A DNA stretch of 64,000 bases, from the NCBI GenBank assembly GCA_965369655.1, contig CBDUQR010000004.1, positions 7,951 through 71,950 on the forward strand. The letters are read 5' to 3'. The position numbers and the translations under genes are program-made. Within the stretch, counting starts at the first letter, position 1, and every line of letters begins with the position of its first letter. Of this stretch, positions 1 to 64,000 are shown in pieces. The notes under the pieces were generated by a model. That model did not search any database. It worked only from the letters and a program-made list of their open reading frames with translations, and had not been told where the DNA came from. This DNA comes from an uncultured bacterium. Lineage in GTDB: Bacteria; Zixibacteria; MSB-5A5; JAABVY01; JAHJOQ01.

Positions 1-821
1 ATGAACTGCAGGCCACTGCCGTTCAATTCGGCGAACATCTCCATCGGTCGATCTGTCTCGATTCGCAATGTCGTGCCATCGAGCTTACCCGGAAGTGTCG
101 ATAGATCGTCGGGAATCGATTTCAGTTCTGCGGTAATCACAGACAGCCCGCCGTGTTTCTCGATCAGGTTGTCAACCGTATCGATATCGAGAATCTTGCC
201 GAAATCCATGATCGCGATCCGGTCGCACAAACGTTCGGCCTCTTCCATGTAATGCGTAGTGTAGATAATCGTCTTACCCTCTTTCTTGAGGGTCTCTATC
301 GATTCGAAGATCAGGTTCCTCGACTGAGGATCGACGCCGACGGTCGGTTCGTCAAGCAGGAGGATCCTCGGTTCGTGAATCAGCGCGCACGCGAGATTGA
401 GTCTGCGTTTCATCCCGCCGGAGAATGTTTTCGTGAGACTCTTGCGACGATCCTGAAGACCTGAGTATTCGATTGTCCACTCGACACGGTCCTTTAACTT
501 TCTGCCGCGCAGACCATATAGTTTTCCGAAAAATCTCAGGTTCTCTTCGGCAGAGAGATCCTCGTATATCGACAATGATTGCGGTGAATTGCCGAGTTGC
601 ATCCTGACTTGTGGATCGGTCGGGTTACCTGTGCCATCGATTACGACCGTGCCGCTGTCCGGTTTGAGTACCCCGACCAGCATGTTTACGGTGGTCGTTT
701 TGCCGGCGCCGTTGGGACCGAGGAGACCGAATGTCTCGCCCTTCTCGATTGAAAATGAGATTCCATCGACGGCAACTGTGCCGTTGTAACTCTTGCGAAG
801 ATTGCGGAGTTCGATCATAGA
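1..821 (-). CDS. ABC transporter ATP-binding protein (ABC-2 type); start codon at 819-821, C-terminus runs off the left edge of the window
   Basis: Reverse-strand translation from 821 reads MIELRNLRKSYNGTVAVDGISFSIEKGETFGLLGPNGAGKTTTVNML... (Walker A GPNGAGKT), then LSGGMKRRLNLACALIHEPRILLLDEPTVGVDP (ABC signature and Walker B). No in-window stop, so the track did not list it. Confidence 0.85.
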
Positions 822-1032
822 TTCAGCTTCTGATTCGCGCGTCTTATGCAATACGCTGACTGAAAATAACCATTGCACTGTTCAATCACAACAAATAGAT
901 GACATAACTTACGTGACTGTGAGATGTTTGTTGCGGGAATGACGTCCACTGTGTTTGTGAGCAACAGGTGTCCACATCTGCCGCCCATAGGAACCGCATG
1001 AATGCTGGCGATCTCATGTGATGGTTATGTGA

Positions 1033-1680
1033 TCATTCGAGATCTGGGAGCACCTTCGTGATAGCATCAGCAACGTTCTTGCACTTTACTGCGAAAAGCT
1101 TGATGGACTCTTCAATATTCGCATCTACCTTACCCCTTCTTGAATCTGCGGGGGGCTGATCGAACGATTTCTTAAGCCACACGTTGAACTCTTGAGCGTA
1201 GTAGTCGCTCCGATATAGGAGGTCCAGTACTTCCTGCAGCCGTATTTGTGTCATCTGGGATAGAAGTGGGATAGTACTCATAATCTGTTGGGCGACCTGT
1301 GGATTTCCCAGATGCTCTCCGGCTGGATATTTATCGGGATTTGTGTGCTTCCCAACCCACGCATCCAGAGGTTCATTGTCAGGGTCAGTATTGAGCGCAG
1401 AACTAATAGCCCTTTCAAGCTCATCGTCTTTGTCAGGACCATTGTAGTTGGTCACAATCGGGCATGACCATGATATTAGCTTAGCATCAATCATCTCAAG
1501 GCTGGCACAATCCTGTAGAACCAAGTGCGCCGCCCTATATCTTAATCTCTCCAAAAGAGTGTGGAGTCCTTTCCTCGCTTGCCTAGCGGTGAGTCTGCGC
1601 CTGATTTCATCAACAACCAGGGGAACCGCAATGCCACTAATGAATCCCAGCCCCCAACCAATAAACAGCGTCCCGTTCAT
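1033..1680 (-). CDS. hypothetical protein, 215 aa, N-terminal transmembrane helix
   Basis: Long ORF with a hydrophobic N-terminus (LFIGWGLGFISGIAVPLVV) and GGAGG-type SD upstream; no recognisable catalytic motif. Confidence 0.5.
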   Translation of the reverse strand: MNGTLFIGWGLGFISGIAVPLVVDEIRRRLTARQARKGLHTLLERLRYRAAHLVLQDCASLEMIDAKLISWSCPIVTNYNGPDKDDELERAISSALNTDPDNEPLDAWVGKHTNPDKYPAGEHLGNPQVAQQIMSTIPLLSQMTQIRLQEVLDLLYRSDYYAQEFNVWLKKSFDQPPADSRRGKVDANIEESIKLFAVKCKNVADAITKVLPDLE

Positions 1681-1825
1681 CCTCCGTTACCCCTCCGTGA
1701 TTGTGTCATACTATACAACTCCCGAAACAACTCCACAAACTTCACAAAAGCCAGCAGAGCAATTAAAGAAAACGCCTCGAATCTCAATTAGCGACTCGAT
1801 CAATTGTAGGTACCTATAATTCGGT

Positions 1826-2206
1826 CTACGTGCCTGAGCCAGACTGGCGATTCACCTTTAACCTCACCTCTTCCTTCAGTTCGTCAAATGTAGAGTCTGT
1901 GATGTTAGTGGTTTTCTTCCTCTGACTGCGGAATTCCGCACATTGTAAAGGCTCCCTCTTAAGATACAACGCTTCCGCAAGCAGCTTAATCAAACATTCC
2001 TTTTGCTCGATCGGACCTTGTTTGTACAACTCATGACTCACGTGAAATTGACAAAGTGGAGGAATCACCTTCAGGACCTTCATGATACCAAGTCGTCCAA
2101 AATCATCATCCTCTTGCATTTCAAACACTTTGATCGATTCGTGCTCAGCCAAATTGGCCAACTGATCGACGGTTTTTCTGACATCATCGAGTGATTTCAT
2201 ATGCAT
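1826..2206 (-). CDS. hypothetical protein (127 aa), translationally coupled to the upstream 65-aa ORF
   Basis: Start chosen at MHMKSLDD (ATG at 2206) because AAGGAG lies 8 nt upstream and overlaps the TGA of the preceding ORF (aaggagTGAgagtATG); the track's longer start at 2263 would overlap that ORF. Confidence 0.45.
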   Translation of the reverse strand: MHMKSLDDVRKTVDQLANLAEHESIKVFEMQEDDDFGRLGIMKVLKVIPPLCQFHVSHELYKQGPIEQKECLIKLLAEALYLKREPLQCAEFRSQRKKTTNITDSTFDELKEEVRLKVNRQSGSGT

Positions 2207-2210
2207 ACTC

Positions 2211-2408
2211 TCACTCCTTCTTGAACTCAACCACATCAACGTCTGCGAGGTTGATGATGGCAATCATTCCAGTCTTTCCAGCCACCATGACGGCTCGTGC
2301 GTCTGACGCCAGAGCAATGTTCTCTGCATTCTCGATCGTACCAATCGTGGGGCTTGTTGCCTGTGGTCCAGCCGTAGTGCGCTTACGTGTGAAAGTTACT
2401 GTTCCCAT
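2211..2408 (-). CDS. hypothetical small protein (65 aa), first gene of a coupled pair
   Basis: ATG at 2408 is preceded by AAGGAGTGAATC; same junction architecture as the next gene; no recognised family. Confidence 0.4.
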   Translation of the reverse strand: MGTVTFTRKRTTAGPQATSPTIGTIENAENIALASDARAVMVAGKTGMIAIINLADVDVVEFKKE

Positions 2409-2563
2409 GATTCACTCCTTTTCGAGATATATTCTCAATCCTCTTCTTACGTTCTTCGATATCGATTCATCTTTGTGAGCCAGATCAGCGATAGCACGCT
2501 GGAAAGATAGCTGTTGTACAATCAGTGTCAAGCCTTTGGGGAGATTATATTGTGCCCGGCAGA

Positions 2564-2626
2564 TCCTTCGAAGCTCAGGACTTGCCCTTCGAAGCTCAGG
2601 ACTTGCCCTTCGAAGCTCAGGACCTG
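2564..2626. repeat. 3 x 21-bp perfect tandem repeat (ccttcgaagctcaggacttgc), built from the dispersed REP module cccttcg..ctcaggac; followed at 2629-2650 by a second module (gacgtctgccgcccatgg)
   Basis: Directly visible: units at 2564-2584, 2585-2605 and 2606-2626 (last unit has t to c at position 18). Confidence 0.9.
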
Positions 2627-2870
2627 CGCGGGGACGTCTGCCGCCCATGGTATTCGAACAGAGTGGCGGAACCGCTAAAGGCAGAGTCCTGAGCATTGCG
2701 AAGGGGTTTCGTCCTACAGTTGACTCGCACCTCTTGTAAAATCGACCCAAATGATGTAAATTTCATGCTTCATGTGCACGCAGGAGCTGTGCTCCTGCGT
2801 TATTCGTCGGGGCATAGCCCCGACGAGCACATAACATATTCATGCTTCGCTCTGGAAGCGCGTAAATACT

Positions 2871-4157
2871 ATGATGAAAGCGTCACTATACACATTGGGT
2901 TGCAGGCTGAATCAGGCTGAGACCGGAATAATCGCCAAAACTCTAGTCGACGAGGGCTACGAGATCGTCGAGTGGGGTGAGCCTGTCGATCTCGCAGTAG
3001 TCAACACCTGCACCGTGACTGAGAAGGCCGACTCGAAATGCCGGAATGCGGTCAGGAAAGCGATTCGCACAAATCCTGACGCATTCGTAGCTGTCGTCGG
3101 ATGCTACTCACAGATGGCTGCGAAACTCATAAGTGAAATCGACGGCGTCGATCTCATTCTCGGCAACGCCGAGAAACTCAAGCTGGCCGACCATATCAAT
3201 GGCCTGCGGAAGATCGACACGCCAAAAATCATCTGCTCGCGTTTGGTCGCTCGCGACGATTTCACCATCGAGTCCGAGAGCACTCATGATAACCACACCC
3301 GCGCGAATCTCAAGATTCAGGATGGCTGTGATTTCGTCTGTTCATACTGTATCATACCGAGAGCGCGTGGACGATCGCGGAGCCGTCAGTTTTCCGACCT
3401 GATGCGTGAAGCACGGCAACTCGCCGACGATGGATTCAAAGAAATCGTACTGACCGGAGTCAACATCGGAACATATCAAAGCGACGGCTACAATTTCCTC
3501 GACATGGTCACGGAACTCGAAAAGCTCGATGGAATAGAACGAATTCGTATCAGTTCAATTGAACTGACGACCATCGAGCGAGAGCTTGTGCAGCACATGG
3601 CTGAATCCGTCAAGCTCTGCCGTCACCTGCACATTCCGCTACAGAGCGGAGACGACACGATCCTCGAAAACATGGCTCGTAAACACAAATCTCAGGAGTA
3701 TGCCGATTTCGTCGAGTACTGTGTCGAGACAGTGCCGGAGATCGGGATCGGAGCCGACATTCTGGTCGGATTCCCCGGCGAGAGTGACGAGCAGTTCAGA
3801 AACACAAAGAAATTCCTCGCCGATCTGCCAATCGAGTATTTCCATGTTTTCGCATATTCCGATCGCGAGAACACACCCTCCTCGCGCATGCCGGGCAAGA
3901 TCGACCCCGATACTAAAAAACTGCGCAGCCGAATAATGATAGAGATGGGCAAGCGTAAACGTTATGCATTCTGCGAGCGATATATCGGCAAGCCGGTCGA
4001 TGTGCTGTTCGAGTCGATCGAGGATGGTCTCTGGACCGGATTCACCGACAACTACATGCGAGTGCAGACACAGTGCGAAGAACATGTCAGAAATCAGATT
4101 CTGACTGTCGTGCCGGAGCGCATTGAGGGCAACACATTGATCGGGACGCTCACATGA
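2871..4157 (+). CDS. radical SAM methylthiotransferase, MiaB/RimO family (MiaB-like, probably MtaB-type) with C-terminal TRAM-like region
   Basis: N-terminal MTTase domain (LYTLGCRLNQAE, VVNTCTVT), radical SAM CxxxCxxC (CDFVCSYCIIP), 428 aa. Confidence 0.85.
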   Translation: MMKASLYTLGCRLNQAETGIIAKTLVDEGYEIVEWGEPVDLAVVNTCTVTEKADSKCRNAVRKAIRTNPDAFVAVVGCYSQMAAKLISEIDGVDLILGNAEKLKLADHINGLRKIDTPKIICSRLVARDDFTIESESTHDNHTRANLKIQDGCDFVCSYCIIPRARGRSRSRQFSDLMREARQLADDGFKEIVLTGVNIGTYQSDGYNFLDMVTELEKLDGIERIRISSIELTTIERELVQHMAESVKLCRHLHIPLQSGDDTILENMARKHKSQEYADFVEYCVETVPEIGIGADILVGFPGESDEQFRNTKKFLADLPIEYFHVFAYSDRENTPSSRMPGKIDPDTKKLRSRIMIEMGKRKRYAFCERYIGKPVDVLFESIEDGLWTGFTDNYMRVQTQCEEHVRNQILTVVPERIEGNTLIGTLT

Positions 4158-5455
4158 AATCCGTATACATCGAGACATACGGCTGTCAGATGAATGAGTA
4201 TGACAGCGAAATCGTGAGATCGATTCTCTGCGAGAACGACTTCGAGATGACCGAAAACCCCGACACGGCATCGGTGATTCTTCTCAATACTTGCTCGGTC
4301 AGAGAGAATGCGCACAAGAAAGTCTTTCGCCGAATCGAGGCGCTGAAATATCTCAAGAGACAAAACGATCACCTGATCCTGGGTGTGATTGGCTGTATGG
4401 CGCAGAGCCTGAAAGAAGAGCTTCTCGAAGATGGTATCGGAGTTGATCTCATTGCCGGTCCCGATACATACAGGCGGCTGCCGAATCTCATAAGAGGCGT
4501 CGAGAGCACCGGACAGAAGGCAGCCGAGCTCAAGCTCTCCCGTACTGAGACGTATGCCGATGTGTTCCCTACGCAGGATCAGGGTGCCAATGCCTGGATA
4601 GCGGTGATGCGGGGCTGCGACAACGTCTGTACTTTCTGTATCGTGCCGTATACGCGGGGCCGGGAACGCAGCCGCGAACCGAAGGGTGTCATCGACGAGG
4701 CAAGACGGCTCGCCGATCAGGGATTCAGGCAGGTGACTCTGCTCGGTCAGAATGTCAACTCATACAAATATGACAACTGCGATTTCACCGACTTGATTAA
4801 CCTGGTCAGCGAGATCGACGGCATCAGTAGGATCAGGTTCACCTCGCCGCATCCGAAGGATTTCCCGACGAAACTGATTGAGGTTATCCGCGACAATCCC
4901 AAAGCCTGCAAGCATATTCACCTGCCGCTGCAAGCTGGGAACGACCGCATACTCGACATGATGAAACGCACTTATACAGGCGATGAGTTTATCAACCTTG
5001 CGGCCCTGATCCGCAGCGAAATCCCCGGTGTGGCGCTGACGACAGATATCATCGTCGGCTTTCCGACTGAGACCGAAGATGAGTTTCAGGACACGCTTCG
5101 CATTGTCGACGAAGTCAGGTTCGATTCAGCGTTCATGTTCAAATACTCGGAGAGAAAAGACACCGTCGCACAGAGGAAGTATCCGGACGATGTGTCAAAG
5201 AATGATAAGACATCGAGGATCACGCGGCTGGTTGATATGCAGCGGCGGATCTCGTTCGAGCGAAATCAGGCGCATCTTGACGCGATATTCGAGATTCTTG
5301 TCGAAGGCAGGGCGAAGAAACCGGATCAACTTTTCGGCAGAAACGATGGCAACAAGATCGTGGTCTTCCCCGACAATGGCGTCGAAGCGGGTGAGTTCCT
5401 GCGTGTAAGAATATACGAGGTGACTCCTAATACGCTAATCGGCAAAGTAACTTAG
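4154..5455 (+). CDS. miaB: tRNA-2-methylthio-N6-dimethylallyladenosine synthase MiaB
   Basis: MKSVYIETYGCQMNEYDSE (UPF0004/MTTase N-terminus), CDNVCTFCIVP radical SAM motif, C-terminal TRAM; ATGA overlap with the upstream paralog. Confidence 0.9.
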   Translation: MKSVYIETYGCQMNEYDSEIVRSILCENDFEMTENPDTASVILLNTCSVRENAHKKVFRRIEALKYLKRQNDHLILGVIGCMAQSLKEELLEDGIGVDLIAGPDTYRRLPNLIRGVESTGQKAAELKLSRTETYADVFPTQDQGANAWIAVMRGCDNVCTFCIVPYTRGRERSREPKGVIDEARRLADQGFRQVTLLGQNVNSYKYDNCDFTDLINLVSEIDGISRIRFTSPHPKDFPTKLIEVIRDNPKACKHIHLPLQAGNDRILDMMKRTYTGDEFINLAALIRSEIPGVALTTDIIVGFPTETEDEFQDTLRIVDEVRFDSAFMFKYSERKDTVAQRKYPDDVSKNDKTSRITRLVDMQRRISFERNQAHLDAIFEILVEGRAKKPDQLFGRNDGNKIVVFPDNGVEAGEFLRVRIYEVTPNTLIGKVT

Positions 5456-5470
5456 TCTTTAGCAGGTCAT

Positions 5471-5600
5471 GCCCACTTGCCCAATCCTGAGCTCAGCGAA
5501 GGGAGGCATGACATTCCGGAGTTTCTCACGTCCCCCTTCGACAGACTCAGGACTGGCAAGTGGACGTGAGCTACAAGGACTACAAGTCCAACTGGAACAT
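5471..5600. repeat. REP/BIME-like composite. An inverted pair of the cccttcg..ctcaggac module (5471-5502 reverse, 5537-5570 forward) forms a long hairpin, plus module ggcaagtggacgtgagctaca (5556-5600), also present at 47335-47375
   Basis: Reverse complement of cccacttgcccaatcctgagctcagcgaaggg matches cccttcgacagactcaggactggcaagtgg; the same motifs recur in other intergenic regions. Confidence 0.55.
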
Positions 5601-5799
5601 GGGGCAAGAAGGGCAAACCCCACTATCTTTTTTGTTGATTTTTTACTGGCGACCTGTTAAGTTCGAATTCAAATTTAAGCTGAAAGGCTGTGTAGAGAAA
5701 GGTTAGTACACAGGTTTCGGAGATAGAATAAGAAATGATAGACTGCGGGAGAAGTTATTCTCGGCGCGAGCCGGGAGATTTCTATTCTCTCGCCACACA

Positions 5800-7305
5800 A
5801 TGAAAGAGGAGGTGTGGGTTTTGCAGAATGGATTCAGAACAGCTACGATCCTGTTGATGGTCCTGGTCTTCACTATTCCCGCGTTTGCCGTTGAAAACAC
5901 TGGCAAGATCGGCTTTGGCGTACGTGGAGGCGGATTCATCAGCGGTGGTGAATGGAAACTCGGTCCAATGTTTGGTGCCGACCTGAAGTTCGGCATTCAC
6001 AAAAATTGGTCGATTGGTCTGACCGGAATGTACGGCCCGACCAAGGGCGGCATGCTGGAGATGGACAACAATAACGTGCAGATGATTGTCTCAACTGATG
6101 AAGATGCCGACAAACTTCGCATTCGTCATCATGTTGTAGAGATGGCGGGCTGGTTCAATATCACGCCCGATGCTGAGAAACTGAACTTGTACCTCATGGC
6201 CGGCGCCGGTATCGATACATGGCACACTGAATATGACGGTGGCGACAAAGTCTATGTCTTCGATACGAGCGGAGTCGAGTCTTTCCGGTACAGAGATCAG
6301 CAATTGGCGCTGGTGATTGGCGGTGGACTCGAATACTTCCTGATTGAGGAATTCTCGATCGGAGCAGGGCTACGCTATCACATATTGACCAATGCCCTGT
6401 CGCAGTTCAAGGACGAGAGAGATGTCGGCGATAATCTCGACAACCCGTCCGGACTTCTCGAAATCGGCGCTACTCTCACAGCCTATCTCGGCTCGTGCAA
6501 GGACAGCGACAAAGACGGCGTCTGCGATGAGGATGACAAGTGTCCCGAGACGCCGAAAGGATGTATCGTTGATGAGGCCGGTTGCCCACTCGACGGTGAC
6601 GGCGACGGTGTCTGCGACGGTCTCGACCAGTGCCCGGATACGCCACGCGGCTGCAAAGTCGACATGAACGGTTGCCTGATCGATTCGGACGGCGACGGCG
6701 TGTGTGACGGTATTGATAAGTGCCCCGACACTCCGACTATTGCGAAGGTCGACGCCGACGGCTGCCCGCTCGATACCGACAGAGACGGCGTACCAGATTA
6801 CCGGGATAAGTGCCCCGACACGCCATACGGCTGCAAGGTCGATGAAAACGGTTGCGAGATCGATTCCGATGGCGACGGCGTTTGCGACGGTCTCGACAAG
6901 TGCCCCGGCACACCGGCAGGTCTGAAGGTGGACAAAGATGGCTGCCCGGTCGATTTCATCATCGAGAAGGAACAGGTCCTCGAACCCATCATATTCGCCG
7001 TTAACTCTGCCAAGCTGACCAAACAGTCCAGGAGCACTATCGATGCGATGATCGAGAAGCTCAAGGCGATTTCGCACGTACGGATCGAGGTCCAGGGTCA
7101 CACTGACGTCAGCGGCACGCACAAGTGGAACATGGAACTTTCACAGATGCGCGCGCAGTCTGTCGTTGACTATATGGTTGAGAAGGGAATTGATGTGTCG
7201 CGGTTGGTCCCAAAGGGTTACGGCCCAGACAAGCCCAAGTACGACAACAAGGTCGCCGAAGGGCGCAGAAACAACCGCCGTGTAGAAGTCATTCGTTTGA
7301 ACTAA
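5800..7305 (+). CDS. OmpA-family outer-membrane protein with N-terminal beta-barrel-like region, five thrombospondin type-3 (Ca-binding) repeats and C-terminal OmpA peptidoglycan-binding domain
   Basis: Signal peptide (ILLMVLVFTIPAFA); repeated DKDGVCDxxDKCPDTP units; C-terminus ...ELSQMRAQSVVDYMVEKGID...GRRNNRRVEV. RBS aaagaggagg at 5803-5811 suggests the real start may be TTG at 5821. Confidence 0.85.
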   Translation: MKEEVWVLQNGFRTATILLMVLVFTIPAFAVENTGKIGFGVRGGGFISGGEWKLGPMFGADLKFGIHKNWSIGLTGMYGPTKGGMLEMDNNNVQMIVSTDEDADKLRIRHHVVEMAGWFNITPDAEKLNLYLMAGAGIDTWHTEYDGGDKVYVFDTSGVESFRYRDQQLALVIGGGLEYFLIEEFSIGAGLRYHILTNALSQFKDERDVGDNLDNPSGLLEIGATLTAYLGSCKDSDKDGVCDEDDKCPETPKGCIVDEAGCPLDGDGDGVCDGLDQCPDTPRGCKVDMNGCLIDSDGDGVCDGIDKCPDTPTIAKVDADGCPLDTDRDGVPDYRDKCPDTPYGCKVDENGCEIDSDGDGVCDGLDKCPGTPAGLKVDKDGCPVDFIIEKEQVLEPIIFAVNSAKLTKQSRSTIDAMIEKLKAISHVRIEVQGHTDVSGTHKWNMELSQMRAQSVVDYMVEKGIDVSRLVPKGYGPDKPKYDNKVAEGRRNNRRVEVIRLN

Positions 7306-7332
7306 ATGGGCTTCACATCTGAATAGACAATG

Positions 7333-7366
7333 GAGGCGCCGAGTATATCGGCGCCTCTCTGTTTCC
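7333..7366 (+). terminator. rho-independent terminator after the OmpA-family gene
   Basis: gaggcgccga-gtatat-tcggcgcctc followed by tctgtttcc. Confidence 0.6.
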
Positions 7367-7440
7367 GGCTGGTATCGGAACCACTACCCTACTCCAATCA
7401 AGATTTACGAATGGACTCGAAGCACAAATAGAAAAGGCCG

Positions 7441-7472
7441 CCCGGATGGACGGCCTTTGTTTTGATCTGTAT
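7441..7472. terminator. bidirectional intrinsic terminator between the OmpA-family gene (+) and maeB (-)
   Basis: aaaaggccgcccggatggacggcctttgtttt: GC stem flanked by an A-run and a T-run. Confidence 0.6.
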
Positions 7473-7478
7473 TCGGAA

Positions 7479-9734
7479 TCATTCCGGATGCGGATAGAGT
7501 GAATCGACGGCGGCGAGTGCAGTCATGTTAACAATGCCGTCGACGTCGACAGCTCTGTGCAGGATATGGATCGGTTTACTGATTCCCTGGAGAATCGGTC
7601 CTATCGCCTCCGCATTGCCGAGCTGCATCATCAGCTTGTACGTCGATGTCCCACTGTCGAGGTTCGGGAAGATCAGGCAGTTCGCATCGCCCTTGATCAG
7701 CGAGAACGGGAAATCCCTCTCGGAGATATACGGTGCGACGGCGGTGTCAGCCTGCATCTCACCCTCGACAACGAGATCCGGGTGATCGCGCTTCAGGATT
7801 TTTGTAGCTTCCCGCACTTTGTTGGTCTCGGCACATCTGACCGATCCGAAGTTCGAGAAGCTGATCATCGCAACGCGCGGTTCACAGTCGAAATGCCTCG
7901 CGGTTGCCGCGGTCATGAGCGCAATATCGACCAGTTGTTCGGCTGAAGGGTTGATGTTGATAGTTGTATCGGCAAAGAAGAGCGCTCTGTCCCTGAGCAT
8001 GATGACATAAACGCCGCACACGGTCGAACGGCCATTCGGTTTCTTGAGCAACTGCAGCGCCGGTTTGATCGTGTCGGGGAAATGCTGCCCGACGCCTGAG
8101 AGCAAAGTGTCCGCATCTCCGGCTTCGACCATCAGAGTCCCGAACACGTTCGTATCGAGAACATTCCTTTGAATGTCTCCGAGGTTGACTCCCTTGCGGT
8201 TCCGAAGTTCGAAATACCTGTCTGCGTACTGTTTGAATTTCGGGCTTTCTCTCGGATAGATGATCTCGATTCCATCGATACTGATATTGATCTCGGCAGC
8301 GCTTTCCCTAATCGTATCAGGATGGCCGAGAAGCACCGGGATCGCGATTTGCTCGTCTTTCACCCTGCGGGCGGCCGCGATTATCTTTTCGTTGCTTCCC
8401 TCAGGATAGACAATCCGTCTCGGATTGTGTTTGGCTCTGCTTATGGTCTGCCCAAGTATCTGGCGTGTCTTGCTGAGCCTGCGTTCGAGTTCCTCTTCGT
8501 ATTCTTCTATGTCGATCGTTTTCCGCGCGACGCCCGTATCCATCGCAGCCTTCGCAACAGCCGTTGCTTCCCTGACGAGTACGCGGGGGTCAAACGGCTT
8601 CGGAATGATATACTCCGGACCGAACTTGAGATGTTCACCACCGTACGCTTTGGTGACCGACTCGGGAACATACTCTTTGGCGAGCTCGGCAAGCGCGCGC
8701 GTTGCGGCAAGTTTCATCTCCATGTTGATCTTGCGCGCATGAACATCGAGCGCACCACGGAATATGAACGGGAAACCGAGCACATTGTTGACCTGATTCG
8801 GATAGTCGGAACGACCCGTCGCCATAATGATATCATCACGGGCGGCTTTTGCATCCTCGTAACTGATCTCCGGATCGGGATTCGCCATTGCAAATATGAT
8901 CGGATGATCGGCCATTGATCGAACCATATCCTTGGTCACCATGTCCTTGACTGATACACCGACGAACACATCAGCTCCATTCATGGCGTCTTCGAGCGTT
9001 CTCTCATCCGTATCTACGGCGAACTGTTCCTTGTACTTGTTCATTCCAGCAGTACGGCCTTTGTATATGACGCCTTTCGAATCGACCATCCTGATGTTTT
9101 CTCTCTTGACTCCGAGAGCGAGATACAGATTGGCGCATGCAATGCCCGCCGCTCCGGCTCCGAGGAAAACGCATTTGACTTTGTCTATATCCTTCTTGAC
9201 AATTTCGAGAGCGTTCACCAGCGCGGCCCCTGATATAATCGCGGTACCATGCTGATCGTCGTGAAACACAGGGATATCGAGTTCCTCGATCAGCGCCTCC
9301 TCGATTTCGAAACATTCCGGAGCTTTAATGTCTTCGAGATTGATACCGCCGAATGTCGGTGCGATCATCTTGCAAAAATTGATTATCTCCTTCGGATCAT
9401 GGCTGTCAATTTCAATGTCGAACACATCGACATCAGCAAACCTTTTGAAGAGGACGCCCTTGCCCTCCATCACAGGCTTGCCTGCCTCCGGACCTATGTC
9501 GCCGAGACCCAGTACAGCCGTTCCATTAGAAATAACAGCAACGAGGTTTCCCTTGGCAGTATACTCATAGACCTTGTCCGGACTCGCTGCGATCTCCAGG
9601 CACGGTTGCGCGACTCCCGGTGTATAGGCCAGAGAGAGGTCTTTCTGAGTGAGACAGGGTTTGGTCGCTACGACCTCAATTTTCCCCGCCCTGCCAATCG
9701 AATGATAGGCTAATGCCTCTTCCTTACTTGTCAC
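7479..9734 (-). CDS. maeB: NADP-dependent malic enzyme with C-terminal phosphotransacetylase-like domain
   Basis: 751 aa; malic enzyme N-terminal and NAD-binding motifs ([25 protein letters not shown]); C-terminal PTA-like domain ([11 protein letters not shown]...). Confidence 0.92.
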
Positions 9735-10027
9735 CGTTTACTCCCGGTTATTATGTTAAAAAATCCGATGTGCAAAAATAGAGTTGTTGATTCGTTTGTC
9801 AAGCAGCTTTGGACGGTATTTGGATCGGACTGTCGAAATGTTTGCCGACAGCGGATGTGCTCAGCAGATCCCTGATCGACAGATGTAGACGACATTTCCA
9901 TTTGAGGCGATTTGCCACGCAAGACTGTTTGAAATTCTGGATTTGCAACGTGCTGCACTACAATATGTTAAGGCTAATATCCTCAAATTAAGTTGCGTTC
10001 AGGGTTTGTGTCGCGTACTATTTCTTC

Positions 10028-10516
10028 ATGTCTAAGTCTGTATGGGCGCCATGGAGAGAAGAATATATCCTCGGTTTCTCCAAAAAGAAAGTGGAGAAGG
10101 GATGCCTTTTCTGCAAGGCGATAAAGCAGAATCGTGACAGGGCGAACCTGATCCTGTGTCGCAATGAAAGCACTTTCGTGATGATGAACCGCTACCCTTA
10201 CACCTCGGGGCATCTGATGATTGTGCCGTACAGGCATGTCGGGACGCTTGAGAGGCTGAGCGACGAGATCGCGTGTGAACTCATGATGGAGACACGCAGG
10301 GCGGTGAAAATCCTGAAACAGGCTTTCAAACCTGACGGTTTGAATGTCGGGATCAATCTTGGCCGACCGGCGGGCGCCGGCGTTCCGGGGCATTTGCACG
10401 TACACATTGTTCCTCGGTGGACCGGGGACAACAGCTTCATGCCCGTCATAGGAGAGACGAGAGTCATTTCGGTTTCTCTCGAAACGACATTTAGGATTCT
10501 CAGTAAGCTTTTCTAA
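10028..10516 (+). CDS. HIT-family hydrolase
   Basis: Histidine-triad motif GHLHVHIVPRW near the C-terminus; 162 aa. Confidence 0.85.
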   Translation: MSKSVWAPWREEYILGFSKKKVEKGCLFCKAIKQNRDRANLILCRNESTFVMMNRYPYTSGHLMIVPYRHVGTLERLSDEIACELMMETRRAVKILKQAFKPDGLNVGINLGRPAGAGVPGHLHVHIVPRWTGDNSFMPVIGETRVISVSLETTFRILSKLF

Positions 10517-10527
10517 AGGCTGCACCT

Positions 10528-12057
10528 ATGAAAATGCCGACAAAAGGTGAACTCCTCCGACTCCAGGAGATGTATCACACCGACAAGCGCGTTGCCGAAG
10601 CTCTTGGCGGCAATGTCACTGAGCATCTTGTGCAGTACTGGCGGCGGAAAAAAGGCATACCGCGCAGGAAATTCCCCAAGTACTCAGAAGCGCAGATAAA
10701 GGAACTGTGGGAGCGTTACGGCGATGATTTCAGGTGCGGACGAGAGCTTGAACTCTCAAAGGCGGGATTCTACAGTTGGAGACGTCGCTACAATATAATG
10801 GACAAGCCGCATGCGTTAAGACTTGAACAGCTCGAACTGCGTTTTGGTGCGGAACCCAAACTTGGACGCGACGGAGTCTATGTCGAGTACTACAGGACCG
10901 TCGCCGAGAAAATCATGGCGAACTGTTCCGACAGCGATATTGTCGAGCGCAAACAGACTGTCGAACTGACGCCCGATCTGATACTGCTGGACCGACTGAG
11001 CGGAGAGGACCGACGCAAGCTGCGCATATCGAAATCGGTGGCCAATAGAGTCTGGCTTGCGACCGTTGATCGGGGCATCCTGTCGAACAGTCAACTGGAT
11101 ACTGGCAGGGTGCTGAACAATGTCTTCTCGCTTCTTCACCGCGAGGCTCTCTCGCCAAACATGCTGGTCGTGCGCAACAGTTGTTCAAGCGCTGGGTACT
11201 CGGCTTTCTCGACGCTTTCGATCGAGTTGAGGCAGGATCAACTGAACAAACTTCTGAAACGTGGCAAGTTCGAGTACACAGTACCGCCCGTGCTCAGGAT
11301 TACTCTTCAGGGAAGGCTCCAGCGCGGGGTCACGGCGTTTGACGTCTTCTGCTACGCCATATCAAATGTCTCCCAAAATGTTTTCGATGGCAGGATTGTC
11401 GAGTACGCAGGGAACGTGACCGAGAAGCTGAATATGTTCGAACGTTTCTCGCTGTGCCATCTTACTCCGGCCTCAGGCGCTGCCTGCGGGTACACTCTGT
11501 TCGATGAAACTACAAGAAAATACCTCGCCAGACGAGGCAGGTCCGACCACAAAGCGCTTTTCTCTGACTCGAAAGCATTTTATGACCGCGACTATGTCCT
11601 GATGGTTTCAGGATTGGCCCCGCAGATCATGAAGTCGGATGAGTTGAGATCGGGACAGCTTGTCAAGGATGCTGAGAATATCGGAGCAATCGATACGGTG
11701 TTCGTCGGGGGCCCCTGCGGGGGAGGGATCGAAGCGATGAAACAACTCGCCGATCTGCTCAAAGAACGCAGAGTACATTCATCGGTACGGATGTACATCT
11801 CCCCGCTGACTCAGGAGATTTACATCGAGGCGATCAAGAAACGCTACCTCGCTCCGATAGCGGAGGCGGGAGCGACAATTCTCCCGCCGGCTTCATCGCT
11901 GGAGGATATTCCAGGGTACACTCCGGGATCCGGGGCAGGCGTTCTCGCAACACCTTATCGATACGATGACAGCCATTCGCAGGACTGCTGGTATGTGAGC
12001 CATTTCACGGCAGCCGAGAGTGCTGTACAAGGCAAACTAAGCTGCGTCGGACGCTGA
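10528..12057 (+). CDS. aconitase-family large-subunit (LeuC type-2)-like protein; catalytic and Fe-S ligand motifs appear to be lost; ~90-aa HTH-like N-terminal extension
   Basis: Immediately upstream of a canonical LeuD type-2 gene. Segments align to LeuC type 2 (VFVGGPCGGGIE vs VFIGSCTNGRLE; ILPPASSLEDIPG vs VTNPSCSACMGSL; VVRNSCSSAGYSAF vs VVGADSHTCTHGAF), but two of three Cys ligands and the DSHT motif are substituted. Alignment is by eye and from memory. Confidence 0.55.
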   Translation: MKMPTKGELLRLQEMYHTDKRVAEALGGNVTEHLVQYWRRKKGIPRRKFPKYSEAQIKELWERYGDDFRCGRELELSKAGFYSWRRRYNIMDKPHALRLEQLELRFGAEPKLGRDGVYVEYYRTVAEKIMANCSDSDIVERKQTVELTPDLILLDRLSGEDRRKLRISKSVANRVWLATVDRGILSNSQLDTGRVLNNVFSLLHREALSPNMLVVRNSCSSAGYSAFSTLSIELRQDQLNKLLKRGKFEYTVPPVLRITLQGRLQRGVTAFDVFCYAISNVSQNVFDGRIVEYAGNVTEKLNMFERFSLCHLTPASGAACGYTLFDETTRKYLARRGRSDHKALFSDSKAFYDRDYVLMVSGLAPQIMKSDELRSGQLVKDAENIGAIDTVFVGGPCGGGIEAMKQLADLLKERRVHSSVRMYISPLTQEIYIEAIKKRYLAPIAEAGATILPPASSLEDIPGYTPGSGAGVLATPYRYDDSHSQDCWYVSHFTAAESAVQGKLSCVGR

Positions 12058-12157
12058 GACGATGGATGCGTCTTCATCGCCTGTTTCGACATTCATTCAG
12101 GTTGACAAAGGGCAAGGCTCGGACTACATTCTGTCGAACTGATCGAAAGGACTGCGA

Positions 12158-12655
12158 GTGGGCCTGATCAAAGGCAAGGTTTTCAAATACGGTGATGATA
12201 TTAACACCGATGTGATCTTTCCGGGCAAGTATACGTACACGGTAACTGAACCCGAGGATATGGCCAGCCACGCGATGGAGGATCTCGACCCCGGCTTTGT
12301 CGATGAAGTCGAAAATGGCGATGTTGTTGTCGGAGGCAAGAACTTCGGTTGTGGATCGTCACGCGAGCAGGCTGTGAAGTGCCTGAAATTCTCAGGCGTC
12401 GGAGCCGTTATTGCCAAGTCATTTTCGAGAATCTATTTTCGCAACCTGATCAACAACGGCATTCCGGCAATTGTTAACGCCGAGCTTGTCGATGTGCTCG
12501 AAAAGGGCGATCGAATCGAGGTCAATCTGGAGAGCGGTATGGTCAGCACGCCAAAGGGTGAATTCAGTTTTCCGGCGTATGCTCCGGAAATACAGGAGAT
12601 AATTGATTCCGGCGGACTCATCCCGTACACTCAGAAGAAACTCGGGATCGGGTAG
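12158..12655 (+). CDS. 3-isopropylmalate/homoaconitate dehydratase small subunit, LeuD type 2 (aconitase swivel domain)
   Basis: GDDINTDVIFPGKY, NFGCGSSREQAV, SFSRIYFRNLINNGIPAI: the classic LeuD type-2 signature; 165 aa. Confidence 0.8.
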   Translation: MGLIKGKVFKYGDDINTDVIFPGKYTYTVTEPEDMASHAMEDLDPGFVDEVENGDVVVGGKNFGCGSSREQAVKCLKFSGVGAVIAKSFSRIYFRNLINNGIPAIVNAELVDVLEKGDRIEVNLESGMVSTPKGEFSFPAYAPEIQEIIDSGGLIPYTQKKLGIG

Positions 12656-12779
12656 CGCGTGATGTCATGGGAAACATCCGGACATTCGACACTGTTTTGA
12701 AAGCAAAGTATCGCGGACGCTATATCTGAATGGTCGTTTCGCGCAGTTTGGAAACAAAAGGAGCTTTGGAGGACATACA

Positions 12780-13118
12780 ATGAAAGTCAACGCCTACGAA
12801 AAAGACGGAGTTTCAATAATCGAGGTCAAGGGTCGACTCATGGGTGGACCCGACACCGGTGAACTCGACGAAAAGCTCTATGCAATTATTGGCAAGGGAG
12901 ACAAAAAGGCCATCGTTGATCTCGGCGGATGCGACTGGATCAATTCGTCCGGGCTTTCTATCCTGATCCATCATTACAAGAAATTCAAAGACGCCGGTGG
13001 CGAACTGAAGCTCGCCAACCTGACCAATAAGGTCGAGCGAATCATGGTGATCGCGAGACTGACCGAGGTCTTCGACGCGCGCGATTCTGTCGAGGACGCT
13101 ATCGCGGCGTTCGAGTAA
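12780..13118 (+). CDS. STAS-domain anti-sigma-factor antagonist (SpoIIAA-like)
   Basis: 112 aa; VSIIEVKGRLMGG...DLGGCDWINSSGLSILI, typical of STAS. Confidence 0.8.
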   Translation: MKVNAYEKDGVSIIEVKGRLMGGPDTGELDEKLYAIIGKGDKKAIVDLGGCDWINSSGLSILIHHYKKFKDAGGELKLANLTNKVERIMVIARLTEVFDARDSVEDAIAAFE

Positions 13119-13146
13119 TAGTCGATTCCGCTGATGATTGATTATT

Positions 13147-13174
13147 GAGGCGGCTCATAGTAGCCGCCTTTTAC
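13147..13174 (+). terminator. rho-independent terminator after the STAS gene
   Basis: gaggcggct-catagt-agccgcct followed by tttt. Confidence 0.6.
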
Positions 13175-13298
13175 TATTGTGTGTATCCGGTAGATGTCCA
13201 GAGGTTGTCCCAAAAGGTCGTTTCGACAGGTCTTGGCGGCGACGGAGTCGTCGGTGTGACCTGTCGATTTTTTGCAAGCTATTGTCTGACATTGTTTC

Positions 13299-13346
13299 CA
13301 TTTTCCATCAGTTCACACGCCCGCCTTCAGCGGACGCAAGAACTGA
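13299..13346. repeat. dispersed hairpin repeat cagttcacacgcccgcc..acgcaagaactg; second copy at 36213-36257
   Basis: Two copies of ~47 nt. The base outside the cagttc/gaactg stem co-varies (t..a in copy 1, g..c in copy 2). Confidence 0.5.
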
Positions 13347-13420
13347 CGGAACGCTCGCATGACATATGCCCAAAATACGCTTGACAATATACATAGCAGA
13401 CCTGCCGCAACGATGTAAAT

Positions 13421-14029
13421 CTACTCGTCCACAAATTCCACTCTGCCATTTGTAATCGACACCAGTGACTGCCTTATCCTGTCAGACCAGGATCGCCTCA
13501 CATCGCAGACAATCGCGCCGATATCCGTGTACCGGCTCTCGGCGATTTCCACAACTTCTGTCGAGACCGCTCTCAATACTGCGCCTGTGAAATTGAGCGG
13601 AAATGTAAAACTGAGTCGATCGGTCAGGTAACGGGTTTGAATATCTGCTTTCTCAATCACAGCCAGCGCCGCATCGCGGTATGCTCGTCCGAGTCCTCCG
13701 GTGCCAAGCTTGATACCGCCGAAATAGCGTGTGACGACCAGGCATGTGTCTGTCAATTCAAATCTGTCGAGAGCTTCGAGTATGGGTCGGCCTGCTGTGC
13801 CCGACGGCTCACCGTCGTCGGAATACCTGAACACCTGCTCGGCTCCGCATCCAATCCTGTATGCAAAGCAGTTATGAGTTGCGTTATGGAATTCCTTCGC
13901 GACGGAATTCCTGAACTCAACTGCTGCATTAGGATCGGTTGCCTGATTGATGGTGGCGATAAAGCGCGACCGTTTGATCTTGATCTCGGATCGGCAGTGT
14001 CCTGCGATGATCTGGTATGAATCAGACAA
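13421..14029 (-). CDS. yigZ: YigZ/IMPACT-family protein (UPF0029)
   Basis: RSRFIATI...NCFAYRIG...SDDGEPSGTAGRPIL...TRYFGGIKLGTGGL: a strong IMPACT-family signature. Confidence 0.85.
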   Translation of the reverse strand: MSDSYQIIAGHCRSEIKIKRSRFIATINQATDPNAAVEFRNSVAKEFHNATHNCFAYRIGCGAEQVFRYSDDGEPSGTAGRPILEALDRFELTDTCLVVTRYFGGIKLGTGGLGRAYRDAALAVIEKADIQTRYLTDRLSFTFPLNFTGAVLRAVSTEVVEIAESRYTDIGAIVCDVRRSWSDRIRQSLVSITNGRVEFVDE

Positions 14030-14074
14030 ATGATTCTCGGATGTCAGACAGTATGATAAACCTGAGCGGCTGTG

Positions 14075-14305
14075 CTATTCCTGAGCCGCAACGATGTATT
14101 GCTCTATCAGCCTCTTGAAACGCGCGCCATAGATCATGTCATACTTTTCCATATCGTCGGGTATAAGCTTCTCGGCTTTCAGGCGCGTCGCCGCAACGAG
14201 TCTGTTGGCGGTCTCGATGCTCAGGCCGCCGCTCTCTATCTCACGTACCGTGCTGTCGACCAACTTCTTCAGTTCGACAACAGGGCCTTCATTCGGTGAA
14301 TCCAT
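14075..14305 (-). CDS. hypothetical small helical protein (76 aa) immediately downstream of dprA
   Basis: ORF abuts the dprA stop; start at MDSPNEG (14305) or MGVSM (14317); no recognised family. Confidence 0.35.
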   Translation of the reverse strand: MDSPNEGPVVELKKLVDSTVREIESGGLSIETANRLVAATRLKAEKLIPDDMEKYDMIYGARFKRLIEQYIVAAQE

Positions 14306-14306
14306 A

Positions 14307-15230
14307 CTAACTCCCAATGCTGGTTTCGAGAATCGTTGTCAGATCATCGATGGTGTCAAACGGTATCGCATTCTGAGGAACGGTGACGCCTCGCTTGCTT
14401 TCATCTCCTTTCAACAGATAGAACAGCAGTTTGCCCTGCGTTTCTGCGGATTCCGCAGCCGAGAATGTCCCGGACGAATCAGGCGAAAGCTCACCGACTA
14501 TCACTGAATCCGACAGCCCCACGATTATGCGGTTTCTGCCCAGTAGCCTGCCCGTATTGATGCCGGTATCCGGAGGATACTCGCACATCAGCGAACCTTT
14601 TTCGAGCAACTGTTCAGCGAGCGCCTTGTTCTCCGGAGGATATATCTCGTAGAATCCCGACGCTACGACCGCATGACTGATCCCCTCGTTCTTGATCGCG
14701 CCTACATGTGCCGCCGTATCGATTCCCCTCGCAAGACCGGAAACAATCGAGCAGCCCTTCTTCACGAGAAATGCCGCGATGTCAACCGTAGCCTCTATTG
14801 CCTCAGCCGAGGCATCCGTGCGACCGACAACAGCTATCGATTTCTGATCCGGATTCGGAAAATGCCCCTTGTAGTAGAGCACTGGTGGCGGATCATCCAT
14901 CGACCGGAGACGACTCGGGTATTCATCATCGAGAAAAGTCACGACTGATATACCTTCTTCGGAAAGCCGTTCAATCCGCTCGCCCATGAACGTGATTGAA
15001 TGCTGTGATCCAAGTATCTGTTCGGCATGCTCTTCTGAAAGACGCGGCAGGTCGGTCAATTGTTCAAAAGTGGCGGCATAGACATTTTCGGGAGATCCGA
15101 ACACGGACAGGATCGTCTGAAACAATTTCGGCCCAACGCCTCCCGACTCCCGCAGTGCGAGAATTACACTGGTTGTGTAAATATCATCCATGATAGTTCT
15201 GAATACCTCCATGAAAAAGGTAACCGTCAT
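14307..15230 (-). CDS. dprA: DNA processing protein DprA (Smf)
   Basis: Rossmann-like DprA core (IAVVGRTDASAEA...SGLARGIDTAAH...GRLLGRNRIIVGLSD). The track start at 15332 lies inside a REP hairpin (15327-15352, gtcattcccgcgaaggcgggaatc); a start at MTVTFFMEVF (15230) or later is more plausible. Confidence 0.8.
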   Translation of the reverse strand: MTVTFFMEVFRTIMDDIYTTSVILALRESGGVGPKLFQTILSVFGSPENVYAATFEQLTDLPRLSEEHAEQILGSQHSITFMGERIERLSEEGISVVTFLDDEYPSRLRSMDDPPPVLYYKGHFPNPDQKSIAVVGRTDASAEAIEATVDIAAFLVKKGCSIVSGLARGIDTAAHVGAIKNEGISHAVVASGFYEIYPPENKALAEQLLEKGSLMCEYPPDTGINTGRLLGRNRIIVGLSDSVIVGELSPDSSGTFSAAESAETQGKLLFYLLKGDESKRGVTVPQNAIPFDTIDDLTTILETSIGS

Positions 15231-15295
15231 GCCAGATACTGTCAAGGCGATTTCAGAGAGGATATTATTCCCTTGGGGACAAATGTCCTCGCAAG

Positions 15296-15420
15296 TCCTT
15301 AGCTTCGAAGGGCTTGTCCCAATGCATGTCATTCCCGCGAAGGCGGGAATCTATTGAATGCGTGATTGTTAAATAGGCTCCCGTGGTATCCTGAACAAAG
15401 CGAAGGGCCTCCGCGGGAGC
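15296..15420. repeat. REP-like composite element containing a perfect palindrome (gtcattcccgcgaaggcgggaatc) and cgaaggg modules
   Basis: Motifs shared with the intergenic elements at 22659-22875, 35160-35262 and 43895-43965. Confidence 0.5.
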
Positions 15421-15504
15421 GACAGAGTCAACATCCCGCTCATGACATCAATTCAGAGTTTTTCGTGCTCTTGACTTGAGCCGCGACAAGTATATCTTAT
15501 CGTT

Positions 15505-16503
15505 ATGCCTGCGAATCTGACTCCGCAGTATCTCGAAGCCGAAGAGCGGTTCAAACGCGCGACCAGCGACGATGAGAAGCTCGCGTGTCTCGAAGAGATG
15601 ATGCGCATCATCCCCAAGCACAAGGGGACCGAGAAGATGCGCAAGGATATGAAGACGCGCATGGCCAAACTGCGGCAGAAGCTCGAAGGTCCGAAGAAAT
15701 CCTCAGGCGCTGCTAAAGCCGCTGCAATCGATCATGTCGAGAAGCACGGCGCAGCACAGATCATTGTTCTCGGTCCGCCGAACTGCGGGAAATCATCGTT
15801 CCTGAACGCCGTCACCGCCGCCGAACCGGAGATTGCCGACTACCCATACACGACCCGCAAACCGATGCCGGGGATGATGAATCACGAGACCGTTCAGTTC
15901 GAGATTGTCGATCTGCCGCCGATTGCGCCTGACTTCTACGAAAACTGGATGACCAATATTATCCGCAACGGCGATGTCCTGATCCTGATGGCGGATATCG
16001 CAGCCGACGATATGCTCGAGGGGATCGATGCCGTCATATCCAAACTCGACGAACTGAAGATGATCCTCATCAAGAAAGAGATACCCGAAGAATATCTCGG
16101 CTCGCAGTTTTGCAAAAAGACGGTGCTCGTGGCGAACAAATGCGATGTCGATGATGCTGCCGACAATATCGAGATACTGAGAGAGTTGTACTCTGATCGA
16201 TTCACGATCATCCCTGTCTCATGTACAGTCGGGACGAGTCTCGACAGACTCAAAGATCACATATTCGATATCCTCCAGATCATGCGTGTCTACACCAAGA
16301 CTCCGGGGCGTGATGTCGACTACAAGGACCCGGTCGTGTTGTCGATCGGATCGACTGTCGAGGATGCAGCGCTGGCGATTCACAAAGATTTCGCGCACAA
16401 ACTTCAGTTCGCCAAACTCTGGGGCGAAGGCAAATTCGATGGCCAGCGAGTAACATCGAAATTCGTGCTGTCAGACAAAGATGTGGTGGAGTTTCATATA
16501 TGA
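15505..16503 (+). CDS. GTP-binding protein of the DRG/Rbg family with C-terminal TGS domain
   Basis: G1 motif VLGPPNCGKSS, NKCD G4, C-terminal TGS-like segment (RVYTKTPG...VLS..STVEDAALAIH). Confidence 0.8.
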   Translation: MPANLTPQYLEAEERFKRATSDDEKLACLEEMMRIIPKHKGTEKMRKDMKTRMAKLRQKLEGPKKSSGAAKAAAIDHVEKHGAAQIIVLGPPNCGKSSFLNAVTAAEPEIADYPYTTRKPMPGMMNHETVQFEIVDLPPIAPDFYENWMTNIIRNGDVLILMADIAADDMLEGIDAVISKLDELKMILIKKEIPEEYLGSQFCKKTVLVANKCDVDDAADNIEILRELYSDRFTIIPVSCTVGTSLDRLKDHIFDILQIMRVYTKTPGRDVDYKDPVVLSIGSTVEDAALAIHKDFAHKLQFAKLWGEGKFDGQRVTSKFVLSDKDVVEFHI

Positions 16504-16657
16504 GTTACCAACTCGTGCGCGGCAGAGTTTTCACTGGTAACTGGGTGAGGGAAGTGCTATCCTTATTATAGTTGTCAACACGAACCCATCCGACGCTACG
16601 CTCTGGATGGGCTACCGGCTTATAAAGGGGTAACACTGCAATGGAGCATCATACGTA

Positions 16658-19600
16658 ATGTCAGAAACCAGTGATTTTTTACCTCCAAAGATACCATATG
16701 AGTTGAAGAAGGCTCAGCAGGACGGGAAATTAGTTGTATTCGTGGGGGCTGGCGTTTCCATGCCTCCGCCATCCAGTCTGCCGGACTTCAATGATCTCGC
16801 TAAGAAGCTCAAAGACAAATTAGGACCATCTTTCAAAAAGCGAGCGCGCAGTGAGTCGATTGATCAATTCATTGGCCGAATGGTAGACGAGAATCACGAC
16901 GTGCGGAAGTGGGTACGCGATATTTTCCTTAGTGAAAAATCAAAACCCAACAAACAACACGCCAATTTGATCAAGCTCTTTACTCAACCCAAGGATGTCA
17001 AGATCGTAACCACGAATTTTGATTCACATCTCTCAACAGCAGCGAGAGCTAAATTTGAGGATAGCAACGATATTAACGAATACCTGGCTCCTGCCTTGCC
17101 TCTGGGACGAGAGTTTTCAGGCATCGTTTATCTGCACGGACGTGCCGACCGAGGTGCGAATGAATTGGTGCTGACAGATCGAGATTTTGGAAAAGCCTAC
17201 TTGGCTGACGGCTGGGCGCGTCGATTCATGTTGGCTTTGTTCAGACATTACCATGTGCTTTTTGTTGGTTATAGTCACGAAGATTCTGTTCTGAGATATC
17301 TTGCCAGGGGATTGTTCGACAAGACTCAGCGATTTGCTTTTGCCACGGAAGCTAAAGAAGATCATTGGAAAAGACTGGGCATAAAGATAATTAAATACGA
17401 ACAAATCAAGAGAAAGAGAAAGTTCAAACTTGTCTGGGAAGCCATAAGCAGTTGGTCAAATCAGACACAATGGGGTCTACTGGATCACGAGAGAAGAATA
17501 ACCAATATTGTGTCCATAGTGGAGACAACAGATCCTATTTTATCGCCACATTCCAATCTTACTAAAGAAGATGCTCGGTATCTCATCGATGCCATCCAGC
17601 AAGAGCATCTGTTGCGTTTATTCTGCGACAAAGCAAAGCATACGTATTGGCTTGAATGGCTGGAGCAAAAGGAGAAGAACAAGGAGGCTGAGTATGACAC
17701 CAATGAGCAAGCTTGGAAAGAGCGACTCGAATTCTCAAAACTATTTAGTCCGACTGCTGAAATCGGAGAGCGAGAGCGTGTCCTTGCATGGTGGTTTGCC
17801 AAAAGCTTTGTCGGCTGCGACGATCAACAAGGGTTGATATATCTAACACAACGTGGCCAAACTGTCAATCCAGCATTATGGGACGAAATTGCAAGGGTAT
17901 TGGCTCACGGTAAGAAGCTCCCGAAACCGGAAACCTATGCCAAGTGGCTGTCAGTTCTTATGAACACTGTGCCTCAGCATAAGCATGCGTTAGATCGAAT
18001 CTTGACTAGTCGGAATTTGAACCAGAACTACTGGCGAGGCGTACTGAATCTGTTCCAGTTTCTGACTACTCCAAGATTGGAGCTGGAAGATGATTATATG
18101 GGTGAACTAATCAAAGGAGAGAAGAAAGTTAACGCGAATATATCAATGTTAGGTGATAAGTACTGCTTGGATGAGGCTTGGAAACGAATATTGAAACCAC
18201 TGCTCCCGACACTGTCAAGCGAACTGGCGGTCACATTCACAGGCCACTTCTGGCGTGCGCATTCGTTGTTGGTCGCCGCTGGCAAGGCTGGTCCCATGTG
18301 GAATCCGGTTAGTTTCAGTCGCTCGGCTATCGAGCCGCATGAACAAGATAGCCAGATGTTCGGATTCGAGCTCATTATCGACTATGCAAGAGATGTAATC
18401 GAATTCATTATCGAGAATGACACAAGACAGGCTGATGCCCTCATACAAATATGGATATCTTCGAAAGTTCCTATACTCGCTCGTCTCGCTGTTCACGCCA
18501 TGAGAAAGTCAATCCACGTTTCCTTCGACGACAAGCTACGCTGGGTACTTGAATGGGAGCTGATCTACAAGCATCTCACCAAACATGAGGTCTTCATGCT
18601 CTTAGAGCATGCTTTCCCCAAGGCAGGGCAAGACATGCAATTAGAGGTAATCGAGCGCGCCAAGATCGGACCTCATCGCGATGAAGGTGAAGATACAGAA
18701 CATGCGAAACTATATGAGTATGAGATATACTGTCTACTATATTGGCTTAAGAAGCATGCTCCGAAACTCCACTCTGCACAGCAAGCATTTGATGAGGTAC
18801 AGAGTAGGAATAAAGAATTCTCACCACCTGATCATCCTGAATTCTATAAGTGGAGTTCGGGTGCTATTTTAATTGAAGGCTTCTCTCCGATTGATGCTGA
18901 CGAACTCTTATTGAAACCTGCTGCAGAGCAGGTTGAATATTTGATGAACGGTGGATCTGAGTCCAGGCATATTTTCGAGAGAGAAGGTCTCATGGGGCAA
19001 GTTGGCATCGCGGCAAGAAAAAACCCGTCGTGGGGTTTAGACCTTGCAGAGGTGTTGAGGGATAGGACGGAATGGAAAGAAGATATTTGGAGCAGCATTC
19101 TTAATGCATGGCATAAACCACCTTTCAACAAAGAAGATTGGCCGCGAGCACTAGGAATCCTCGGGGACGTAAACATTCTCTCTAATAACCGATACACGAT
19201 AGGTTACATCCTCTGGCATGCGTCCGAAATGAAAAACATCTGGACTGAAGCGACTCTCCACGAAGCCGAGGCTATTACGGAGAGATTTTGGGATATTATC
19301 GGCAATGACGCACCAGAACGGACACCTGCTGACGACTGGCTGTTCGAGGCTATCAACCATCCGGCTGGTCAGCTTACTCTCTTCTGGCTGCACCTTATCG
19401 AAAGGCGCGCCGAACTCGCTGGACACGATCCTGACACAATACCCGACAAGTACAAAGAGCGTTTTGAAGCAATCATCTCAGGGACATCATACGCGAGTCA
19501 ACTTGGCCGTGTAACCCTCGCCAGCCAGATCAGATATGCATTCAGCCTAGATCGGCAATGGACAGTAGATAACCTGCTTCCGCTACTAGACTGGAATAAG

Positions 19601-20338
19601 GACGAACATCGTGCAGAGCAATGCTGGCACGGATTCATCGGCTGGGGAACACCGCCTTTCGAGTTACTGAAACACCTTAAGCCGCTGTATGAGCAAGCCA
19701 CCGAGAAGTTTCCTCCTGAGGCTTCCAGACTACGTGAGCATCTAATGCAACACTTGGCCTTCATGGCGCTTTCTCTTGAGAATCCGCTTCAGGACAAATG
19801 GTTGCTTCGAGTGAGAAGCCATATGATTCAGGAAGGCGATCTGCTAAAGTGGACTCACAGATTCAGATTCGTATTGATCGACATCCCTGACAACCAGAAG
19901 AAAGCAATATGGGATAGGTGGCTCTGTCAGTATTGGAAGGATCGTACAGAAGGTATATTCGGACGATTCGTTGAAGAGGAAGCCGCAGGAATGCTCAGTT
20001 GGGCACTCGAGCTTGGTCCTGTAATTGGAGAAGTTGTCAATGTTATTTGTAATTCTGATCCTGTAGATGTAGGTAGTACTTCTATTTACATCGAATTGGT
20101 CGAGAGTAGACTTGCAGAGAAGTACCCGGATCCCACAGCCGATCTTCTTCATCATCTTGCCAAGGGGCACAAGCATCCTCTTCCTGCGCAGGAATCCTAC
20201 ATGTGCCACGAGATGTCGGAACTTGTGAAAGAGCTTCATAAGCACGGCGCGTCAATTGATAAGCTCAAAGCAATTTGCGAAGAACTCGCAAAACTTGGAT
20301 GCACAGAAGCCCCTGATCCACATGATTCCCTAAAGTAG
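16658..20338 (+). CDS. SIR2-domain protein, 1226 aa: candidate defense-associated sirtuin (DSR-like NADase with large helical C-terminal region)
   Basis: N-terminus LVVFVGAGVSMPPP, TTNFDSHL, GIVYLHGRAD (SIR2-like Rossmann, Asn and His context). ~900-aa Trp-rich helical remainder, AT-richer than flanks. Hairpin terminator at 20343-20370. Confidence 0.7.
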   Translation: MSETSDFLPPKIPYELKKAQQDGKLVVFVGAGVSMPPPSSLPDFNDLAKKLKDKLGPSFKKRARSESIDQFIGRMVDENHDVRKWVRDIFLSEKSKPNKQHANLIKLFTQPKDVKIVTTNFDSHLSTAARAKFEDSNDINEYLAPALPLGREFSGIVYLHGRADRGANELVLTDRDFGKAYLADGWARRFMLALFRHYHVLFVGYSHEDSVLRYLARGLFDKTQRFAFATEAKEDHWKRLGIKIIKYEQIKRKRKFKLVWEAISSWSNQTQWGLLDHERRITNIVSIVETTDPILSPHSNLTKEDARYLIDAIQQEHLLRLFCDKAKHTYWLEWLEQKEKNKEAEYDTNEQAWKERLEFSKLFSPTAEIGERERVLAWWFAKSFVGCDDQQGLIYLTQRGQTVNPALWDEIARVLAHGKKLPKPETYAKWLSVLMNTVPQHKHALDRILTSRNLNQNYWRGVLNLFQFLTTPRLELEDDYMGELIKGEKKVNANISMLGDKYCLDEAWKRILKPLLPTLSSELAVTFTGHFWRAHSLLVAAGKAGPMWNPVSFSRSAIEPHEQDSQMFGFELIIDYARDVIEFIIENDTRQADALIQIWISSKVPILARLAVHAMRKSIHVSFDDKLRWVLEWELIYKHLTKHEVFMLLEHAFPKAGQDMQLEVIERAKIGPHRDEGEDTEHAKLYEYEIYCLLYWLKKHAPKLHSAQQAFDEVQSRNKEFSPPDHPEFYKWSSGAILIEGFSPIDADELLLKPAAEQVEYLMNGGSESRHIFEREGLMGQVGIAARKNPSWGLDLAEVLRDRTEWKEDIWSSILNAWHKPPFNKEDWPRALGILGDVNILSNNRYTIGYILWHASEMKNIWTEATLHEAEAITERFWDIIGNDAPERTPADDWLFEAINHPAGQLTLFWLHLIERRAELAGHDPDTIPDKYKERFEAIISGTSYASQLGRVTLASQIRYAFSLDRQWTVDNLLPLLDWNKDEHRAEQCWHGFIGWGTPPFELLKHLKPLYEQATEKFPPEASRLREHLMQHLAFMALSLENPLQDKWLLRVRSHMIQEGDLLKWTHRFRFVLIDIPDNQKKAIWDRWLCQYWKDRTEGIFGRFVEEEAAGMLSWALELGPVIGEVVNVICNSDPVDVGSTSIYIELVESRLAEKYPDPTADLLHHLAKGHKHPLPAQESYMCHEMSELVKELHKHGASIDKLKAICEELAKLGCTEAPDPHDSLK

Positions 20339-20342
20339 AAAA

Positions 20343-20370
20343 TCAGATTGACTCCCACACTCAATCTGTT
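20343..20370 (+). terminator. hairpin followed by a T-rich tract after the SIR2-domain gene
   Basis: cagattga-ctcccacac-tcaatctg followed by tttaatt. Confidence 0.4.
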
Positions 20371-20398
20371 TAATTGCTCTCTTCACAGGAGGGACTTC

Positions 20399-22657
20399 AT
20401 GGAAGAGCCGAAAGTCGATCTGCAGCTTGCTCTCGATCATGGGCTGTCGGAAGAGGAATACAATCGGATTCTTGATACACTCGGGCGCACGCCGACCTAC
20501 ACTGAGCTTGGGATATTCTCGGTCATGTGGTCGGAGCATTGTTCCTACAAGAATTCTATCGCCCTGCTGAAAACACTTCCGCGCGAGGGATCGACTCTCC
20601 TTACAATGGCGGGCGAGGAAAATGCCGGTGCGGTCGATATCGGCAACGGTTTCGCGATCGTGTTCAAAATCGAATCGCACAACCATCCGACCGCAGTCGA
20701 ACCATATCAGGCAGCAGCAACAGGCGTCGGCGGAATTCTCCGCGACATATTCACTATGGGCGCGCGACCGATTGCCTGTCTCGACTCACTCAGATTCGGC
20801 AATCTCGAAGACCCGCGCTCGCGGTATCTTTTCAATGGCGCAGTCAAAGGCATCGGCGATTACGGCAATTCGTTCGGCGTACCGACTGTCGGCGGCGAGG
20901 TCTATTTCGAGCAATGTTATCAAAGCAACCCGCTCGTCAATCCAATGGCTGTCGGCATCGTGAAGACCGACGGCATCATCAGCGCGACAGCCAAAGGTGC
21001 GGGCAACCCGGTCTATATCGTCGGATCATCGACCGGCCGCGACGGCATCCATGGCGCAACATTCGCATCCGAGGAACTCTCCGAGGAATCTCAATCCAAA
21101 CGCCCATCGGTACAGATCGGCGATCCGTTTACCGAGAAACTCCTGCTCGAAGCCACACTCGAAATCATCAAAGATGATCTGATCGTCGGCATACAGGATA
21201 TGGGCGCGGCGGGAATCACCTGCTGTTCGACCGAGATGGCCGCTCGCGGCAAATCCGGCATGGAGATCGAACTCTCGAAAGTGCCCGTGCGCGAGGAGAA
21301 AATGACGCCGTACGAAATCATGCTCTCCGAATCGCAGGAAAGGATGATGGTGGTCGTCAAGAAGGGCTGCGAATCCAAAGTCGACGAGATATTCAGGAAG
21401 TGGGGGCTTCACGCTGTCGAGATCGGTCATGTAATCGATGAGGACAGAGTGATCGTGCACAACAATGGCAAAGTCGTGGCCGATGTACCGGCTGATATTC
21501 TCGTCCTCGGCGGAGGCGCACCAGTCTATCACAGGGAGACTCGGAGACCAGCATATATCGACGAGTTACGCGAACTCGATCTGGCTGACATCCCCATCCC
21601 GGTCGATCTGAATGCCGCTCTCCTGAGTGTCATCGGTTCTCAGTGCATGGCCGACACGAGCTGGATATACCGGCAGTATGACCACATGGTGCGAACCAAT
21701 ACGGCTGTCCAGCCCGGGTCCGATGCCGCAGTAATCAGGATCAGAAAGACGAACATGGCGATCGCCCTTACAACCGACTGCAACGGCAGATACTGCTATT
21801 TGAATCCGAGACGGGGTGCGATGATTGCCGTGGCCGAAGCTGCGCGAAACATCACGGCATCAGGCGGCAGACCAGCGGCTATAACGAATTGTCTGAACTT
21901 CGGCAATCCAAACAAGCCGGAGATGTACTGGAGTTTCACCGAAGCCGTAGCAGGCATGGGCGAGGCATGCCGCGTGTTCGATACGCCTGTCACCGGCGGC
22001 AATGTGTCGTTCTACAACGAGGACAAGATGACAAAGCGAGCAGTCTATCCGACACCGGTCATCGGGATGCTTGGAATCATAGATGATGTCTCTCATATCA
22101 CCACGCAGTATTTCAAAGACGAAGGCGATGCAATTCTACTCGTCGGTGAAACGACCGGGGAACTCGGCGGATCGGAGTATCTGAAGGTCGTTCACGATAA
22201 AGTCCGGGGTGACTGTCCTGCTATCGATCTGTCGCTCGAAAAAAAGACACAGGACGCGGTCCGAGGACTCGTAACATCAGGGCTTATCAAATCATGCCAC
22301 GATATCTCCGAAGGCGGGCTGGCAATAGCATTAGCCGAATGTTGCATCACGGACAGGGAGAATCAGATTGGATGTGAGGTCTCAATCGAGACAGAACTGC
22401 GACCTGATGTTATGCTGTTCAGCGAGTCCCAATCCCGATTTGTGATCGGCGTTGCGGAGGATGATGTTCAGGAAGTTATATCTCAACTCGGTCGCAGCGA
22501 AATCCCAGTCCGAAAAATAGGACGGGTCGGCGGAGTGAGGTTGGTAATCGATTCACTCATCGACTGCGCACTCGAACAGCTCGGCGAAGCATACTTCAGC
22601 ACACTCTATCGCTATATGGACTCACAATCTTGCAGGTCAAGCGGCCTGCCCGCTTGA
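20399..22657 (+). CDS. purL: phosphoribosylformylglycinamidine synthase subunit PurL (FGAM synthase II)
   Basis: Start chosen at MEEPKVDLQLALDHGLSEEEY (GGAGGG sits 5 nt upstream of the ATG at 20399); classic PurL motifs (ESHNHPTAVEPYQAAATGVGGILRD, tandem AIRS domains). Confidence 0.92.
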   Translation: MEEPKVDLQLALDHGLSEEEYNRILDTLGRTPTYTELGIFSVMWSEHCSYKNSIALLKTLPREGSTLLTMAGEENAGAVDIGNGFAIVFKIESHNHPTAVEPYQAAATGVGGILRDIFTMGARPIACLDSLRFGNLEDPRSRYLFNGAVKGIGDYGNSFGVPTVGGEVYFEQCYQSNPLVNPMAVGIVKTDGIISATAKGAGNPVYIVGSSTGRDGIHGATFASEELSEESQSKRPSVQIGDPFTEKLLLEATLEIIKDDLIVGIQDMGAAGITCCSTEMAARGKSGMEIELSKVPVREEKMTPYEIMLSESQERMMVVVKKGCESKVDEIFRKWGLHAVEIGHVIDEDRVIVHNNGKVVADVPADILVLGGGAPVYHRETRRPAYIDELRELDLADIPIPVDLNAALLSVIGSQCMADTSWIYRQYDHMVRTNTAVQPGSDAAVIRIRKTNMAIALTTDCNGRYCYLNPRRGAMIAVAEAARNITASGGRPAAITNCLNFGNPNKPEMYWSFTEAVAGMGEACRVFDTPVTGGNVSFYNEDKMTKRAVYPTPVIGMLGIIDDVSHITTQYFKDEGDAILLVGETTGELGGSEYLKVVHDKVRGDCPAIDLSLEKKTQDAVRGLVTSGLIKSCHDISEGGLAIALAECCITDRENQIGCEVSIETELRPDVMLFSESQSRFVIGVAEDDVQEVISQLGRSEIPVRKIGRVGGVRLVIDSLIDCALEQLGEAYFSTLYRYMDSQSCRSSGLPA

Positions 22658-22658
22658 C

Positions 22659-22875
22659 ATTTCTTCAACCGTCAAGCGCCCTTCGCAAGTCTCAGGACAG
22701 ACGAGCGCGTTAGACCTACGAAGGCTGAGATTGCCGCGCTTCGCTCGCAATGACGGCAGTCGATCATGACTCTCGTGTTCGTCGGGACTGTGACTCTGAT
22801 ACAACACGCAGAGGCACAGCCTCTGCGTGCACAGATATACCAATGTCATTCCTGTGCAAACCGGAATCTAGGAGA
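22659..22875. repeat. cluster of REP-like modules downstream of purL (cccttcgcaagtctcaggac; gtcattcctgtgcaaaccggaatc)
   Basis: Same module families as at 5471-5600, 15296-15420, 35160-35262 and 43895-43965. Confidence 0.5.
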
Positions 22876-23105
22876 AGATGGTTCCCGGCTTTCGGGCATG
22901 TTGAAAAAGTCCTTTAGATCAGCGTTGAATAGTGTTGATTGTGGTTATACAAACAAAACGAGAGCAATATCAACAGTCGAGGTCGAAACCCTTACCTGTC
23001 CTGAGCCTGCGAAGGGCGGTTTCGACAATTCGCGCAAAACGCGAAAAGGAAAGAGTTGTCAAGTCTCTCCGTTCGCTTCGCGAACTCCGAGATTTGACCT
23101 ACTCA

Positions 23106-23251
23106 ACTAATCGGACGCTGAGGAGTCTGTCCAATGCCTAAGGAATGAATTCTAAACTCGGCGACCAACTATGTCGGCACATTGAGATAGAATACACTCA
23201 AACAGACAGTATACACGAACGCCGCCCGGATATGATTCAGGCGGCGTTTTG
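23106..23251 (+). repeat. 146-bp direct repeat, left copy; right copy at 24645-24790, ~93% identical. Each contains a rho-independent terminator (cgccgcccggatatgattcaggcggcgtttt)
   Basis: The two copies bracket the methyltransferase gene; the last 8 codons of the MTase (NRTLRSLSNA) lie inside the repeat. Confidence 0.9.
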
Positions 23252-23264
23252 ACTGGGATGTTCC

Positions 23265-23293
23265 TTGACTGCGAACGATGCTTCGCGTATTAT
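23265..23293 (+). promoter_or_regulatory. candidate sigma70-type promoter (TTGACT-17 nt-TATTAT) upstream of the methyltransferase
   Basis: ttgact gcgaacgatgcttcgcg tattat: near-consensus hexamers with 17-nt spacing, ~100 nt upstream of the ATG at 23397. Confidence 0.4.
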
Positions 23294-23396
23294 CCGATCA
23301 GGGAATGCTACGCTTCAGGCCTGCGGCTCTTTTCACGTAGAGCAAAGCGTGGCATATACCGCGTATGGGAATCTGTCATTTTGTTGACTGGGAATT

Positions 23397-24680
23397 TTGC
23401 ACTTGATGCGGACGAATCACAGAATAGTATTCGGTGACGCACGAAGAATGTCCCTCCTGGAATCTCGGAGTGTCCACTTAGTTGTTACCTCTCCGCCTTA
23501 CTGGCAGCTAAAGGACTATGGCACAAGTGAGCAAATTGGATTCGATAACTCCTACGAGGATTATGTTAACAATCTTAACTTAGTGTGGAGAGAATGCCAC
23601 CGGGTTTTGCATGACGGTTGCAAACTCTGCGTCAATATCGGAGATCAGTTTGCCCGCTCAGTCTACTATGGAAGGTACAAGATCATTCCTATCAGAACGG
23701 AGATAATCAGGTTTTGCGAGACAATCGGTTTCGATTTCATGGGGTCGATTATCTGGCAGAAAGTGACTACCTGCAACACAACAGGCGGCGCGACCATCAT
23801 GGGATCATTTCCCTATCCCAGAAACGGTATTGTCAAGATAGACTATGAGTTCATTCTTCTGTTCAAGAAACAGGGCACCCCCCCTCGTGTCACACCGGAA
23901 GTGAAGGAGAAATCGAGATTGACGAAAGAGGAGTGGAACACTTTCTTCAACGGCCACTGGAATTTCCCCGGCGAAAAACAGTCAAACCATTTGGCAATGT
24001 TCCCGGAAGAACTGCCGAGGCGTCTCATCAAGATGTTCAGCTTTGTAGGAGAACGCGTGCTTGACCCGTTTCTCGGGAGCGGAACGACCACACTTGCCGC
24101 CATGAATCTGGAGCGAGATTCGGTGGGTTATGAGATGTCTACCGATTTCAAGAATATAATCGCTACAAAATTGCAGCAGGGGAGTGATCTGTTCAAGAAA
24201 GTCGATGTCGACTATCTTGAGGATACCTCTCGGCCTGAGGAAAACGATTGGGAATCATTGCCGTATCTTTTCCGTGATCCCCTGAAGTTAGACAAGAAAG
24301 TTGATCCCAGAAAACTGTTGTTCGGTTCCAGGATAAACAGTGAATCCAAAAGTGAAAGACAGTATTATTCTGTTAAGGAAATCCTATCGCCGGATGAACT
24401 GATGTTGGACAGTGGGCTCACTATCAAGCTGCTTGGAATACAACCAGTAAATGGGCTTGAATCCGAAGCAATAAAGTACCTGGAGGATGCTGTCAAGGGG
24501 AAAAAGGTCTCTCTGAAGTTCGATCGAGTCAGGTACGATGATTCCAAACGACTTCTTGTCTATCTTTATCTCAAGAACAGGACATTCATTAATGCTCACC
24601 TGGTCAAACGAGGCTTTGCCGAAGTGGACAGCACGCTGGACATTACTAATCGGACACTGAGGAGTCTGTCCAATGCCTAA
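23397..24680 (+). CDS. DNA methyltransferase, beta class (N4-cytosine or N6-adenine), with C-terminal SNase/thermonuclease-like OB-fold domain
   Basis: Motif IV TSPPY precedes motif I DPFLGSGTT (beta-class order); C-terminal ~130 aa (IKLLGIQPVNGLESEAIKYLEDAVKGKKVSLKFDRVRYDDSKRLLVYLY...AHLVKRGFA) resembles the SNase fold but the Ca/catalytic residues are not obvious. Confidence 0.8.
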   Translation: MHLMRTNHRIVFGDARRMSLLESRSVHLVVTSPPYWQLKDYGTSEQIGFDNSYEDYVNNLNLVWRECHRVLHDGCKLCVNIGDQFARSVYYGRYKIIPIRTEIIRFCETIGFDFMGSIIWQKVTTCNTTGGATIMGSFPYPRNGIVKIDYEFILLFKKQGTPPRVTPEVKEKSRLTKEEWNTFFNGHWNFPGEKQSNHLAMFPEELPRRLIKMFSFVGERVLDPFLGSGTTTLAAMNLERDSVGYEMSTDFKNIIATKLQQGSDLFKKVDVDYLEDTSRPEENDWESLPYLFRDPLKLDKKVDPRKLLFGSRINSESKSERQYYSVKEILSPDELMLDSGLTIKLLGIQPVNGLESEAIKYLEDAVKGKKVSLKFDRVRYDDSKRLLVYLYLKNRTFINAHLVKRGFAEVDSTLDITNRTLRSLSNA

Positions 24681-24790
24681 GGAATGGATTCTAAACTCGG
24701 CGACCAACTATGTCGGCACATTGAGATAGACAATACTCTGAGAGTCAGCATACACGAACGCCGCCCGGATATGATTCAGGAGGCGTTTTG
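24645..24790 (+). repeat. 146-bp direct repeat, right copy (includes the terminator hairpin at 24758-24793)
   Basis: See the left copy at 23106-23251. Confidence 0.9.
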
Positions 24791-24820
24791 TTTATTCAGT
24801 AGCTATCAAGCAGTAAATTC

Positions 24821-26620
24821 CTACACGGAATCCGGATAGACTGATCGCCTAAGGATATTTTGACACTCATCCAAGGCATCTCCTGATTTGTCATAGAGTT
24901 TGTCAAGTAGGAGTCCCCACCCGCCAATCTGTGAATCTTTATCAGTCCCAAGTCTTTCGAGCAACTTATCGATGGAAATATCCCTGTGATCATTTGCTTT
25001 TCTCAGATCATGCAGAATATACAGGGCGTTTAGAGGGTTGGGAAGTTGTTCATCGTTCTTAAGTTGAGATATTCTTTCACTTACTGATTCTTCGATATCT
25101 TTAGTGTCAGTGAAAGCGCTTAGGCCTCGTTCGTCTGCAACAAGGCATATCTGGACTAAATAGTTCAACAGTTTGAGAGATTTCTTCCCTTTGATTCGAT
25201 TTCCATCAACATTCAAGGCCAAAAGCAGTTTGCGGAGTGTTTTCTCCTTTAGACCTTCAACTAACACCTTATTGAGGATATTGCATCTCGCAAGGAATCC
25301 TGATTCACTCAATTCCAATGGTATGTGACTGGCTACTTTGCCAGCATACTTTTGAGTCCACCATCCTTCATAATCTAATCTCTTATGGTCAATACTGACG
25401 AAATCCTCAGTGGATGACGTTTCCTCCATAACTCCCTTGGAGATTTCAGTTAGATACTGTCCCAATTTTACTAACCCAATGTACAGACGTTCCGCGCGGA
25501 TTGCGATGTTCGGTTCTTTGCTAAGTACTGAAATGTCGCCTTTTGGTGGATCGACAGCGAACTCATTCCAGTGACGAACCACATCAGAAGGCAGACATTC
25601 GTAAAGCTTTCGCAATTCAGCTTGAATGAGATTGCGCCCTATCCGGTGGCAACGGTCAAAACCCCATTGTCCTTTGTAATACACTGCGCCGATGTCCGGA
25701 AGAATCTTATATAGGTCGGGCTCGGCTTCATAGTCTTCTAGCACTTCATCGCTCACATAGACTTGAGGCATTAGCATTTGCCCAGCTCTGTCCTTTGACA
25801 CTGGCCCACTAATACCCGGCCAATGCAGTGAGCCATAGTCGTCAGTAGCAAACGACACTGGTTTACTGCCAGGCTCAACTAGTAGCCTGACACCATTGAT
25901 CTCGATATGGACTAAGCGGGGGTTGTTGTCTATTCGATGCAGATAAATGGTTCTGCCGGGAAAGACAAGTTTTCCACTTGGATTGATGTCCAATGCTCGT
26001 TTGATATCTTCAGTCATTTCATATTCTCTACTATCCAAGTAGACTTGCACAAGTGATCGATGACGAATCGTGGCGTACTCCTGCAGATAGTCGCGGTGTA
26101 TTTCAATCCACGCTGGGGATTGCAGTCCATACTTATATACTGACACAGATTTGCAGGTTATTACTTTGAACATTGATCTTGAGGCATCGTACCAGTGTAT
26201 TTCATCAGCCTTGCCATCCCTTCGAATTGTCCTTGGTACAAGGCCAAAGGCCGAAAGAAATCTGGGGTCAGGTATCATTACAGATTCGTTTGAACCTGCA
26301 TTCCACGCTGCAACAATTGATTCAAGCCCTTCTGATACTATGTCAGCAGCCCATATATAGAAGGAAGGCGGTATTTCTGTTGAGTCTGCAGACGGTACTC
26401 TGCTTCGTACTTCGTGACCGATACCGCCATCGAACTTTAAAAGTTCTGCGGTTAGGTCTGGGGAGACCAGAGCTGTGAATGTCTCACGCAGGCTGTACTC
26501 TTCAACAGGTTTTCGTATTTCAGCTACTGTCACTTGCTCATTCTCAAGTGGCCTTTCATTGCGAAGATGCTTTAGTGGTTCTGGCCACCAGTTTTCATCT
26601 AACTCATTGTGTTTCTGCAT
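24821..26620 (-). CDS. hypothetical protein, 599 aa, AT-rich, convergent with the methyltransferase; no Walker A and no recognisable nuclease motif
   Basis: Long uninterrupted ORF, weak SD (gagga) upstream of ATG 26620; composition differs from neighbours. Confidence 0.6.
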   Translation of the reverse strand: MQKHNELDENWWPEPLKHLRNERPLENEQVTVAEIRKPVEEYSLRETFTALVSPDLTAELLKFDGGIGHEVRSRVPSADSTEIPPSFYIWAADIVSEGLESIVAAWNAGSNESVMIPDPRFLSAFGLVPRTIRRDGKADEIHWYDASRSMFKVITCKSVSVYKYGLQSPAWIEIHRDYLQEYATIRHRSLVQVYLDSREYEMTEDIKRALDINPSGKLVFPGRTIYLHRIDNNPRLVHIEINGVRLLVEPGSKPVSFATDDYGSLHWPGISGPVSKDRAGQMLMPQVYVSDEVLEDYEAEPDLYKILPDIGAVYYKGQWGFDRCHRIGRNLIQAELRKLYECLPSDVVRHWNEFAVDPPKGDISVLSKEPNIAIRAERLYIGLVKLGQYLTEISKGVMEETSSTEDFVSIDHKRLDYEGWWTQKYAGKVASHIPLELSESGFLARCNILNKVLVEGLKEKTLRKLLLALNVDGNRIKGKKSLKLLNYLVQICLVADERGLSAFTDTKDIEESVSERISQLKNDEQLPNPLNALYILHDLRKANDHRDISIDKLLERLGTDKDSQIGGWGLLLDKLYDKSGDALDECQNILRRSVYPDSV

Positions 26621-26941
26621 ACAACAATCCTCTGTCCAATATCACATCATAATACTAATACAGCTTAGTATGAAACATCTAATGAGAATAATACTCCGTT
26701 TTGCATGGAGGGTCAAGTCAGAGTCGAAGGATTTCGTGAAGTAATAGGCTGTAGACAACAGATATTTCGTTTGTCCTATCATGATCATCTTTGGCTCGCC
26801 AGAATATTTAATCCCCTCATTTGGATTGCTTCCCATACCGATTCCGTCTTGACGGATTTCGATTCTGTGTTATTGTAAGAGTAAGATACTTGCTTTTCAG
26901 AATTCTCTGAGAAATAAGGGCATTTAGTCGATAGAAAGGAT

Positions 26942-27838
26942 GTGATCATGTCTTCATCGAGAAACAACTATCCGATTCGCGCCTGCACCCTGCACCTGAT
27001 CCTTGCTGCAGGATTTGTGCTGACTCTGTCTGCAATGTCATCAGTGGCAGCCGATCCGATTCTAAATCTGTATGTTGAGGATACTCCGCTAACACCAAAA
27101 GATTCTTTTGTCACATTCGAGGTGATGATGAATGCGACCGAAGACTCCGTGGGGAGCTTCGAGATATGGTTACAGATGTCTCATCCGTTCATACTTCGGT
27201 TTGACATGGATGATCCTGTTGATACCACTGGCTCTATCTTCGACTGGGGGCTGAGTTGGACCGATTACGGTACTGACGGGAATCTAATCAAGATTCTCGG
27301 ATGGGACGGGGTGGATGGCACGCCGATAGCCCCGAGTGATATTCCGCAGTTGCTGTTTACCCTCAAGGCTGAAGTTATCGACACGATGGCTGACACGCTC
27401 TGTGGATTCACCGGAGAAGTAATCATCAATGTATGGACTTATTTCAACAAGACTACTTTCCCGTACCGGATTGGCTGGGATTTCTGGGAGGAATACGACA
27501 CCACATTCGAGAACTGTGTCGAATGGATTGGCGATTCGTGCATCGCATGGGCTGACACGATCGTGGATACAACAATGTATAATGAACCGAATATGGAGTT
27601 GCTCAACTACCAGGATGGCAGCTACACATTCATCTGTTTCATATGCGGCGACTGCGATAACTCCGGATTAGTCGATATCGATGATGCCGTCTATTTGATA
27701 ACATACATATTCGCTTCCGGTCCTCCTCCGGATCCGCTCGAGAAAGGCGATGTCGACTGGTCGGGTGCAGTTGATATTGATGATGTTGTCTATCTGATAA
27801 CATACATATTTGCCGGCGGACCACCGCCATGTGATTAG
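26942..27838 (+). CDS. secreted protein with C-terminal double dockerin-like repeat
   Basis: Signal peptide (LHLILAAGFVLTLSAMSSVAA); C-terminus GDCDNSGLVDIDDAVYLITYIFASGPPPDP...GDVDWSGAVDIDDVVYLITYIFAGGPPPCD. Confidence 0.75.
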   Translation: MIMSSSRNNYPIRACTLHLILAAGFVLTLSAMSSVAADPILNLYVEDTPLTPKDSFVTFEVMMNATEDSVGSFEIWLQMSHPFILRFDMDDPVDTTGSIFDWGLSWTDYGTDGNLIKILGWDGVDGTPIAPSDIPQLLFTLKAEVIDTMADTLCGFTGEVIINVWTYFNKTTFPYRIGWDFWEEYDTTFENCVEWIGDSCIAWADTIVDTTMYNEPNMELLNYQDGSYTFICFICGDCDNSGLVDIDDAVYLITYIFASGPPPDPLEKGDVDWSGAVDIDDVVYLITYIFAGGPPPCD

Positions 27839-28209
27839 TGAGCGACCGCTCAGTATGTAGCGTGCTTCAGGTCGGGAAGATAGAATATGGATCGAGATTG
27901 GTTTTCAGATATCTTTCGACGGGCGAATGGCTTTTGGGTGGTTCCCCCCATTTCGGGACGATTGACACTATTGAGTCGAGCAGCGCGCCGTCGAAATCTA
28001 TCATTTGCGATTCACTGACCAATCGCCAATGTCTCTTGAATCAATATGAGTCATTGTTCCGAGAGGACAGATTCTGAACATATTTTCCTGCGCAAGTGTC
28101 ACAGCTTTCACGACGTCAGATTCGCAGTCTGGAAAGATGATCGGCGAGCTGTCGTTTGTGTCAATCTTGTCGCTCGGAGATTCCTGCGTCAGAAGAGACC
28201 TGATATCGT

Positions 28210-29352
28210 TCATTTGGCATTCAGGGAGATATCGTAGATGCGGTACCTTTTGTAGACCTTGCTGCCAAGCATCTCGGCTGCGCGATTCATCATCTCGTTA
28301 TCTTCGAGAATCCAGGACATCTCACCCCACTTGTATCCCTTTCTGGCGCCCCTTCTGAATATCTCCAGGTAGAAGATATTGTCGATACCACGCTTCTGAT
28401 AAGACTGCTCGATGCCCATCGTAATCACCCGGACCGAGTTGATCTTGTTCCGGACTTTGGTGTGCCACAGCAACTTGAAGAGACCGAACGGGAATAGTCG
28501 ACCGTTGGCGTACGGCAGCACCTGATTCACATCTGGGAGCGCCAGTTGGAAGCCGACTGGCTTGCCCTCGACCTCGGCGATGAAAACAAGATCCGGATCG
28601 ATGATCTGCTTCATATCTTTGGCAATGTGAAAGAACTCATCCTCGGACATCGGGATGAATCCCCAGTTCTTCTCCCATGCATTATTGTATATCCGGTTGA
28701 TCGCTCTCACTTCGTCGTCGAACTTCTTCATGTTCAAAGTGCGCACGACAACATTGGCTTTGCGTCGAATCCTATCGACAATGCGGACCATCCGTTCAGG
28801 CGGCTCGTCATATTCAGTGATCTTGTACGCGAGCAAATCTTTCGCCTTGGTCAGACCGAATCTCTCGAAAAATCCGGGATAGTAATCGGGATTATATATC
28901 ATGTTTATCATGGGCGGCAAATCAAAGGCGTCGATCAGCGCTCCGACCTCATAGTTGGTCGACAGATTCACAGGTCCGCGCATTTTGTCGAGGCTCTGGG
29001 ACTTGAGATGAATCATCGCCACTTTCAGCAGCTTGCGAGCAACATTGTAGTCGTTCACAGATTCGAAGAACCCGAAGAACCCGATATTTTCGTCGTGGAA
29101 ACTGTTGTGGCTGTGATTTACTATCGCCGCAATCCTTCCGACCATCTCGTTCTGATAGTGCGCCGTGTAGAGCTTGATCGTGGCAGAGCGGAAAAACGGG
29201 TTCTTCCTGCTGCCAAGCATCGCCTTGACGGATGATATAAGCGGAGGCACCCAGTTCGGATTGCCCCTGTAAATCTTCCAGGGGAGTTTTATGAATGCAG
29301 AAAGCTGCGAGCGGTTCTCGACCTCTCTGATTTCAATATCGTCGTAGTTCAT
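28210..29352 (-). CDS. GNAT-fold acyltransferase, FemAB/BioF2-associated type (candidate N-acyltransferase)
   Basis: 380 aa, immediately downstream of an alpha-oxoamine synthase gene (classic BioF2-like acetyltransferase context); two-lobed GNAT-like composition. Confidence 0.6.
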   Translation of the reverse strand: MNYDDIEIREVENRSQLSAFIKLPWKIYRGNPNWVPPLISSVKAMLGSRKNPFFRSATIKLYTAHYQNEMVGRIAAIVNHSHNSFHDENIGFFGFFESVNDYNVARKLLKVAMIHLKSQSLDKMRGPVNLSTNYEVGALIDAFDLPPMINMIYNPDYYPGFFERFGLTKAKDLLAYKITEYDEPPERMVRIVDRIRRKANVVVRTLNMKKFDDEVRAINRIYNNAWEKNWGFIPMSEDEFFHIAKDMKQIIDPDLVFIAEVEGKPVGFQLALPDVNQVLPYANGRLFPFGLFKLLWHTKVRNKINSVRVITMGIEQSYQKRGIDNIFYLEIFRRGARKGYKWGEMSWILEDNEMMNRAAEMLGSKVYKRYRIYDISLNAK

Positions 29353-29362
29353 TCGACAGGCA

Positions 29363-30577
29363 TCAGATAACGCCCAACTCGCGTCCTACGCTTCCGAAGA
29401 TATCGAGGACCTTGTCGAGTTCCTCGTCAGTGTGCGTAGCTGTGTAGGATGTTCGTATCAGGGCTTGCCCCGGAGGTACCGCAGGCGGGATAATCGGGTT
29501 GGCAAATATGCCTGCTTTCGAGAGGGATTTCCAGAACTTGAAACAGTCCATATCATCGCCGATGTTGATCGGGATAATCGGAGTTTCGGTCAGCCCTATA
29601 TCGAACCCGAGCGCCCTGAACCCCTCGTGCATTTTTCGGGTGTTCTCCCATAGCCGCTCTCTGCGCTCCGGCTCGGTCCTGATTATCCGCAATGCTTCTC
29701 GAACACCCGCGACAGCGGCAGGCGGCATCGAAGCTGAAAATATGAGTTCACGCGCTTTGTGCTTGATGTAGTTTACGATCTCGAACGAGCCTGCGATATA
29801 TCCGCCGAGCGATGCGAACGACTTGGAGAATGTCCCCATGATAATATCGACTCGTTCTTCGATATCGAAATGCTCAGCCGTGCCTCGGCCTCCCAGACCG
29901 AGCACCCCGACGGCGTGCGCATCATCGACCATCACACCCGCGCCATACTCCTCGGCGACCTCGATGAGTTCGGGAAGCTTCGCGATATCACCTTCCATCG
30001 AGAACACGCCATCCACTACGATAAACCTGCCGCCAGAGCATTCCACATTGCGCAGTACACGCGCAAGATCGTCCATGTCGTTATGGGCGAATTTGTACGT
30101 CTTGCCGAATGCAAGGCGAGTACCGTCGACGATCGAAGCGTGATCGGTCCTGTCTATGAAAATCGTGTCACGTTTGTCGACTATGCACGAGATTGCACCG
30201 AGATTCGCCTGGAATCCGGTCGAGAAGACCAGCGCGGCTTCCTTGTTGAGGAAATCAGCCAATTCATCTTCGAGGCTTACGTGTATGTCGAGCGTACCGT
30301 TGAGATACCTCGATCCGGTGCACCCGGAGCCGTACTTCTCGACCGCCTTAATGCAGGCTTCCTTGACCCTCGGGTCAGTCGTCAGACCGAGGTAGTTGTT
30401 CGATCCGATCATGATCTGCTCAGTGCCGTCGATCATGACCGAGTGGGCGGGAGCAGATGATATGGGGCGAAAATAGGGGTAATACCCCATCGCCATAACT
30501 TCTTGTGGCCGAGTGAAATCAGCGCATTTCTGGAACAATGGCTTCGTAATTTTTTCTTGTTTGCTATATGTTTTCAT
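29363..30577 (-). CDS. alpha-oxoamine synthase family PLP enzyme (serine palmitoyltransferase / 8-amino-7-oxononanoate synthase-like)
   Basis: PLP lysine context GTFSKSFASLGGY, DDAHAVGVLG, GxxYPYF N-terminus. Start taken at MKTYSKQEK (30577); the TTG at 30616 would overlap the divergent gene. Confidence 0.8.
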   Translation of the reverse strand: MKTYSKQEKITKPLFQKCADFTRPQEVMAMGYYPYFRPISSAPAHSVMIDGTEQIMIGSNNYLGLTTDPRVKEACIKAVEKYGSGCTGSRYLNGTLDIHVSLEDELADFLNKEAALVFSTGFQANLGAISCIVDKRDTIFIDRTDHASIVDGTRLAFGKTYKFAHNDMDDLARVLRNVECSGGRFIVVDGVFSMEGDIAKLPELIEVAEEYGAGVMVDDAHAVGVLGLGGRGTAEHFDIEERVDIIMGTFSKSFASLGGYIAGSFEIVNYIKHKARELIFSASMPPAAVAGVREALRIIRTEPERRERLWENTRKMHEGFRALGFDIGLTETPIIPINIGDDMDCFKFWKSLSKAGIFANPIIPPAVPPGQALIRTSYTATHTDEELDKVLDIFGSVGRELGVI

Positions 30578-30583
30578 ACTTAT

Positions 30584-31651
30584 ATGGGTCCATGTGAAAA
30601 GCAAACTAACCGTCAATTGGGACCATTGTCAAGAGAAAAGCTTGTGAATACAGGTGGAAATGCAAATCGAAAAAGCGTGCTGATCACCGGAGTGACAGGT
30701 TTCGTTGGAAGTCATCTGGCGGATACATTCGTAAGGTCTGGCTATGCCGTTACAGGCATGCTCAGGGAAACTTCCAGCCGAAAATTTATCGAACATCTCG
30801 ACATCGATCTCAGGTTCGGCGATCTCGGCAAACCGGAGACTCTCGGGTCCGTTGTCGAGGGCCATGACTATATTGTTCATCCTGCCGGGTTGATTATGGC
30901 AAAATCGGCGGATGAGTTCATGCGCGCGAATCGTGACGGCACGAGATTCTTACTGGAGGCAGCAAGAGAGCGATGCCCCGGTCTGAAGAGATTCGTGTAT
31001 ATCTCCTCGCAGGCAGCAGCCGGTCCGTCAGACTCGACATCAGGGAATGACGAGACAGTACCGCCGCATCCGGTGTCGGATTACGGCAGGAGCAAACTGG
31101 CTGGAGAAATTGAATGCCTGAAGCTCAAAGATCAGTTCGCTGTCACTATCGTGCGCCCTCCGGCTGTCTATGGTCCGCGCGATGATGGCGTGCTGGCGTT
31201 TTTCAAGATCGTGAAATCGGGATGGTACTGGAAACTCGGTCGGAAAGAGCGGTATGCGTCTATAGTCTTCGTGAAAGACCTCGCCAAAATGATCCTGGCG
31301 GCTGTCGAATCTGATGTTGCGTCCGGAGAGGTGTTTTTCGCCGCCAATCCGGGGCCACTCTCGATCTGGGACATCCAGAAAATGATCGCCTCTGTGATGA
31401 AGGTCGAGGTGAAGCCGCTCCTGACGCCGATATGGCTGGTGCGAGCTATGGTACCGCTCGATGCGTTCGGTTCGATGCTCACCGGCAAAGCTCGTGGCCT
31501 GACAGCCGATAAAATACGGGAGCTTTTACATCAATACTGGATTTGCGACTCGTCTAAGGCAGAGCGTCTTCTTGGATGGAAAGCGGAAACACCGCTCGAA
31601 GATGGCATTGCAGAAACAATCGAGTGGTACGAACGGAACAGGTGGCTCTGA
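30584..31651 (+). CDS. NAD-dependent epimerase/dehydratase-family SDR (candidate reductase)
   Basis: Rossmann VLITGVTGFVGSHL, catalytic YxxxK (SDYGRSK); start moved to ATG 30584 to avoid a long divergent overlap. Confidence 0.75.
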   Translation: MGPCEKQTNRQLGPLSREKLVNTGGNANRKSVLITGVTGFVGSHLADTFVRSGYAVTGMLRETSSRKFIEHLDIDLRFGDLGKPETLGSVVEGHDYIVHPAGLIMAKSADEFMRANRDGTRFLLEAARERCPGLKRFVYISSQAAAGPSDSTSGNDETVPPHPVSDYGRSKLAGEIECLKLKDQFAVTIVRPPAVYGPRDDGVLAFFKIVKSGWYWKLGRKERYASIVFVKDLAKMILAAVESDVASGEVFFAANPGPLSIWDIQKMIASVMKVEVKPLLTPIWLVRAMVPLDAFGSMLTGKARGLTADKIRELLHQYWICDSSKAERLLGWKAETPLEDGIAETIEWYERNRWL

Positions 31652-32076
31652 TGTTTGGGATGCCGACAGGTATATTCCTCGAGACGGCTGGAGCTGCATC
31701 TGCGGTCCTGATCGTCATCGTCCTGATTCAGCTCTGGCTGGAGAAAATAATCGGATTCTACAGCCTTATCCCCGAGGAATTGCGAGAAGAGAGGGGCAGG
31801 TCGTGGATCGTGATTCTGCTTGCAGCCGAGATCATTGTATTCGCGGTTGGACCGACACTTTTCTACTATTGGATCTATGCCGTCCTGCCATTTTTCAGCT
31901 ACCGCGCCGGTGTCGCTGTAGGCATCTTCCTGTATCTGTTCGGAGTGCTGCCGTTCGCAATCGGCCTGGTTCTGCGAATGAAACTCCCCGGCGGCATGAT
32001 GGTTTTCACGTTCTTCTTCACCATCCTGAAACTCGTTGCATGCTGGGGGATGGTGACATACGTGATGAATATTTAA
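31651..32076 (+). CDS. small integral membrane protein (about 4 TM helices), translationally coupled to the SDR gene (TGATG)
   Basis: Start ATG overlaps the SDR stop; highly hydrophobic (LIVIVLIQLWL, WIYAVLPFFSY, FGVLPFAIGLVL). Confidence 0.5.
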   Translation: MFGMPTGIFLETAGAASAVLIVIVLIQLWLEKIIGFYSLIPEELREERGRSWIVILLAAEIIVFAVGPTLFYYWIYAVLPFFSYRAGVAVGIFLYLFGVLPFAIGLVLRMKLPGGMMVFTFFFTILKLVACWGMVTYVMNI

Positions 32077-32195
32077 TTCTCTTTCTGCGCCAAGAAAACA
32101 CCACCGAGTACCAATAGCCCGCCCACTCCAATGTCGATAGAATCGCATCCGTAAATGCGATGCTCATGTCGTGTACGGTTGTATCGAATTCAGTA

Positions 32196-34832
32196 TCATG
32201 TCCGATGCAAATCCAGCAATGTGCGCATTTCAGGGTGACTTCGAAGCGGCGCCCATCGTGGGTGAAGCCTGATTTCTGCGATGGATAATGGCGACGGCAT
32301 CGCGAGCAATTGTTCGACCAAATCCATTGCCTGCTCGTACTCCCCTATCCACACATATACGAGGCAAAGATCGCGCATCAGATCGCTTCCCTTGTACGCA
32401 TCCGTCGATACTGGGAGTTCACTCGTCGCTTCTCTACCAAGTCGGATGGCGTCGGCTTTTCTACCGAGTCCGGCCAGCGTTCTGGCAAGCGCCATCTTCG
32501 TCTCGGCTTGTTCCTCACCCGTATGCTCGAGTAGAAGCTCGGCTTCGAAGCATGCTCGCGCAGAATCATAGAATATCCGGCTATTTTCACGATCGCCGGA
32601 ATAGAGATAGACCCTTCCAAAGTGAGAGTAGTATGAACCGCTGTCGGCGGCGGTTTTTAGATGATCGATTTGTCTTTCCTCACGGCGAAAAGCTGTTTCC
32701 CAATCTCCCACTGTCACATCAAGCTGCCACAACTCGTATCTTATATCGCTCGGATCAATCTTCCCGTAGCTGTCTTCGATCGTGATACGTGCTCGCACCG
32801 TATCACCCATGGAGAGTCCTTGTATCAACGCCTTTGTGCCCCATCCCCATGCGAAATCCGGGTAAAGCGACAGGATGCGGTCGATCTCGTTGAGCGCTGC
32901 GTCGTATCGGCGCATATATGCGTTTGATATAACCAGGTTTGCCGACTTGGATATCGAACGGGGATCGAGTGTCACGGCCTGTTGCAACAGGTCAAGAGTC
33001 TCATACCACTCGCCCTGTCGTCTCTTCACATAGGCTACTGCGCTCAGGAGCTCGCTGTTGCCCGGTTGGATGGCAAGCGCATGCGAGAACTCCTCAAGCG
33101 CGAGATCATAATCTCGACCAGCATAGTAATAACAATAGCCGAGCGCAAGATGACCGTCCGCAAGAGTCGGATCGAGAATCAGCGCTCTGCCTGCTGCGAC
33201 TCTGGCCTTTCCGATTCGCTCAGGCGTACGGTCTTTACAGGACCAGTAAACGTAGGAATGCACTTGGGAAAGCCCGGCGTAGGCAAGTGCGTAACCCGGA
33301 TCCAGTTCAATCGCTTTCTCAAACATCTCCTCAGCAAATTCAAACTCGTGGCGATCATCATATTCGAGCCCGCGGAGATAGAAATCGTGAGCCTCAATGT
33401 TGTCGGTCGGCCTGGATTCAAGCGCCTGGCGTTCAGGTTCGAGAATCGCGATGTCAAGCGCTTCAGCTATCCTTTCCGCAATGTCCGACTGGACAACGAA
33501 GATTTCAGTCAGTTCTTTTTCGTAGCTTTCTGACCAGATATGTCGATCTTCATCCACCCTTATGAGCTGAGATGTAATCCTGACCCGGTCGACACTCGCA
33601 GTCTTATCCCAAAGGATAGACCCTTCGAGCACGTAATCCACACCAAGCTCTCCCGCTATTTCCGGTAAGGTCTTGTCCGAGTTTGTGTACGCACTGGCGC
33701 TTTTTCCAGAGGTTACTCCGAGGTCGATGAGGGTCGTGAGCTTTGATCTGATCTCCTCCGTCATGCCTGCAGCGAAGTAGTCGTTTTCGGCCGGACCGAG
33801 GTTTTCGAATGGCAGTACCGCTATCATCATCCGGGAAAAAATCGTTTTGTCGGAATCGCTGCCGGAGAATTTGATAACCGCTATGATGGCTGCAATGGCG
33901 AGCAGAGTGACACCGATCAGCAGGTACTTCGGCACCCGAATCGTCCCATTGGACAAGGCTTCAGGCTCCTGTGATCCCTTTAGCCGCTTCAGATCGGCAA
34001 CGACGTCGGATGCAGTCTGATATCGCAGGGAAGAATCCTTGTCGAGCAGTTTTGTGATGATCCTCTGAAGTTTATCTGACGCTCTTCTCGTGTATTTCGC
34101 CAGAGGCTCCGGGTCATCGCTGAGAATCGAGTACATAGTTGCCTGATCGGAATCCCTCATGAATGGCGACTTGCCGGTGGTCATTTCATACATCAATACG
34201 CCCAGCGAGAACAGATCCGACCGCTCGTCAGTCTGTCCCGGCTTGATCTGTTCCGGCGACATATAACCGGTCGTGCCGAACATGGAGCCGGTCTTAGTCA
34301 GTTTCTCCGAACCCTTGACGGCTGCAAGTCCAAAGTCGAGCAGTATCGGACGCCCGTTTGTGTCAACAATGATGTTGGATGGCTTGATATCCCGATGCAG
34401 CACTCCTGCACTATGAGCCTCATGCAGACCCTCACAGATCTGTGTCGAGAGATCGATGACTTCGTTCTGAGTAAGTTCTCCCTGCTCGATGATGTCCGCC
34501 AGTGACTGACCAGTAACATGCCGCATTGCGAAGAAGGGTCGATTTTCATGCTCGCCGACCTCATGGATTGTCACGATATTCGGATGATCCAGTTTGGCCG
34601 CAGCCTGTGCCTCACGCTTGAAGCGAGACCTGTATTCTTCATCCTGGCAGAGGATTGACGAGAGGAACTTCAGGGCAACCTGTCTGTCTAGGCCGATGTC
34701 ATCGGCAAGGAAAACCTCACCCATCCCGCCTGATCCGATTTTCTCTACAATCCTGTAGTGCGATACGACTGTACCGGCTGCAAGGATTCGATGTGATTCC
34801 GTCTGGTCATCCCTACGATGGTCAGAAGCCAT
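32196..34832 (-). CDS. Ser/Thr protein kinase with central TM segment and C-terminal TPR repeat domain
   Basis: GSGGMGEVF, VALK, HRDIKPSNII, DFG; then TM (LLIGVTLLAIAAIIAVI) and multiple TPR-like repeats. Confidence 0.85.
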   Translation of the reverse strand: MASDHRRDDQTESHRILAAGTVVSHYRIVEKIGSGGMGEVFLADDIGLDRQVALKFLSSILCQDEEYRSRFKREAQAAAKLDHPNIVTIHEVGEHENRPFFAMRHVTGQSLADIIEQGELTQNEVIDLSTQICEGLHEAHSAGVLHRDIKPSNIIVDTNGRPILLDFGLAAVKGSEKLTKTGSMFGTTGYMSPEQIKPGQTDERSDLFSLGVLMYEMTTGKSPFMRDSDQATMYSILSDDPEPLAKYTRRASDKLQRIITKLLDKDSSLRYQTASDVVADLKRLKGSQEPEALSNGTIRVPKYLLIGVTLLAIAAIIAVIKFSGSDSDKTIFSRMMIAVLPFENLGPAENDYFAAGMTEEIRSKLTTLIDLGVTSGKSASAYTNSDKTLPEIAGELGVDYVLEGSILWDKTASVDRVRITSQLIRVDEDRHIWSESYEKELTEIFVVQSDIAERIAEALDIAILEPERQALESRPTDNIEAHDFYLRGLEYDDRHEFEFAEEMFEKAIELDPGYALAYAGLSQVHSYVYWSCKDRTPERIGKARVAAGRALILDPTLADGHLALGYCYYYAGRDYDLALEEFSHALAIQPGNSELLSAVAYVKRRQGEWYETLDLLQQAVTLDPRSISKSANLVISNAYMRRYDAALNEIDRILSLYPDFAWGWGTKALIQGLSMGDTVRARITIEDSYGKIDPSDIRYELWQLDVTVGDWETAFRREERQIDHLKTAADSGSYYSHFGRVYLYSGDRENSRIFYDSARACFEAELLLEHTGEEQAETKMALARTLAGLGRKADAIRLGREATSELPVSTDAYKGSDLMRDLCLVYVWIGEYEQAMDLVEQLLAMPSPLSIAEIRLHPRWAPLRSHPEMRTLLDLHRT

Positions 34833-35159
34833 CAGACCGCTCCCGGATTATGAACAGAAAATGCGCATAGTTGTCGATCGGACTCAATATATGTCGATCA
34901 CAAATCACTATCAACAGCAAACTGTAGCACAATGGTGACACTTAGTGTGCCAGATACAGTTATCGGCTGAAACACCCGCTTGTCTGAAGCGGTTCAATGT
35001 TGTATTGTTGTCGATTGTGATAGCGGAGGAACACATAGAGAGAGGTTCTCAAAAGCTATTGATGGACAAGTTTGCTGTGGGAAGGATAAGATTGTCGTCG
35101 GGAATCGTATGGCAAAACCCTTTAGCGGTTCTGCCATCCTATCAAGACGACTGAACCAC

Positions 35160-35262
35160 TCCGTTTCACTACCCTTCGCAGGGCTCAGGACTTCGCGGGT
35201 TCATCCCTACTCGACTATTAAGACCCCACTCGCCGCTAAACTCTGAGTGGGCTACGGAATCT
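35160..35262. repeat. REP-like modules (cccttcgcagggctcaggac; ctctgagtgggctacggaat)
   Basis: Second copy of the gggctacggaat module at 36262-36292. Confidence 0.5.
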
Positions 35263-36212
35263 GCTCGACTACCTCCGACAGATTGAGCTTGACACAATGG
35301 TCTGCAATCGAATTATTTATCAAAGCTATAATCGTGCGCTTGAGTACGTTCCGGAAGCCTGCTAAGAGTAAGGACTAAACTATGATTGCCAAGTATGTGA
35401 TTGCTTGGCATTGGCCGGGGGGAATTCAATTTCCAGAATCTACAGGGTGATCGGGAGGTGAGAGAATGCTAAGAAGATCACATGTGATATGCGCGCTGTT
35501 GCCTGTCAGGAAATGCCCTGTATTAGGTCGCACTAACCGTCTGAGGGTTGTCTCGGTATGTGTCATATATCTCTTCCTTTGTTCCATTTATGGCACTGTC
35601 GCGTGTGCTCAATCTGATCATCCCAAGAGCAACCTGCATGCAGGTCTAGGACTAATGACAAGTCCCAAGCTATATGATGAATGTCGTGCAGGTGGGTGGC
35701 TCAATGTCGAAACTGGCCTCACCTTGAGTTTTTCGAAGAATATATCTCTCCTTCCCAGATTATGTATTCTATCTAACCAATCTTATAGAATTCGATTTGC
35801 GATCATTCCTGAAATCGGGACGCGTTTCAGCATTCCCTTGGGCCCAGATGCTGTTTTCTGCGGTGTACAAGTCGGGGTGGTGTTACACCAAGGAGAATTG
35901 AATCGATTGGAACTGGTTTCGGGCGGTCTCTCGTTCTGCGCAGGTATGGGTTGTTCTTGTCTTGATTTCTGCGAGTTTGAGATGTTTTGTCGCCATATGC
36001 CATTGAAAAATGTTGGTCAAAATTCTGATCATGTTCCCTGGGGCAACGCATTGCCAACATCTGAAACTTCTAACTTTGGTGACTTTGGATTTGTGGTTCG
36101 ATTCCTATTGCCGTTACAACTCTGATCGTAATCTCTTTTTCGTTGAGTCGGGTCTTGGTCGCACGGAGCGTGAGTGTGACCTGACACGTTCTGCAATCGA
36201 TTCCATTATCCG

Positions 36213-36292
36213 GCAGTTCACACGCCCGCCTCCGGCGAACGCAAGAACTGCCGGAACGGATACACCCGCCGTTGCACTCTGGGTGGGCTACG
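36213..36292. repeat. REP-like modules (cagttcacacgcccgcc hairpin and cactctgggtgggctacggaat)
   Basis: Copies at 13299-13346 and 35226-35262. Confidence 0.5.
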
Positions 36293-36345
36293 GAATATGA
36301 AGATGGGGCAAACGAGAAGAGGTTGTCTTATAAGTCCTGGTCTTC

Positions 36346-36459
36346 AGTAGGTCGGCGTTCCGCAGCAGGCGAAGCCTGCAAGAAACCCGACTCTCGGATA
36401 ACAAGATAGAAGTGTCGCGTTTCTCACCCCGCACCGCGGGGTTCGGAACACGACCTACT
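36346..36459. repeat. 114-nt element bounded by 16-bp terminal inverted repeats (agtaggtcggcgttcc / ggaacacgacctact), with two internal hairpins; copy A. Possible structured RNA or MITE/REP module
   Basis: ~90% identical to 60726-60839. All differences that fall in stems are compensatory (gcagg/cctgc vs gcaag/cttgc; cccgc-acc-gcggg vs ctgat-tac-atcag). Confidence 0.8.
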
Positions 36460-36499
36460 TCTGAGATGGCCTCAGGACGTCTGTCGCCCACAAAAAGAA

Positions 36500-37390
36500 T
36501 CATGGATGCGTTCGTTTCAAACGCAGTTTGTTCGAGGGCAACGCCGAGACTATCATCGCGATCACGATCAGCGAGCCGCCAAGAATGTGGGCTGCGGCGA
36601 CTTGTTCACCGCCGACAGTCCATGCGAACAGCGCCGCAAAGACAGGTTCCAGCGCGAATATCAGCGAGACGCGTACCGCCGCTACGATACGCTGCGCCGT
36701 CATCTGGATCACGAATGCTGAGAGTGTCGGAAATATCGCGAGGAACAGAACAGCGCCGACTGTCTCAGTTGTGCCGACATTGAACGACAAACCGAATGTC
36801 ACCCCGCAGATCAAACTCGCTACCCCCACGAAAAGAAATTGCTGGAATGCTAACACATACGGATTGATACCGCGCTTTGCATACCTGTCGACCAGCAATA
36901 TGTGAATGGCGTATGTCATCGCGGTGATCAATGTCAGGAGATCGCCACGGTTGGCATGGACGAGTCCTCCTGTCAGGAACCACAACCCGGCCAGCGAGAA
37001 TAGCACCGCACCGCTGTCTTTGAGCGATGGTTTCCTTCTGAACAGGAGCAATGAGAATACCGGCACGAATGCGACGAACAGCCCTGTGATGAATGCCGAG
37101 TTGGATGCGGTCGTGAACTTGAGTCCGATCGTCTGAGGAACATAAAGAAGCCATAGAAAAAATCCGAGCAGGAAACCTGTTCCGAGATTGGGGAAAAGAG
37201 GTATCCGTTTCGCTTTCAGAAACGCAGCGAGGACGATCGCAGCGAATGTGAACCTGTATCCGACAAGGATGACTGGGTCTATGTGGTCAAGGCTCGCCTT
37301 GACGATGACGAATGTCGATCCCCAGATCGCCGCGGCATATACTAGGCCGACATGCGACAGGACATTCGATGCTTTGCGCTCTCCAACCAT
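36500..37390 (-). CDS. EamA/DMT-superfamily transporter
   Basis: Ten predicted TM helices with two EamA-like halves (AIWGSTFVIVK...; GLWFLTGG...). Confidence 0.8.
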   Translation of the reverse strand: MVGERKASNVLSHVGLVYAAAIWGSTFVIVKASLDHIDPVILVGYRFTFAAIVLAAFLKAKRIPLFPNLGTGFLLGFFLWLLYVPQTIGLKFTTASNSAFITGLFVAFVPVFSLLLFRRKPSLKDSGAVLFSLAGLWFLTGGLVHANRGDLLTLITAMTYAIHILLVDRYAKRGINPYVLAFQQFLFVGVASLICGVTFGLSFNVGTTETVGAVLFLAIFPTLSAFVIQMTAQRIVAAVRVSLIFALEPVFAALFAWTVGGEQVAAAHILGGSLIVIAMIVSALPSNKLRLKRTHP

Positions 37391-37422
37391 CAGTCCATAC
37401 TCACCGGATATGCTGATCGCGA

Positions 37423-39210
37423 CTAACGCAGCATCAGCACTCCGTAGCTGTTCGGGTTGTAGTCAATCGGCGTCTGCCAGTCGGCGGCGGTTTTGAGCCT
37501 CGCCTGCTTGCGGCGGAAATTGATGCCCCACTTCATGCCCGACTCGGTCTTCGCTTTCAGGTGCATGAGCGGGATGGCCGCTTCGATAGACCAGAATGAA
37601 TCGCCGTGGTGCGTTTTGATCGCATATTCGCTGTCCCAGTGCGGGTCGTAGTCGGTGTACCCATCGTATCCGACTTCGAGCTTCTGGTCGAACACATGTC
37701 CGAGAGGGTTGATGTAGACCTGGTACGCGATACCCTGATCGATGTCGGGCTGGATGAAGTACCCTACGCAGTCATCGGCGTAGACCGCTCCGTCGTGACG
37801 CTGAACTTTGGCAGCAAGCGAATCCATCACAGACTCCTCACAGTATGCCGCGAGATAGAGGTAGTTGCTGTCGTAGGCGAAATAGAATTTCACCGGTTCG
37901 GTCTGCATCTCGCCGCCGCCGGGATAGAAAAACACAGTCTCAGGATCGCTCCAGATATCTTCGGTTATGTGTCCGTCGATAGTGATAGACTTAGCGCCAT
38001 AATAGCAGTTGGCGACACGAGCCACGCGAATCTGTCGCTGGACCTCGCAGGTCTTGCCGTCGGCGTATGGATACCTCGTGTCGAGTCGCGGGAGAGGATA
38101 CAGATCGCCGCTGTTCATGCATGAAAAACTCAGAATCTTCTCGGCTCCGGCGTCGATTGAATATGGCAGCATTGCAGGTTCGACAGTCCAGTTGTCCGGA
38201 CAATCCCATCGGATTGTGTCTTCGATGGGAACGTTGTCGTTTAGGTTCGCAATGCGAATCTCGATCTGTTGTTCGGTCGGTTTAAGATCATCGCCTATTG
38301 GTAACGCATTGTCGACATTCGCTCCCTTGAACTGAATCTGATTGATGAACTTGAGTTCCGCGACTGTCAGATCATCCCAGGATCGCGCGCCTTCGAGAGT
38401 TATCGGAGTGATGTTCAATTCGTCAGCCGTGACAGTCACCCACGCGAAGTGATAGTGCATTCCGGTCGGGCTGATCTCTGCCGCGCCACCCGAGCTGCCG
38501 ATGTTGGTGTAGGTGATCCCGTCGAATTCGCCGCTGAAATACCTGTGGAAATGCCCAGAGAATACAGCCTCGACGCCGTATTTGACGAACAGGCTGTGAA
38601 GAGTATCGGGCTTGCCCTCCGCAACAGTGTCGAACCAGAACGGCTTGTGCATGAAGACAAATATGTGGTTCGCACTGCTGTTGCGAGCAAGGTCACTGTT
38701 CAGACGCGCAAGCTGCTCCGACGAGAAATCCTCCGTAGTGTTGTAGCAGCTATTGTCCAGAATGATAATATGCAGATCCTTGAAGTCAAACGAATGGAAC
38801 GGCCTGCCTACATGATTGATGTAGAACTGACGGCTCATATCGCTCCAGATGTCGTGGTTGCCGGGAGTGAAATACAGAGGCATCGACAATGGGGCAACAA
38901 TCGAGTCATATTCGCGCAATTCTGCGATCATTATGGTCGTGTCATCGACATACCCTTCTACCTGGTCTCCGACTGTGATTGCGAAATCGGGCTTCATCCG
39001 CTCGATTCGCTCGATGATCCTGCCATAGATACCGGGCACATGGCCGCCGGTGCGGTCGCCGATTATGGCAAACCTGATGATATCGCCGGTCGTATCCTCA
39101 TCAGCATGCAAGTCTGCTAAGCCCATACTGATTAAGACTAAGGCCACCAGACAAATGAAAGAAATGATCCGTTTCATATCTGCTCTCCCTGCAAAAACGT
39201 TAAATCTCAT
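37423..39210 (-). CDS. secreted calcineurin-like metallophosphoesterase with C-terminal CBM9-like carbohydrate-binding domain
   Basis: GDRTGG, VGDQVEG, GNHD, GHFH motifs; C-terminal DOMON/CBM9-like region (FYFAYDSNYLYLAAY...WSIEAAIPL). The ATG at 39210 overlaps the stop of the SSS gene (ATGA); an alternative start is MKRIISF at 39177. Confidence 0.75.
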   Translation of the reverse strand: MRFNVFAGRADMKRIISFICLVALVLISMGLADLHADEDTTGDIIRFAIIGDRTGGHVPGIYGRIIERIERMKPDFAITVGDQVEGYVDDTTIMIAELREYDSIVAPLSMPLYFTPGNHDIWSDMSRQFYINHVGRPFHSFDFKDLHIIILDNSCYNTTEDFSSEQLARLNSDLARNSSANHIFVFMHKPFWFDTVAEGKPDTLHSLFVKYGVEAVFSGHFHRYFSGEFDGITYTNIGSSGGAAEISPTGMHYHFAWVTVTADELNITPITLEGARSWDDLTVAELKFINQIQFKGANVDNALPIGDDLKPTEQQIEIRIANLNDNVPIEDTIRWDCPDNWTVEPAMLPYSIDAGAEKILSFSCMNSGDLYPLPRLDTRYPYADGKTCEVQRQIRVARVANCYYGAKSITIDGHITEDIWSDPETVFFYPGGGEMQTEPVKFYFAYDSNYLYLAAYCEESVMDSLAAKVQRHDGAVYADDCVGYFIQPDIDQGIAYQVYINPLGHVFDQKLEVGYDGYTDYDPHWDSEYAIKTHHGDSFWSIEAAIPLMHLKAKTESGMKWGINFRRKQARLKTAADWQTPIDYNPNSYGVLMLR

Positions 39211-40604
39211 TTCAGGTTATCGAAGAATGGTTGTAGCTGTGATGCCTCGGGTTTGCGTGTCACGAGGCTCACTACCACCAGACAGAATAGCGAAATCCCG
39301 AGCGCGGGATAAACAGTTGGGACGTCCCACGGTTGACTGAGTATCTCCCAGAGGAGCGTCACGATCATGCCTGATCCCATCGAGCATACGCCACCTGCGG
39401 CTGTGGCTCGTTTCCAGAAAAACGCTGCCATGACGACCGGCGTGATCCCGACGCCGTACATAGTGTATGCGTAGATCGCCATCTCCAGTACTTTCTCGAA
39501 GAATGTCACCTGCACGAATGCGAACAGTCCGAGCGCCACCACCACGATGCGCGAGTAGACGAGTATCCGTTTCTGTGATGCTTGCGGGTTGATGAATCGC
39601 TGGTAGATGTCGCGTATGAGATTCGTCGATGGTACGAGCAGAAACGAGTCAGCGGTCGAGACGATCACGGCGACTATCGCCGCAAGGCAGAGGCATCCGA
39701 TTGCGACCGGAAGCGCGTCTCTGACGGAATAGAGAATCACCATCTCGGAATTGATGTCCGTGAACATCGACCTGCCGATGATCGCTATGACAACGATCAG
39801 CGTCTCGATTATAATCGTACCAGCGAGCCATCCCAACACGGATCGCTTCGCCGCCTTTTCGTCTTTTGCGGAGAAAAACCGCTGATACATTCCCGACTCA
39901 CCGAGCAGCAGAAGCATGGTCGGCAGCGAGTAGCCGAGAGCTTCGAGCAGCGACATCTCGCCGAGCACCTGCAGATGCATGTCCGGGAGTCGGTCTGCAA
40001 TCGAACTGATACCGCCCGCATCGGAGATCAGGAACGGTAGCGCTATGAAAAGTCCGATTGTCATGATGATACCATTCACGACATCAGTGTAGACAACTGA
40101 TATCAGCCCTGCCAGCACTGTGTATCCGATCACGAAAACGGCTGTGATGATAATCCCTGTCTCGACCGGAATGCCGGTGATAAGATTCAGCACCATGCCG
40201 CCTGCGCGGAACTGGTATGATACGATTGCGGTGTATGCGACGACAGTGACTATCGTGCCGAGAAGGCGTGCGTGTTTGTTGTAACGAAGTTCGAGAAGGT
40301 CCGGGACTGTGTATTGCGCGAGTTTGCGCGCGCGGCCTGCTATCAGGTAGAGTACGATAAGCGCGACCCAGACGCCTGCGTCGAACCAGAGCGCGGGGAA
40401 TCCCTTGTCGTACGCGAGACCTGCACTCGCGATGATCGATCCGGAGCCGATCCAGGTGGCGAGAAGTGTACCGACGAGAACTTTCGCCGAGAGGTTCCGC
40501 CCCGCGACCATGAAGTCATCCTGTGTCCTGACGCGCCTGCTCCGCCAGGCTCCGACGAGGATGAGAATCGCAAGATATGAGATGATTACCCAGAAATAGG
40601 TCAT
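39207..40604 (-). CDS. sodium:solute symporter family (SSS) transporter
   Basis: 465 aa, 12-13 TM helices, SSS N-terminal motif (MVAGRNLSAKVLVGTLLATWIGSGS). Confidence 0.85.
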   Translation of the reverse strand: MTYFWVIISYLAILILVGAWRSRRVRTQDDFMVAGRNLSAKVLVGTLLATWIGSGSIIASAGLAYDKGFPALWFDAGVWVALIVLYLIAGRARKLAQYTVPDLLELRYNKHARLLGTIVTVVAYTAIVSYQFRAGGMVLNLITGIPVETGIIITAVFVIGYTVLAGLISVVYTDVVNGIIMTIGLFIALPFLISDAGGISSIADRLPDMHLQVLGEMSLLEALGYSLPTMLLLLGESGMYQRFFSAKDEKAAKRSVLGWLAGTIIIETLIVVIAIIGRSMFTDINSEMVILYSVRDALPVAIGCLCLAAIVAVIVSTADSFLLVPSTNLIRDIYQRFINPQASQKRILVYSRIVVVALGLFAFVQVTFFEKVLEMAIYAYTMYGVGITPVVMAAFFWKRATAAGGVCSMGSGMIVTLLWEILSQPWDVPTVYPALGISLFCLVVVSLVTRKPEASQLQPFFDNLK

Positions 40605-40680
40605 ACGCAGACATATAATGCGGATATGTCTGTTTTGTCAATCGGCTTGTCACGTGAGACTTCGCTGGAACGCGTCAGAA

Positions 40681-41430
40681 TCAGCGGACACATCCCGGCA
40701 ATGGGGCTGGCCCATTTCCAAAGATGAACTCAATCAGATATACGACGTCGTCAATATCTATCCCACAGCTCTGATCTGTATCACCGCTGTTCAAGTCCCA
40801 GGGCGGACATCCACCCGCAAAGATATAATTGATCAGGTAGACTACATCGTCAATGTCAACTGAGGATGATGCGTCCACATCACCAGGTATCACCATGATG
40901 GTGTCAGGAGCAACGAACTGCGTGTCAAGCTCCTGATATGTTGGAGCCCATCCATTATACATGCTAAAGAATTCAAAGCCTGTTGGGTTACCAACTATAG
41001 AGCCACCGAATGTCATTGACAATGAGTCTTTCATTTCGCATTCAAATATAAGTTTTGCGAGGATACCGTCAAAAGGTGTAAGACAGCCAAATAACCCTGC
41101 GCCTATGCCGGCATAACAATGTTGGTCTGACTCGTCAATATCGAAAAACACAGTGAATTCACTGTCAGGACCGCTCGGATAGAATAGGATTGTGTCAAGC
41201 CGGTTCGAACCTGTCCATGTAAACTCAAAATGAACTATTTGTGCCCAATCGTCCGAAAAGACGCGAAGGGGGATCAAACGTTTCAGGTTCTGACTGCAGC
41301 CGTCAGGTTGGTATTCCGGCTCGAGGAAGTAGGCAGAATCCGGCACTCCCCAATCCTGCGCCATGACTGGCATCACTACACAAGTCAATGCCAGTGCGAC
41401 AACTATACACAGAAGTAATAATGTTCTCAT
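40681..41430 (-). CDS. secreted dockerin-tagged protein, paralog A of a 4-gene tandem family
   Basis: Start at MRTLLLLCIVVAL (ATG 41430, GGAGG 8 nt upstream); C-terminus GDVDASSSVDIDDVVYLINYIFAGG...GDTDQSCGIDIDDVVYLIEFIFGNGPAP. Confidence 0.7.
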   Translation of the reverse strand: MRTLLLLCIVVALALTCVVMPVMAQDWGVPDSAYFLEPEYQPDGCSQNLKRLIPLRVFSDDWAQIVHFEFTWTGSNRLDTILFYPSGPDSEFTVFFDIDESDQHCYAGIGAGLFGCLTPFDGILAKLIFECEMKDSLSMTFGGSIVGNPTGFEFFSMYNGWAPTYQELDTQFVAPDTIMVIPGDVDASSSVDIDDVVYLINYIFAGGCPPWDLNSGDTDQSCGIDIDDVVYLIEFIFGNGPAPLPGCVR

Positions 41431-41465
41431 TAAGACACCTCCAACGAACACTGAACTGAGTAAAT

Positions 41466-42203
41466 TCAACGGACACATCCCGGCAACGGTGCTGGTCCGC
41501 CTCCAAAGATGAACTCTATCAGATATACAACGTCGTCAATATCTATCCCGCAGCTCTGATCTGTATCACCGCTGTTCAAGTCCCAGGGTGGGCATCCACC
41601 TGCGAAAATGTACATGATCAAGTAAACAACGTCATCGATATCAACATCATCGAGCCCGTTCGCATTACCGGAAGAAACCATTATAGTATCAGGAGTGATA
41701 AACATCGTATCGAGATGACAGTATCCGGGTTCCCATTCTGTCCAATCCGTCAAAATGAAACCATTCGACACGCGATTCAGCCAAAGAGTGTCACCCAAAC
41801 CAGTTCGAAATACCAATTCTGCTATGATGCCCTGACTCGGAGGAAAGGAAGGGGGGTCAACTCTTGCTATCCCACCATAGAAATATCTGTCATCGTTGTC
41901 GATATTAGCTACCTGTGTGAATGGAGTGTCGGGAAAAGGTGGGTAGAACAACACGGTGTCGAGCAGATCAGATCCCTCCCACGTGAATTCAAGTTGCATC
42001 AACCAAGTATGCTCGTCTGCAAAAAGATGGAGCGGCATAATTCGTTTGATATCCCCGCTGCATCCATCCGGTTCATATCGTGGCTCCAGGAAATAGACCG
42101 AGTCAGGTATGCCAGGATCTATGCCATCCAGTGCATAAACTGGCCTTACTGCACCAGTCAATGCCAATGCCACAACCGCACACAGAAGTAATGACGTTCT
42201 CAT
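41466..42203 (-). CDS. secreted dockerin-tagged protein, paralog B
   Basis: Start at MRTSLLLCAVVAL (ATG 42203, GGAGGTG 5 nt upstream); same architecture, more divergent middle. Confidence 0.7.
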   Translation of the reverse strand: MRTSLLLCAVVALALTGAVRPVYALDGIDPGIPDSVYFLEPRYEPDGCSGDIKRIMPLHLFADEHTWLMQLEFTWEGSDLLDTVLFYPPFPDTPFTQVANIDNDDRYFYGGIARVDPPSFPPSQGIIAELVFRTGLGDTLWLNRVSNGFILTDWTEWEPGYCHLDTMFITPDTIMVSSGNANGLDDVDIDDVVYLIMYIFAGGCPPWDLNSGDTDQSCGIDIDDVVYLIEFIFGGGPAPLPGCVR

Positions 42204-42237
42204 TCGACACCTCCTGCAGATATGAAATGGCTCACAT

Positions 42238-42981
42238 TTAGCGAACACATCCCGGTAACGGAGCAGGTCCGCCTCCAAAGATATACGTTATCAGATATAC
42301 AACATCGTCAATATCTATCCCGCAGCTGGCATCGACATCGCCACTGTTCAGATCCCACGGAGGGCATCCACCTGCAAAGATGTACATAAGAAGATATACC
42401 ACATCATCGATATCCACGTCGGTTGAAGCGTCAGCGTCACCTGCAGAAATCAGGATGGTGTCAGGAGCAACGAACTGCGTGTCAAGCTCCTGATATGTTG
42501 GAGCCCATCCATTATACATGCTAAAGAATTCAAAGCCTGTTGGGTTACCAACTATAGAGCCACCGAATGTCATTGACAATGAGTCTTTCATTTCGCATTC
42601 AAATATAAGTTTTGCGAGGATACCGTCAAAAGGTGTAAGACAGCCAAATAACCCTGCGCCTATGCCGGCATAACAATGTTGGTCTGACTCGTCAATATCG
42701 AAAAACACAGTGAATTCACTGTCAGGACCGCTCGGATAGAATAGGATTGTGTCAAGCCGATTCGAACCCGTCCATGTAAACTCAAAATGAACTGCTTGTG
42801 CGCAATCGTCCGAAAAGACGCGAAGGGGGATCAAACGTTTCAGGTTCTGACTGCAACCGTCAGGTTCGTATCTGGGCTCAAGGAAATAGACAGAATCTGG
42901 CTCTCCCCAGTCCTGCGCCCTTGCAGGCATTGCTACACTAGTCAATGCCACAACTAAACTAAGAAGTAAAGACATTCTCAT
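42238..42981 (-). CDS. secreted dockerin-tagged protein, paralog A-prime
   Basis: Start at MRMSLLLSLVVAL (42981, GGAGG upstream); the central ~480 bp is near-identical to paralog A. Confidence 0.7.
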   Translation of the reverse strand: MRMSLLLSLVVALTSVAMPARAQDWGEPDSVYFLEPRYEPDGCSQNLKRLIPLRVFSDDCAQAVHFEFTWTGSNRLDTILFYPSGPDSEFTVFFDIDESDQHCYAGIGAGLFGCLTPFDGILAKLIFECEMKDSLSMTFGGSIVGNPTGFEFFSMYNGWAPTYQELDTQFVAPDTILISAGDADASTDVDIDDVVYLLMYIFAGGCPPWDLNSGDVDASCGIDIDDVVYLITYIFGGGPAPLPGCVR

Positions 42982-43015
42982 TCGACACCTCCCGTGAACA
43001 CGAAACGGATCAAGT

Positions 43016-43741
43016 TCATCGGACACATCCTGGCAACGGGGCTTGTCCACTTCCAAAGATGAACTCAATCAAATAAACGACATCATCAATGTCTATCCCA
43101 CAGCTGGCATCGACATCCCCACTATTTTGATCCCAAGGAGAACATCCACCTGCAAATATATAATTGAGCAAGTAGACAACGTCATCGATATCCACTTCGG
43201 TTGAAGCGTCCGCATCACCCGGCGGGACTGGCCCTAGCTCTGGTGTTACGAATGTCGAATCGAGATTTAGATAGCTCGGTGTCCAAGGTCCCGATCCTGC
43301 ATTTAGTGTGAATTGGAGAGGATCAAAAACTACCGATAATTGATGGCCAATATCAGAGTGAAAAACCAGGTTCGCCAATACACCGCTGTGCGGCGGGAAG
43401 TATGGATTGATAGTGCGATACAGTTCGACGAAACACCATCTTGCAGTTGTGTCAACTTCAAAGTTGGTCATGAATTGGATTTCTGGGAAGGGCGGATAAA
43501 ATAGGATTGTATCTAGTTGATCTTCACCCTGCCACGAAAACTCAAAATATATCCAGTACGACTCTTGATCGGTGAATAGATAAACAGGAATAGTGCGACG
43601 GACAGATTGATTACACCCGTCCAGTTGATAGTATGGCTCTAGGAAGTACGCTGAATCAGGGACCACTATATCCTGCGCACTGATCGGCATCACTGCACCT
43701 GTCAATGCCACAACTATGCACAGAAATAATGACGTTCTCAT
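43016..43741 (-). CDS. secreted dockerin-tagged protein, paralog C
   Basis: Start at MRTSLFLCIVVAL (43741, GGAGG upstream); dockerin-like C-terminus. Confidence 0.7.
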   Translation of the reverse strand: MRTSLFLCIVVALTGAVMPISAQDIVVPDSAYFLEPYYQLDGCNQSVRRTIPVYLFTDQESYWIYFEFSWQGEDQLDTILFYPPFPEIQFMTNFEVDTTARWCFVELYRTINPYFPPHSGVLANLVFHSDIGHQLSVVFDPLQFTLNAGSGPWTPSYLNLDSTFVTPELGPVPPGDADASTEVDIDDVVYLLNYIFAGGCSPWDQNSGDVDASCGIDIDDVVYLIEFIFGSGQAPLPGCVR

Positions 43742-43894
43742 TTGACGCCTCCTGCGGCTTTATCTTCCAGATTTCTTCGGTCTGTCAGTTGCTCTAACTA
43801 CGAGTTGTCAAGCAGAACCTCTAAATACTATATAACGGAAGTGGATGAATCTGTCAAGAATGAAAATGAAATAATGGAAGCAGTCCCTGCGTGC

Positions 43895-43965
43895 ACAGAT
43901 GACTCGTCATTCCTGCGAAGGCCCTTCGCTATGCTCAGGATACGACAGGAATCCAGAACCAGATT
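43895..43965. repeat. REP-like nested hairpin (gtcattcctgcgaagg..cccttcgctatgctcaggat..caggaatc)
   Basis: The gtcattcc..ggaatc module encloses a cccttcg..ctcagga module. Confidence 0.5.
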
Positions 43966-44167
43966 CAGAATGTGTTGATGTCACAAACTTGAAATACTCG
44001 TCTGGACCCCTGCCTGCGTAGGGGTGACGGTGCGCTGCGTCTACGGCGGTAACGAGAGGGATTGTCATGATACTACATATTGTGAGCGGCACAAGTCCAG
44101 AATTTGATTTACAAATCGTCCCATCATCGATAGACTTCTGATACTATCCAACAGGAAAGGATCTGTC

Positions 44168-46192
44168 ATGAAATTCACGGTAATAGTTTTCTTGTTTATT
44201 CTCTGTATCACATTCATGTCCGCCAATGCCGAGAGGATCACATTCGATGATCTGTACAGCATTCCGAAAGCGCATGATCCGCAGATTTCGCCTGACGGCG
44301 ATCTAATTGCATTTGTCCTGACAATCAAAGACCCGGTTGCCGGTGAATCCTCCAGCCATATCTGGTTGATGGATTCTGATGGCACTAACATGCGACAGCT
44401 TACCAACGGCGAGAATGGTGAATCGTCGCCGCGATGGTCGCCGGATGGTAAATCGATTGCTTTTGTCGCGAACCGAGGCGATGGCAGCCAGCTTTTCATT
44501 ATCGCTGTCGATGGCGGCGAGGCGCGGCAGGTGACATCGCTTTCGACTGAAGCATCAGAGCCTGACTGGTCGCCTGATGGAAACATACTCGCGTTTTCGT
44601 CGCGAGTATTCCCGGATTGCCAGAGCGATAGCTGTAACCGCTCGAGACTCGATGAGCGCGAAAGCGCAGACGTCAAAGCAAGGGTGTACGAGCACCTGAT
44701 GTTTAGGCATTACAAATACTGGTTTGACGGTATGACCGAACGTGTTTTCCTGTGCGACATCGAGAATGATGTCAGCAGGCAGTTGACATTCACTCATGAC
44801 AGCGCGCCGATCTCATCGATTGGCGGTCACGAAGGATTCGTGTTCTCTCCTGATGGCTCTGAAATTTGCTATGAGACTAATACCGATTCGATCCCAACGC
44901 TATCGACCAACAGCAATCTCTTTCTCATACCAGCATCTGGAGGTGAGCCGGTAAGGATCACATCGAATCAGGGTGCTGATATGTATCCGCAGTATTCGCC
45001 CGACGGCAGGTACATCTCATACCTGTCGATGGCTCGCGCGGGATACGAATCGGATCAGACCGATCTCATTCTGTACGACAGATCGAGCGGAGAGCGTCGC
45101 AATCTGACGGAAGGATTCGACCGATCTGTCTGGAGATACTCCTGGCACCCCGACTCGAAATCGATTTGTTTCCTCGCAATCGAGCATGGTTTTGAATATG
45201 TGTGGCGGCTCGATATCGAATCAGGAACTGTCGAGAAACTGCTCGGCGATGCAGTGTATGGCGATCTGTCGATGTCGCCGGATGGAAAGTACATTGTCGT
45301 CAGCAGATCGCTCTCGGATGAACCGTATGAGCTGTATCGATTCGATCTAGAATCGAAAAAGTTGTCGCAGCTTACACGCTTCACGGACGACATCACTGAC
45401 AAACTTGAAATGAATCGCGCAACTGAGTTCTGGTTTGCTGGATTCAATGGTGATTCGGTACATGGCTTTCTAACACTGCCGCCTGATTTCGACCACAGTG
45501 AGCAATACCCGCTCGTGCTCCTGATTCACGGCGGCCCGCAGTGGTGCTGGCTTGGGCATTTCAATTACTACGGTTGGAACACGCAGTTGATGGCCGCGCA
45601 GGACTACATCGTGGCGCAAATTGATCCGCACGGCAGCGCCGGATACGGTCTGGCATTCAAAGAATACATCTCAGGCAACTGGGGCAGGGGCGACTACGAG
45701 GACCTGATGTTGGGTATCGATTACCTGATCGACAACATCCCATACATCGATACTACTCGAATGGCTGCGCTCGGCAGATCATACGGTGGATTCATGGCGA
45801 ACTGGATCTGCGGGCATTCCGACAGGTTCAAGTGTCTCGTAACGATAGATGGGACATTCAATCATGTCGCCGAATATGGCACCACCGACGAACTCTGGTT
45901 TGTCGAATGGGAATTCAAGGGGACACCGTGGACGAACCGCGAGGAGTTCGTCAGGTCGTCGCCATCGAGCTATGTTGAGAACTTCAAGACGCCGACACTT
46001 GTGATTCATGGCGAACTGGATTATCGTGTCGATCCGAGCGAGGCATTCCAGATGTTCACATCGTTACAACGCATGGGTGTGTCATCGCAGTTGATCTACT
46101 ATCCCGACGAAGGTCATTCGATTCATAAACTGCAAAATCTCAGGCATGTGTATGAGAAGCAATTGGAGTGGCTGGAGAGATGGTTGAAGTAA
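44168..46192 (+). CDS. S9-family serine peptidase (prolyl oligopeptidase / acylaminoacyl-peptidase type) with N-terminal beta-propeller
   Basis: Signal peptide; repeated SPDG propeller blades; catalytic GRSYGGFM, later D and H (PDEGHSI). Confidence 0.85.
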   Translation: MKFTVIVFLFILCITFMSANAERITFDDLYSIPKAHDPQISPDGDLIAFVLTIKDPVAGESSSHIWLMDSDGTNMRQLTNGENGESSPRWSPDGKSIAFVANRGDGSQLFIIAVDGGEARQVTSLSTEASEPDWSPDGNILAFSSRVFPDCQSDSCNRSRLDERESADVKARVYEHLMFRHYKYWFDGMTERVFLCDIENDVSRQLTFTHDSAPISSIGGHEGFVFSPDGSEICYETNTDSIPTLSTNSNLFLIPASGGEPVRITSNQGADMYPQYSPDGRYISYLSMARAGYESDQTDLILYDRSSGERRNLTEGFDRSVWRYSWHPDSKSICFLAIEHGFEYVWRLDIESGTVEKLLGDAVYGDLSMSPDGKYIVVSRSLSDEPYELYRFDLESKKLSQLTRFTDDITDKLEMNRATEFWFAGFNGDSVHGFLTLPPDFDHSEQYPLVLLIHGGPQWCWLGHFNYYGWNTQLMAAQDYIVAQIDPHGSAGYGLAFKEYISGNWGRGDYEDLMLGIDYLIDNIPYIDTTRMAALGRSYGGFMANWICGHSDRFKCLVTIDGTFNHVAEYGTTDELWFVEWEFKGTPWTNREEFVRSSPSSYVENFKTPTLVIHGELDYRVDPSEAFQMFTSLQRMGVSSQLIYYPDEGHSIHKLQNLRHVYEKQLEWLERWLK

Positions 46193-46219
46193 AGGATCGG
46201 AAATTGGGGAGGACTCACA

Positions 46220-46954
46220 ATGATTGATATCATTCAACTTGTACTGACTTGGATTACATGCTTGGCGTTGATCGCTACGTTGATATTTGTGGTCAAGTAT
46301 ACGATTCAGACAAAGAAGCTGGCTGGATTCACGGCAAAGGAGTTCAAGAAGAGGATATCGCCTGTCGTGTGTGCCTACATAGGTTTACCAGAACTTCCAA
46401 AGAAATACGAGCATGGCTTGCCAATTAACCACTGCAGCGAAGATGGTTACGACATACTGGTAAAAGTGAAAAACACATCCGACAACCATGCTCTCGCAAG
46501 TGTGAAGATTGAGTTTGAATTTGCAGGTGAAACAATGAAACCACAGGCTGATGTTTACAGAGAAGGAAAGGAAATCTTCGTGCCAGCCAAGGAAACCTTT
46601 CATGGCAACTTCTCGTTTGACGAAACGTTCAAGGGACTATCCAAGAACAAGAAGGAAATTTTAGACGACCGGATTGAGGGAAGTAAGAGTGATGCCGCCT
46701 TTGGGTTTGGACTCTTGTGTTCAGACAAGTACATAGAATTTGACCTTGATAGAAGAACTGGGGTCAAGCTGAGCGAGCTACTTCTGAGCGATTCTGGGCT
46801 CAAGATTCGTTTTGATGTACAGTATCGTAGGTGGCCAGCAGCAGAGGATGACGAGATTCATAAGCTGCCCCAACAAATATACACGATGCGAATCAAACGA
46901 AACTTACCGCTGTGGCGACTGACTTGTATTCCGGATGGTCCGGTTCTCCCTTGA
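46220..46954 (+). CDS. hypothetical membrane-anchored protein, 244 aa
   Basis: Strong SD (ggggagga) then ATG; N-terminal TM (LVLTWITCLALIATLIFVV); AT-rich; no recognised domain. Confidence 0.5.
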   Translation: MIDIIQLVLTWITCLALIATLIFVVKYTIQTKKLAGFTAKEFKKRISPVVCAYIGLPELPKKYEHGLPINHCSEDGYDILVKVKNTSDNHALASVKIEFEFAGETMKPQADVYREGKEIFVPAKETFHGNFSFDETFKGLSKNKKEILDDRIEGSKSDAAFGFGLLCSDKYIEFDLDRRTGVKLSELLLSDSGLKIRFDVQYRRWPAAEDDEIHKLPQQIYTMRIKRNLPLWRLTCIPDGPVLP

Positions 46955-47029
46955 CCGGTAGCTACCACGCACGGTACATTCAAAGTTGTCCTTAGAGACC
47001 GAAAACAGAATCCAGTAAGGAGGGGACCT

Positions 47030-47287
47030 ATGAAGTTACGTCTACCATCAGAACGTGTCTTGGAGATCTACAAGTGCTTTATCATGACACTACTGCTTGT
47101 AGTGTTTGTCTTTATGGCCTATCAAACAACATTCTTGCTCAGACCACACAGTGTCTGCGGCAAGATTCCAGTCGTCCGAATTGTTGGTGGGCAAATCGAT
47201 GTCGATGCTGATGTTTCGACATATAGCACGATCGATGTTGAAGTGACCAACACAGTTAGCGTGGAGGGACACCTTTATGGACCGTAG
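47030..47287 (+). CDS. hypothetical small membrane protein, 85 aa
   Basis: Strong SD (aaggaggg) then ATG; one TM (FIMTLLLVVFVFMAYQTTFLL). Confidence 0.4.
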   Translation: MKLRLPSERVLEIYKCFIMTLLLVVFVFMAYQTTFLLRPHSVCGKIPVVRIVGGQIDVDADVSTYSTIDVEVTNTVSVEGHLYGP

Positions 47288-47885
47288 GCAAAGCCTTTAC
47301 GTGCGCGGCAGATGTGGACATTTGCCGCGCACGGACACTCAGAACTGGCAAGTGAGCGTGACCTACAGCCTGGGACTCGCCGTGAGGTCTGCCGCCCACG
47401 CCAGATTTCATGACTGACAACTCAGCTTGGGTGAGTCGCCTGACAGATCGAAATATGCATCGGAACTCGTGTCCACGTTTGCTGAAATCCTACTTCTGGA
47501 CGGCAAGTTTAGTATTGACCGGAACCAATATTTTAGTATATTACAGTTGTTCGTTTCGGATGGGAAAAAAGAATATACTCTCTATCACACAGGCGGCGTC
47601 TGCATGTGTTTCGCATCGCCTGAAAGCACAAAAAAGTTGAGCCGTTTTGTTTCACTGGAACGGCAGTGTGACCCGCGAATTTGTCGCAGGCGGTACTGTC
47701 TCGCTGCTGCCAGCGTGCGTCCTTTCGCAGTATCCCTGATGCAACGATATCTTATCAACAAGGATGTCGTCGCCCAGCAAGACATACAGGTGACATTTTT
47801 TGTTCGAGCCTGAGCAACCCTTGATAAACGTATTGTGTGAGAACAAGAATGAAGATATAATTTCCTGAGTGAATATGCATCTGAT

Positions 47886-50291
47886 TTGGGAGGACAAATG
47901 TACGGATTAAAGTCTTTGTTTGGCGCCATGCTCATTGTGGTTATGCTGTCGGGTCTGGCTGTCGCCGATCCGCCCAGCAGTTTCGATCTGCGCGATGTAG
48001 GCGGTCAAAACTATGTAACGTCAGTCAAGAGCCAGAGTGGTGGAACCTGCTGGACTCATGGCGTTATGGCGGCTATGGAAGGGAACATGATGATTACGGG
48101 GGCATGGACTGCCAACGGAGAGTCGGGCGAACCCAATCTCGCAGAATATCATCTCGACTGGTGGAACGGTTTCAATCAGCACAACAACGATGATACCGAT
48201 CCGCCGACAGGTGGTGGGCTGACTGTTCACCAGGGCGGCGATTATCGCGTCTCATCCGCCTACCTGACCCGTGGAGAAGGAGCCGTTCGCGACATCGACG
48301 GCCAATCGTACAGCACTCCCCCGCTCAGAGATGATCCGAGTTACCATTACTATTATGCCCCTGAAATCGAATGGTACGTTGCCGAGTCCGATCTGAGCAA
48401 TATCAACACGATCAAACAGGCGATTATGGATTATGGCGTGATGGGAACCTGTTTGTGCTACGACAGCCAGTTCATGTCCGGTTACATTCACTATCAGCCT
48501 CCGACCAGCACGCTCGACCCGAATCATGCGGTCGCAATCGTCGGTTGGGATAACAACAAGGTAACACAGGCTCCTCTTCCGGGCGCTTGGCTTATCAAGA
48601 ACAGTTGGGGAAGTTCATGGGGAGAAGGCGGCTACTTCTGGATTTCATACTACGACAAGCATTGCTGCCAGAATCCGGAAATGGGTGCGATTTCTTTTCA
48701 GGATGTCGAGCCGATGCAGTATGAGAAAGTCTACTATCACGACTACCACGGCTGGCGCGACACAAAGGCTGATGCTGACATTGCGTTCAATGCGTTCGTC
48801 GCCGAGAATGAAGAGTTGCTCGAAACTGTCAGTTTCTTCACGGCTGCCGACAATGTGCTTTACTCCGTGATAGTCTACGATCGTTACGAAGGTGGCGAAC
48901 TGTACGATGAACTGGGGAGCGCGTCCGGTACAATCACTTACACCGGATTTCATACTATAGAATTGCTTTCACCCGTCGAATTAAGTCCGGGTCAGGATTT
49001 CTATATCTACATGCAGCTTTCCGATGGTGGTCACGCATATGACCGGACATCAGACGTGCCTGTCCTGCTTGGCGCGAAGTATCGCGTGATAGTCGAGTCA
49101 TCATCAAGCCCAGGGCAGAGCTACTACTACGACTGGAACGAATCTCAGTTCGTCGACCTGTATGATTTCGACAGCACGGCCAACTTTTGCATCAAGGGTC
49201 TTTCTGTTCAGAATCTGAGCCTGAGTATATCTTGCCCTGATGGTACACCTGATTTGCTGACGCCGGGCGAGACGGAATTCTTCACGGTCGAGATCCTGGA
49301 TGGAAAAGAAACCTATGTGCCGGGTACCGGGATACTTCATTATCGATACGACGGAGGGGAATTCCTGACCGCGCCGCTGACTCCTCTGACAGGTAATCTG
49401 TATGAGGCGACGTTGCCGGGCGCCACCTGCAGTGACACGCCGGAATTCTTTGTCAGCGCTCAGGGTGATGGCGGCACGACGGTATATTCGCCTACCGACG
49501 CTCCCGCGAGTACGTTCACCGCAATCGTGGGAACTTACACGACATTGATGCAGGATGATTTCGAAACAGATATGGGTTGGACGACCCAGAATCTCGGAGC
49601 TACGAATGGTCTGTGGGAGCGCGGAGTTCCTGTCAATGATCCCGGCTGGGATTATGATCCTGAGTCGGATGCCGACGGGAGCGGACAGTGCTACCTGACG
49701 CAGAACCAGATGGGTAATACCGATGTGGACGACGGCGCTGTTCGCCTGAAATCGCCGATAATCGACATGTCGCAGGGAGGAATCATCTCGTATTATTACT
49801 ATCTCCTCCTGACAGACGCCGCAGACGGTGTCGACAGAATTCTCGTAGAAATCAACAGCGATGGCGGCATCGGCACGTGGACAGAAATAGCCAGACATGA
49901 CACTGACGGTGGACTCTACTGGCGACACCACGAGATTACCGAAGCCGATTTGACAATAGCAGGTGTGTCGTTCACGTCAACTATGGTGGTTCGATTCACC
50001 GCAAATGACGGTAATCCACAGAGTATCGTCGAAGCCGGTATTGACGGATTCCATCTGACCCTGTTCGAATGCGACTACGAGCCATTCTTGTGCGGAGACG
50101 CCGACGACAGCGGTGGAGTTGACATAGATGATGTCGTCTATTTGATCAACTACATCTTCGGAGGCGGACCGGCACCAGATCCTTTGGAAGTTGGAGATGT
50201 CGACTGTTCGGGAGAAGTTGACATAGACGATGTCGTCTATCTTATCAATTACATATTTGGAGGAGGTCCGGTGCCATGCGACGGCTGTTAG
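47886..50291 (+). CDS. papain-family (C1) cysteine peptidase with extended C-terminal domains and double dockerin-like repeat
   Basis: Signal peptide; catalytic Cys context QSQSGGTCWTHG, His context NHAVAIVGWDNN, Asn context NSWGSSWGEGGYF; C-terminus GDADDSGGVDIDDVVYLINYIFGGGPAPDP...GDVDCSGEVDIDDVVYLINYIFGGGPVPCD. Confidence 0.8.
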   Translation: MGGQMYGLKSLFGAMLIVVMLSGLAVADPPSSFDLRDVGGQNYVTSVKSQSGGTCWTHGVMAAMEGNMMITGAWTANGESGEPNLAEYHLDWWNGFNQHNNDDTDPPTGGGLTVHQGGDYRVSSAYLTRGEGAVRDIDGQSYSTPPLRDDPSYHYYYAPEIEWYVAESDLSNINTIKQAIMDYGVMGTCLCYDSQFMSGYIHYQPPTSTLDPNHAVAIVGWDNNKVTQAPLPGAWLIKNSWGSSWGEGGYFWISYYDKHCCQNPEMGAISFQDVEPMQYEKVYYHDYHGWRDTKADADIAFNAFVAENEELLETVSFFTAADNVLYSVIVYDRYEGGELYDELGSASGTITYTGFHTIELLSPVELSPGQDFYIYMQLSDGGHAYDRTSDVPVLLGAKYRVIVESSSSPGQSYYYDWNESQFVDLYDFDSTANFCIKGLSVQNLSLSISCPDGTPDLLTPGETEFFTVEILDGKETYVPGTGILHYRYDGGEFLTAPLTPLTGNLYEATLPGATCSDTPEFFVSAQGDGGTTVYSPTDAPASTFTAIVGTYTTLMQDDFETDMGWTTQNLGATNGLWERGVPVNDPGWDYDPESDADGSGQCYLTQNQMGNTDVDDGAVRLKSPIIDMSQGGIISYYYYLLLTDAADGVDRILVEINSDGGIGTWTEIARHDTDGGLYWRHHEITEADLTIAGVSFTSTMVVRFTANDGNPQSIVEAGIDGFHLTLFECDYEPFLCGDADDSGGVDIDDVVYLINYIFGGGPAPDPLEVGDVDCSGEVDIDDVVYLINYIFGGGPVPCDGC

Positions 50292-50554
50292 CGGCACAAA
50301 CATAGATTAGCCTTGTCGATTGAATCGGAATGATTATATTGAGCAGGTACATCATGATTGGCGGGTCGGAAAACCCGGCCCGTCGATTGTTTCGTCAGCT
50401 AATAAGAAAATATAGTACAAATCTCCATGGATGGATTGGAAATAGTAAATCGGTCGATTTACAGATAATTTCGTTTGTCTCCGGCAATCATGTCGGGAGA
50501 AGCTGAGAGAGAGGAAGCAAGAGGAGAACATCTTAATAAAGGAATGGTGGCAGG

Positions 50555-53500
50555 ATGAGACCAGCATTGAACAGCAAGAGCGGATGGTGTATCGTTTTGA
50601 CCGCACTGGTCCTGGCGATCTCGATTCCAGTAGACGGGTTTGCGGAGCAGATCAAGCTCGACTACTACTTCGACGAGCCGACCATATCCGATGTGAAAAT
50701 CGGTGATGTCATTTACGACAGAATTACTATCCCCGGGTGCCCGAAATCGGGTAACACGGGTCAGCCAGCTCTGCCCGCCAAAGGAGCCCGCATTCTGCTA
50801 CCTTACGGCACCGAGGTTGAGAGCATCGAAATCGTTACAGGCGAACGGATAGTGCTTGGAGACGGCTTCTTTGTTGAGCCGGTTTCACCGCAGGGCAAAC
50901 TGACATCGGCACCCGCTGAACCGCTCCTGCCGGTACCGGATGAGCAAATATACAGCTCTGACCAGCTGTTTCCGGGGGCAATGTTCAAGAACGTCGGGAC
51001 CCAGGTGTTTCGCGGCTACAACATCCTGATCATCAAGCTTCAGCCGGTACAGTACACGCCGACATCGGGCGAGTTGTCATACTGCCCGGAGCTTTCGGTG
51101 ATTGTGAATACGGTGCCTTCGGAGAAATCCGTCGACATGTTCCGAGGATTGGAAATCGATGCGGCGGAAGTCGAATCACGAGTGGACAACCCCAACATGA
51201 TCGCCAGCTATGAGGCTTCCGGGAAGCTTGGCCGGGCTGATTTCGATTTCCTGATCATTACTACTTCCAGCCTGGTGGGTTCATTTCAGCCTCTGGCGGA
51301 TTATCACAATGCAAATGGCATAATCACGCAGATTCGTACAACCAACGATGTCGGTAGCACCGACCCTGATGATATCCGGCAATATATCAGGGATCGCTAC
51401 CAGCTTGACGGAATCACATACGTGTTGATCGGTGCCGATGACGACATTATCCCCGCCAAGAATCTTTTTGTTCGAATGTCCTATCCGAGCGGCGAGGCGG
51501 AATACAATATGCCCGCGGATATTTACTTCCAGTGCCTCGACGGGACCTACAACTACGACGGGGATTCATACTGGGGAGAGCCGACGGATGGTGATGGTGG
51601 CGGTGACGTCGATCTCGTAGCGGAAGTCTATATCGGCAGAGCATCTGTTGGAAACTATACGGAAGCTGATCGATTCGTCTCCAAGACCCTCCAGTACCTT
51701 ACAGCATCTGCGCCTTATCTGCAGGAAGTTCTGCTTGTCGGTGAGCACCTCGGATTTGGTGGCCCTGCCGAATACGCTCATGAGTATCTCAATGAACTCG
51801 TCGACGGGTCCAGCATGCACGGATACACAACAGTCGGAATCCCGTCAGATATTTACAGCATCGACAGCCTCTACGAGTTCATCTACACCTGGCCAAAGTC
51901 GGACCTGACTACCAGGATCAATAACGGCCTTCATGTGGTCAACCATCTTGGGCACGGCAGTGAAGACTATGCCATGAAGCTGTACAACAGCGACGTCATG
52001 AGCGATCTGACCAATGCCGATCACTGCTTTGTCTACTCTCAGACTTGTCTCGCCGGACATTTTGATGGCACCGATTGCTGGGCGGAGTACATGAATATTA
52101 AGACCGACCACGGCGCTTTCGCAGTCATCATGAACGCTCGCTATGGTTTTGGTGAATTCAACAGCACTGATGGCGCATCGCAGCGCTTCAATCGCGAGTT
52201 CTGGGATGCCATGTTCAATCTGACAGAGGGCAAGACCAGGCTCGGTCCTGCCAACATCGACTCCAAAGAGGACAACATTTATCGTATCGGCGATGACTAC
52301 ATGAGATGGGTCTACTATGGATTGAACCTGTTCGGAGATCCGACGATCTCCTTCAAGGGTGTAGCGACGATTGGATTCCAATATCCTCTTGGCATACCGG
52401 AAATGGTACCCCCTGGTGTTACTACTCCGTTCGAAGTCGAAGTGATGGGTGTCGGTGACGGTGTGCCAGTGCCCGGAACAGGTCAGTTGCACTACTCTAT
52501 CGACGGCGGCCCTGTCCAGACGGTTCAGATGAACGAGATATCTACGAACTATTACGAGACACAACTGCCCGCCATTTCCTGCGGCGAAGTTCTCGAGTTC
52601 TATGTCAGCGCCGAGGAGGTCGAACACGGACGAATCTATCATCCGAATCCCAATTCACCCAATGTGGTAAACGCCGTTACAGAGATAGCCACTGTTTTCC
52701 AGGATGATTTCGAGACCGACATGGGTTGGTCGATCTCCGGAGGAAACTGGGCGCGCGGCATACCGACCGGTGGCGGAGGCGAATATGGCAATCCCGACCC
52801 GACAAGCGGGTGTGTATTGCCCAATGTGTTCGGATACAACCTGAACGGCGACTACGAAAACAGCATGCCGCAACGGCATCTCACAAGCCCGGCGATAGAT
52901 TGTTCTGGTATAACCGATGTTACGCTTAAGTTCTGGAGATGGCTCGGGGTTGAGCAGTCGATGTATGACCATGCTTACGTTCGGGTCAGTAATGACGGAT
53001 CATCATGGACGACGGTCTGGGAGAATACAGGTGAAGTCTCCGATAACAACTGGATCGAAATCGAGATCGACATATCCGCTGTGGCCGACAACCAGTCCAC
53101 AGTCTATGTCCGATTCACAATGGGTACAACCGACAGCGGCTGGAGATATTGCGGCTGGAACCTTGATGATGTCCGTCTCATTGCGTACATTTGCGAGGAG
53201 GATACGGATTTCGATGACGACGGTATCCTGAACGCCGCCGACAACTGTCCATACACGTACAACCCGGACCAGGAAGACGCCGACGAGGATGCCGTTGGCG
53301 ATAGCTGTGACAACTGTATTCTCATAGCGAATCCGAATCAGGAGAACTCCGACGGTGACACATACGGCGATAGCTGTGATAACTGCATGCTGGTTGCTAA
53401 CCCGCTGCAGGAGGACTCGGACTCCGACGCCGTAGGCGATAGCTGTGACAACTGTATTACAACTTACAATCCTGATCAGGCTGATGGCGATGGCGACGGG

Positions 53501-53728
53501 ACTGGCGATGCATGCGAGTGGATATACGGCGACGCAAACAGCGATGGTATGATTGACATCGACGATGCTGTCTGGATTATACAGTTCATATTCGCAGGTG
53601 GCCCGGCTCCAGATCCTGAAGAAGCCGGCGACTGCGATTGCTCGGGTGAATGCGACATCGATGACGCCATTTACCTGATTCAGTATATCTTCAATCAAGG
53701 CCCCATTCCCGGAGAAGCGTGCATGTAA
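50555..53728 (+). CDS. clan CD cysteine peptidase (gingipain/C25-like) with Ig-like domains, four TSP3-like Ca-binding repeats and C-terminal dockerin-like repeat
   Basis: His-Gly and Cys dyad contexts [12 protein letters not shown] / [12 protein letters not shown]; repeats [26 protein letters not shown] (x4); C-terminus [30 protein letters not shown]...[28 protein letters not shown]. Confidence 0.65.
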
Positions 53729-53755
53729 GGGAAATCGCCTTAGCTGAGTAATCGT

Positions 53756-53795
53756 GAAGTCCCCTTCATCCGATATAAAGGGGACTTCTTTGTTT
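53756..53795 (+). terminator. rho-independent terminator after the C25-like peptidase gene
   Basis: gaagtcccctt-catccgatata-aaggggacttc followed by tttgttt. Confidence 0.6.
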
Positions 53796-53922
53796 ACACA
53801 GTATTGACATTAACAAAACCCTCAGTATATTCCGACAGTACTGAATAGCGGATTTTGCCGCTGCAATATCAACAACCCACCCCCGATATACCGGGCAGTG
53901 GGATTTCTGTGTTTGTTTTAAT

Positions 53923-56900
53923 ATGGCTCTGAAGAATACTGTCCTGACCCTGTTCAAGGAATCGCGCGTCTATCGCGCGGTTCTGGAGAAATTGACATCG
54001 GATGACAGTGTCTGCGTGTCGCAGCTCAATGGATCGGCAAGGTCATTCCTGCTGTCGGGCATCTTCGAAGATTCTGATTCGAGGTGGATCGTTGTCACGC
54101 CCGGAGAGCATGAAGCCGAGAATATAGCCAGCGACATAAACGAAATCCTCGGCGCCACAGTCGCATATCACTTCCCGGATCTCGGAGTCCATCCGTATCA
54201 ATGGAAATCTCCGCAGCCCGAGACGGTAGGTGCGCGCCTCGAAGCCCTGCTGCAGCTCCGACGCTCTGAACAAGTTATCGTAACAGCTTCCATCAAGGCG
54301 TTGATGGAGCCGACGATCTCGCCCGTTGATCTCGATAGATCATCACTCTGTCTCGATGCCGGTCATGAAATGGCGATGGAGGATGTCATCGCGAAGCTGG
54401 TCGAACTCGGCTATGAGCGGATGCCGCTTGTGGAGGAAGTCGGCAATTACTCCGTCAGAGGCGGGATCCTCGACATCTTTCCGAACACGAGCGAGAACCC
54501 TGTGCGCGTGGAATACTTCGGCGATCTAATCGAATCTATCAGGCTCTTTTCGGTAACCAGTCAGAGATCTATCGGCATGATCGATTCGGTCAAACTCCTT
54601 CCCCAGCGCGAGATGCCCCTCGACGGCGAAAAGCTCGAAACAATGCTCTCCTCGATCAAGAATGAAGAGGCTGCCGACATATTGCGCGAAAAATTCAAGT
54701 TTGGGATCGACTATCCGGGTCTCGAATGGGCGGGCAGCCTGTTGATTGGCAGCAGACATCACCTCTTTGATTTCGTCGATTCATCCGACAGGCTGTATGT
54801 CGTCGAACCGGACATGGTGGCAACCGAGGCGGATAAGCTGTGGGATGAGTTTGAACTCAAGTACTACGATGCGGACCCATCAGGACAATTATTCCCATCT
54901 CCCGACCGGATATTCCGAAACCCGGATGACGCAGCAGAGGATATCGAATCCAGACGATCGATCAAAGAAACAGCATTCAGCTCAGGCAGAGATGGCTCGA
55001 TCGCATTCGGAACCGGCGACCATCCGGTCATCAATGCCCGGATGAAAATACTACAACAAGAGATCGGGGAATTCTTGTCGGCCGGACGCCGGGTTTTCAT
55101 CGCCTGCGACAACAAGGTCCAGTTAGAGCGCATGGAAGAAATGCTCGCCGAACATGCCGATAAGTGTACGCTGATCATAGCAGACATCAGCAAAGGCTTC
55201 ACATATTCTTCAGAGAATCTCGTACTCCTGTGCGATCATGAGATTTTCGCGAGAAGATTCCACAGGCGTAGAATCAGGCGCAGCAGAGAAGGAGTGGCGC
55301 TCTCATCCTACACGAATCTGAACGTGGGGGACTACGTCGTGCATGTCGATTACGGAATCGGCAGATATCGGGGTCTCAAGGAAATCACCGTCGACAAACG
55401 AAGGCGTGACTGCCTGCTGATCATGTATCAGGGAAATGATCGACTCTATGTCCCGATCGAGGAATTCGGACGTGTCCAGAAATATGTCGGGAAAGAAGGC
55501 AAACCACAGATCACCAGACTCGGCGGAACAACCTGGGAGAAGGTCAAGGCGCGGACAAAGAAGGCTATCGCGGATATGGCGGAGGAGTTGATAAAGCTCT
55601 ACGCCGAGAGAAAATCCAAACCCGGATTCGCTTTCTGTCCCGATGACAACTGGATGCATCAACTCGAAGCCTCGTTCCCGTACGACGAAACACCGGATCA
55701 ACTTTCTGCAATCGACGATATCAAGAGTGACATGGAAGCGGCCAGCTCGATGGACCGCCTCATCTGCGGGGACGTCGGATTCGGCAAGACCGAGGTCGCG
55801 ATCAGGGCGGCATTCAAATGTGTGAACGACGGCAAACAGGCGGCGGTGCTTGTCCCGACAACGATTCTCGCGCAGCAGCATCTCACGACATTCACCGAGC
55901 GATTGAAAGACTTTCCGATCAAGACGGAGATGCTTTCGCGGTTCAGGTCACGAAAGGAACAGAAGCAGATCATAGAGGATCTTGCGGAAGGTAAGATCGA
56001 TATTATCGTGGGAACTCATCGCCTGCTGTCGAAGGACGTCAAATTCAGGGATCTCGGGCTTCTGGTTGTCGACGAGGAACAGAGATTCGGCGTAACTCAC
56101 AAAGAGAAGATCAAGAAGATGAAGCGGCTCGTCGACGCCATCACGATGACCGCGACGCCGATTCCCAGAACGATGCAGATGTCGCTTCTTGGTGCGCGCG
56201 ACATGTCGGTGATAAATACCTCCCCGAAAGATCGTCTGCCAATCAGAACGGAAATTGTCGAGTTCGATCCTGATTCGATCAGGGCCGCAATCCTCGCGGA
56301 AGTCGAGCGAGGCGGACAGGTCTATTTTGTGCACAATCGCGTACAGACGATCCTGTCGATCAAGCGATACCTCGAAAAGCTGTTGCCTGAAGTCAGGATA
56401 TGCGTCGGCCACGGGCAGATGCCCGAGAAAGAACTCGAGGACGTGATGTACCGATTTCTCATGAGGGAATACGACGTACTGCTCTGCACCTCGATCATCG
56501 AATCGGGTCTCGATATACCATCGGTCAACACGATTGTCATGAATCGCGCCGACCGGTTCGGACTGGCGCAGTTATATCAGCTCAGGGGGCGCGTCGGCAG
56601 ATCATCTCTCAAAGCGGTCGCCTACCTGCTTATACCGCCTGTGAGATTGCTGACCAACACGGCGAGGAAGCGACTGAAGGCTGTAGAACAGCATACGGAA
56701 CTTGGTTCCGGCTATCACCTTGCACTGCGCGATCTGGAAATCAGGGGCGCCGGAAACCTCCTCGGTTCGCAGCAGCATGGTTTCGTCGAAGAGGTTGGCT
56801 TTGATCTGTATCTCAAACTCCTTGACGAGGCGGTCAGACATCTGAAGGGAGAGGAGGCGACGCCGTCTATCGATGTCAGGATAGATACTGATGTCGACTT

Positions 56901-57312
56901 GTTCCTTCCCAACGAGTATGTGCCGGACAGCCGCCAGAAGGTCGACATCTACCAGCGCCTGGCACAGGCAAATACGTATGAGGCTGTGAATGATCTGGAG
57001 CGCGAGCTCATCGACCGCTTCGGCCCGTTGCCCGATTCGGCTGAGAACTTAATCAGGATGGCTGAGGTGAAAATACTCGCTGCTCGAGCGGGCATAGAGA
57101 AAGTTGTATTCAGAAAGGGCAAACTGAGACTCAGATATGCTCATGATATCGTTCCCGGGAAGCGAAAAATCGCTGCGCTTGCGGCTCAGGTGGACGATCC
57201 GCTCGAGTTCGCCACAGGAGACAGTTTCAATATCATGATCAGCCTCACCGACGATGAACCCAATTCATGGCAATCGAAAGTCAGAAACGTCTTGCAAAAT
57301 CTCATGTCATAG
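53923..57312 (+). CDS. mfd: transcription-repair coupling factor Mfd
   Basis: 1129 aa; UvrB-homology N-terminus, RNAP-interaction region, SF2 helicase motifs (GDVGFGKTEVA, DEEQRFG), TRG motif and C-terminal D7. Confidence 0.92.
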   Translation: MALKNTVLTLFKESRVYRAVLEKLTSDDSVCVSQLNGSARSFLLSGIFEDSDSRWIVVTPGEHEAENIASDINEILGATVAYHFPDLGVHPYQWKSPQPETVGARLEALLQLRRSEQVIVTASIKALMEPTISPVDLDRSSLCLDAGHEMAMEDVIAKLVELGYERMPLVEEVGNYSVRGGILDIFPNTSENPVRVEYFGDLIESIRLFSVTSQRSIGMIDSVKLLPQREMPLDGEKLETMLSSIKNEEAADILREKFKFGIDYPGLEWAGSLLIGSRHHLFDFVDSSDRLYVVEPDMVATEADKLWDEFELKYYDADPSGQLFPSPDRIFRNPDDAAEDIESRRSIKETAFSSGRDGSIAFGTGDHPVINARMKILQQEIGEFLSAGRRVFIACDNKVQLERMEEMLAEHADKCTLIIADISKGFTYSSENLVLLCDHEIFARRFHRRRIRRSREGVALSSYTNLNVGDYVVHVDYGIGRYRGLKEITVDKRRRDCLLIMYQGNDRLYVPIEEFGRVQKYVGKEGKPQITRLGGTTWEKVKARTKKAIADMAEELIKLYAERKSKPGFAFCPDDNWMHQLEASFPYDETPDQLSAIDDIKSDMEAASSMDRLICGDVGFGKTEVAIRAAFKCVNDGKQAAVLVPTTILAQQHLTTFTERLKDFPIKTEMLSRFRSRKEQKQIIEDLAEGKIDIIVGTHRLLSKDVKFRDLGLLVVDEEQRFGVTHKEKIKKMKRLVDAITMTATPIPRTMQMSLLGARDMSVINTSPKDRLPIRTEIVEFDPDSIRAAILAEVERGGQVYFVHNRVQTILSIKRYLEKLLPEVRICVGHGQMPEKELEDVMYRFLMREYDVLLCTSIIESGLDIPSVNTIVMNRADRFGLAQLYQLRGRVGRSSLKAVAYLLIPPVRLLTNTARKRLKAVEQHTELGSGYHLALRDLEIRGAGNLLGSQQHGFVEEVGFDLYLKLLDEAVRHLKGEEATPSIDVRIDTDVDLFLPNEYVPDSRQKVDIYQRLAQANTYEAVNDLERELIDRFGPLPDSAENLIRMAEVKILAARAGIEKVVFRKGKLRLRYAHDIVPGKRKIAALAAQVDDPLEFATGDSFNIMISLTDDEPNSWQSKVRNVLQNLMS

Positions 57313-57387
57313 CTACATTGCGTAATTCACGGCGTTGAAACACGGAAACGTCGCCCAGATACGATTGTATGATTCGAAGGAGCCGGA

Positions 57388-59091
57388 ATGATGCGTAAGG
57401 CAACACTGTATACAGTTATATTGACCCTGATCTTTCTTGCGGGGTGTGGAACCAGCAACGATGAAACTGTGGCGACTATCGGAAGCCACAAAGTAACACT
57501 CGGTGAGGTGAGGGACTTCGATATCGTCTTCCCCCAGAGGTTCGCATCCGCCGAGAAGGAATTCGAAGCGAAGAAACGACACGTTGATTCTCTGGTCAAT
57601 CTCAGGTTGTTGGTAATAGGAGCATACCAGAACGATCTCGATATCGACAGGGAAGTTCTGGACATTATCGAATCGCAGAAGCCGAAGTTCCTGCTCGACG
57701 AGCTTTACAAGAAAGAGATTTTGCCCAACACTAAAGTGACAGACGCCGAGATAGAGAGCTTCTACGAGAAGCTCAAAGAGGAAATACATATCAGCCACAT
57801 AATCGTCGACCGCCAGGAACTCGCTGACTCGCTCTACGAGGCGATCACGAATGGCGCGGATTTCGACCAGCTCGCGCGCGACTTCTCGCTCGATCAGTCG
57901 ACGGCGAGGCTCGGCGGAGATCTCGGATGGATCCGCTGGGGCAGGCTTCTCGACTCTTTCCAGGATGTAGTGTTCAAGATGTCACGGGAACAGATATCCA
58001 AGCCGTTCGAGACTGAATCGGGCTGGCATATCGTTCGACTGAACGAAAAAAGAGAATCGAATCCGGGTCCCTATGAGGACCTCAAGCCGATGCTCAGATC
58101 TCAGATCCAGAGCCGCAAGCAGCAGAACACCATGGACTCCTATCTGGACGGACTCGAGGAAAAATACGACGTCGAGCTGAATGACGAGGTTTACGAGACA
58201 ATGCTCGGTCTCATCAACAAGTTCTACCCCGATACGCTCGGCGGTAAGTATTTCCGCAAGACTTCGATAGATGGGGATATTCTCGAGGAGTACCAGAAGT
58301 CTCAGATTCTGGCTCACTACAAAGGTGGAGAGGTGACTGTCGGAGATTATTTCGATGCAATCAATGCCATGCCTGCTACGCAGAGGCCCGAGTTCAAGAA
58401 CAAGAGCGCCGTCAAACTCACAATCTTCTCGATGAATATGAACGATTTCCTGACAGTGGAAGCGCAGTCTCAGGGGCTCGACAAGGTCGAGAGTTATGAG
58501 AGGGTTATGAAGGTGTTCAGAGAAAGCGTCATGGCCGACAAGATGCGCACTCTGGTAACAGATGGAATCCCGGAACTGACGGACGAAGAGTATTACCAGT
58601 ATTATGATTCCCACATCGATGATTTCAGGAGCCCGGCCAGAGTAAAGGTCTCGGAAATCCGGGTCGATGACCTTGCATTCGCGGAATCACTCCGTACGCT
58701 TCTCGATAATGGCGCGGATTTCGAGACGCTGGCGGAGGAGCATACTACGCGGCCCGGGATGAAACCTCGCAAAGGCGATCTCGGTTACTTCGAGATCGGC
58801 AAGCGTCCCGAAATATACAAGCTTGCCGAGAAACTAAGGATCAATGAGATCAAGGGTCCGGCAAAGACAGACGATGGCAAATGGTCCATTATCAAGAAGA
58901 CCGGCTTCGAGGCGCCGCGTACAAAGGGTATCGAGGAAGTGGCAGCGAATATTCAGAAGCTGTTGAATTTTGAGAAACGGAAAATCGCCCTTGATAACTG
59001 GATTGAAGCGAAAAGTGCAGAAACGACAATCGAAGTAAACTATGACCTGATATGGGAGACAATCGATAAGAGCAAGTATGAAGATGATTAA
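57388..59091 (+). CDS. peptidyl-prolyl cis-trans isomerase lipoprotein (SurA/PrsA-like, parvulin domains)
   Basis: Lipobox LAGC; two PpiC-type rotamase domains (IHISHIIV...GGDLGWI; VKVSEIRV...KGDLGYF). Confidence 0.8.
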   Translation: MMRKATLYTVILTLIFLAGCGTSNDETVATIGSHKVTLGEVRDFDIVFPQRFASAEKEFEAKKRHVDSLVNLRLLVIGAYQNDLDIDREVLDIIESQKPKFLLDELYKKEILPNTKVTDAEIESFYEKLKEEIHISHIIVDRQELADSLYEAITNGADFDQLARDFSLDQSTARLGGDLGWIRWGRLLDSFQDVVFKMSREQISKPFETESGWHIVRLNEKRESNPGPYEDLKPMLRSQIQSRKQQNTMDSYLDGLEEKYDVELNDEVYETMLGLINKFYPDTLGGKYFRKTSIDGDILEEYQKSQILAHYKGGEVTVGDYFDAINAMPATQRPEFKNKSAVKLTIFSMNMNDFLTVEAQSQGLDKVESYERVMKVFRESVMADKMRTLVTDGIPELTDEEYYQYYDSHIDDFRSPARVKVSEIRVDDLAFAESLRTLLDNGADFETLAEEHTTRPGMKPRKGDLGYFEIGKRPEIYKLAEKLRINEIKGPAKTDDGKWSIIKKTGFEAPRTKGIEEVAANIQKLLNFEKRKIALDNWIEAKSAETTIEVNYDLIWETIDKSKYEDD

Positions 59092-60382
59092 GAGACTGAT
59101 TCCAGCGTTTGTGGCCACCCTGTTTGTCATTGTGACGGTCACACCATCCACGGCTGCCGAGATCATCGATGAGATAGTCGCTGTAGTGGGTGACTATGTG
59201 ATCCTGAAATCCGAGGTGGAGTTCCAGGCGCAACTCTGGCTGCTTCAGCGGGAGCAGCAGGGTCAACAGGTTTCGGCAGGCGATGTCGACGAGATCAAGA
59301 ACGATCTGACGCAGCAGATGGTAAATGACAAACTGATTCTCATCAAAGCGTTCAAGGACACGACGATTTCGATTTCATCGGAGCAGGTCGAGTCCGCGCT
59401 CGACATGAAGCTCGAAGAGTTGAAGGGTCGATTCTCTTCACAGGCTGAGTTCGACAGGCAGATGTTGCAGGAGGGGCTGACATACAGAGAGGTCAAGAAC
59501 AAGTTCCGCGAGGAAGTGCGCAATCAGCTTTACAAAGACAAGTTGATTGCACGAGAATTGTCTAAGATATCCGTTGCGCCATCTGAGGTCGCGGAGTTCT
59601 TCGAAAAATACAGAGACAGCCTTCCACAGCACCCTGACGCGGTGAAACTGTCACACCTGTTGCTCAAGGTCGAGCCTGGTCAGGGTACTCTCGATTCGGC
59701 TAAGGCTCAAGCCGAAAGGGTCAGAGGACTGCTCGACGAGGGCAACGCTTTCGACGAACTGGCCCGGAACTATTCAGAGGACCCATCAGCGTCGAGCGGC
59801 GGTGATCTCGGGTACTTCGGTCGGGGCGATCTGGTCGAGGAGTTCGAGAAAGCGGCTTTCGCACTGGAGATTGGCGAAACTTCGGATATCGTCCTGACTC
59901 AGTACGGCTATCACATCATCAGATGCATGGACAAGCAGGCCGAACGCATCAGGTGCAGTCACATATTGTTCCTGACCAAACCGACACAGGAAGACCTTCA
60001 GACGGTCATGAGATTCGCCGACAGCCTGAAGTCCGTTGCCGAAGCTGGAGAAGATTTCTCTGCGCTGGTCAAAGAGCATTCGATCGACGAGGAGACAAAG
60101 ATACAGGGAGGCGAGCTCGGCTGGTTCATTTCATCGGAGATGACTCCTGAGTTCGCGGTGGCGATCCAGGGACTCGAACCGGGTGATATCTCTGAGCCGA
60201 CAGAGTCACAGTTCGGCGTTCATATTCTGAAGGTCCTGGACAAGCAGATCAGTCGACCGTGGAGCATGGATGAAGACCGAGATCGTCTCAAAGAATTCGC
60301 CCGACGCCAGAAGACTGAGCAGGTCGTCAGCAAGCTCCTCGACGAAATGACCAAAGAGACCTTTGTCGAGATTCGCAACTGA
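59078..60382 (+). CDS. surA: periplasmic chaperone/PPIase SurA-like (SurA N-terminal domain plus two parvulin domains)
   Basis: Signal peptide; SurA_N-like region; parvulin domains (VKLSHLLL...GGDLGYF; IRCSHILF...GGELGWF). Confidence 0.75.
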   Translation: MKMIKRLIPAFVATLFVIVTVTPSTAAEIIDEIVAVVGDYVILKSEVEFQAQLWLLQREQQGQQVSAGDVDEIKNDLTQQMVNDKLILIKAFKDTTISISSEQVESALDMKLEELKGRFSSQAEFDRQMLQEGLTYREVKNKFREEVRNQLYKDKLIARELSKISVAPSEVAEFFEKYRDSLPQHPDAVKLSHLLLKVEPGQGTLDSAKAQAERVRGLLDEGNAFDELARNYSEDPSASSGGDLGYFGRGDLVEEFEKAAFALEIGETSDIVLTQYGYHIIRCMDKQAERIRCSHILFLTKPTQEDLQTVMRFADSLKSVAEAGEDFSALVKEHSIDEETKIQGGELGWFISSEMTPEFAVAIQGLEPGDISEPTESQFGVHILKVLDKQISRPWSMDEDRDRLKEFARRQKTEQVVSKLLDEMTKETFVEIRN

Positions 60383-60384
60383 GC

Positions 60385-60630
60385 ATGCGTCTCGACGATT
60401 ATATTTCAACAGTCAGGGTCATCAAGAGACGTACACTCGCGAAAAAGATGATCGAGGGCGGGCTGGTGAAGCTCAACGGGAAGTCAGTGAAACCGGCTCA
60501 TCCGGTTCAGGTCGGCGACATGATCCGTGTGACATTCGGACAGAAGAAGATCGATCTGGAGGTCATCGAGGTACCGGTAAAATCAGTCCGGAAAGCTGAC
60601 TGCGAAAACTTCTACAAGAGGTTGATCTGA
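60385..60630 (+). CDS. S4-domain RNA-binding protein (Hsp15/YlmH-like)
   Basis: 81 aa; MRLDDYISTVRVIKRRTLAKKMIEGGLVKLNGKSVKPAHPVQVGD: an alpha-L S4 motif. Confidence 0.75.
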   Translation: MRLDDYISTVRVIKRRTLAKKMIEGGLVKLNGKSVKPAHPVQVGDMIRVTFGQKKIDLEVIEVPVKSVRKADCENFYKRLI

Positions 60631-60725
60631 CATATTCGCACCGAAACGAAGATACCGCAGGTTTGAATGCAAACTGTACTGTGGGCGGCAGACGTCCTGA
60701 GGCTGACTCAAAAGCCCTATTCTCC

Positions 60726-60839
60726 AGTAGGTCGGCGTTCCTCAGCAAGCGAAGCTTGCCAGAAACCCGACTCCCGCGCAACAAGATGGAAGTGTCGCGT
60801 TTCTCACCTGATTACATCAGGTTCGGAACACGACCTACT
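60726..60839. repeat. 114-nt TIR-bounded structured element, copy B (see 36346-36459); flanking 20- and 27-nt modules are the inverted and swapped versions of those around copy A
   Basis: Left flank gggcggcagacgtcctgagg is the reverse complement of copy A's right flank cctcaggacgtctgtcgccc; right flank gacaacctctcctcgtctgccccatct matches the reverse complement of copy A's left flank. Confidence 0.8.
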
Positions 60840-60937
60840 TATGGGACAACCTCTCCTCGTCTGCCCCATCTGATGCTGAAATCGGCAAGTTTTAATAAGC
60901 CCCAATATTTAAGTACCACTCACCCGGACCTGAACAA

Positions 60938-62062
60938 ATGAGCCGCATGCACAGAACCGACAGTGATAAACTGGTAGAGAAGGCGGTCTTAGTCGGCGTC
61001 AAAATCGGGCAGACATCGGAATTCGCGTTCCGGGAGTCACTGGACGAACTGGCATCGCTGGTCGTGTCGGCAGGCGCCGAGGTGGTCGCGACTGTAACTC
61101 AGTCCCTTAAGCGCGTCAATTCGACATCCATGGTCGGCAAAGGCAAAGTTGAGGAGATAGCCGACTGTATCGAGGAGCATGATGCAAATATCGTCGTTTT
61201 CGACGATCAGCTCTCGCCTGCCCAGGTACGTAATCTGGAGGAAAAACTGGATGTCAAAGTCATCGACAGGGGCGCACTGATTCTGGATATCTTCGGCAAA
61301 CGTGCAACTACAAATGAGGCACGAGTACAGGTCGAAGTGGCGCAACTCGAGTATATGTTGCCGCGCCTGACGCGCCAGTGGTCCCATTTCTCGAAACATG
61401 TGGGCGGTATCGGGACAAGAGGCCCGGGAGAAACTCAGCTCGAAACCGACAGGCGTCTCACCCGCAAGCGAATCTCGGCCCTCTCTGATCGACTCAAGAG
61501 GATAGACCGGGAGCGAGAGGTACAGCGTAAGAAACGCAGAAACATGTTCAATGTCTGCCTTGTCGGCTATACCAATGCGGGCAAGTCGACCCTTTTCAAC
61601 GCCCTGACGAAAGAAAAAGTGTGGGTTGAGAATATGCTCTTCTGCACACTCGACTCGACATCGAGATCGCTCTATGTCGGCGACGGACGCAAAGTCATTT
61701 TCACCGACACCATCGGATTTATCAGAAAGCTCCCGCACCAGCTCGTTGCATCGTTTAAGGCGACCCTTGATGAAGTCCGCTACGCGGATCTCTTGATCCA
61801 TGTCGTAGATTTCTCTCATCCGCACTATGTCAGGAGAATTGCGGACGTCGAAGATGTTCTCTCGGATCTTGGCGCCCTCGATGTTCAGAATATCCTCGCC
61901 TTTAACAAGATCGATTTGTCATCTGAGGCTTACCTTGATTTTGGCCAAATCGTTGTACCCGAATCAGATAAGTTCTTCATCTCCGCCACTCAGAAAATCG
62001 GACTCGATCTGCTCATTAAGAGAATCGCCCATATAGCCGAAGATAGTAGGGATGGGCAGTAA
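60938..62062 (+). CDS. hflX: GTPase HflX
   Basis: HflX N-terminal domain; G1 VGYTNAGKSTLFNALT, G3 DTIGF, G4 NKID. Confidence 0.9.
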   Translation: MSRMHRTDSDKLVEKAVLVGVKIGQTSEFAFRESLDELASLVVSAGAEVVATVTQSLKRVNSTSMVGKGKVEEIADCIEEHDANIVVFDDQLSPAQVRNLEEKLDVKVIDRGALILDIFGKRATTNEARVQVEVAQLEYMLPRLTRQWSHFSKHVGGIGTRGPGETQLETDRRLTRKRISALSDRLKRIDREREVQRKKRRNMFNVCLVGYTNAGKSTLFNALTKEKVWVENMLFCTLDSTSRSLYVGDGRKVIFTDTIGFIRKLPHQLVASFKATLDEVRYADLLIHVVDFSHPHYVRRIADVEDVLSDLGALDVQNILAFNKIDLSSEAYLDFGQIVVPESDKFFISATQKIGLDLLIKRIAHIAEDSRDGQ

Positions 62063-62078
62063 TTCCCGGGGAACAGCA

Positions 62079-62444
62079 ATGAGCAGCAATCAGGTTCTCA
62101 TAGTCGATGACAATCCGAACATGTCGGCGCTACTGTCCGATATGCTCGATGTCTTTGATTTCAGTTCACAGCAGGCCACTGGCGGAATTGAAGCGCTTGA
62201 GAAACTTGCGACCGAGGATTTCTCGATGGTCATCACCGATTTGCGGATGCCGGAAATGTCCGGATCAGAACTGCTCCGCTCGATCAAAGAAAAGTATCCG
62301 GATATGCCGGTCATAGTTATCTCGGGCTACAGTCTTGCCGAAGAGGAGGACGCCGTACTCTCCGAATTGGCAGACGAGTTCATCAACAAGCCCTTCCGAA
62401 TGGACGACATAGAGTGCGTCCTGCAAAAAATTTTCGACAACTGA
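62079..62444 (+). CDS. response-regulator receiver domain protein (CheY-like, stand-alone)
   Basis: VLIVDDNPNM...DFSMVITDLRMPEMSG...VIVISGY; start taken at MSSNQ (62079) rather than 62052, which overlaps hflX. Confidence 0.8.
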   Translation: MSSNQVLIVDDNPNMSALLSDMLDVFDFSSQQATGGIEALEKLATEDFSMVITDLRMPEMSGSELLRSIKEKYPDMPVIVISGYSLAEEEDAVLSELADEFINKPFRMDDIECVLQKIFDN

Positions 62445-62528
62445 TACAGACGCCCCATCTCTCTTCCACCATCTCATTTCGCACAAATGCTGTCTGGCCG
62501 ATGATTCGCAATGCAATCACGGTGCCTA

Positions 62529-63737
62529 TTACATCGACTTCCTGAGGATTATCACAGGAGCCTCGGCGGGACATCCAAGCCTGAACGGAAACCAGTGCCC
62601 GACACCGGCAGATGTATAGAGTTGTGACTTGCCATTGATGTACTTTCCCCAGAAGAAGTTCGGCGGGTCTTCAGATTCAAATACGGATCTGCCTGCCAAT
62701 CCAGCCTGCCCGCCATGCGTGTGTCCGGCGAGGGTCAGATGCACGCCTTGCTCAGCGGCTCTTGTGAAACCGCGCGGTCGGTGTGACATCAGCACCTTGA
62801 ACGACGACTCCGGCGCCGCTGCGAGCGTATAGTCGACCGTCTCGCGAAGAAAGTTGTCGGCATTTCCCCATAGATCGTACGGATCGTCCGCGCCGCCTAC
62901 GAACAAATCGACGCCTTTCACATCGATCACTGTCCCCCTGTTCACGAGTAGCGGCACATCACTCTGCGCATGTATCCTGAAACACTCCCTGACGCCGTGG
63001 TAATACTCGTGGTTACCGAGCGATGCAAGACAGCCGTAAGCAGGATTGAGCGAAGCCATCAGGCTGAGAGTTTTCGGAAGGTCAGTTGTCACGTCGCATA
63101 TATCACCGGTAATCAGGACCAGGTCGGGGCGATGAATCCGCGCATCATCGATCAGGGTCTCGAGATCAGATAAGCGAAAATACCTGCCGAGATGAAGGTC
63201 TGAGAAGTGCAGGATTCTGAATCCATCGAGTTGATCCGGCAGGTCATCGTATTTGAAATCGATCTCCGGGATTTTCACTCCAAGAAATGATGCCGAAAAA
63301 CCGCCAACTCCGGTGGTCAGCGTCGCGGCGGGAAACGCAACTGCGGCTTTTCTGAGGAAACTCCTGCGACTGATCTCATCCCCCTTCGTCTTTCCTTCAG
63401 GCTGTGATCTGCTATGTCGTTCCAACACGCCCGCAATAATGTGAAAAATTCCTGACAGAGGAAACGCGAGTGCCATAGCGAGCAGCACTATGAATGCGAA
63501 TGATGAGACGATCGATCCGATCACTGTAATGAGCATCAGGTCGCTGGCAAATCCGAACAGAAACAGACCGGTTCCAATAAGCGTGACAATCGGGACAGCC
63601 CAGGCAGCTCGCCGTACTATCCTGATCTTCCACCAATCGCGATTTGCGAATCTAAGAGACAACAGCGCGATCGCGCTGAGCAGGGCGATGATACTGACTA
63701 TGACAAGCAGGAACATCATTATCTCACATAACTCCAA
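62529..63737 (-). CDS. membrane-anchored calcineurin-like metallophosphoesterase (YkuE-like)
   Basis: Three N-terminal TM helices; HFSDLHLG, GDICD, GNHEY, GHTHGGQ motifs. Confidence 0.8.
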   Translation of the reverse strand: MELCEIMMFLLVIVSIIALLSAIALLSLRFANRDWWKIRIVRRAAWAVPIVTLIGTGLFLFGFASDLMLITVIGSIVSSFAFIVLLAMALAFPLSGIFHIIAGVLERHSRSQPEGKTKGDEISRRSFLRKAAVAFPAATLTTGVGGFSASFLGVKIPEIDFKYDDLPDQLDGFRILHFSDLHLGRYFRLSDLETLIDDARIHRPDLVLITGDICDVTTDLPKTLSLMASLNPAYGCLASLGNHEYYHGVRECFRIHAQSDVPLLVNRGTVIDVKGVDLFVGGADDPYDLWGNADNFLRETVDYTLAAAPESSFKVLMSHRPRGFTRAAEQGVHLTLAGHTHGGQAGLAGRSVFESEDPPNFFWGKYINGKSQLYTSAGVGHWFPFRLGCPAEAPVIILRKSM

Positions 63738-63871
63738 TGAATCAATACTTGTTCAGTTGAATTCAACCGTGTTTCAGGCATCGTTGTATCCACCATGAGC
63801 AATGCCAATATAGGAATGGTTGCTGCGAGTGCAAGCCATTGGATTAAAAAAACCCGTTGCTGTTGACTGCC

Positions 63872-64000
63872 TTACTTCATATCTACGTTGTATGAGAGTG
63901 GCTGCGTGGCGAAGCCGTGAGGCAGTCTATCCAGAGACGCCCCCGTTCCATCCATCGGAAGAATACCCGGAATCGATATTCCCGGAAACCACAGACAGTC
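63872..64000 (-). CDS. possible C-terminal end of a gene that starts beyond the right edge (partial, about 42 aa visible)
   Basis: Open reverse frame ...DCLWFPGISIPGILPMDGTGASLDRLPHGFATQPLSYNVDMK* ending at the TAA at 63872-63874; too short to assign. Confidence 0.25.
   Translation of the reverse strand, partial: DCLWFPGISIPGILPMDGTGASLDRLPHGFATQPLSYNVDMK

Follow-up and report, generated by a model that had tools for sequence, protein, structure and literature searches.

The locus analysed here lies in a window of 64,000 nucleotides of DNA from an uncultured member of the Zixibacteria and consists of three genes, all on the forward strand. The first one, at positions 10028 to 10516, encodes a 162-aa HIT-family protein of the Ap4A-phosphorylase type, the histidine triad of which (HLHVHIVPR) is intact. 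The second one (10528 to 12057, stop codon included) encodes a LeuC-like protein of 509 aa in which a helix-turn-helix (HTH) head is fused to a catalytically dead body, here called HTH-LeuC, and the third one (12158 to 12655, GTG start) encodes an intact LeuD type-2 small subunit of 165 aa. Both the 509-aa and the 165-aa frames are as described in the initial annotation of this DNA, and all the peptides quoted there are present; the gap between the HIT gene, which was mentioned there only in passing, and the LeuC-like gene is 11 nt and not 12 nt, since the HIT frame ends at 10516. The spacer between HTH-LeuC and leuD is 100 nt long and holds a promoter-like site on the forward strand (12102 to 12130, TTGACA-17-TACATT, 10/12 matches, a consensus match only); no terminator-like site was found between the two genes. 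There is no second leuC or second leuD within the 64-kb window.

The downstream protein had been read as a LeuD with an intact type-2 signature, and this proved right: it scores 179 bits with TIGR02087 (cut-off 109) and keeps GDDINTD, GCGSSRE and SFSRIYFRN. Its motifs GCGSSREQA, YGDDINTDVIFPG and SFSRIYFRN were aligned with those of canonical LeuD proteins. The cut-off of the 'leud' equivalog TIGR02084 was missed (170 bits for 246).

The body of HTH-LeuC (residues 122 to 509; 10891 to 12054, forward strand) is of the aconitase/LeuC type with three domains. Its membership of the aconitase family was borne out by Pfam Aconitase (PF00330), with 97.8 bits for a gathering cut-off of 28.7. All the NCBIfam LeuC/HacA cut-offs were missed by far: the best score was 143 bits, with NF001614 (cut-off 385), and the remaining models TIGR01343, TIGR02086 and TIGR02083 gave 122, 122 and 106 bits for cut-offs of 386, 410 and 611, respectively. 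When an AF2 model of the protein (mean pLDDT 87.8) was compared with solved structures by Foldseek, the best matches were the large subunits MJ0499 and MJ1003, at 18-19% identity; with the entries 4kp1, 4nqy and 4kp2 the E-values ranged from 4e-30 to 1e-28 and the target-normalised TM-scores from 0.78 to 0.83, and the three alpha/beta/alpha domains are superposable on these solved large subunits. In its fold, and in that the large subunit is a polypeptide separate from the swivel-domain small subunit, HTH-LeuC is therefore like the type-2 (archaeal-type) LeuC/HacA proteins such as M. jannaschii MJ0499 (IPMI) and MJ1003 (homoaconitase). Unlike the proteins described by NF001614 and TIGR02086, the window protein is devoid of the Fe-S ligands, the DSH triad and the RNFxGR loop, and the family adds a 105-residue double HTH head and a HIT gene that is always upstream.

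This aconitase-family large subunit is catalytically dead. The HD pair and the GICH segment are missing from the body as well, and both the replacement of DSHT by SCSS and that of the SCxxC pair by ASSLE, first seen by eye, were upheld by HMMER alignments to the M. jannaschii structures 4kp2 and 4nqy, in which 'pass--ledip' stands against 'pscsacmgsl'. A cysteine had been thought to remain in the G-x-C-x-x-G motif; the Cys of GGPCGGG is indeed present but sits one column off the canonical ligand, so that none of the three Cys of the Fe-S ligand motifs GxCTxxR and CGxC is found in the aligned columns. Neither HMMER nor MAFFT restored the three cysteine ligands and the Asp-Ser-His residues. We also scored 13 catalytic or ligand positions in a MAFFT alignment of the window protein, 8 canonical LeuC and 88 relatives. 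Only two of the 13 are kept in the window protein, the Glu of 'vEYxG' and one Arg; among the other 11, LLDRL replaces MxHDx, SCS replaces DSH and YRY-DD replaces RNFKGR, and the GICH segment is deleted. The residues found at these positions vary even among proteins 51-82% identical to the window protein, the sequences there reading VRNSCSSA, AQNECIAG, LRNSAESA, LYAGTNAG or FHSGCEAG in close relatives. Considering the 79 degenerate members together, the vEYxG Glu is kept in 78 and every other site in only 5 to 48, with varied replacements; all 13 sites are kept in none (0/79), and six partly eroded members have all three cluster Cys. No conserved residues specific to the dead bodies that could point to a ligand site were found, the conserved columns being those of canonical LeuC too.

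The N-terminal extension is real and of the HTH type, as had been proposed. It consists of two three-helix units over the first ~105 residues, both encoded on the forward strand. Unit 1 (10540 to 10662, residues 5-45) has helices at residues 6-16, 19-26 and 32-41 and ends in LVQYWRRKKGIP; unit 2 (10681 to 10803, residues 52-92) has helices at 54-64, 67-73 and 78-87 and ends in FYSWRRRYNI. A conserved helix, LRLEQLELRF, follows, and then a low-confidence linker or hairpin which joins the head to the body (10804 to 10890, forward strand, residues 93-121); the model drops to a pLDDT under 50 at residues 99-104 and has values of 48-62 from 101 to 120, and the motif LKLEQLEL is nearly invariant across the family alignment. 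By hhalign, unit 1 and unit 2 are homologous (probability 83%, E 9.5e-6), the head is modelled by AF2 as two three-helix bundles with a pLDDT of 89, and it is strongly basic (pI 9.9). A mis-called start as the source of the extension is ruled out, as the MKMPTK N-terminus and the whole head occur in every full-length relative. Indeed, the extension was found in all 56 full-length relatives aligned, and the head is the best-conserved part of the protein: 19 of the 25 invariant columns lie in it, at residues 34-101.

The window units score 13-22 bits overall, under the Pfam and NCBIfam cut-offs. Unit 1 matches weakly Pfam HTH_23 (PF13384, 13 bits for a cut-off of 24.6) and NCBIfam 'carph-isopro' (NF046037, 21.5 bits for 38), both cut-offs being missed, and unit 2 matches weakly HTH_Tnp_1; one catalytically intact family member has a precomputed PF13384 match. 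The family profile retrieves tandem-HTH_23 proteins with E-values down to 1e-40. These contain 3-8 copies of the unit, one of them being fused to an archaeal TFB; they pass Pfam HTH_23, 4 of the 8 tested also pass 'carph-isopro', and two have sub-threshold scores for the model of the CRISPR-repeat-binding protein Cbp1. Foldseek of the head against the PDB gave nothing significant, the best E-value being 0.13 with mariner/Tc3-type bipartite HTH domains. The head thus shares with NF046037 'carph-isopro', HTH_23, Sulfolobus Cbp1 and the mariner/Tc3 transposases a three-helix unit of ~45 residues which ends in W-R-R-K-x-G-I and is repeated in tandem, and bipartite HTH DNA-binding domains and Cbp1 are its top, non-significant, Foldseek matches. 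However, those proteins are repeat arrays or transposases without an enzyme-like body, and the window units stay under the cut-offs of both models.

At least 159 species genomes, almost all of them from Zixibacteria, encode a relative of HTH-LeuC, apparently in single copy; the 80 loci listed each come from a different isolate. We recovered 85 relatives with the family motifs, and the frame is a single open one in all but one locus (L084). The window protein is 51-59% identical to the relatives of its sub-clade. In every group the mean identity of the head is 77-78%, and that of the body is 82% in a catalytically intact clade, 44% in a middle group and 34% in the group of the window. Members of the intact Zixibacterial clade have the same architecture with 13/13 sites kept, and they score 601 bits with NF001614 (cut-off 385). 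With unfused LeuC from other FCB-group bacteria they share 69-72% identity, from which the descent of HTH-LeuC from LeuC is clear. To judge from the alignment, the active sites of all the non-intact members are eroded in different ways, and a neighbour-joining tree with very long branches suggests that the degenerate forms come from a single clade. Complete Zixibacterial chromosomes with a degenerate copy include CP070766.1, CP070796.1, CP070824.1, CP070674.1, OY760907.1 and OY969724.1. In public databases these proteins are annotated as 'homoaconitase/3-isopropylmalate dehydratase large subunit'.

The universal gene partner of HTH-LeuC is the HIT gene and not leuD. It adjoins HTH-LeuC on the same strand in 88/88 loci; in 38 of 77 loci its stop overlaps the HTH-LeuC start by 4 nt, and in 74 of 77 the two lie within 37 nt. 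The HIT protein scores 59 bits with Pfam HIT, and its best solved relative is the M. tuberculosis Ap4A phosphorylase Rv2613c (3ano; 127 bits, E 5e-36, residues 4-159), which it resembles over its whole length with the HxHxHxx triad (HLHVHIV) kept; however, it reaches 155 bits with the NCBIfam equivalog 'ATP adenylyltransferase', the cut-off of which is 290. The adjacency is not inherited leuC synteny, an origin that is ruled out by the closest unfused leuC genes: no HIT gene was found beside them, nor a leuD neighbour. To our knowledge, no fixed pairing of Rv2613c-type genes with a LeuC-type gene has been described. We also looked for an operator upstream of HIT by k-mer enrichment (k = 6-8) in 200 nt of 65 non-redundant loci, which returned only AT-rich, TATAAT-like promoter-like words; in the window, the HIT promoter region is put at 9735 to 10027. 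An alignment of the HIT-upstream regions of the sub-clade contains one short conserved block near the HIT start, (G/T)GTTT..GT(T/C)(G/A)C(G/A/C)T, which looks like a promoter element and is, from the sequence, indistinguishable from an operator.

With a probability of about 0.6, we propose that HTH-LeuC is a bifunctional enzyme turned pseudoenzyme, which would be kept for HTH-mediated DNA binding and a regulatory role. The frame 10528-12057 would be the Zixibacterial orthologue of LeuC, the large subunit of type-2 isopropylmalate/homoaconitate isomerase, equipped with a bipartite HTH on a flexible linker. The ancestral state, apparently still present in one Zixibacterial lineage, would combine an HTH protein with an Fe-S enzyme that worked together with LeuD; as the genomes are read here, it is this intact sister clade that turns the story of an odd pseudoenzyme into that of a bifunctional enzyme which lost its enzyme half. 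In the lineage of the window the enzyme function would have been lost, the cluster cysteines, the acid/base residues and the substrate-binding residues being gone and seeming to drift freely, and purifying selection would stay on the fold, on the open reading frame and, above all, on the HTH head. Since selection seems to act on the fold and the head but not on the catalytic residues, the selected function is probably non-catalytic, which suggests that what databases call an enzyme now binds nucleic acid instead. The most likely mechanism would be sequence-specific DNA binding by both HTH units, in the tandem manner of paired-type domains or of Cbp1, at putative targets; the dead aconitase-like body may serve as a scaffold, as an oligomerisation platform or as a platform for binding a partner or a ligand. 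The gene would be co-transcribed, and usually translationally coupled, with the HIT gene of the Ap4A-phosphorylase type, so that the two proteins probably act together, possibly in physical contact. The initial annotation had supposed a pseudo-enzyme or regulatory protein comparable to IRP, docking a swivel-domain partner. Its first part stands, a regulatory or moonlighting role being the most reasonable one for a dead protein with an HTH head, but the docking of LeuD does not extend to the family as a whole, and the analogy with IRP finds no support.

The adjacent LeuD nevertheless deserves attention, for the dead large subunit could form with it a LeuC/LeuD-like heterodimer acting as a regulatory unit, for example by sensing an intermediate of the leucine pathway via the small-subunit substrate loop. 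The gene order HIT, LeuC-like, LeuD is that of the catalytically intact clade, and in the window's sub-clade leuD comes directly downstream wherever the sequence is long enough. In addition, several other lineages keep a degenerate LeuD-like gene beside or near their degenerate LeuC-like gene, with GCGVPRM, GGGADCG or GLGDDAE for GCGSSRE, or matching the LeuD model only beyond its first ~50-75 positions, which suggests that the pair can persist without catalysis. However, of the 73 loci long enough to tell, only about 14 have a LeuD-like gene directly downstream and about 19 have one nearby, which rules out LeuD as an obligate partner in the family as a whole, and orthologues of the window LeuD stand right behind a dead LeuC in the window's sub-clade only. 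Furthermore, this LeuD retains all its catalytic motifs and is more conserved within the sub-clade than its dead neighbour (83-86% versus 51-59% identity). It is also nearer to the LeuD of other phyla (60-70% identity), where the gene comes right after a canonical leuC, than to the LeuD found with the catalytically intact HTH-LeuC (44-47%), and its Zixibacterial relatives (69-77% identical) are stand-alone genes. Together with the promoter-like site in the spacer, the identity across phyla and the stand-alone relatives make the window LeuD look like a working LeuD whose catalytic partner is encoded elsewhere, and we regard the heterodimer as unlikely.

A contact with the other neighbour is conceivable too. 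The head might make protein or RNA contacts instead of DNA contacts, and HTH-LeuC would then be a regulatory or scaffold subunit of the HIT Ap4A phosphorylase, with a dead body that might bind the HIT dimer or nucleotides. HIT accompanies the gene without exception, usually in translational coupling, as is typical of co-assembling proteins, and neither the search upstream of HIT nor the structural search with the head brought out an operator motif or a significant match. The repeat unit is, however, homologous to the HTH_23-type units of tandem arrays, the TFB fusion included, the head is strongly basic, and the aconitase fold has no link with nucleotide binding; we consider such a subunit quite unlikely. 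It is even less credible that HTH-LeuC is a decaying leuC relic without function, kept only by its overlap or co-transcription with HIT. Active-site positions that evolve almost freely and body identities of just 34-44% in the degenerate groups would fit such a relic, but full-length frames are kept across a radiation at the level of a phylum, the fold is confidently predicted from the family alignment, the head is 77-78% identical with 19 invariant positions, and an overlap of 4 nt with HIT would not suffice to keep 1.5 kb of coding sequence intact. We give equally little credence to an enzyme which would still work with LeuD, by cluster-independent chemistry on a new substrate: the fold, the nearly universal vEYxG Glu and the intact catalytic loop of LeuD would speak for it, but the lost residues are not replaced by another conserved polar set, the former active-site positions differ among proteins 51-82% identical to that of the window, the GICH segment is deleted, and all the NCBIfam enzyme models stay far under their cut-offs.

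Aconitase-family proteins that also bind nucleic acid are well known. In IRP1, IRP2, B. subtilis CitB and yeast Aco1, domain 4 is fused and the enzyme body itself binds RNA (mitochondrial DNA for Aco1) after loss of the cluster; IRP2 is a permanently inactive paralogue. The likeness of HTH-LeuC to these proteins would lie in a non-catalytic, nucleic-acid-related role within the aconitase superfamily. On the other hand, its candidate for binding is the HTH module that was added to the body, and domain 4 has a gene of its own, so that the four-domain single chain of the IRPs, in which domains 3 and 4 open and clamp an IRE stem-loop, is not found; the catalytic loss is fixed in the sequence. IRP1 and IRP2 match HTH-LeuC weakly and only over residues 250-344 (E 3e-4 to 2e-3), and RNA binding by an opened enzyme body gains no support. 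A second comparison is with trigger enzymes and enzyme-derived HTH regulators, among which are PutA, BirA and NadR, as well as MocR/GabR (aminotransferase fold), ROK (sugar-kinase fold) and SorC/CggR. As with the HTH head of HTH-LeuC, a DNA-binding domain is fused there to an enzyme or enzyme-derived domain, with active forms (trigger enzymes) and inactive ones (pure regulators) in one family; the head of HTH-LeuC, however, is a tandem pair of the HTH_23 type, and not a wHTH, RHH or GntR domain. In a literature search we found no description of an HTH-fused LeuC, nor of a trigger enzyme or HTH regulator derived from aconitase or LeuC.

It is tempting, though speculative, to go further and view HTH-LeuC as an unrecognised trigger enzyme of the Zixibacteria, combining an Fe-S isomerase with DNA binding via a paired HTH and acting with the HIT protein of the Ap4A-phosphorylase type; in most of the phylum it would have ended up as a pseudoenzyme serving only as a transcription factor, one that might respond to nucleotides or Fe-S status. 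As the coupling to the HIT gene is invariant, HTH-LeuC may have something to do with the metabolism of dinucleotide polyphosphates. Because the dead proteins bear a LeuC-type annotation in public databases, metabolic reconstructions of many Zixibacteria may wrongly credit these bacteria with a step of leucine biosynthesis. Within a single orthologous family, the members form a natural series that starts with a working enzyme bearing an HTH head, passes through partly eroded forms and ends with a scaffold that is fully dead, so that the way a moonlighting enzyme turns into a pseudoenzyme can be tested directly. If our proposal is true, the aconitase/LeuC fold joins those enzyme folds on which HTH regulators were built. 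As a trigger enzyme in the sense above, HTH-LeuC would be the first case of a DNA-binding regulator with an aconitase fold, and its living intermediate, an active enzyme with an HTH, would still be available for comparison.

The LeuC-like ORF (10528-12057, +, 509 aa) lies between a HIT-family gene (10028-10516, +, 162 aa) and a LeuD-type ORF (12158-12655, +, 165 aa, GTG start), all three on one strand over 10028-12655. The initial annotation was right about the close adjacency of the first two genes, although the gap measures 11 nt and not 12; a spacer of 100 nt follows the 509-aa ORF. All the peptides it quoted were found in the translated ORFs. The G+C content of the window is about 51%, and the composition does not shift at this locus. 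A STAS-domain (anti-sigma-antagonist-like) gene is located 3' of leuD (12780-13118, +), followed by a strong terminator-like hairpin (13147-13170), and the STAS gene has the identical position in two related loci, L001 and L002. Further downstream, a 1226-aa protein (16658-20338, +) combines a SIR2-like domain (PF13289, 66 bits) with DUF4020 in a segment with a G+C of 0.467-0.477, against 0.51-0.55 on both flanks; its gene may belong to a small island and serve in anti-phage defence.

We observed that the 509-aa protein matches the Pfam Aconitase model (97.8 bits, cut-off 28.7) and misses the cut-offs of all curated LeuC, HacA and aconitase models (best 143 bits versus 385), which cover just residues ~204-504. 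In an HMMER alignment with the structurally solved homoaconitase and IPM isomerase large subunits of M. jannaschii, SCSS falls opposite DSHT and PASS--LED opposite PSCSACMG, reproducing the register first drawn by eye. Thirteen ligand or catalytic positions were scored in an alignment of the window protein with 8 canonical LeuC and 88 relatives, and only two are retained, the Glu of 'vEYxG' and one Arg. The Cys of GGPCGGG, previously taken for the single remaining ligand, is one residue off the first ligand column and is therefore not strictly a retained ligand. Built from 56 family sequences, the AlphaFold2 model has high confidence (pLDDT 87.8) and superposes on MJ0499 and MJ1003 with TM of 0.78-0.83 at 18-19% identity. 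It is thus established that the fold is retained but the chemistry of the Fe-S enzyme site is completely lost. Models, alignment and structure prediction together bear out the original description of a degenerate LeuC-like protein next to an intact LeuD: the protein is a LeuC by descent and fold, and fails every functional test of one.

The N-terminal extension, proposed earlier to be HTH-like, is real and is the best-conserved part of the protein. A search of 5.8 billion proteins returned ~58 near-full-length relatives (467-543 aa), the named sources being nearly all Zixibacteria, and in an alignment of 56 relatives residues 34-101 hold 19 of the 25 invariant columns. Both structure models contain two bundles of three helices (helices 6-16, 19-26 and 32-41, then 54-64, 67-73 and 78-87), a conserved helix LKLEQLEL and a low-confidence linker (pLDDT <50 at residues 99-104). 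By hhalign the two bundles are repeats homologous to each other (probability 83%, E 9.5e-6), and the head is basic (pI 9.9). Taken alone, the window's head matches HTH_23, HTH_Tnp_1 and NCBIfam NF046037 ('carph-isopro domain'), in each case below threshold. A head profile run against 1.84 billion representative proteins gave 393 hits, which comprise the LeuC-like family and many proteins built from three to eight units of ~45 residues in tandem (consensus ...LxxLQxxYxTDxxIAExLGVSxxTVxxWRxKxGIP), such as the database proteins P0223, P0228, P0234, P0236, P0243 and P0253; in P0243 eight HTH repeats are appended to an archaeal TFB. The tandem-unit proteins pass HTH_23 (E 1e-15 to 1e-60), four of eight tested also pass 'carph-isopro', and two resemble the CRISPR-repeat-binding protein Cbp1. 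Foldseek found no significant match of the head in the PDB; its top-ranking, non-significant hits start at E 0.13 and are Cbp1 and the bipartite DNA-binding HTH domains found in Mos1, SETMAR and Tc3. On these results the head is a tandem HTH module of DNA-binding type, and it would itself bind DNA. The repeat unit already has an NCBI curated model; since the repeat weakly matches CarB residues ~478-522 and Foldseek matches 1c30 and 1jdb, our guess is that the label 'carph-isopro' may go back to proteins whose names refer to carbamoyl-phosphate synthase or to isopropylmalate enzymes.

One genome per GTDB species was scanned, and at least 159 of these genomes encode a relative; the 80 loci listed all stem from different isolates. 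When the enzyme-derived part of each member was scored against the canonical LeuC profile and the 13 sites were read, the family formed a continuous series from intact enzymes to dead scaffolds. At one end, six loci (L070, L088, L055, L040, L080 and L074) carry the same HTH head in front of a body with 13/13 sites and 463-508 bits. These six pass NF001614 over the full model length (592-601 bits versus 385). A further protein search showed the intact clade to be large, and its catalytic domain is 69-72% identical to the unfused 414-aa LeuC of KSB1 and other FCB-group bacteria; the intact HTH-LeuC is therefore probably the organism's working LeuC. It is established as the orthologous intact enzyme in a sister clade of the same architecture. 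Some of its database entries start internally, as in the 90% cluster joining P0362 (425 aa, without HTH head) and P0476 (508 aa), so that the fusion is under-reported in public annotation. The other 79 non-duplicate members keep 1-9 of the 13 sites, in sets that vary by lineage. Six of them (L025, L028, L030, L031, L034 and L046, genes at ~5000-6600) have all three Fe-S Cys but miss the DSH triad or the RNFxGR loop; such proteins could hold a cluster while being catalytically inactive, and would in that case be candidate redox or iron sensors. The window's group scores 104-156 bits and has also lost the GICH segment. In a neighbour-joining tree the intact HTH-LeuC groups with unfused LeuC and the degenerate forms all fall in one long-branched clade, possibly a long-branch artefact; the pattern is compatible with a single loss of catalysis followed by drift.

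The 165-aa ORF scores 179 bits on TIGR02087 (cut-off 109) and keeps GDDINTD, GCGSSRE and SFSRIYFRN, as expected of a normal LeuD type 2. The intact HTH-LeuC has an intact LeuD in the same gene order (HIT, HTH-LeuC, LeuD). Beside several partly eroded copies GCGSSRE is replaced by GCGVPRM, GGGADCG, GLGDDAE or GEGEDPE, and other eroded LeuD-like proteins do not match the first ~50-75 model positions. With such degenerate ORFs adjacent to the HTH-LeuC-like gene or in its vicinity (L051, L030, L057, L064, L078, L053, L083, L006 and L068), both subunits seem to have decayed together into pseudoenzymes in some lineages. In the window's sub-clade LeuD is intact and 83-86% identical, the large proteins 51-59%. 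The window LeuD shows 60-70% identity with its counterparts in Acidobacteria, Planctomycetota, Marinimicrobia, KSB1 and others, and only 44-47% with the LeuD partnering the intact HTH-LeuC. In a metagenome scan, relatives at 83-85% identity follow HIT and dead HTH-LeuC where contigs are long enough, those at 63-77% are stand-alone genes where flanks suffice, and many at <=65% directly follow a canonical leuC. The spacer before the window leuD contains a promoter-like site (TTGACA-17-TACATT), and no other leuC or leuD was found in the 64-kb window. Read most simply, the window LeuD is functional and its catalytic partner would be encoded elsewhere. Type-2 leuC and leuD often stand alone in Zixibacteria and FCB-group relatives (L089 7001-7498, L090 7001-7501, L091 5001-6245, L092 5001-6251), which makes gene adjacency a poor guide to subunit pairing.

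The ancestral protein would have been an enzyme that also bound nucleic acids through its HTH head. Most of the phylum would have retained only the second of these two functions, the dead body providing a scaffold or a surface for dimerisation or for binding a partner. An alternative is a regulatory heterodimer of the dead protein with LeuD, the docked partner proposed at the outset. A LeuD-like ORF is directly downstream in only ~14 of 73 loci with enough sequence, and in five more it lies on the opposite strand, some kilobases upstream, whereas the HIT gene is directly upstream on the same strand in 88 of 88; the constant genetic partner of the family is HIT and not LeuD. This tight operon coupling is established: of the 77 loci in which both gene ends can be called, 38 show a 4-nt overlap of the HIT stop with the start that follows, and in 74 the two are no more than 37 nt apart, the genes flanking the pair varying between lineages. 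The closest unfused leuC genes have no HIT upstream and no leuD adjoining, so HIT linkage appears together with the HTH fusion. The same linkage could suit another alternative, in which the protein is a subunit associated with HIT and its head binds no DNA; the HTH_23-type relatives speak against it. The HIT protein matches Rv2613c (PDB 3ano, E 5e-36) with an intact histidine triad, misses the NCBIfam equivalog cut-off and can be assigned to the Ap4A-phosphorylase type. Upstream of it, a weak promoter-like pair (TTGCGT-17 nt-TACTAT, within 9993-10027) ends ~6 nt before the ATG, so that the mRNA may have little or no leader; a short block (G/T)GTTT..GT(T/C)(G/A)C(G/A/C)T is conserved there in the window's sub-clade, and no candidate operator was found upstream of HIT.

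Two further alternatives are a functionless relic and a cluster-free enzyme. The mean pairwise identity of the body is 82%, 44% and 34% in the intact clade, the middle group and the window's group, respectively. In the window's group the former DSH region reads VRNSCSSA, VRDNCTSA, AQNECIAG, LRNSAESA, LYAGTNAG or FHSGCEAG, and these positions are free of selection; family alignments revealed no residue conserved solely in the dead body as a pointer to a new ligand site. The head stays at 77-78% in all three groups, and strong purifying selection on the tandem HTH, joined to the body by a flexible linker, is established.

Enzyme-derived HTH regulators and trigger enzymes include PutA, BirA, MocR/GabR and the ROK repressors, and nucleic-acid-binding aconitases include IRP1, IRP2, CitB and Aco1. 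The window protein may be likened to both sets in concept. The interpretation offered initially holds in part: the body is catalytically dead and an HTH extension is present. Unlike in these aconitases, the likely binding element is the added head and not the enzyme body. Our literature search found no account of an HTH-fused LeuC or its dead derivatives. Publicly annotated as 'homoaconitase/3-isopropylmalate dehydratase large subunit', the protein is, to judge from its sequence, an enzyme-derived HTH protein built on the aconitase/LeuC fold, whose intact, probably bifunctional form is still extant. This is relevant to pseudoenzymes, to moonlighting enzymes and to the biology of uncultured phyla, and it has a consequence for the annotation of Zixibacterial metabolism.

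Follow-up and report, generated by a model that had tools for sequence, protein, structure and literature searches.

A repeat-flanked orphan DNA methyltransferase gene in a Zixibacteria contig as the probable remnant of an MjaI-type restriction-modification module

How does a DNA methyltransferase gene come to lie, together with its promoter, between two long direct repeats? We asked this of a locus in an uncultured bacterium of the Zixibacteria lineage (contig CBDUQR010000004.1), using a 64-kb stretch of DNA that we refer to as the window. The original prediction saw in this locus a cassette inserted, or able to be excised, by recombination between attL/attR-like repeats, and in its product an unusual fusion of a methylase with a staphylococcal nuclease (SNase)-like domain. 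According to our analysis, the locus is an ordinary decaying restriction-modification (R-M) module with a local duplication, neither an excisable cassette nor an unusual fusion. Its features are the following.

22982..23104, + strand: cluster of three hairpins (-52 kcal/mol, z -3.66), whose end meets the left boundary of the upstream repeat
23106..23251, + strand: upstream 146-nt direct repeat, made of a methylase tail (11 codons and stop), an endonuclease stump, a spacer and a hairpin, with no methylase body attached
23134..23190, + strand: upstream copy of the endonuclease stump, codon 5 changed from TGG to TGA (MPKE*ILNSATNYVGTLR*)
23217..23250, + strand: hairpin of the upstream repeat, followed by TTTT (-23.3 kcal/mol, z -5.2)
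23265..23293, + strand: sigma-70-like promoter TTGACT-17-TATTAT of the methylase gene, a consensus match only (10 of 12 positions)
23406..24680, + strand: intact gene of a beta-class DNA methyltransferase of 424 aa, with Pfam, PDB and PADLOC matches, also called in public assemblies
24363..24635, + strand: SNase-like (OB-fold) domain of the methylase, from Pfam PF00565, an AF2 domain model and Foldseek
24645..24790, + strand: downstream 146-nt direct repeat, in which the methylase gene actually ends
24673..24729, + strand: downstream copy of the endonuclease stump, MPKEWILNSATN (homologous), then YVGTLR* (non-homologous)
24756..24797, + strand: hairpin of the downstream repeat with a T-rich tail, GTTTTGTTTATT (-15.5 kcal/mol, z -2.1), the putative terminator of the methylase gene
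24821..26620, - strand: convergent gene of a 599-aa protein, in the same low-GC island and not a conserved partner of the methylase

The methyltransferase and its C-terminal domain

The open reading frame of the methylase spans positions 23397-24680 and opens at a TTG (23397), the ATG at 23406 being the likely start. The protein matches the Pfam family N6_N4_Mtase (PF01555, 1e-40) and, end to end, the Type II methyltransferase model of PADLOC (MTase_II PDLC03259, 423 positions, 5.8e-178). Its motifs come in the order TSPPY, then DPFLGSGTT, and both are invariant in the family alignment. The SPPY form is typical of N4-cytosine enzymes, and the protein probably belongs to these. The homologs scored number at least 8,000; those with 60-70% identity are scattered over bacterial and archaeal phyla, a family that, by all appearances, has clearly been transferred horizontally. 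Because of this scatter and of the low GC content of the methylase region (0.41-0.49, compared with 0.55 in purL), the gene looks acquired rather than ancestral, as the original prediction had proposed. Carriage of the locus by a plasmid was considered and rejected, since the plasmid matches to the methylase are confined to the catalytic domain and stay under 40% identity. The biochemistry of this very large family of SNase-tailed methylases appears to be unstudied.

The C-terminal ~130 aa of the protein had been thought to adopt an SNase/OB fold without catalytic residues, and both halves of this claim held. The domain matches Pfam SNase (PF00565) at 2.6e-6, with 28.3 bits against a gathering score of 21. 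In the AF2 model the core of the domain has a pLDDT above 90, and every top Foldseek match is a staphylococcal nuclease (E 5e-7, TM 0.65-0.69, rmsd 2.5-3.0 A). We compared the family alignment with an SNase reference sequence (its residues 52-120 agree with the PDB alignments), taking D21, D40, T41, R35, E43 and R87 to be the Ca-binding and catalytic residues of the nuclease. These positions are not conserved in the methylase family: Pro stands in place of D21, the D40-T41-E43 loop varies or is lacking, and the consensus has Asn instead of R87. Since the family as a whole lacks the Ca-binding and catalytic residues, the domain would be non-catalytic and is not expected to cut DNA; most likely, it binds DNA. 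The claim that the fusion is unusual fared differently. Most of the best 120 methylase homologs carry both PF01555 and PF00565, and this combination is, as judged from the size of the family and from the full-length PADLOC model, its normal architecture.

Within the 64-kb window, the methylase gene is intact and no cognate endonuclease is present, which makes its product an orphan methyltransferase. The convergent 599-aa gene was considered as the cognate endonuclease and rejected: it is missing from all 80 of the 80 methylase loci, and its product has no match in Pfam, PADLOC or NCBIfam. Moreover, homologs of the 599-aa protein with a readable neighbourhood have no adjacent methylase; two more contigs end too early on one side.

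The repeats and the endonuclease stump

The two direct repeats bracket the methylase gene as had been described (92% identity for a claimed ~93%, with 11 mismatches and 0 gaps), and the near-consensus promoter does lie between them. Their starts are 1,539 nt apart, and positions 23106-24790 amount to 1.09 copies of a 1,539-bp unit. The original prediction had named a generic multi-copy terminator element as the finding that would speak against it; this candidate was rejected as far as the 64-kb window is concerned, where only these two copies exist (0 expected by chance). Each repeat starts with the last 11 codons of the methylase (TNRTLRSLSNA) and the stop codon. The coding overlap had thus been correctly noticed, but with 8 codons instead of 11. 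The repeat goes on with the 12 homologous codons of the endonuclease stump, which run into 6 unrelated codons and a stop; the homologous codons are followed by 82 nt ending in the hairpin. The left 64 nt of the repeat are a conserved junction, at which the methylase gene overlaps with the gene of an MjaI-family endonuclease.

This junction is found in relatives of the methylase. In 64 of the 80 genome loci with a 60-66% identical methylase, a conserved protein of ~210 aa is encoded immediately downstream on the same strand, and these loci span many phyla. The partner protein matches the Pfam family RE_MjaI (PF09568) at 2.7e-48. The two genes overlap in the homologs at TAATG or ATGCCTAA; in the window, CCAATGCCTAAGGAATGG is present at both repeat copies. 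The ATG of the downstream stump overlaps the stop codon of the methylase (AATGCCTAA), as it does in two of the homologous loci (L075 and L036), and the first 12 aa of the stump are identical to those of the L075 partner, after which the homology ends. No RE_MjaI-like sequence was found elsewhere in the 64-kb window. On these comparisons, the locus is an R-M module whose endonuclease gene was deleted after codon 12, and the repeat is a piece of the R-M operon itself and not an attachment site. The endonuclease is absent from 8 loci of the family and reduced to fragments in L032, L044, L056, L058, L061 and L071; its loss or decay thus appears to recur within the methylase family. The earlier reading of this DNA had missed the R-M identity of the locus, with its deleted endonuclease gene.

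The differences between the two copies are not evenly spread. The perfectly matching blocks are 30, 43 and 31 nt long, and 8 of the 11 mismatches fall inside a 19-nt spacer (p about 0.001), leaving 3 in the 122 nt formed by the first 86 nt and the hairpin. Such clustering is not predicted by simple neutral divergence after a duplication, and could reflect gene conversion, a constraint acting on the remainder of the repeat, or different origins of the two copies. As for the rho-independent hairpin claimed at the end of each repeat, hairpins with a short T run are present, but a simple consensus terminator scan called neither of them. The downstream hairpin differs from the upstream one by a C>A change in the stem (one stem mismatch) and by a longer T tract; the U tract of the upstream hairpin is short (UUUUG). 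Both are putative intrinsic terminators, and the upstream one may insulate the methylase promoter from read-through out of purL.

The spacer that precedes the upstream repeat (22658-23105) was considered as a decayed first copy of the methylase or endonuclease gene, and rejected since six-frame profile searches came back empty; in the region 22600-23420, no remnant of a methylase body or endonuclease body was found. A multi-copy REP-like element was rejected too, no further copy of the spacer being present in the window or in the fetched loci. The three-hairpin cluster that abuts the repeat may be a hot spot for a rearrangement junction.

Origin of the locus

We consider it probable that the locus derives from a decayed Type II R-M module of the MjaI type, which first lost its endonuclease and then acquired a second copy of its 3' end module, upstream of the methylase promoter. 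In a first step, the endonuclease gene would have been deleted after codon 12; in a second step, the 3' end module of the crippled operon would have been duplicated upstream of the promoter. Both repeat copies share one deletion junction, and the endonuclease loss therefore preceded the duplication. As to how the duplication came about, we infer, as the most parsimonious route, that the methylase-plus-terminator unit would have been duplicated in tandem and most of the first copy then lost. As no remnant of the first methylase copy is left, this second event, a deletion, has to be assumed. Had a tandem or circular intermediate instead inserted a little over one unit length, the outcome would be the same. 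The left junction would lie against the hairpin cluster, and a hairpin terminator would now stand between purL and the methylase promoter. The perfect blocks would be long enough for RecA-dependent recombination, leading to deletion or re-amplification of the methylase gene. Such a deletion would not be lethal, because the endonuclease is gone.

An assembly or chimera artefact could be suspected from the metagenomic source and from short contigs that break within the repeats (one of them, L171, spans 23149-24717). This is scarcely credible. The same arrangement occurs with 100% identity in ERZ23498918 (ENA, 89.7-kb scaffold), in ERZ25746585 (ENA, 12.6 kb) and in a Logan contig of SRR22302358, and with 99.8% identity in ERZ25748669. 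It is therefore not an assembly artefact, being identical or nearly so in four assemblies from different accessions and assemblers; moreover, the 11 positions at which the copies differ are such that each variant is consistently joined to its own flank. The attL/attR-like cassette, for its part, draws on the exact bracketing of promoter and gene by direct repeats and on a gene family that, from its distribution, is clearly horizontally transferred. We nevertheless hold it to be very improbable, indeed largely refuted. The repeats, at 146 nt, consist of the operon's own coding sequence (methylase tail and endonuclease head) and terminator. Integrase, transposase and resolvase genes are absent from ~8.6 kb upstream to ~12 kb downstream of the cassette in Pfam-annotated public gene tables, and none of the methylase, the 599-aa protein and the Dsr1-like protein has the identity of a recombinase. 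A tRNA or tmRNA gene that could serve as target is absent from the window. The assemblies that carry the locus contain the linear arrangement only, with no circular or empty junction: a circular or tandem junction was considered for the short contigs L170 and L171 and rejected, as their ends match the linear arrangement, with ordinary breaks at the shared 43-nt block. Most homologous methylase loci, finally, have no flanking repeats. Nothing in these data points to a dedicated site-specific recombination mechanism. Close relatives with shared synteny were not found; the best purL match, from a metagenome, is 70% identical at the amino acid level and has no flanking genes in common, and the contig of the sole close relative (L164, with about 82% nucleotide identity) stops before the methylase.

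Flanking repeats are not restricted to this locus. Direct repeats bracket units of this methylase family in 6 of 53 locus windows, compared with 4 of 129 control windows (Fisher p = 0.037), in agreement with a published enrichment of such repeats at R-M systems, for which amplification via the repeats has been described (PMC2853133). Other members of the family are bracketed by repeats of 44-107 nt, and the repeat at L027 clearly comes from the host, being the 5' end of purC. These cases lend some weight to a Campbell-type homologous integration, or an insertion with long target duplication, in which circular or linear DNA carrying a related and complete methylase unit without the endonuclease would have joined the chromosome via an older relic made of tail, stump and terminator only. 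The 8% divergence of the repeats would in that case reflect two alleles and not the time since duplication; indeed, clock-like decay accounts for 8 of 11 mismatches within 19 nt less well than two diverged alleles or a conversion patch would, and the low-GC island argues for acquisition. However, the relic would need the same endonuclease deletion junction, and so an already-deleted common ancestor, and the repeated sequence is the unit's own, the opposite of a long target duplication. We regard such an integration as unlikely. That the duplicated module was kept because it is functional, as a terminator/insulator or a 3'-end small RNA whose two copies are maintained via selection or gene conversion, seems quite improbable to us. 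The near identity of the copies outside the 19-nt spacer, together with an upstream hairpin that is the more stable of the two and stands exactly between purL and the methylase promoter, would fit this idea. On the other side, Rfam gave zero matches in the window at the gathering threshold, the full-length repeat does not fold in a consistently unusual way (z -3.4 and -1.4), a hairpin is already present at the stop codon of purL itself, and the homogeneity of the copies is accounted for by gene conversion between neighbouring repeats, with no function required.

Known relatives and significance

MjaI recognises and cuts CTAG. In the window, CTAG is the most depleted 4-bp palindrome (17 observed for 70 expected, a ratio of 0.24), but many bacteria have few CTAG sites and the depletion is therefore weak evidence. 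Over the catalytic domain, the methylase is 33% identical to the methylase of plasmid pFZ1, which we take to be M.MthZI, and it is 36% identical to a Haloferacaceae plasmid methylase. From the partner family of the homologs, the SPPY motif, these identities of 33-36% and the CTAG depletion, we predict CTAG recognition and an N4-methylcytosine product; the methylase is thus possibly CTAG-specific.

Like the CTAG R-M systems MjaI, MthZI and BfaI, the homologs of the window's methylase are paired with an RE_MjaI endonuclease in a translationally coupled operon, methylase first, and the methylase shares their SPPY motif and beta-class motif order. In contrast, the endonuclease gene is deleted in the window. 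M.MjaI, M.MthZI and M.BfaI are reported as 303-364 aa long (PMC5867850, which also underlies the identity of the pFZ1 methylase as M.MthZI) and, by their length, should lack the ~130-aa SNase-like domain. An orphan CTAG m4C methyltransferase with no cognate endonuclease, HVO_0794, has been described in Haloferax volcanii (PMC5867850). The window's enzyme shares with it the beta class, the SPPY motif, the solitary state and a relationship to CTAG enzymes, but the haloarchaeal orphans are conserved across a clade, maybe with a cellular role, whereas the gene studied here has an additional SNase-like domain and keeps an endonuclease stump. Because it still carries this stump, the orphan state of the gene can be seen to be a derived one. 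Among solved structures, the nearest to the catalytic domain is TTHA0409, a putative DNA methylase of Thermus thermophilus HB8 (PDB 2zie, 2zif, 2zig), which matches residues 8-253 only (phmmer 1.3e-55 for 2zie, Foldseek 6e-23, about 35% identity); at 297 aa, it is without the SNase-like domain. This domain has the OB-type fold in common with staphylococcal nuclease/thermonuclease (PF00565), the Ca-binding and catalytic residues of which are missing in the methylase family.

The locus also resembles R-M insertions with long target duplication, in that repeats of more than 30 bp bracket an R-M-derived unit without transposase or integrase and could support amplification or deletion. It differs from them in two respects: the repeat is the unit's own 3' end and not a host target, and the insert holds the methylase only, the endonuclease being already dead. 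Of the criteria of Furuta et al. 2010, the repeats of more than 30 bp and the absence of mobile-element genes are found here, but R and M are not both in the insert. The content of the repeat, as read from its sequence, argues against a host target. Redundancy derived from the R-M unit itself appears to recur in the family: at L050, the last endonuclease codons and a terminator hairpin form a 47-nt repeat, of which a copy stands 201 nt upstream of the methylase, and at L004 a fragment of the methylase 5' end follows the endonuclease gene. Together with the 146 nt of the window, three loci fit a pattern in which R-M units of this family would spread or rearrange through over-length intermediates, tandem or rolling-circle-like, that leave unit-derived terminal redundancy. 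We offer this generalization as an unlikely one. If true, this would be a signature of mobility other than long target duplication, with the repeat as the working substrate on which the methylase gene is amplified and lost.

Two tempting misreadings are corrected by these results, the flanking repeats not being att sites and the SNase-like domain not being a rare fusion. The latter is a standard appendage, of a DNA-binding type, of a very large and horizontally mobile methylase family. Altogether, the locus is a clean, datable example of an R-M system turning into an orphan methyltransferase. Two copies of the endonuclease stump have survived, and the order of events is therefore fixed, endonuclease loss coming before duplication. 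The wider value of the case is modest. It is one more instance of the association, already known, of R-M units with direct repeats at their flanks, with the hint that some of the repeats flanking R-M systems come from the unit itself.

Structure and content of the repeats

We examined the organization of the methylase locus. The original observation, that direct repeats bracket a methyltransferase gene and its near-consensus promoter, was borne out, since both the ORF and a site matching 10/12 consensus positions lie between two 146-nt copies:

22982-23104: three-hairpin cluster (−52 kcal/mol, z −3.66), the last hairpin ending at the left repeat boundary
23106-23251: upstream repeat copy, 146 nt
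23265-23293: promoter-like site, TTGACT-17-TATTAT
23406-24680 (+): methylase ORF, ATG at 23406, 424 aa, Pfam DNA methylase domain (1e-40)
24645-24790: downstream repeat copy, 146 nt
24821-26620 (−): gene for a 599-aa protein

The copies are 92% identical (11 mismatches, 0 gaps) and start 1,539 nt apart, so that 23106-24790 represents 1.09 copies of a 1,539-bp period, and the homology stops sharply at both edges. The element occurs only twice in the 64-kb window, with 0 occurrences expected by chance (38- and 42-nt pieces, up to 3 mismatches), and a window-wide repeat search gave the same result. An assembly artefact was ruled out as the source of the repeats: four assemblies agree, each repeat variant being attached to its own flank in all of them. 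Identity over the arrangement is 100% for ERZ23498918 (ENA, 89.7-kb scaffold), ERZ25746585 (ENA, 12.6-kb contig) and a Logan contig of SRR22302358, and 99.8% for ERZ25748669.

We then compared the locus with 80 genome loci encoding methylases that share 60-66% identity with that of the window (Planctomycetota, Nitrospirota, Deltaproteobacteria, Omnitrophota, Patescibacteria, Methanosarcinaceae and others). The gene directly 3' of the methylase, on the same strand, specifies a conserved protein of about 210 aa at 64 of these loci, and this partner matches the Pfam restriction endonuclease family RE_MjaI (PF09568) at 2.7e-48. The endonuclease start overlaps or abuts the methylase stop in these homologs, as TAATG or ATGCCTAA, and the window junction, CCAATGCCTAAGGAATGG, is of the same type. 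Translation from its ATG gives MPKEWILNSATN, which agrees at every position with residues 1-12 of the partner at one of these loci (L075) and resembles the N-terminal pattern of the family, M[PA]KEWILN. Past codon 12 the endonuclease homology ends, and 6 unrelated codons and a stop follow. The stump is also present in the upstream repeat, where a TGG codon has become TGA, and no further RE_MjaI-like sequence was found elsewhere in the 64-kb window. Given the homolog junction, the 12-codon stump and the loss of homology after it, each repeat is composed of the methylase tail, the stump of a deleted endonuclease gene and 82 nt ending in a hairpin. The gene does overlap the repeat as noted, but by its last 11 codons and the stop, not by 8 codons. 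As the deletion junction is the same in both copies, the endonuclease was therefore lost before the segment was duplicated.

A terminator had also been predicted in each repeat. A hairpin does end each copy (upstream, −23.3 kcal/mol, z −5.2; downstream, −15.5 kcal/mol, z −2.1, with one stem mismatch and a longer T tract), but a simple terminator scan called neither; it did detect another hairpin, located at the stop codon of purL. The three-hairpin cluster fills the end of the 448-nt spacer separating purL from the upstream repeat, and no second copy of it was found in the window. The window contains just two copies of the 10-mer TTGACTGGGA: at 23249-23258, straddling the right edge of the upstream repeat, and at 23384-23393, 13 nt before the methylase ATG. 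The pair brackets a 125-nt segment containing the promoter-like site, and may represent either microhomology remaining from the rearrangement or an operator-like repeat.

A solitary methylase with an SNase-like domain

The enzyme belongs to the beta class, TSPPY preceding DPFLGSGTT; both motifs are invariant in a 46-sequence family alignment. The closest solved structure, Thermus thermophilus TTHA0409, covers the catalytic domain only (1.3e-55; Foldseek 6e-23). Over the catalytic domain, the window's enzyme shares 33% identity with the Methanothermobacter plasmid pFZ1 methylase and 36% with one from a haloarchaeal plasmid. The broad group includes the characterised CTAG m4C enzymes M.MthZI, M.MjaI and M.BfaI, as well as the Haloferax volcanii orphan methylase HVO_0794 (PMC5867850). 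From the partner family, CTAG can reasonably be predicted as the target. Among 4-bp palindromes in the window, CTAG shows the strongest depletion (17 observed versus 70 expected from trinucleotides, O/E 0.24) and GGCC the next strongest (O/E 0.51); the scarcity of CTAG lends slight support to this specificity.

The C-terminal region matches the SNase Pfam family above the gathering score (2.6e-6). In the AlphaFold model of residues 290-424, pLDDT exceeds 90 over the folded core, and all top Foldseek matches are staphylococcal nucleases (E about 5e-7, TM 0.65-0.69, rmsd 2.5-3.0 Å), as with the full-length model. Alignment of the family with SNase shows Pro in place of Asp21, a missing or variable Asp40-Thr41-Glu43 loop and a consensus Asn at the position of Arg87. 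The SNase fold without catalytic residues that had been anticipated is thus confirmed. The fusion itself, which had been supposed to be unusual, is not: most of the best 120 of at least 8,000 scored homologs have both Pfam domains, and a 423-position PADLOC Type II methylase model matches residues 3 to 410 (5.8e-178). The likeliest role of the domain would be DNA binding or target recognition.

The endonuclease gene is clearly intact in 46/80 methylase loci. About 15 have a divergent ORF of about 200 aa, 8 lack the endonuclease gene, and several loci retain fragments (L032, L044, L056, L058, L061 and L071; head only in L061, tail only in L071, an in-frame internal deletion in L056). Keeping the methylase after losing the endonuclease is a recurrent outcome in the family. 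Altogether, the locus is what remains of a Type II restriction-modification module after decay, with the methyltransferase left on its own: a methylase orphaned from an MjaI-type operon and flanked by a duplicate of its own 3' end.

Genomic surroundings

Further features of the window are the following:

16658-20338 (+): SIR2_2 and DUF4020 protein, 1,226 aa, directly upstream of purL
40666-43755 (−): four tandem paralogous genes, about 241-276 aa, period about 775 nt
27646-27811, 50093-50258, 53527-53692: paired dockerin-like 67-nt repeats, 99 nt apart
36307-36483 and 60687-60863; 13285-13353 and 36190-36258; 16587, 35227, 36263: dispersed intergenic repeats

The 1,226-aa protein matches the anti-phage sirtuin Dsr1 over nearly its full length (PADLOC, 8.9e-80), and the NCBIfam Dsr1 model at 2.4e-90, yet under that model's cutoff. 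The GC content of its gene is lower than that of purL, which therefore lies between two defence-type islands. The 599-aa protein has no Pfam, PADLOC or NCBIfam match. Its homologs of similar length number about 63 (28-77% identity) and come from diverse bacteria; toxin-antitoxin, transposase or resolvase genes are present in some of the neighbourhoods inspected, and no homolog adjoins a methylase where the neighbourhood was readable. In L164, a relative at 82% nucleotide identity, the gene appears interrupted past codon 339.

The tandem paralogs share 68-78% nucleotide identity (97% in some 78-nt blocks), and segments of these genes recur, inverted, in the dockerin-like repeats at 27646-27811 and 50093-50258. 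The paired repeats encode GDxDxSGxVDIDDxVYLIxYIF motifs at the C-termini of three large secreted-looking proteins. The dispersed repeats form several families of 37-122 nt with 65-84% identity, some of them having inverted partners, and could represent REP-like elements belonging to this genome. An ORF at 5800-7305 contains a 90-nt periodic repeat (6539-6954, at least 4 units, 62-78% identical).

Proposed origin and possible consequences of the duplication

The repeats had been likened to attL/attR. Their derivation from the operon itself, the absence of integrase, transposase or resolvase genes in a stretch reaching about 8.6 kb upstream and about 12 kb downstream of the cassette, and the lack of tRNA genes in the window argue against att-type site-specific recombination. 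We favour a model in which the methylase-terminator unit was tandemly duplicated and its first copy then largely lost; equivalently, slightly more than one unit would have been inserted from a tandem or circular intermediate. Redundancy derived from the unit also occurs elsewhere, supporting this model. Indeed, L050 has a 47-nt perfect repeat (last endonuclease codons and terminator hairpin; 6457-6503 and 8607-8653), one copy lying 201 nt upstream of the methylase, and in L004 a methylase 5'-end fragment (3602-3676) follows the endonuclease gene. Upstream of the upstream repeat, whose left edge adjoins the hairpin cluster, no remnant of the methylase or endonuclease body was found. Another candidate is that a related unit integrated by homologous recombination at a pre-existing relic: 8 of the 11 mismatches are clustered within 19 nt (p about 0.001), a pattern that speaks for such an event or for gene conversion.

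Across the family, units bracketed by 38-107-nt direct repeats were found in 6/53 testable loci versus 4/129 control windows (p = 0.037). At one of these loci, L027, from a Clostridia MAG, the methylase-endonuclease unit has a 107-nt pseudo-copy of the purC 5' end on one side and the genuine purC 5' end on the other (9391-9497 and 11900-12006, 87% identity), resembling a classic case of insertion with long target duplication, here of host sequence. Like the window site, it is next to a purine-biosynthesis gene. No close relative was found: in the metagenome collection, purL reaches at most 70% protein identity, without shared synteny, and the contig of L164, the sole relative at about 82% nucleotide identity, ends before the methylase.

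The window's repeats contain perfect blocks of 30, 43 and 31 nt, so that homologous recombination between them could lead to loss or amplification of the methylase gene. In the absence of the endonuclease, losing the methylase would not be expected to kill the cell.

Follow-up and report, generated by a model that had tools for sequence, protein, structure and literature searches.

The ceramide pathway of Caulobacter crescentus, for which Stankeviciute in 2022 and Olea-Ozuna in 2021 are reportedly also to be credited, comprises three core enzymes, and the order in which N-acylation and reduction take place in this organism is still debated. The enzymes are Spt (CC_1162/CCNA_01220), bCerS (CC_1154/CCNA_01212) and CerR (CC_1164/CCNA_01222) (PMC11087976, PMC11324152). 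E. coli BL21(DE3) carries a copy of the Caulobacter pathway in the order yghO-aasR-epi-acpR-spt, and Myxococcus is among the Spt-carrying sphingolipid producers (PMC9386255). According to Ding et al. (ISME J 2024, PMC11334938), Spt-like/bCerS/CerR clusters are also predicted in metagenome-assembled genomes from about 40 phyla, including uncultured anaerobes in which an alpha-oxoamine synthase (AOS) of the Spt clade has bCerS and CerR homologs nearby. By the criteria of that paper, the locus described here would be counted among them.

The locus lies in a 64-kb stretch of DNA (the window) from an uncultured Zixibacteria-like bacterium and contains the following features:

27873..28213, minus strand: remnant of a decayed FAD_binding_4 gene, detected by tblastn
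28210..29352, minus strand: tandem-GNAT N-acyltransferase of the bCerS/YghO family, candidate bacterial ceramide synthase, 380 aa
29363..30577, minus strand: AOS, serine palmitoyltransferase (SPT)-like, 404 aa from the ATG at 30577; Pfam PF00155
30578..30643, no strand: short spacer separating the divergent AOS and SDR start codons, with presumed promoters, read from the sequence
30644..31651, plus strand: CerR-like extended SDR of the NAD(P)-dependent epimerase/dehydratase family, about 335 aa; Pfam PF01370
31651..32076, plus strand: orphan four-helix membrane protein, 141 aa, TGATG-coupled to the SDR

A sequence-only reading of this DNA had proposed that the four genes form a divergent pair of operons and that they include the Spt, GNAT and SDR enzymes of bacterial ceramide synthesis. 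All four genes were found, and the divergent arrangement was borne out, with the AOS and SDR start codons about 66 nt apart. On the minus strand the AOS gene does lie beside a GNAT-type acyltransferase gene, the ATG of which follows the AOS stop codon at a distance of 10 nt. On the plus strand, the coupling of the SDR to the membrane protein could be read directly, with the stop codon at 31649-31651 and the ATG at 31651-31653. A sigma-70 consensus scan of 30578..30643 gave no promoter match, and nothing was seen above shuffled controls. The proposed enzyme trio is also supported, all three members being tied by sequence to the reference pathway. It is likely that the three core enzymes of bacterial ceramide synthesis are encoded here, in the form known from Bacteroidota, Myxococcota and many uncultured phyla. 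The cluster is a predicted Spt-bCerS-CerR locus, an ordinary further example of the recently described bacterial ceramide/sphingolipid pathway, the only novelty in it being the orphan four-helix membrane protein. The predicted enzyme functions are those we infer from homology, the GNAT fold, the retained SPT active-site residues and the gene order shared across phyla.

C. crescentus, E. coli BL21 and the window have the three enzyme families in common, and in all of them the GNAT gene shares one neighbourhood with the Spt and reductase genes. The Spt of E. coli BL21 is 40% identical to the window AOS. For the other two enzymes the comparison is with E. coli orthologs instead of the biochemically tested Caulobacter proteins: the GNAT protein is 36% identical to YghO (also 380 aa) over 374 aa (E = 2e-82), and the SDR matches "epi", the ortholog of CC_1164 (cerR), by BLASTP with E = 1e-32 at only 26% identity over 319 aa. 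The gene order found here, an AOS-GNAT operon with a divergent SDR, differs from that of Caulobacter and E. coli BL21, and the window Spt falls in a different SPT subgroup from the proteobacterial Spt. Where the proteobacterial clusters carry LptF/G paralogs, the window has the small four-helix membrane protein instead.

The proteobacterial system also depends on an ACP of its own (AcpR) and on an acyl-ACP synthetase (AasR), both encoded beside spt, and the same spt-linked pair marks the five-gene system of the Rhodobacteria type (Spt, AcpR, AasR, CerR and CerS). The sequence-only reading had suggested a search for such genes nearby, and this did not find them: neither an ACP nor an AMP-ligase domain (acyl-ACP synthetase) could be detected in window ORFs of at least 130 aa, although for the ACP this absence is weaker, because a protein of about 80 aa would sit under the cut-off. 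Nor did either gene turn up among the families that recur beside the AOS-GNAT pair in 80 related loci. Both are features of the alpha-, beta- and gamma-proteobacterial systems and are not expected for an SPT of this type.

The AOS matched Aminotran_1_2 (PF00155) in Pfam with E = 1e-56. It has the class I/II PLP-dependent alpha-oxoamine synthase fold, in which both the lysine used in catalysis and the histidine stacked on PLP are retained. Public gene calls for this protein also start at an internal Met at 30496, which gives 377 aa. Among 19 NCBIfam families, the top model was NF047600 (SerpalmtaseCFB) at 550 bits, a score under the curated equivalog cut-off of 640 bits; the runner-up reached 423 bits, 127 bits behind, and Kbl 399 bits. 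The top PDB match was the SPT of S. multivorum (3A2B/8GUH) at 436 bits, with Kbl at 285 and BioF at 227 bits, and the AOS and the S. multivorum enzyme align gap-free over 381 aa at 51-52% identity. The phylogenetic check that had been proposed placed the AOS with SPT and not with BioF or Kbl: in a neighbour-joining tree it formed a clade with S. multivorum SPT in 100/100 bootstraps, and all SPT sequences were split from BioF/Kbl in 90/100. Twelve of the 14 SPT active-site residues (as given in PMC10196870) are identical in the AOS, and its K252, H146, D218 and H221 align with K244, H138, D210 and H213 of S. multivorum SPT. Assignment of the AOS as a predicted Spt of the Bacteroidota/delta-proteobacterial subgroup is supported by these comparisons. 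BioF, Kbl and cysteate-C-fatty acyltransferase have the PLP fold and catalytic lysine common to AOS enzymes and are 35-43% identical, but they fall outside the SPT clade with lower scores, and their partners (bioABD, tdh and a cysteate synthase-like gene, respectively) are absent from the 64-kb window.

The cluster might instead use these three chemistries to make a related non-serine N-acyl amino-alcohol lipid, for example a sulfonolipid of the capnine type, built on cysteate, or a "ceramide" that is 1-deoxy or derived from glycine. Two PDB chains, 28eh, which is named as a cysteate-C-fatty acyltransferase, and 7u7h, which we take to be the same type of enzyme, are homologous to the AOS at 254-256 bits; the SPT match is far stronger (436 vs 254 bits), and the window has no cysteate synthase-like gene. 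SPTs use Ala and Gly too, though inefficiently (PMC10196870), and 1-deoxyceramides are described as abundant in anoxic waters and credited to uncultured bacteria (PMC11334938). However, Asn52, Gly80, Ser81, Ser243 and His138, the residues with water-mediated contacts to the serine hydroxyl or carboxylate, are all conserved in the AOS, and a non-serine product is considered unlikely relative to the serine-derived ceramide predicted here.

For the GNAT protein, no sequence match was obtained in Pfam, NCBIfam or the PDB, nor did any Pfam GNAT model match at E 0.01. Its AlphaFold (AF2) model, a confident one with a pLDDT of 88.6, was aligned by Foldseek to tandem-GNAT structures, among them 7q3a (E = 3.5e-15), 2wpw and MshD (1ozp). 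The protein is highly conserved, with at least 7989 homologs. YghO, to which it is homologous, is given as the ortholog of CC_1154 (PMC9386255), and CC_1154 is named cerS (PMC11324152); through these two steps the window protein can be tied to the Caulobacter gene. It is a predicted N-acyltransferase of the bCerS/YghO family and a candidate bacterial ceramide synthase.

The ORF of the SDR is open from 30503, and the likeliest start is the GTG at 30644, which gives 335 aa and compares with 327-342 aa as called for its homologs. It matched Epimerase (PF01370) in Pfam with E = 1.5e-35, and the motifs TGxxGxxG (VLITGVTGFVG), YISSQ and YxxxK (YGRSK) are conserved when it is aligned with E. coli epi and with the SDRs linked to Spt in other loci. 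A profile built from 20 of these Spt-linked SDRs gave 422 bits for the window SDR and 201 bits for E. coli epi; RfaD reached 59 bits, and weaker-matching SDRs in some of the same loci 97-117 bits. The N-terminus has no apparent signal peptide and starts 8-10 residues ahead of the Rossmann motif, as does that of the E. coli ortholog; Caulobacter CerR is reported to be a periplasmic, peripheral-membrane protein (PMC11087976). Judged by profile and motifs, the SDR is a member of the family that holds the E. coli ortholog of the ceramide reductase CC_1164.

Gene order was compared across 80 related loci or genomes spread over at least 10 phylum-level groups, with labels that included Zixibacteria, Ignavibacteria, Poribacteria, Gemmatimonadota, Planctomycetota, Nitrospirota, Sumerlaeota, Calditrichota and others. 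In 56 of the 80 the AOS gene immediately precedes the GNAT gene, an SDR is found in the flank in 23, and AOS, GNAT and SDR occur together in 19. The first two of these counts put the arrangement far beyond chance. In the cultured Myxococcus dinghuensis (L074), AOS, GNAT and SDR genes are consecutive, and by tblastn they are 55, 48 and 34% identical to their window counterparts. Aur1-like PAP2_3 genes adjoin the cluster in five other loci. In the close relatives L004 and L085 an intact FAD_binding_4 gene follows the GNAT gene, and the remnant in the window lies at the same place: residues 7-63 of the L085 protein (248 aa) correspond to 28207-28037 and residues 195-246 to 28025-27873 in a different frame, with the middle 130 aa missing. 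The first ORF of the remnant, of 70 aa, is ATGA-coupled to the GNAT stop codon.

These counts also bear on whether the AOS-GNAT pair alone constitutes the lipid module, with the SDR and membrane protein acting independently of ceramide synthesis, for instance as a sugar-nucleotide or other lipid reductase. An SDR is, after all, present in only 23 of the 80 flanks, and in one locus (L092) the SDR-membrane protein pair is accompanied by an Aminotran_5 gene and no AOS-GNAT pair is visible, with 1 kb upstream covered. The dispersal of cerR genes is, however, the norm in known producers according to PMC11334938, where the three genes of cultured Bacteroidota are likewise dispersed, whereas those of the window are clustered. 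Across many phyla the linked SDRs occur in both divergent and same-strand orientation; in loci of Myxococcus and Bacteroidota they come immediately after the GNAT gene. The top NCBIfam match of the window SDR, an HpnA-like model, could be taken to point to another role, but its 124 bits are far under the cut-off of 368, and the Spt-linked profile described above favours the E. coli cerR ortholog well over RfaD and the other SDRs. We consider an independent SDR unit very unlikely, and participation of the SDR in the predicted ceramide pathway is preferred.

The default annotation of the AOS as BioF (8-amino-7-oxononanoate synthase) for biotin synthesis, with unrelated neighbours, is scarcely credible: at least one close homolog of the AOS is publicly annotated (by JGI) as "8-amino-7-oxononanoate synthase", and the BioF model still gives 395 bits, a result of the kinship of all AOS enzymes, but this is under the model's own cut-off of 426 bits and 155 bits less than the SPT model, E. 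coli BioF is of all references in the tree the farthest removed (34.6% identity) and lies outside the SPT clade, no bioA, bioB, bioC or bioD is present in the 64-kb window, and the partner conserved across phyla is a YghO-type GNAT protein, not a bio gene. The combination that the sequence-only reading had named as counting against itself, grouping with BioF and bioA, bioD and bioB nearby, did not occur in the tree or the window, and its preference for Spt over BioF is upheld by the HMM scores, the PDB ranking and the tree.

By analogy with the homologs, the predicted pathway would begin with the joining of L-serine and a long-chain acyl thioester, probably acyl-CoA, by the PLP-dependent Spt to give 3-ketosphinganine. 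The co-transcribed tandem-GNAT protein (bCerS/YghO) would then N-acylate this base to 3-keto-dihydroceramide, and the divergently transcribed SDR of the CerR family would use NAD(P)H to reduce the 3-keto group, yielding dihydroceramide. No lipid data for Zixibacteria were found in the literature searched, and the main text and text supplementary files of PMC11334938 do not name this group.

The small membrane protein is modelled as four long helices and gave no Pfam match and no PDB fold match. Its 12 close homologs have 41 invariant positions, and matches were seen in only 36 representative clusters in a search of 1.84 billion proteins; a membrane protein coupled to the SDR is not described in the main text and text supplementary files of PMC11334938. 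In all 10 other loci that contain a homolog, it overlaps or closely trails an upstream gene, and this gene is the same SDR in nine, that is, wherever there was enough sequence to test. The L092 module has a phosphoribosyltransferase as its upstream neighbour, and in some Zixibacteria the SDR-membrane protein pair is extended into a longer module by genes for a class-V aminotransferase and for a FAD_binding_4 protein of short length. Taken from gene order alone, the membrane protein is most likely a membrane partner of the reductase, one that would anchor the enzyme or else present or move the lipid.

More tentatively, it is possible, if rather doubtful, that the membrane protein is an undescribed, dedicated partner of CerR-type reductases that anchors the enzyme or presents or flips the keto-lipid, and that the longer module of some Zixibacteria could make a modified sphingoid lipid. 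Such a lipid, if the longer module does work in this way, could be one so far unreported from bacteria, and a dedicated reductase partner, if true, would bear on the place and order of the reduction of bacterial ceramide and of its passage across the inner membrane.

The four genes lie in two divergent transcription units that together span 28210-32076, and the best homologs of the window's proteins carry the names Zixibacteria or "FCB group."

Genes of the candidate ceramide locus
29363-30577, minus strand: Spt-like alpha-oxoamine synthase (AOS), 404 aa
28210-29352, minus strand: GNAT protein (bCerS/YghO family), 380 aa, 10 nt past the AOS gene
30644 (GTG) to stop TGA 31649-31651, plus strand: epimerase-family SDR (CerR-like), 335 aa from this GTG; ORF open from 30503
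From ATG 31651-31653, plus strand: small membrane protein, 141 aa, ATG overlapping the SDR stop

These coordinates bear out the layout described in the sequence-only reading, and the TGATG overlap of the SDR and membrane protein genes is exactly as stated there. If read from 30503, the SDR would overlap the AOS start; its homologs are called at 327-342 aa, and the in-frame GTG at 30644 leaves a divergent intergenic region of 66 nt. A scan for sigma-70 promoters and terminators across 27700-32400 gave counts not above those of shuffled sequence, with nothing in the divergent intergenic region.

Pfam assigned the AOS to the generic aminotransferase fold and to nothing narrower. The top NCBIfam model was the Bacteroidota-type serine palmitoyltransferase (SPT) at 550 bits, below the curated cut-off of 640 for that model, followed by the BioF/Kbl subfamily (423 bits), beta-proteobacterial Spt (411), Kbl (399), and BioF (395). 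Among solved structures in the PDB, Sphingobacterium multivorum SPT ranked first (436 bits; 51% identity, with 381 residues aligned gap-free), and Sphingomonas SPTs scored 296-305 bits, Kbl 285, BioF 227, and CqsA 150. For a neighbour-joining tree, the references were three PDB sequences plus E. coli BioF, Kbl, and BL21 Spt as given in the genome annotation. S. multivorum SPT, the window AOS, and all GNAT-linked AOS genes grouped as one clade in 100/100 bootstraps, and all SPTs were split from BioF/Kbl in 90/100. The earlier preference for Spt over BioF was upheld by the tree and by both rankings.

Instead of the serine product, the AOS could produce a non-serine analogue, for example a sulfonolipid or deoxy-ceramide. 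Two PDB chains are relevant here, both scoring 254-256 bits: 28eh, named as a cysteate-acyltransferase type, and 7u7h, which is labelled only "7-keto-8-aminopelargonate synthetase-like enzyme" and which we take to be the same cysteate-acyltransferase enzyme type. Of the 14 active-site residues of S. multivorum SPT, 12 are identical in the AOS, among them the PLP-stacking His, the catalytic Lys, and those that hold the carboxylate and hydroxyl of serine via water; F83Y and M271I, the two substitutions, are conservative. In the published description of these residues, Met271 touches the substrate via its main chain (PMC10196870). Taking the structure scores and the active site together, a non-serine product is unlikely.

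The GNAT protein had no match in Pfam, NCBIfam, or PDB sequence searches, and its fold and homology were therefore examined through AF2, Foldseek, and E. coli YghO. The AlphaFold model is confident (pLDDT 88.6), and Foldseek matched it to tandem-GNAT acyltransferases, among them MAB_4324, the clavulanate tandem GNAT, and MshD. The family is very large and highly conserved, with at least 7989 homologs (the significant ones out of 8000 scored candidates), and the homolog at rank 120 is still 55% identical. YghO, also of 380 aa, shares 36% identity with the GNAT protein across 374 residues (E 2e-82). In E. coli BL21(DE3), yghO (ECD_02850) sits in the cluster yghO-aasR-epi-acpR-spt and is the ortholog of Caulobacter CC_1154 (PMC9386255); CC_1154 has been named cerS, and CC_1164 cerR (PMC11324152). 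This orthology is the decisive link between the GNAT protein and ceramide synthase. The annotated BL21 cluster served throughout as a proxy for CCNA_01212/01222 and the B. fragilis proteins.

The SDR carries the extended-SDR motifs TGxxGxxG and YxxxK. HpnA, its closest curated family, was rejected as an identity because the score of 124 bits falls far short of the 368-bit cut-off. Alignment with BL21 epi, the CC_1164 ortholog, gave 26% identity (E 1e-32). A specificity profile was then built from 20 SDRs adjoining AOS/GNAT genes in other genomes, with the window SDR left out. Against this profile the window SDR reached 422 bits and E. coli epi 201, with lower scores for four more weakly matching SDRs of the same set of loci (97-117) and E. 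coli RfaD (59). A rival reading, in which the SDR unit is unrelated to the ceramide pathway, is unlikely given the profile scores. Each enzyme of the trio proposed from sequence (Spt, ceramide synthase, and ceramide reductase) was found to be homologous to a reference pathway protein.

One member of the 90%-identity cluster of the AOS is named "8-amino-7-oxononanoate synthase" by JGI, and a BioF role in biotin synthesis is nevertheless extremely improbable, with BioF, Kbl, and CqsA-type identities ruled out by HMM scores, tree, and context. No bioA, bioB, bioC, or bioD turned up when all substantial ORFs of the 64 kb were scanned with Pfam, and the case named earlier as contradicting Spt, grouping with BioF near bioA, bioD, and bioB, did not occur. 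In the AOS cluster, NCBI-derived calls take an internal Met as the start (377 aa), and JGI lists GNAT and membrane protein cluster members as "hypothetical protein." The ACP or acyl-ACP synthetase for which the sequence-only reading had suggested a nearby search was not found: scans of ORFs of at least 130 aa in the 64 kb gave neither an ACP nor an acyl-AMP ligase, the ACP result being the weaker statement because an ACP of ~80 aa falls below this cut-off. Both genes belong to the alpha/beta/gamma-proteobacterial system (PMC9386255); S. multivorum SPT, the characterised enzyme of this SPT subgroup, uses palmitoyl-CoA directly (PMC10196870).

To survey gene order, one genome per species was scanned with the GNAT alignment and the 80 closest loci were listed; as only the closest loci were returned, Caulobacter and Bacteroides fall outside this set. 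At least 1.3 kb of upstream sequence was present for 73 of the 80. The AOS gene lies directly upstream of the GNAT gene on the same strand in 56 of these best 80 loci and within 3 kb in 3 further ones. The SDR (>140 bits) occurs in the flank of 23/80 loci (opposite strand, 16; same strand, 7), and all three genes are present together in 19/80. The loci carry the labels Zixibacteria, Ignavibacteria, Poribacteria, Gemmatimonadota, Planctomycetota, Nitrospirota, Sumerlaeota, Calditrichota, and Spirochaetia. The one cultured species, Myxococcus dinghuensis (locus L074), has the three genes in a row; the SPTs of certain delta-proteobacteria, Myxococcus xanthus included, cluster with the Bacteroidetes type (PMC9386255). 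Also among the best 80 are GNAT genes without an adjacent AOS gene, in Bacteroidota, Cloacimonadota, Chlorobiota, and others, in agreement with the dispersed ceramide genes reported for such groups (PMC11334938). The survey shows the Spt and YghO genes as a tightly conserved pair of very wide distribution.

Several other genes recur beside these loci. A ~180-aa gene with a lipoprotein-like N-terminus and no Pfam match follows the GNAT gene within 2-140 nt in many Zixibacteria and Ignavibacteria loci (L001, L002, L013, L016-L018, L020, L023, L024, L029, L035, L042, L043, and L051) and occurs in 20 loci overall; it may be a further cluster accessory and is absent from the window. A PAP2_3 membrane protein with 4-7 predicted TM segments, presumably an Aur1/Ipt1-like candidate sphingolipid head-group transferase, adjoins the GNAT/SDR genes in L045 (3988-4914), L046, L052, L053, and L081, labelled Latescibacterota, Sumerlaeota, Bacteroidota, and Nitrospirota. 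MlaD-like and ABC-ATPase genes directly beside the AOS-GNAT pair (L039, L059, and L082 of Poribacteria; L085, 4766-5668) recall the LptF/G paralogs that adjoin sphingolipid clusters in proteobacteria, and may point to lipid export.

In the window, the GNAT stop is ATGA-coupled to a FAD_binding_4 remnant (27873-28213, minus strand) that keeps ~57 N-terminal and ~52 C-terminal aa in different frames; close relatives L004 and L085 have an intact 245-248-aa gene at this place, followed in L085 by MlaD. The Impact_N and DprA genes (13421-15332, minus strand) lie ~13-15 kb from the GNAT gene, versus 2-7 kb in other Zixibacteria loci, and the region seems to have gained insertions, since SIR2-like, purL-like, methylase cassette, and dockerin genes intervene. 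One of them encodes a 1226-aa SIR2_2 + DUF4020 protein (16658-20338, plus strand) and is a candidate for anti-phage defence; its neighbours are an Obg-like GTPase gene on one side and, on the other, a large ORF (20348-22657) resembling purL by eye. Another is a DNA methylase-SNase fusion gene (N6_N4_Mtase + SNase, 23397-24680), which, with a flanking 146-nt direct repeat (92% identical; 23106-23251 and 24645-24790), looks like an inserted cassette and adjoins a 599-aa ORF without Pfam match (24821-26620, minus strand). Type I dockerin domains end three secreted-looking proteins (26942-27838, 47886-50291, and 50555-53728, plus strand), one with papain-like C1 and lectin-like domains and one with a gingipain-like C25 peptidase domain; an 83-nt internal repeat at 27647/27746 is a dockerin duplication. 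Surface display of the dockerin/cohesin type may merit attention in a Zixibacteria-like genome. Further along, four consecutive, partly overlapping ORFs (265, 270, 276, and 241 aa; 40681-43741, minus strand) have no Pfam match.

The small membrane protein is the sole element of the locus not described before. Its AlphaFold model (pLDDT 81) has four long helices, in keeping with the four TM segments proposed from sequence. It had no Pfam match and no Foldseek match in the PDB with E below 1, and no support emerged for a likeness to four-helix flippases of the SMR or ArnE/F type. Only 36 clusters (83-256 aa, most 130-145 aa) matched when 1.84 billion representative proteins were searched in full with a HMMER profile. 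Twelve close homologs share 41 invariant positions; among these are the charged loop LIPExLREERG, a helix-2 glutamate, and the loops PFFSYRAG and RMKLPGG. Beyond the window, homologs were compared in 10 loci (L004, L005, L008, L060, L085, L089, L090, L091, L092, and L094; the genes of L085 and L092 recur on second contigs, L086 and L093). The homolog overlaps or closely trails an upstream gene in all 10, and in 9 this gene is 37-60% identical to the window SDR; for L094, only a 40-aa fragment of the upstream gene lies within the sequence compared. The protein is therefore a putative membrane partner of this reductase subfamily.

A class-V aminotransferase (Aminotran_5, ~385 aa), absent from the window, lies immediately 3' of the SDR in L005, L006, L027, L057, L060, L089, L092, and L093. 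It recurs both with and without the membrane protein, which precedes it in L005, L060, L089, and L092; in L089 a short 249-aa FAD_binding_4 gene follows, and in L092 the unit of SDR, membrane protein, and aminotransferase stands without an AOS-GNAT pair immediately upstream. The recurrence of the aminotransferase suggests an extended, uncharacterised module in some lineages.

Homology, fold, active-site conservation, and synteny make a Bacteroidota/Myxococcota-type Spt-bCerS-CerR locus the best-supported and a probable reading. From these we infer the activities, substrates, product, and cellular location of the enzymes: serine and acyl-CoA would yield 3-ketosphinganine, and N-acylation and reduction of the 3-keto group, in either order, would give dihydroceramide (PMC11087976, PMC11324152). 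The ceramide pathway itself is already known, and similar clusters have been predicted in MAGs of ~40 phyla (PMC11334938); the literature searched gave no link between Zixibacteria and sphingolipid synthesis.

These results leave the known pathway unchanged and correct a default annotation ("BioF" or "hypothetical protein") to one of the sphingolipid pathway. Zixibacteria-like bacteria are widespread in sediments and groundwater, and the correction predicts ceramide-based envelope lipids in them, of use to outer-membrane biology and in reading sphingolipid biomarkers from the environment. Through the coupled orphan membrane protein there is also a modest but concrete lead to the organisation of the reductase step at the membrane.

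Follow-up and report, generated by a model that had tools for sequence, protein, structure and literature searches.

What kind of element is a strongly folding sequence of 114 nt which occurs twice, at 36346-36459 and 60726-60839, in a 64,000-nt stretch of DNA from an uncultured bacterium of the Zixibacteria (this whole stretch is called the window below)? The original prediction, made from the sequence alone, had left the choice between a structured small RNA, an invertible segment and a protein-recognised DNA palindrome of the REP/BIME type. Our analysis supports the last of these, as the units of the element flank RAYT genes in relatives, and the core of the element is very probably a gene-less, non-autonomous, head-to-head pair of GTAG REPs (a REPIN) whose cognate RAYT family occurs in Zixibacteria and in uncultured bacteria related to them.

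Two structured copies in the window

Both copies were confirmed in the window sequence at the positions given above, and conserved blocks of 17-20 nt taken from them occur exactly twice in the window, compared to approximately 0 to 0.2 matches in shuffled sequence. The two are less alike than the ~90% identity first reported, being 83.3% identical over 114 nt (19 differences), and each is bounded by inverted repeats (16 and 15 nt long, with a single extra base; AGTAGGTCGGCGTTCC ... GGAACACGACCTACT). Two of the 19 differences are in the first hairpin, where they form one compensated pair (G-C to A-T), and ten are in the last hairpin, where they replace four pairs and most of the loop (CCCGC/GCGGG compared to CTGAT/ATCAG); the remainder comprises five in the central loop and two at the junction. 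The claim that all of the stem substitutions are compensatory therefore holds for the first and last hairpins, but it fails at core position 17 (G in copy A and T in copy B), which in the fold of copy A pairs with the C of TCGGAAC, a base that is unchanged in copy B so that the pair is broken there. The predicted fold is a four-way structure common to both copies, made up of three hairpins and a closing stem of 9+5 bp, with a z of approximately -6.4 on either strand.

Copies A and B are both intergenic, the former lying between the 3' ends of a gene for a hypothetical 219-aa protein and of an EamA gene, and the latter between an S4-domain gene and hflX, which are both on the same strand. A search of the window with a profile of the REP unit (nhmmer) found four units, two in each known copy, and no further copies of the element beyond these. 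The features of the window are collected in Table 1.

Table 1. Features of the two copies and their surroundings in the window, named according to the reading preferred in the text (REP units at the core, M and H as the outer palindromes).
Feature	Position	Strand	Remark
REPIN copy A (GTAG ... CTAC), head-to-head GTAG REP pair	36347..36458	.	family skeleton matched on both strands
Copy A left REP unit: GTAG + GTCGGCGTTCC + upper hairpin GCAGGC-GAA-GCCTGC + GAAACCCGAC	36347..36391	+	nhmmer E = 7.5e-9
Copy A spacer between units (21 nt)	36392..36412	.	RAYT gene at the equivalent position in L150-L152, L156
Copy A right REP unit: GTAG + GTCGTGTTCC + hairpin CCCCGC-GGT-GCGGGG + GAAACGCGAC	36413..36458	-	nhmmer E = 6.3e-10
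Copy A left spacer tcctggtcttca	36335..36346	+	similar spacers tccctattactg, tcccggtaagac ahead of cores in other genomes
M terminal inverted repeat, ATAAG type: GAGGTTGTCTTATAAG (copy A)	36319..36334	+	
M terminal inverted repeat, AAAAG type, degenerate: GAGGCCATCTCAGAAG (copy A)	36458..36473	-	
4-nt direct repeat AGAA (copy A)	36315..36318	+	partner AGGA 36474-36477
4-nt direct repeat AGGA (copy A)	36474..36477	+	
Outer hairpin (H) arm GATGGGGCAAACG (copy A)	36302..36314	+	
Outer hairpin (H) arm CGTCTGTCGCCCACA (copy A)	36478..36492	+	
REPIN copy B (GTAG ... CTAC)	60727..60838	.	
Copy B left REP unit, upper hairpin GCAAGC-GAA-GCTTGC	60727..60771	+	nhmmer E = 1.1e-6
Copy B spacer between units (21 nt)	60772..60792		
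Copy B right REP unit, upper hairpin CCTGAT-GTA-ATCAGG on - strand	60793..60838	-	nhmmer E = 5.6e-9
Copy B left spacer ccctattctcca	60715..60726	+	
M terminal inverted repeat, AAAAG type: GAGGCTGACTCAAAAG (copy B)	60699..60714	+	
M terminal inverted repeat, ATAAG type: GAGGTTGTCCCATAAG (copy B)	60838..60853	-	
4-nt direct repeat TCCT (copy B)	60695..60698	+	partner 60854-60857
4-nt direct repeat TCCT (copy B)	60854..60857	+	
Outer hairpin (H) 5' arm TGTGGGCGGCAGACG (copy B)	60680..60694	+	
Outer hairpin (H) 3' arm CGTCTGCCCCATC (copy B)	60858..60870	+	
Empty H hairpin GGCAGATG-TGGA-CATTTGCC, nothing inserted	47307..47326	+	
Solo M end (ccggtagatg-TCCA-GAGGTTGTCCCAAAAG) with H-like arm; no REPIN, no partner M end	13187..13216	+	

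The repeat unit in related genomes

Relatives were collected by two scans, one of genomes (one genome per species, using a pattern fixed only on the closing stem), which yielded 23 loci, and one of metagenomes, anchored only on the inner stem, which yielded at least 120 loci. All of the 23 genome loci are from uncultured MAGs, labelled as Zixibacteria, FCB group, 'Ignavibacteria' or only 'bacterium', and exact matches to the pattern numbered six in the MAG CSMAG_1428 and four each in two other MAGs; multiplicity at the level of whole genomes is judged from the two copies in the 64 kb of the window and from these counts of up to six pattern matches per MAG. The suggested search of related MAGs for more copies thus gave 64 distinct full cores among the matches listed from the two scans.

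These cores share the skeleton GTAGGTCGGGTTCCGA-hairpin-GAGAAACCCGACA-spacer-TGTCGGGTTTCTC-hairpin-TCGGAACCCGACCTAC, which in 62 of the 64 cores among the matches listed can be matched on both strands; in the many cores without the extra base in the 5' arm, it forms a perfect DNA palindrome. The inner stem (GAAACCCGAC/GTCGGGTTTC) is nearly invariant, though it was absent from the genome search pattern, and free variation among relatives is seen in both side hairpins and in the central loop. Conservation runs from GTAG to CTAC, which sets the limits of copies A and B given in Table 1: the G before TAGG, which was not fixed in the search pattern, is present in 24 of 25 aligned sequences, conservation ends just outside it, and GTAG starts most arms in the set that was anchored only on the inner stem. 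The units of the window start with GTAGGTCGG, each on its own strand. Because the skeleton matches on both strands and the limits are GTAG and CTAC, the element can be described as one unit, present twice in inverted orientation.

This unit is approximately 45 nt long and is made up, in order, of GTAG, the lower stem, a variable upper hairpin and the lower stem again. The lower stem (GTCGG(N)GTTCC/GAAACCCGAC) is kept in all of the genomes sampled, with one constant C.A mismatch, and a tandem G.A/A.G junction joins it to the freely varying upper hairpin. Two inverted units are found in all of the 64 cores among the matches listed, separated by inter-unit spacers of approximately 17-40 nt, and as the two units are mutually complementary a single strand can also form the four-way junction. 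The copies all lie between crude ORF calls.

The same units flank RAYT genes

E. coli RayT, from the annotated K-12 record, was compared by phmmer with all ORFs in approximately 1 Mb of loci. The top match (E = 7e-21, Pfam Y1_Tnp) was a 159-aa gene in locus L074, which has a full core on one side of it and a single unit on the other. More than 1,500 homologues of its protein were found at E <= 1e-10, mostly of 159 aa, and several of those with a source name are from Zixibacteria MAGs. Five L074-type proteins scored 106-121 bits against the NCBIfam model NF047646, 'REP-associated tyrosine transposase' (cutoff 80), compared to approximately 20 bits against the IS200 transposase model (cutoff 55), and the sole PDB match of protein P0039 was E. 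coli TnpA-REP (4ER8), with alignment of the HuH motif and of the catalytic Tyr region.

Units were present on both sides of the gene in all eight RAYT loci (L074 and L150-L156). In four of these (L150, from a Zixibacteria genome of 3.83 Mb, L151 (3.5 Mb), L152 and L156), a left half (GTAG ... GAAACCCGAC) flanks the gene on one side and a right half (GTCGGGTTTC ... CTAC) on the other, and the gene occupies the position of the short spacer in the gene-less copies; the gene of L153 is bounded by two enlarged whole cores, and those of L154 and L155 have a left unit on one side and a whole core on the other. A search for a RAYT gene in the window and the adjoining ~8 kb on its right (~72 kb of the scaffold in all) was negative, as it was for loci L024 and L026. 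The original prediction had named the end of a known IS as one of the outcomes that would count against it, and the element comes close to this in that its two halves match the ends which flank RAYT genes in relatives.

The gene-less pair corresponds to what has been published as a REPIN, or as a dimer of GTAG REPs placed head to head (PMC3337134, PMC3733652). GTAG REPs form head-to-head heterodimers with complex self-complementary loops and G.T pairs and have a flanking RAYT (PMC3733652), and TnpA-REP is active on single-stranded REP and inactive on its complement, with a requirement for GTAG (PMC8266576). The window element is thus a new GTAG REP-pair family of the known REPIN kind, nested in other palindromic repeats. 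If it behaves as other members of the family do, the RAYT (an HuH/Y1 enzyme) would bind the folded single-stranded unit by means of the GTAG and the lower stem; it may then cut nearby and paste the REP pair elsewhere, enzymatic steps which are taken here from E. coli and other RAYTs. The upper hairpin would need only to stay a hairpin, and so its sequence could drift by paired changes. We know of no direct demonstration of RAYT-driven REPIN transposition in any organism.

Selection on structure, and the case for an RNA

RNAalifold, run on a MAFFT alignment, recovered the conserved stems alone as the variable hairpins were misaligned, and the upper hairpins were instead aligned from their bases and pairs were counted by position from this anchor. 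Positions 1-2 of the upper hairpin are the conserved G.A/A.G. At positions 3-8, 66% of pairs are canonical, compared to 41% when partners were permuted (maximum 46% in 500 permutations), with 4-6 pair types at each position, and the mean mfe of the upper hairpins is -8.6 kcal/mol compared to -4.0 for shuffles. Selection on secondary structure, which had been proposed from the two window copies, thus holds across the family in that canonical pairs exceed the permuted level and are made by several pair types.

The upper hairpins also showed a bias between strands. On the strand of its own GTAG the hairpin folded better in 29-39 of 50 clusters and worse in 7-10 (sign-test p from 5e-6 when untrimmed to 3e-3 when the conserved GA ends were trimmed, using RNA or DNA parameters), where the clusters are less than 75% similar to one another and their sequences are still related, so that the p-values are not fully independent. 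Mismatches on this strand were G.T in 60 cases compared to A.C in 34, and G.A in 120 compared to T.C in 17. The favoured strand is + for the left unit and - for the right unit and so one transcript cannot explain the folding bias, which, by analogy with the family, would fit recognition of single-stranded DNA by the RAYT and not a single RNA. Variants of the skeleton or arms are too few to separate the four-way fold from the two-hairpin fold; the one recurrent paired variant, GTCGTGTTCC/GAAACGCGAC, is that of the window's subfamily, and it is only in the single-unit hairpin that it makes a T.G pair.

A structured small RNA or cis-regulatory RNA, in which the four-way junction would form from one strand and its hairpins be kept by compensatory change, could account for the strong fold and for the covariation of the variable hairpins, and many of the first hairpins have GNRA-like loops (GTAA, GCAA, GAAA). 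REPs are often transcribed as part of mRNAs and can function at the RNA level (PMC3733652), and the position of copy B between two same-strand genes would suit such a role. However, both strands fold equally, the skeleton is a perfect DNA palindrome, the orientation of the elements is random with respect to the neighbouring genes, the biases of the two hairpins are on opposite strands and the halves flank a transposase gene in relatives. At the gathering threshold Rfam gave no match anywhere in the window, a permissive scan of 36250-36550 (E up to 10) gave none overlapping the element, and only tRNAs were found in 17 related loci. A cis-regulatory or otherwise gene-linked RNA was rejected because, among the 108 ORFs within 3.5 kb of 23 cores (158 Pfam families), no family recurs except for TPR repeats. 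We therefore consider an RNA of either sort to be very unlikely. A retron ncRNA, CRISPR remnant, integron attC site or bidirectional terminator was also dismissed, there being neither a reverse transcriptase nor a cas gene in the vicinity, no array of repeats and no run of U immediately after the closing stem.

Nested palindromes around the copies

The flanks of the two copies had been described as modules X and Y, swapped and inverted between the loci, and this was borne out: 36469-36492 (+) corresponds to 60680-60703 (-) and 36302-36327 (+) to 60845-60870 (-), with X and Y each consisting of one H arm, 4 nt and one M end. As is partly shown and partly inferred in what follows, the swapped flanks are two outer layers of nested palindromes which lie outside the REPIN. 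H is a short hairpin repeat (GTGGGC-GGCAGAYG-TCCR-CRTCTGCC-CC), and empty H hairpins are common in these genomes, one of them lying at 47307-47326 of the window. M is a TIR element (GAGGCTGTCnnnAAAAG ... CTTATnnnGACAACCTC) located in the loop of H, with four loop bases on both sides of it on the same strand. These 4-nt direct repeats were found in six of the seven complete M pairs, as TCCT/TCCT in copy B and in L016, CGGA/CGGA in L022 and AGAA/AGGA in copy A, and also where M ends surround unrelated cargo (AAGA/AAGA in L140 and TCCT/TCCT in L091); the exception is L067, where the two sides have AGGA and TCCT. The M ends may resemble those of the IS5/IS903 type. No empty M palindrome was found, nor was an autonomous IS of the M type, as no M ends were 0.7-2.5 kb apart and the pairs were 164-526 nt apart.

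M ends of the AAAAG type adjoin the 5' arm of H and those of the ATAAG type the 3' arm, a linkage kept in all four readable pairs. The core within H and M is in the + orientation in copy B and L016 and in the - orientation in copy A and L022, so that another genome (L016, L022) also shows both orientations. The REPIN is central in M, with its long-spacer side invariably placed after A[A/T]AAG and its other end directly against CTT, giving 12-19 nt beside the core on one side and 0-9 nt on the other. The simplest reading is that the REPIN entered the centre of a palindromic H and M target on one strand or the other; as a palindromic M offers the same target on either strand, the REPIN would come to lie in either orientation relative to these flanks. 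From the same layers we infer the order of nested insertion and that the 4-nt repeats are true target duplications. REP dimers inside palindromes are found in three other phyla (A. variabilis GTAG-15, T. roseum GTAG-23 and H. neapolitanus CGTC-1; PMC3733652). A more specific and tentative suggestion, which we think may well be wrong, is that the nested copies preserve the footprint of RAYT-mediated REPIN insertion, with the REPIN and its 12-19-nt left spacer landing 3' of A[A/T]AAG at the apex of the palindrome on either strand.

The outer M layer has the attributes of a DDE-type MITE (TIRs, a short direct duplication in 6 of 7 pairs and variable cargo), and it could be argued that M-core-M as a whole is a miniature TIR element which was moved by an IS transposase and in which the REP pair is cargo, like the other cargo that M ends can carry. 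An M-like end does lie within 60 nt of 15 of the 64 cores among the matches listed, but it is absent from the other 49 and from the REP units beside RAYT genes, and M is for this reason considered to be a host site rather than part of the REPIN. In the four readable pairs the M-end types follow the H arms and not the sides of the core, and two of the four have the core turned round within M, which means that M-core-M was not moved as one fixed block. Nor do direct repeats adjoin GTAG or CTAC themselves (...cttca-core-ttctg and ...ctcca-core-ttatg). Movement of the REP pair as MITE cargo is thus very improbable in our view, and the nested REPIN remains the preferred reading.

An inverton, in which a site-specific recombinase flips the core and X'-core-Y and Y'-core-X are two states of a switch, would explain the inverted repeats at the element ends, the opposite orientation of the core relative to conserved flank modules and the recurrence of both arrangements in another genome (L016, L022), but we regard it as extremely unlikely because the arrangements are at different loci and not at a single one, independent assemblies of both loci (from another sample) are 100% identical and in the same orientation, with no heterogeneity of orientation between the two assemblies of each locus, no recombinase or invertase gene lies beside either copy (the neighbours encoding EamA, a hypothetical protein, an S4-domain protein and HflX), the cores differ at 19 positions (17% diverged) with neither being a flipped copy of the other, and the same arrangements would result if a palindromic target received insertions on either strand.

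Comparison with known systems

The REPINs and RAYTs of Pseudomonas, Enterobacteria, Stenotrophomonas and eight phyla share with the window family, as described in the literature (PMC3116915, PMC3337134, PMC3733652, PMC8266576), a 5' GTAG followed by an imperfect palindrome. The two are also alike in having inverted units with the GTAG tags outside and a short spacer between, upper hairpins that differ (a heterodimer), G.T pairs, alternative complementary residues in the stem, an intergenic and multi-copy distribution, a RAYT gene flanked by the same units and a dimer embedded in other palindromes. The family differs in its host, Zixibacteria and relatives, which the literature searched nowhere pairs with REPs, and in its ~45-nt two-tiered unit with a conserved lower stem, tandem G.A junction and variable upper hairpin. 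It differs further in that the lower stem (GTCGGGTTyC/GrAACCCGAC) is nearly invariant though five RAYTs, each of another genome, are only 53-61% identical to the query RAYT, and in a copy number that looks low here (2 in 64 kb and 6 pattern matches in one MAG).

Like IS608 and ISDra2 of the IS200/IS605 family, the RAYT loci have a Y1 HuH transposase gene between two imperfect palindromes, and strand-specific recognition of single-stranded DNA may be a further likeness, suggested for the RAYT units by analogy. IS608 is cleaved approximately 19 nt 5' of its left hairpin and approximately 10 nt 3' of its right hairpin, and the asymmetric spacing of the core within M recalls these distances. In contrast to IS200/IS605 elements, the protein scores as a RAYT and not as an IS200 transposase, most of the listed RAYT clusters are on a single contig, unlike a multi-copy IS, and the multi-copy form is the gene-less pair rather than the gene-bearing unit.

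ERIC, Correia/NEMIS, RUP and BOX elements are intergenic repeats of 100-150 bp with inverted ends and a strong predicted fold, found in either orientation relative to genes, and they are thought to be moved by DDE transposases with target duplications; the core described here differs in being without a flanking duplication and in matching the ends that flank a Y1 transposase gene. The mosaic of REP units and other short motifs is reminiscent of the BIMEs of E. coli, and the central position of dimers in longer palindromes is shared with palindrome-inserted REP dimers (PMC3733652), as is, in T. roseum, the abundance of empty target hairpins in the genome (PMC3733652). Unlike in those cases, there are three nested layers here (H, M with its 4-nt direct repeats, and the REPIN) and the same flanks enclose the REPIN in one orientation or the other.

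Implications for REPs in Zixibacteria

The structured repeat of the window can be explained as a REPIN and linked to a transposase family, and labels such as small RNA gene, riboswitch or inverton should be avoided when these elements are annotated. Zixibacteria, for which no REP literature was found in the papers searched, carry a GTAG REP/RAYT system with a recognition stem that hardly varies among the genomes sampled. The two-tier hairpin, the strand bias of each unit and the consistent junctions in palindromic targets may offer concrete substrates and predictions for studying how RAYTs disseminate REPs. If the footprint reading is true, the nested copies would define both the target and the junctions for tests of REPIN movement by RAYTs, with the two orientations as a natural control, and long-lived, vertically inherited REPIN-RAYT pairs would be extended beyond the Proteobacteria.

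Hairpin repeats related to or associated with the REPIN

H is a distinct short hairpin repeat family (GTGGGC-GGCAGAYG-TCCR-CRTCTGCC-CC) which forms the outer arms of the flanks around the REPIN copies (head-to-head GTAG REP units) of the window, and solo H is present in many of the related genomes. The M element, which lies inside the H loop, has the termini GAGGYTGTCnnnAAAAG / CTTATnnnGACAACCTC with 4-nt direct repeats outside them, and at three related loci M elements carry cargo of 130-490 nt unrelated to the REP pair; a transposase partner for the M elements was sought but none was found. The window holds further intergenic GTAG-headed sequences, such as GTAGGTCAAATCTCGGAGTTCGCGAAGCGAACGGAGAGACTTGAC, which was missed by the REP-unit profile and appears to be a singleton REP whose stem is unlike that of the REPIN family.

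A separate repeat of metagenome contigs consists of near-perfect long hairpins of ~60-65 nt (GCAGAAACCCGACCGTSAGGGAGGGTGC ... GCACCCTCCCTSACGGTCGGGTTTCYGC), which have the GAAACCCGAC/GTCGGGTTTC stem base in common with the REPIN and lack the GTAG arms. The same hairpin has a third conserved setting, agtgaGAAACCCGACAT ... ATGTCGGGTTTCtcgtcccgt, with small hairpins at its flanks; here the GTAGGTCGG arms are absent, there was no Rfam match, and in L106 a Y1_Tnp gene lies ~1.5 kb away. A tail-to-tail layout of the motifs, GAAACCCGACCTAC ... GTAGGTCGGGTTTC, enclosed by ttgtcgggtaa ... ttacccgacaa, was seen at two loci, one of which (L117) has a Y1_Tnp gene.

Positions of repeats in the window and in loci (L-numbers) from related MAGs and metagenomes
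Feature	Locus	Position	Strand
Solo H	window	963-982; 47307-47326	
Solo H	L013	6797-6816	
Solo H	L022	4839-4858	
Solo H	L036	12701-12720	
Solo H	L043	7181-7200	
Solo H	L044	643-662	
Solo H	L061	468-487	
M element	L140	2345-2526	
M element	L091	1843-2014	
M element	L067	1356-1889	
Solo M end	window	13187-13216	
GTAG-headed	window	~23058-23102	-
GTAG-headed	window	22719; 47366	-
~60-65-nt hairpin	L031	9819; 10845	
~60-65-nt hairpin	L038	4561	
~60-65-nt hairpin	L046	10344	
~60-65-nt hairpin	L047	1218	
~60-65-nt hairpin	L053	73	
~60-65-nt hairpin	L104	338	
~60-65-nt hairpin	L108	4664	
~60-65-nt hairpin	L118, L121, L122, L125, L126, L128, L144		
Third setting	L039	903	
Third setting	L056	7007	
Third setting	L105	146	
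Third setting	L106	7108	
Third setting	L113	2947	
Third setting	L120	213	
Third setting	L123	6604	
Tail-to-tail	L117	4928-4973	
Tail-to-tail	L139	~371-420	
Y1_Tnp gene	L117	1628-2245	
GCAACCCGAC/GTCGGGTTGC	L152	9943-9992; 10486-10536	
GCAACCCGAC/GTCGGGTTGC	L155	2940-2989; 3484-3613	
GCGTTTC/GAAACGC	L064	284-397	
Enlarged pairs	L153	9735-9973; 10485-10723	

REP-unit variation and RAYT loci

Very short contigs (0.6-2 kb) were frequent among the listed matches to the RAYT (REP-associated tyrosine transposase) gene, as if metagenome assemblies were breaking at the flanking repeats. Paired variants were found in the otherwise invariant REP stems of L152 and L155 (GCAACCCGAC/GTCGGGTTGC) and in the outer stem at L064 (GCGTTTC/GAAACGC), and these look like lineage-specific co-changes of REP stems. 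In L153 near-identical enlarged pairs of ~240 nt stand on both sides of the RAYT gene with upper hairpins grown to ~85 nt, and therefore the variable tier of the REP unit is able to expand greatly.
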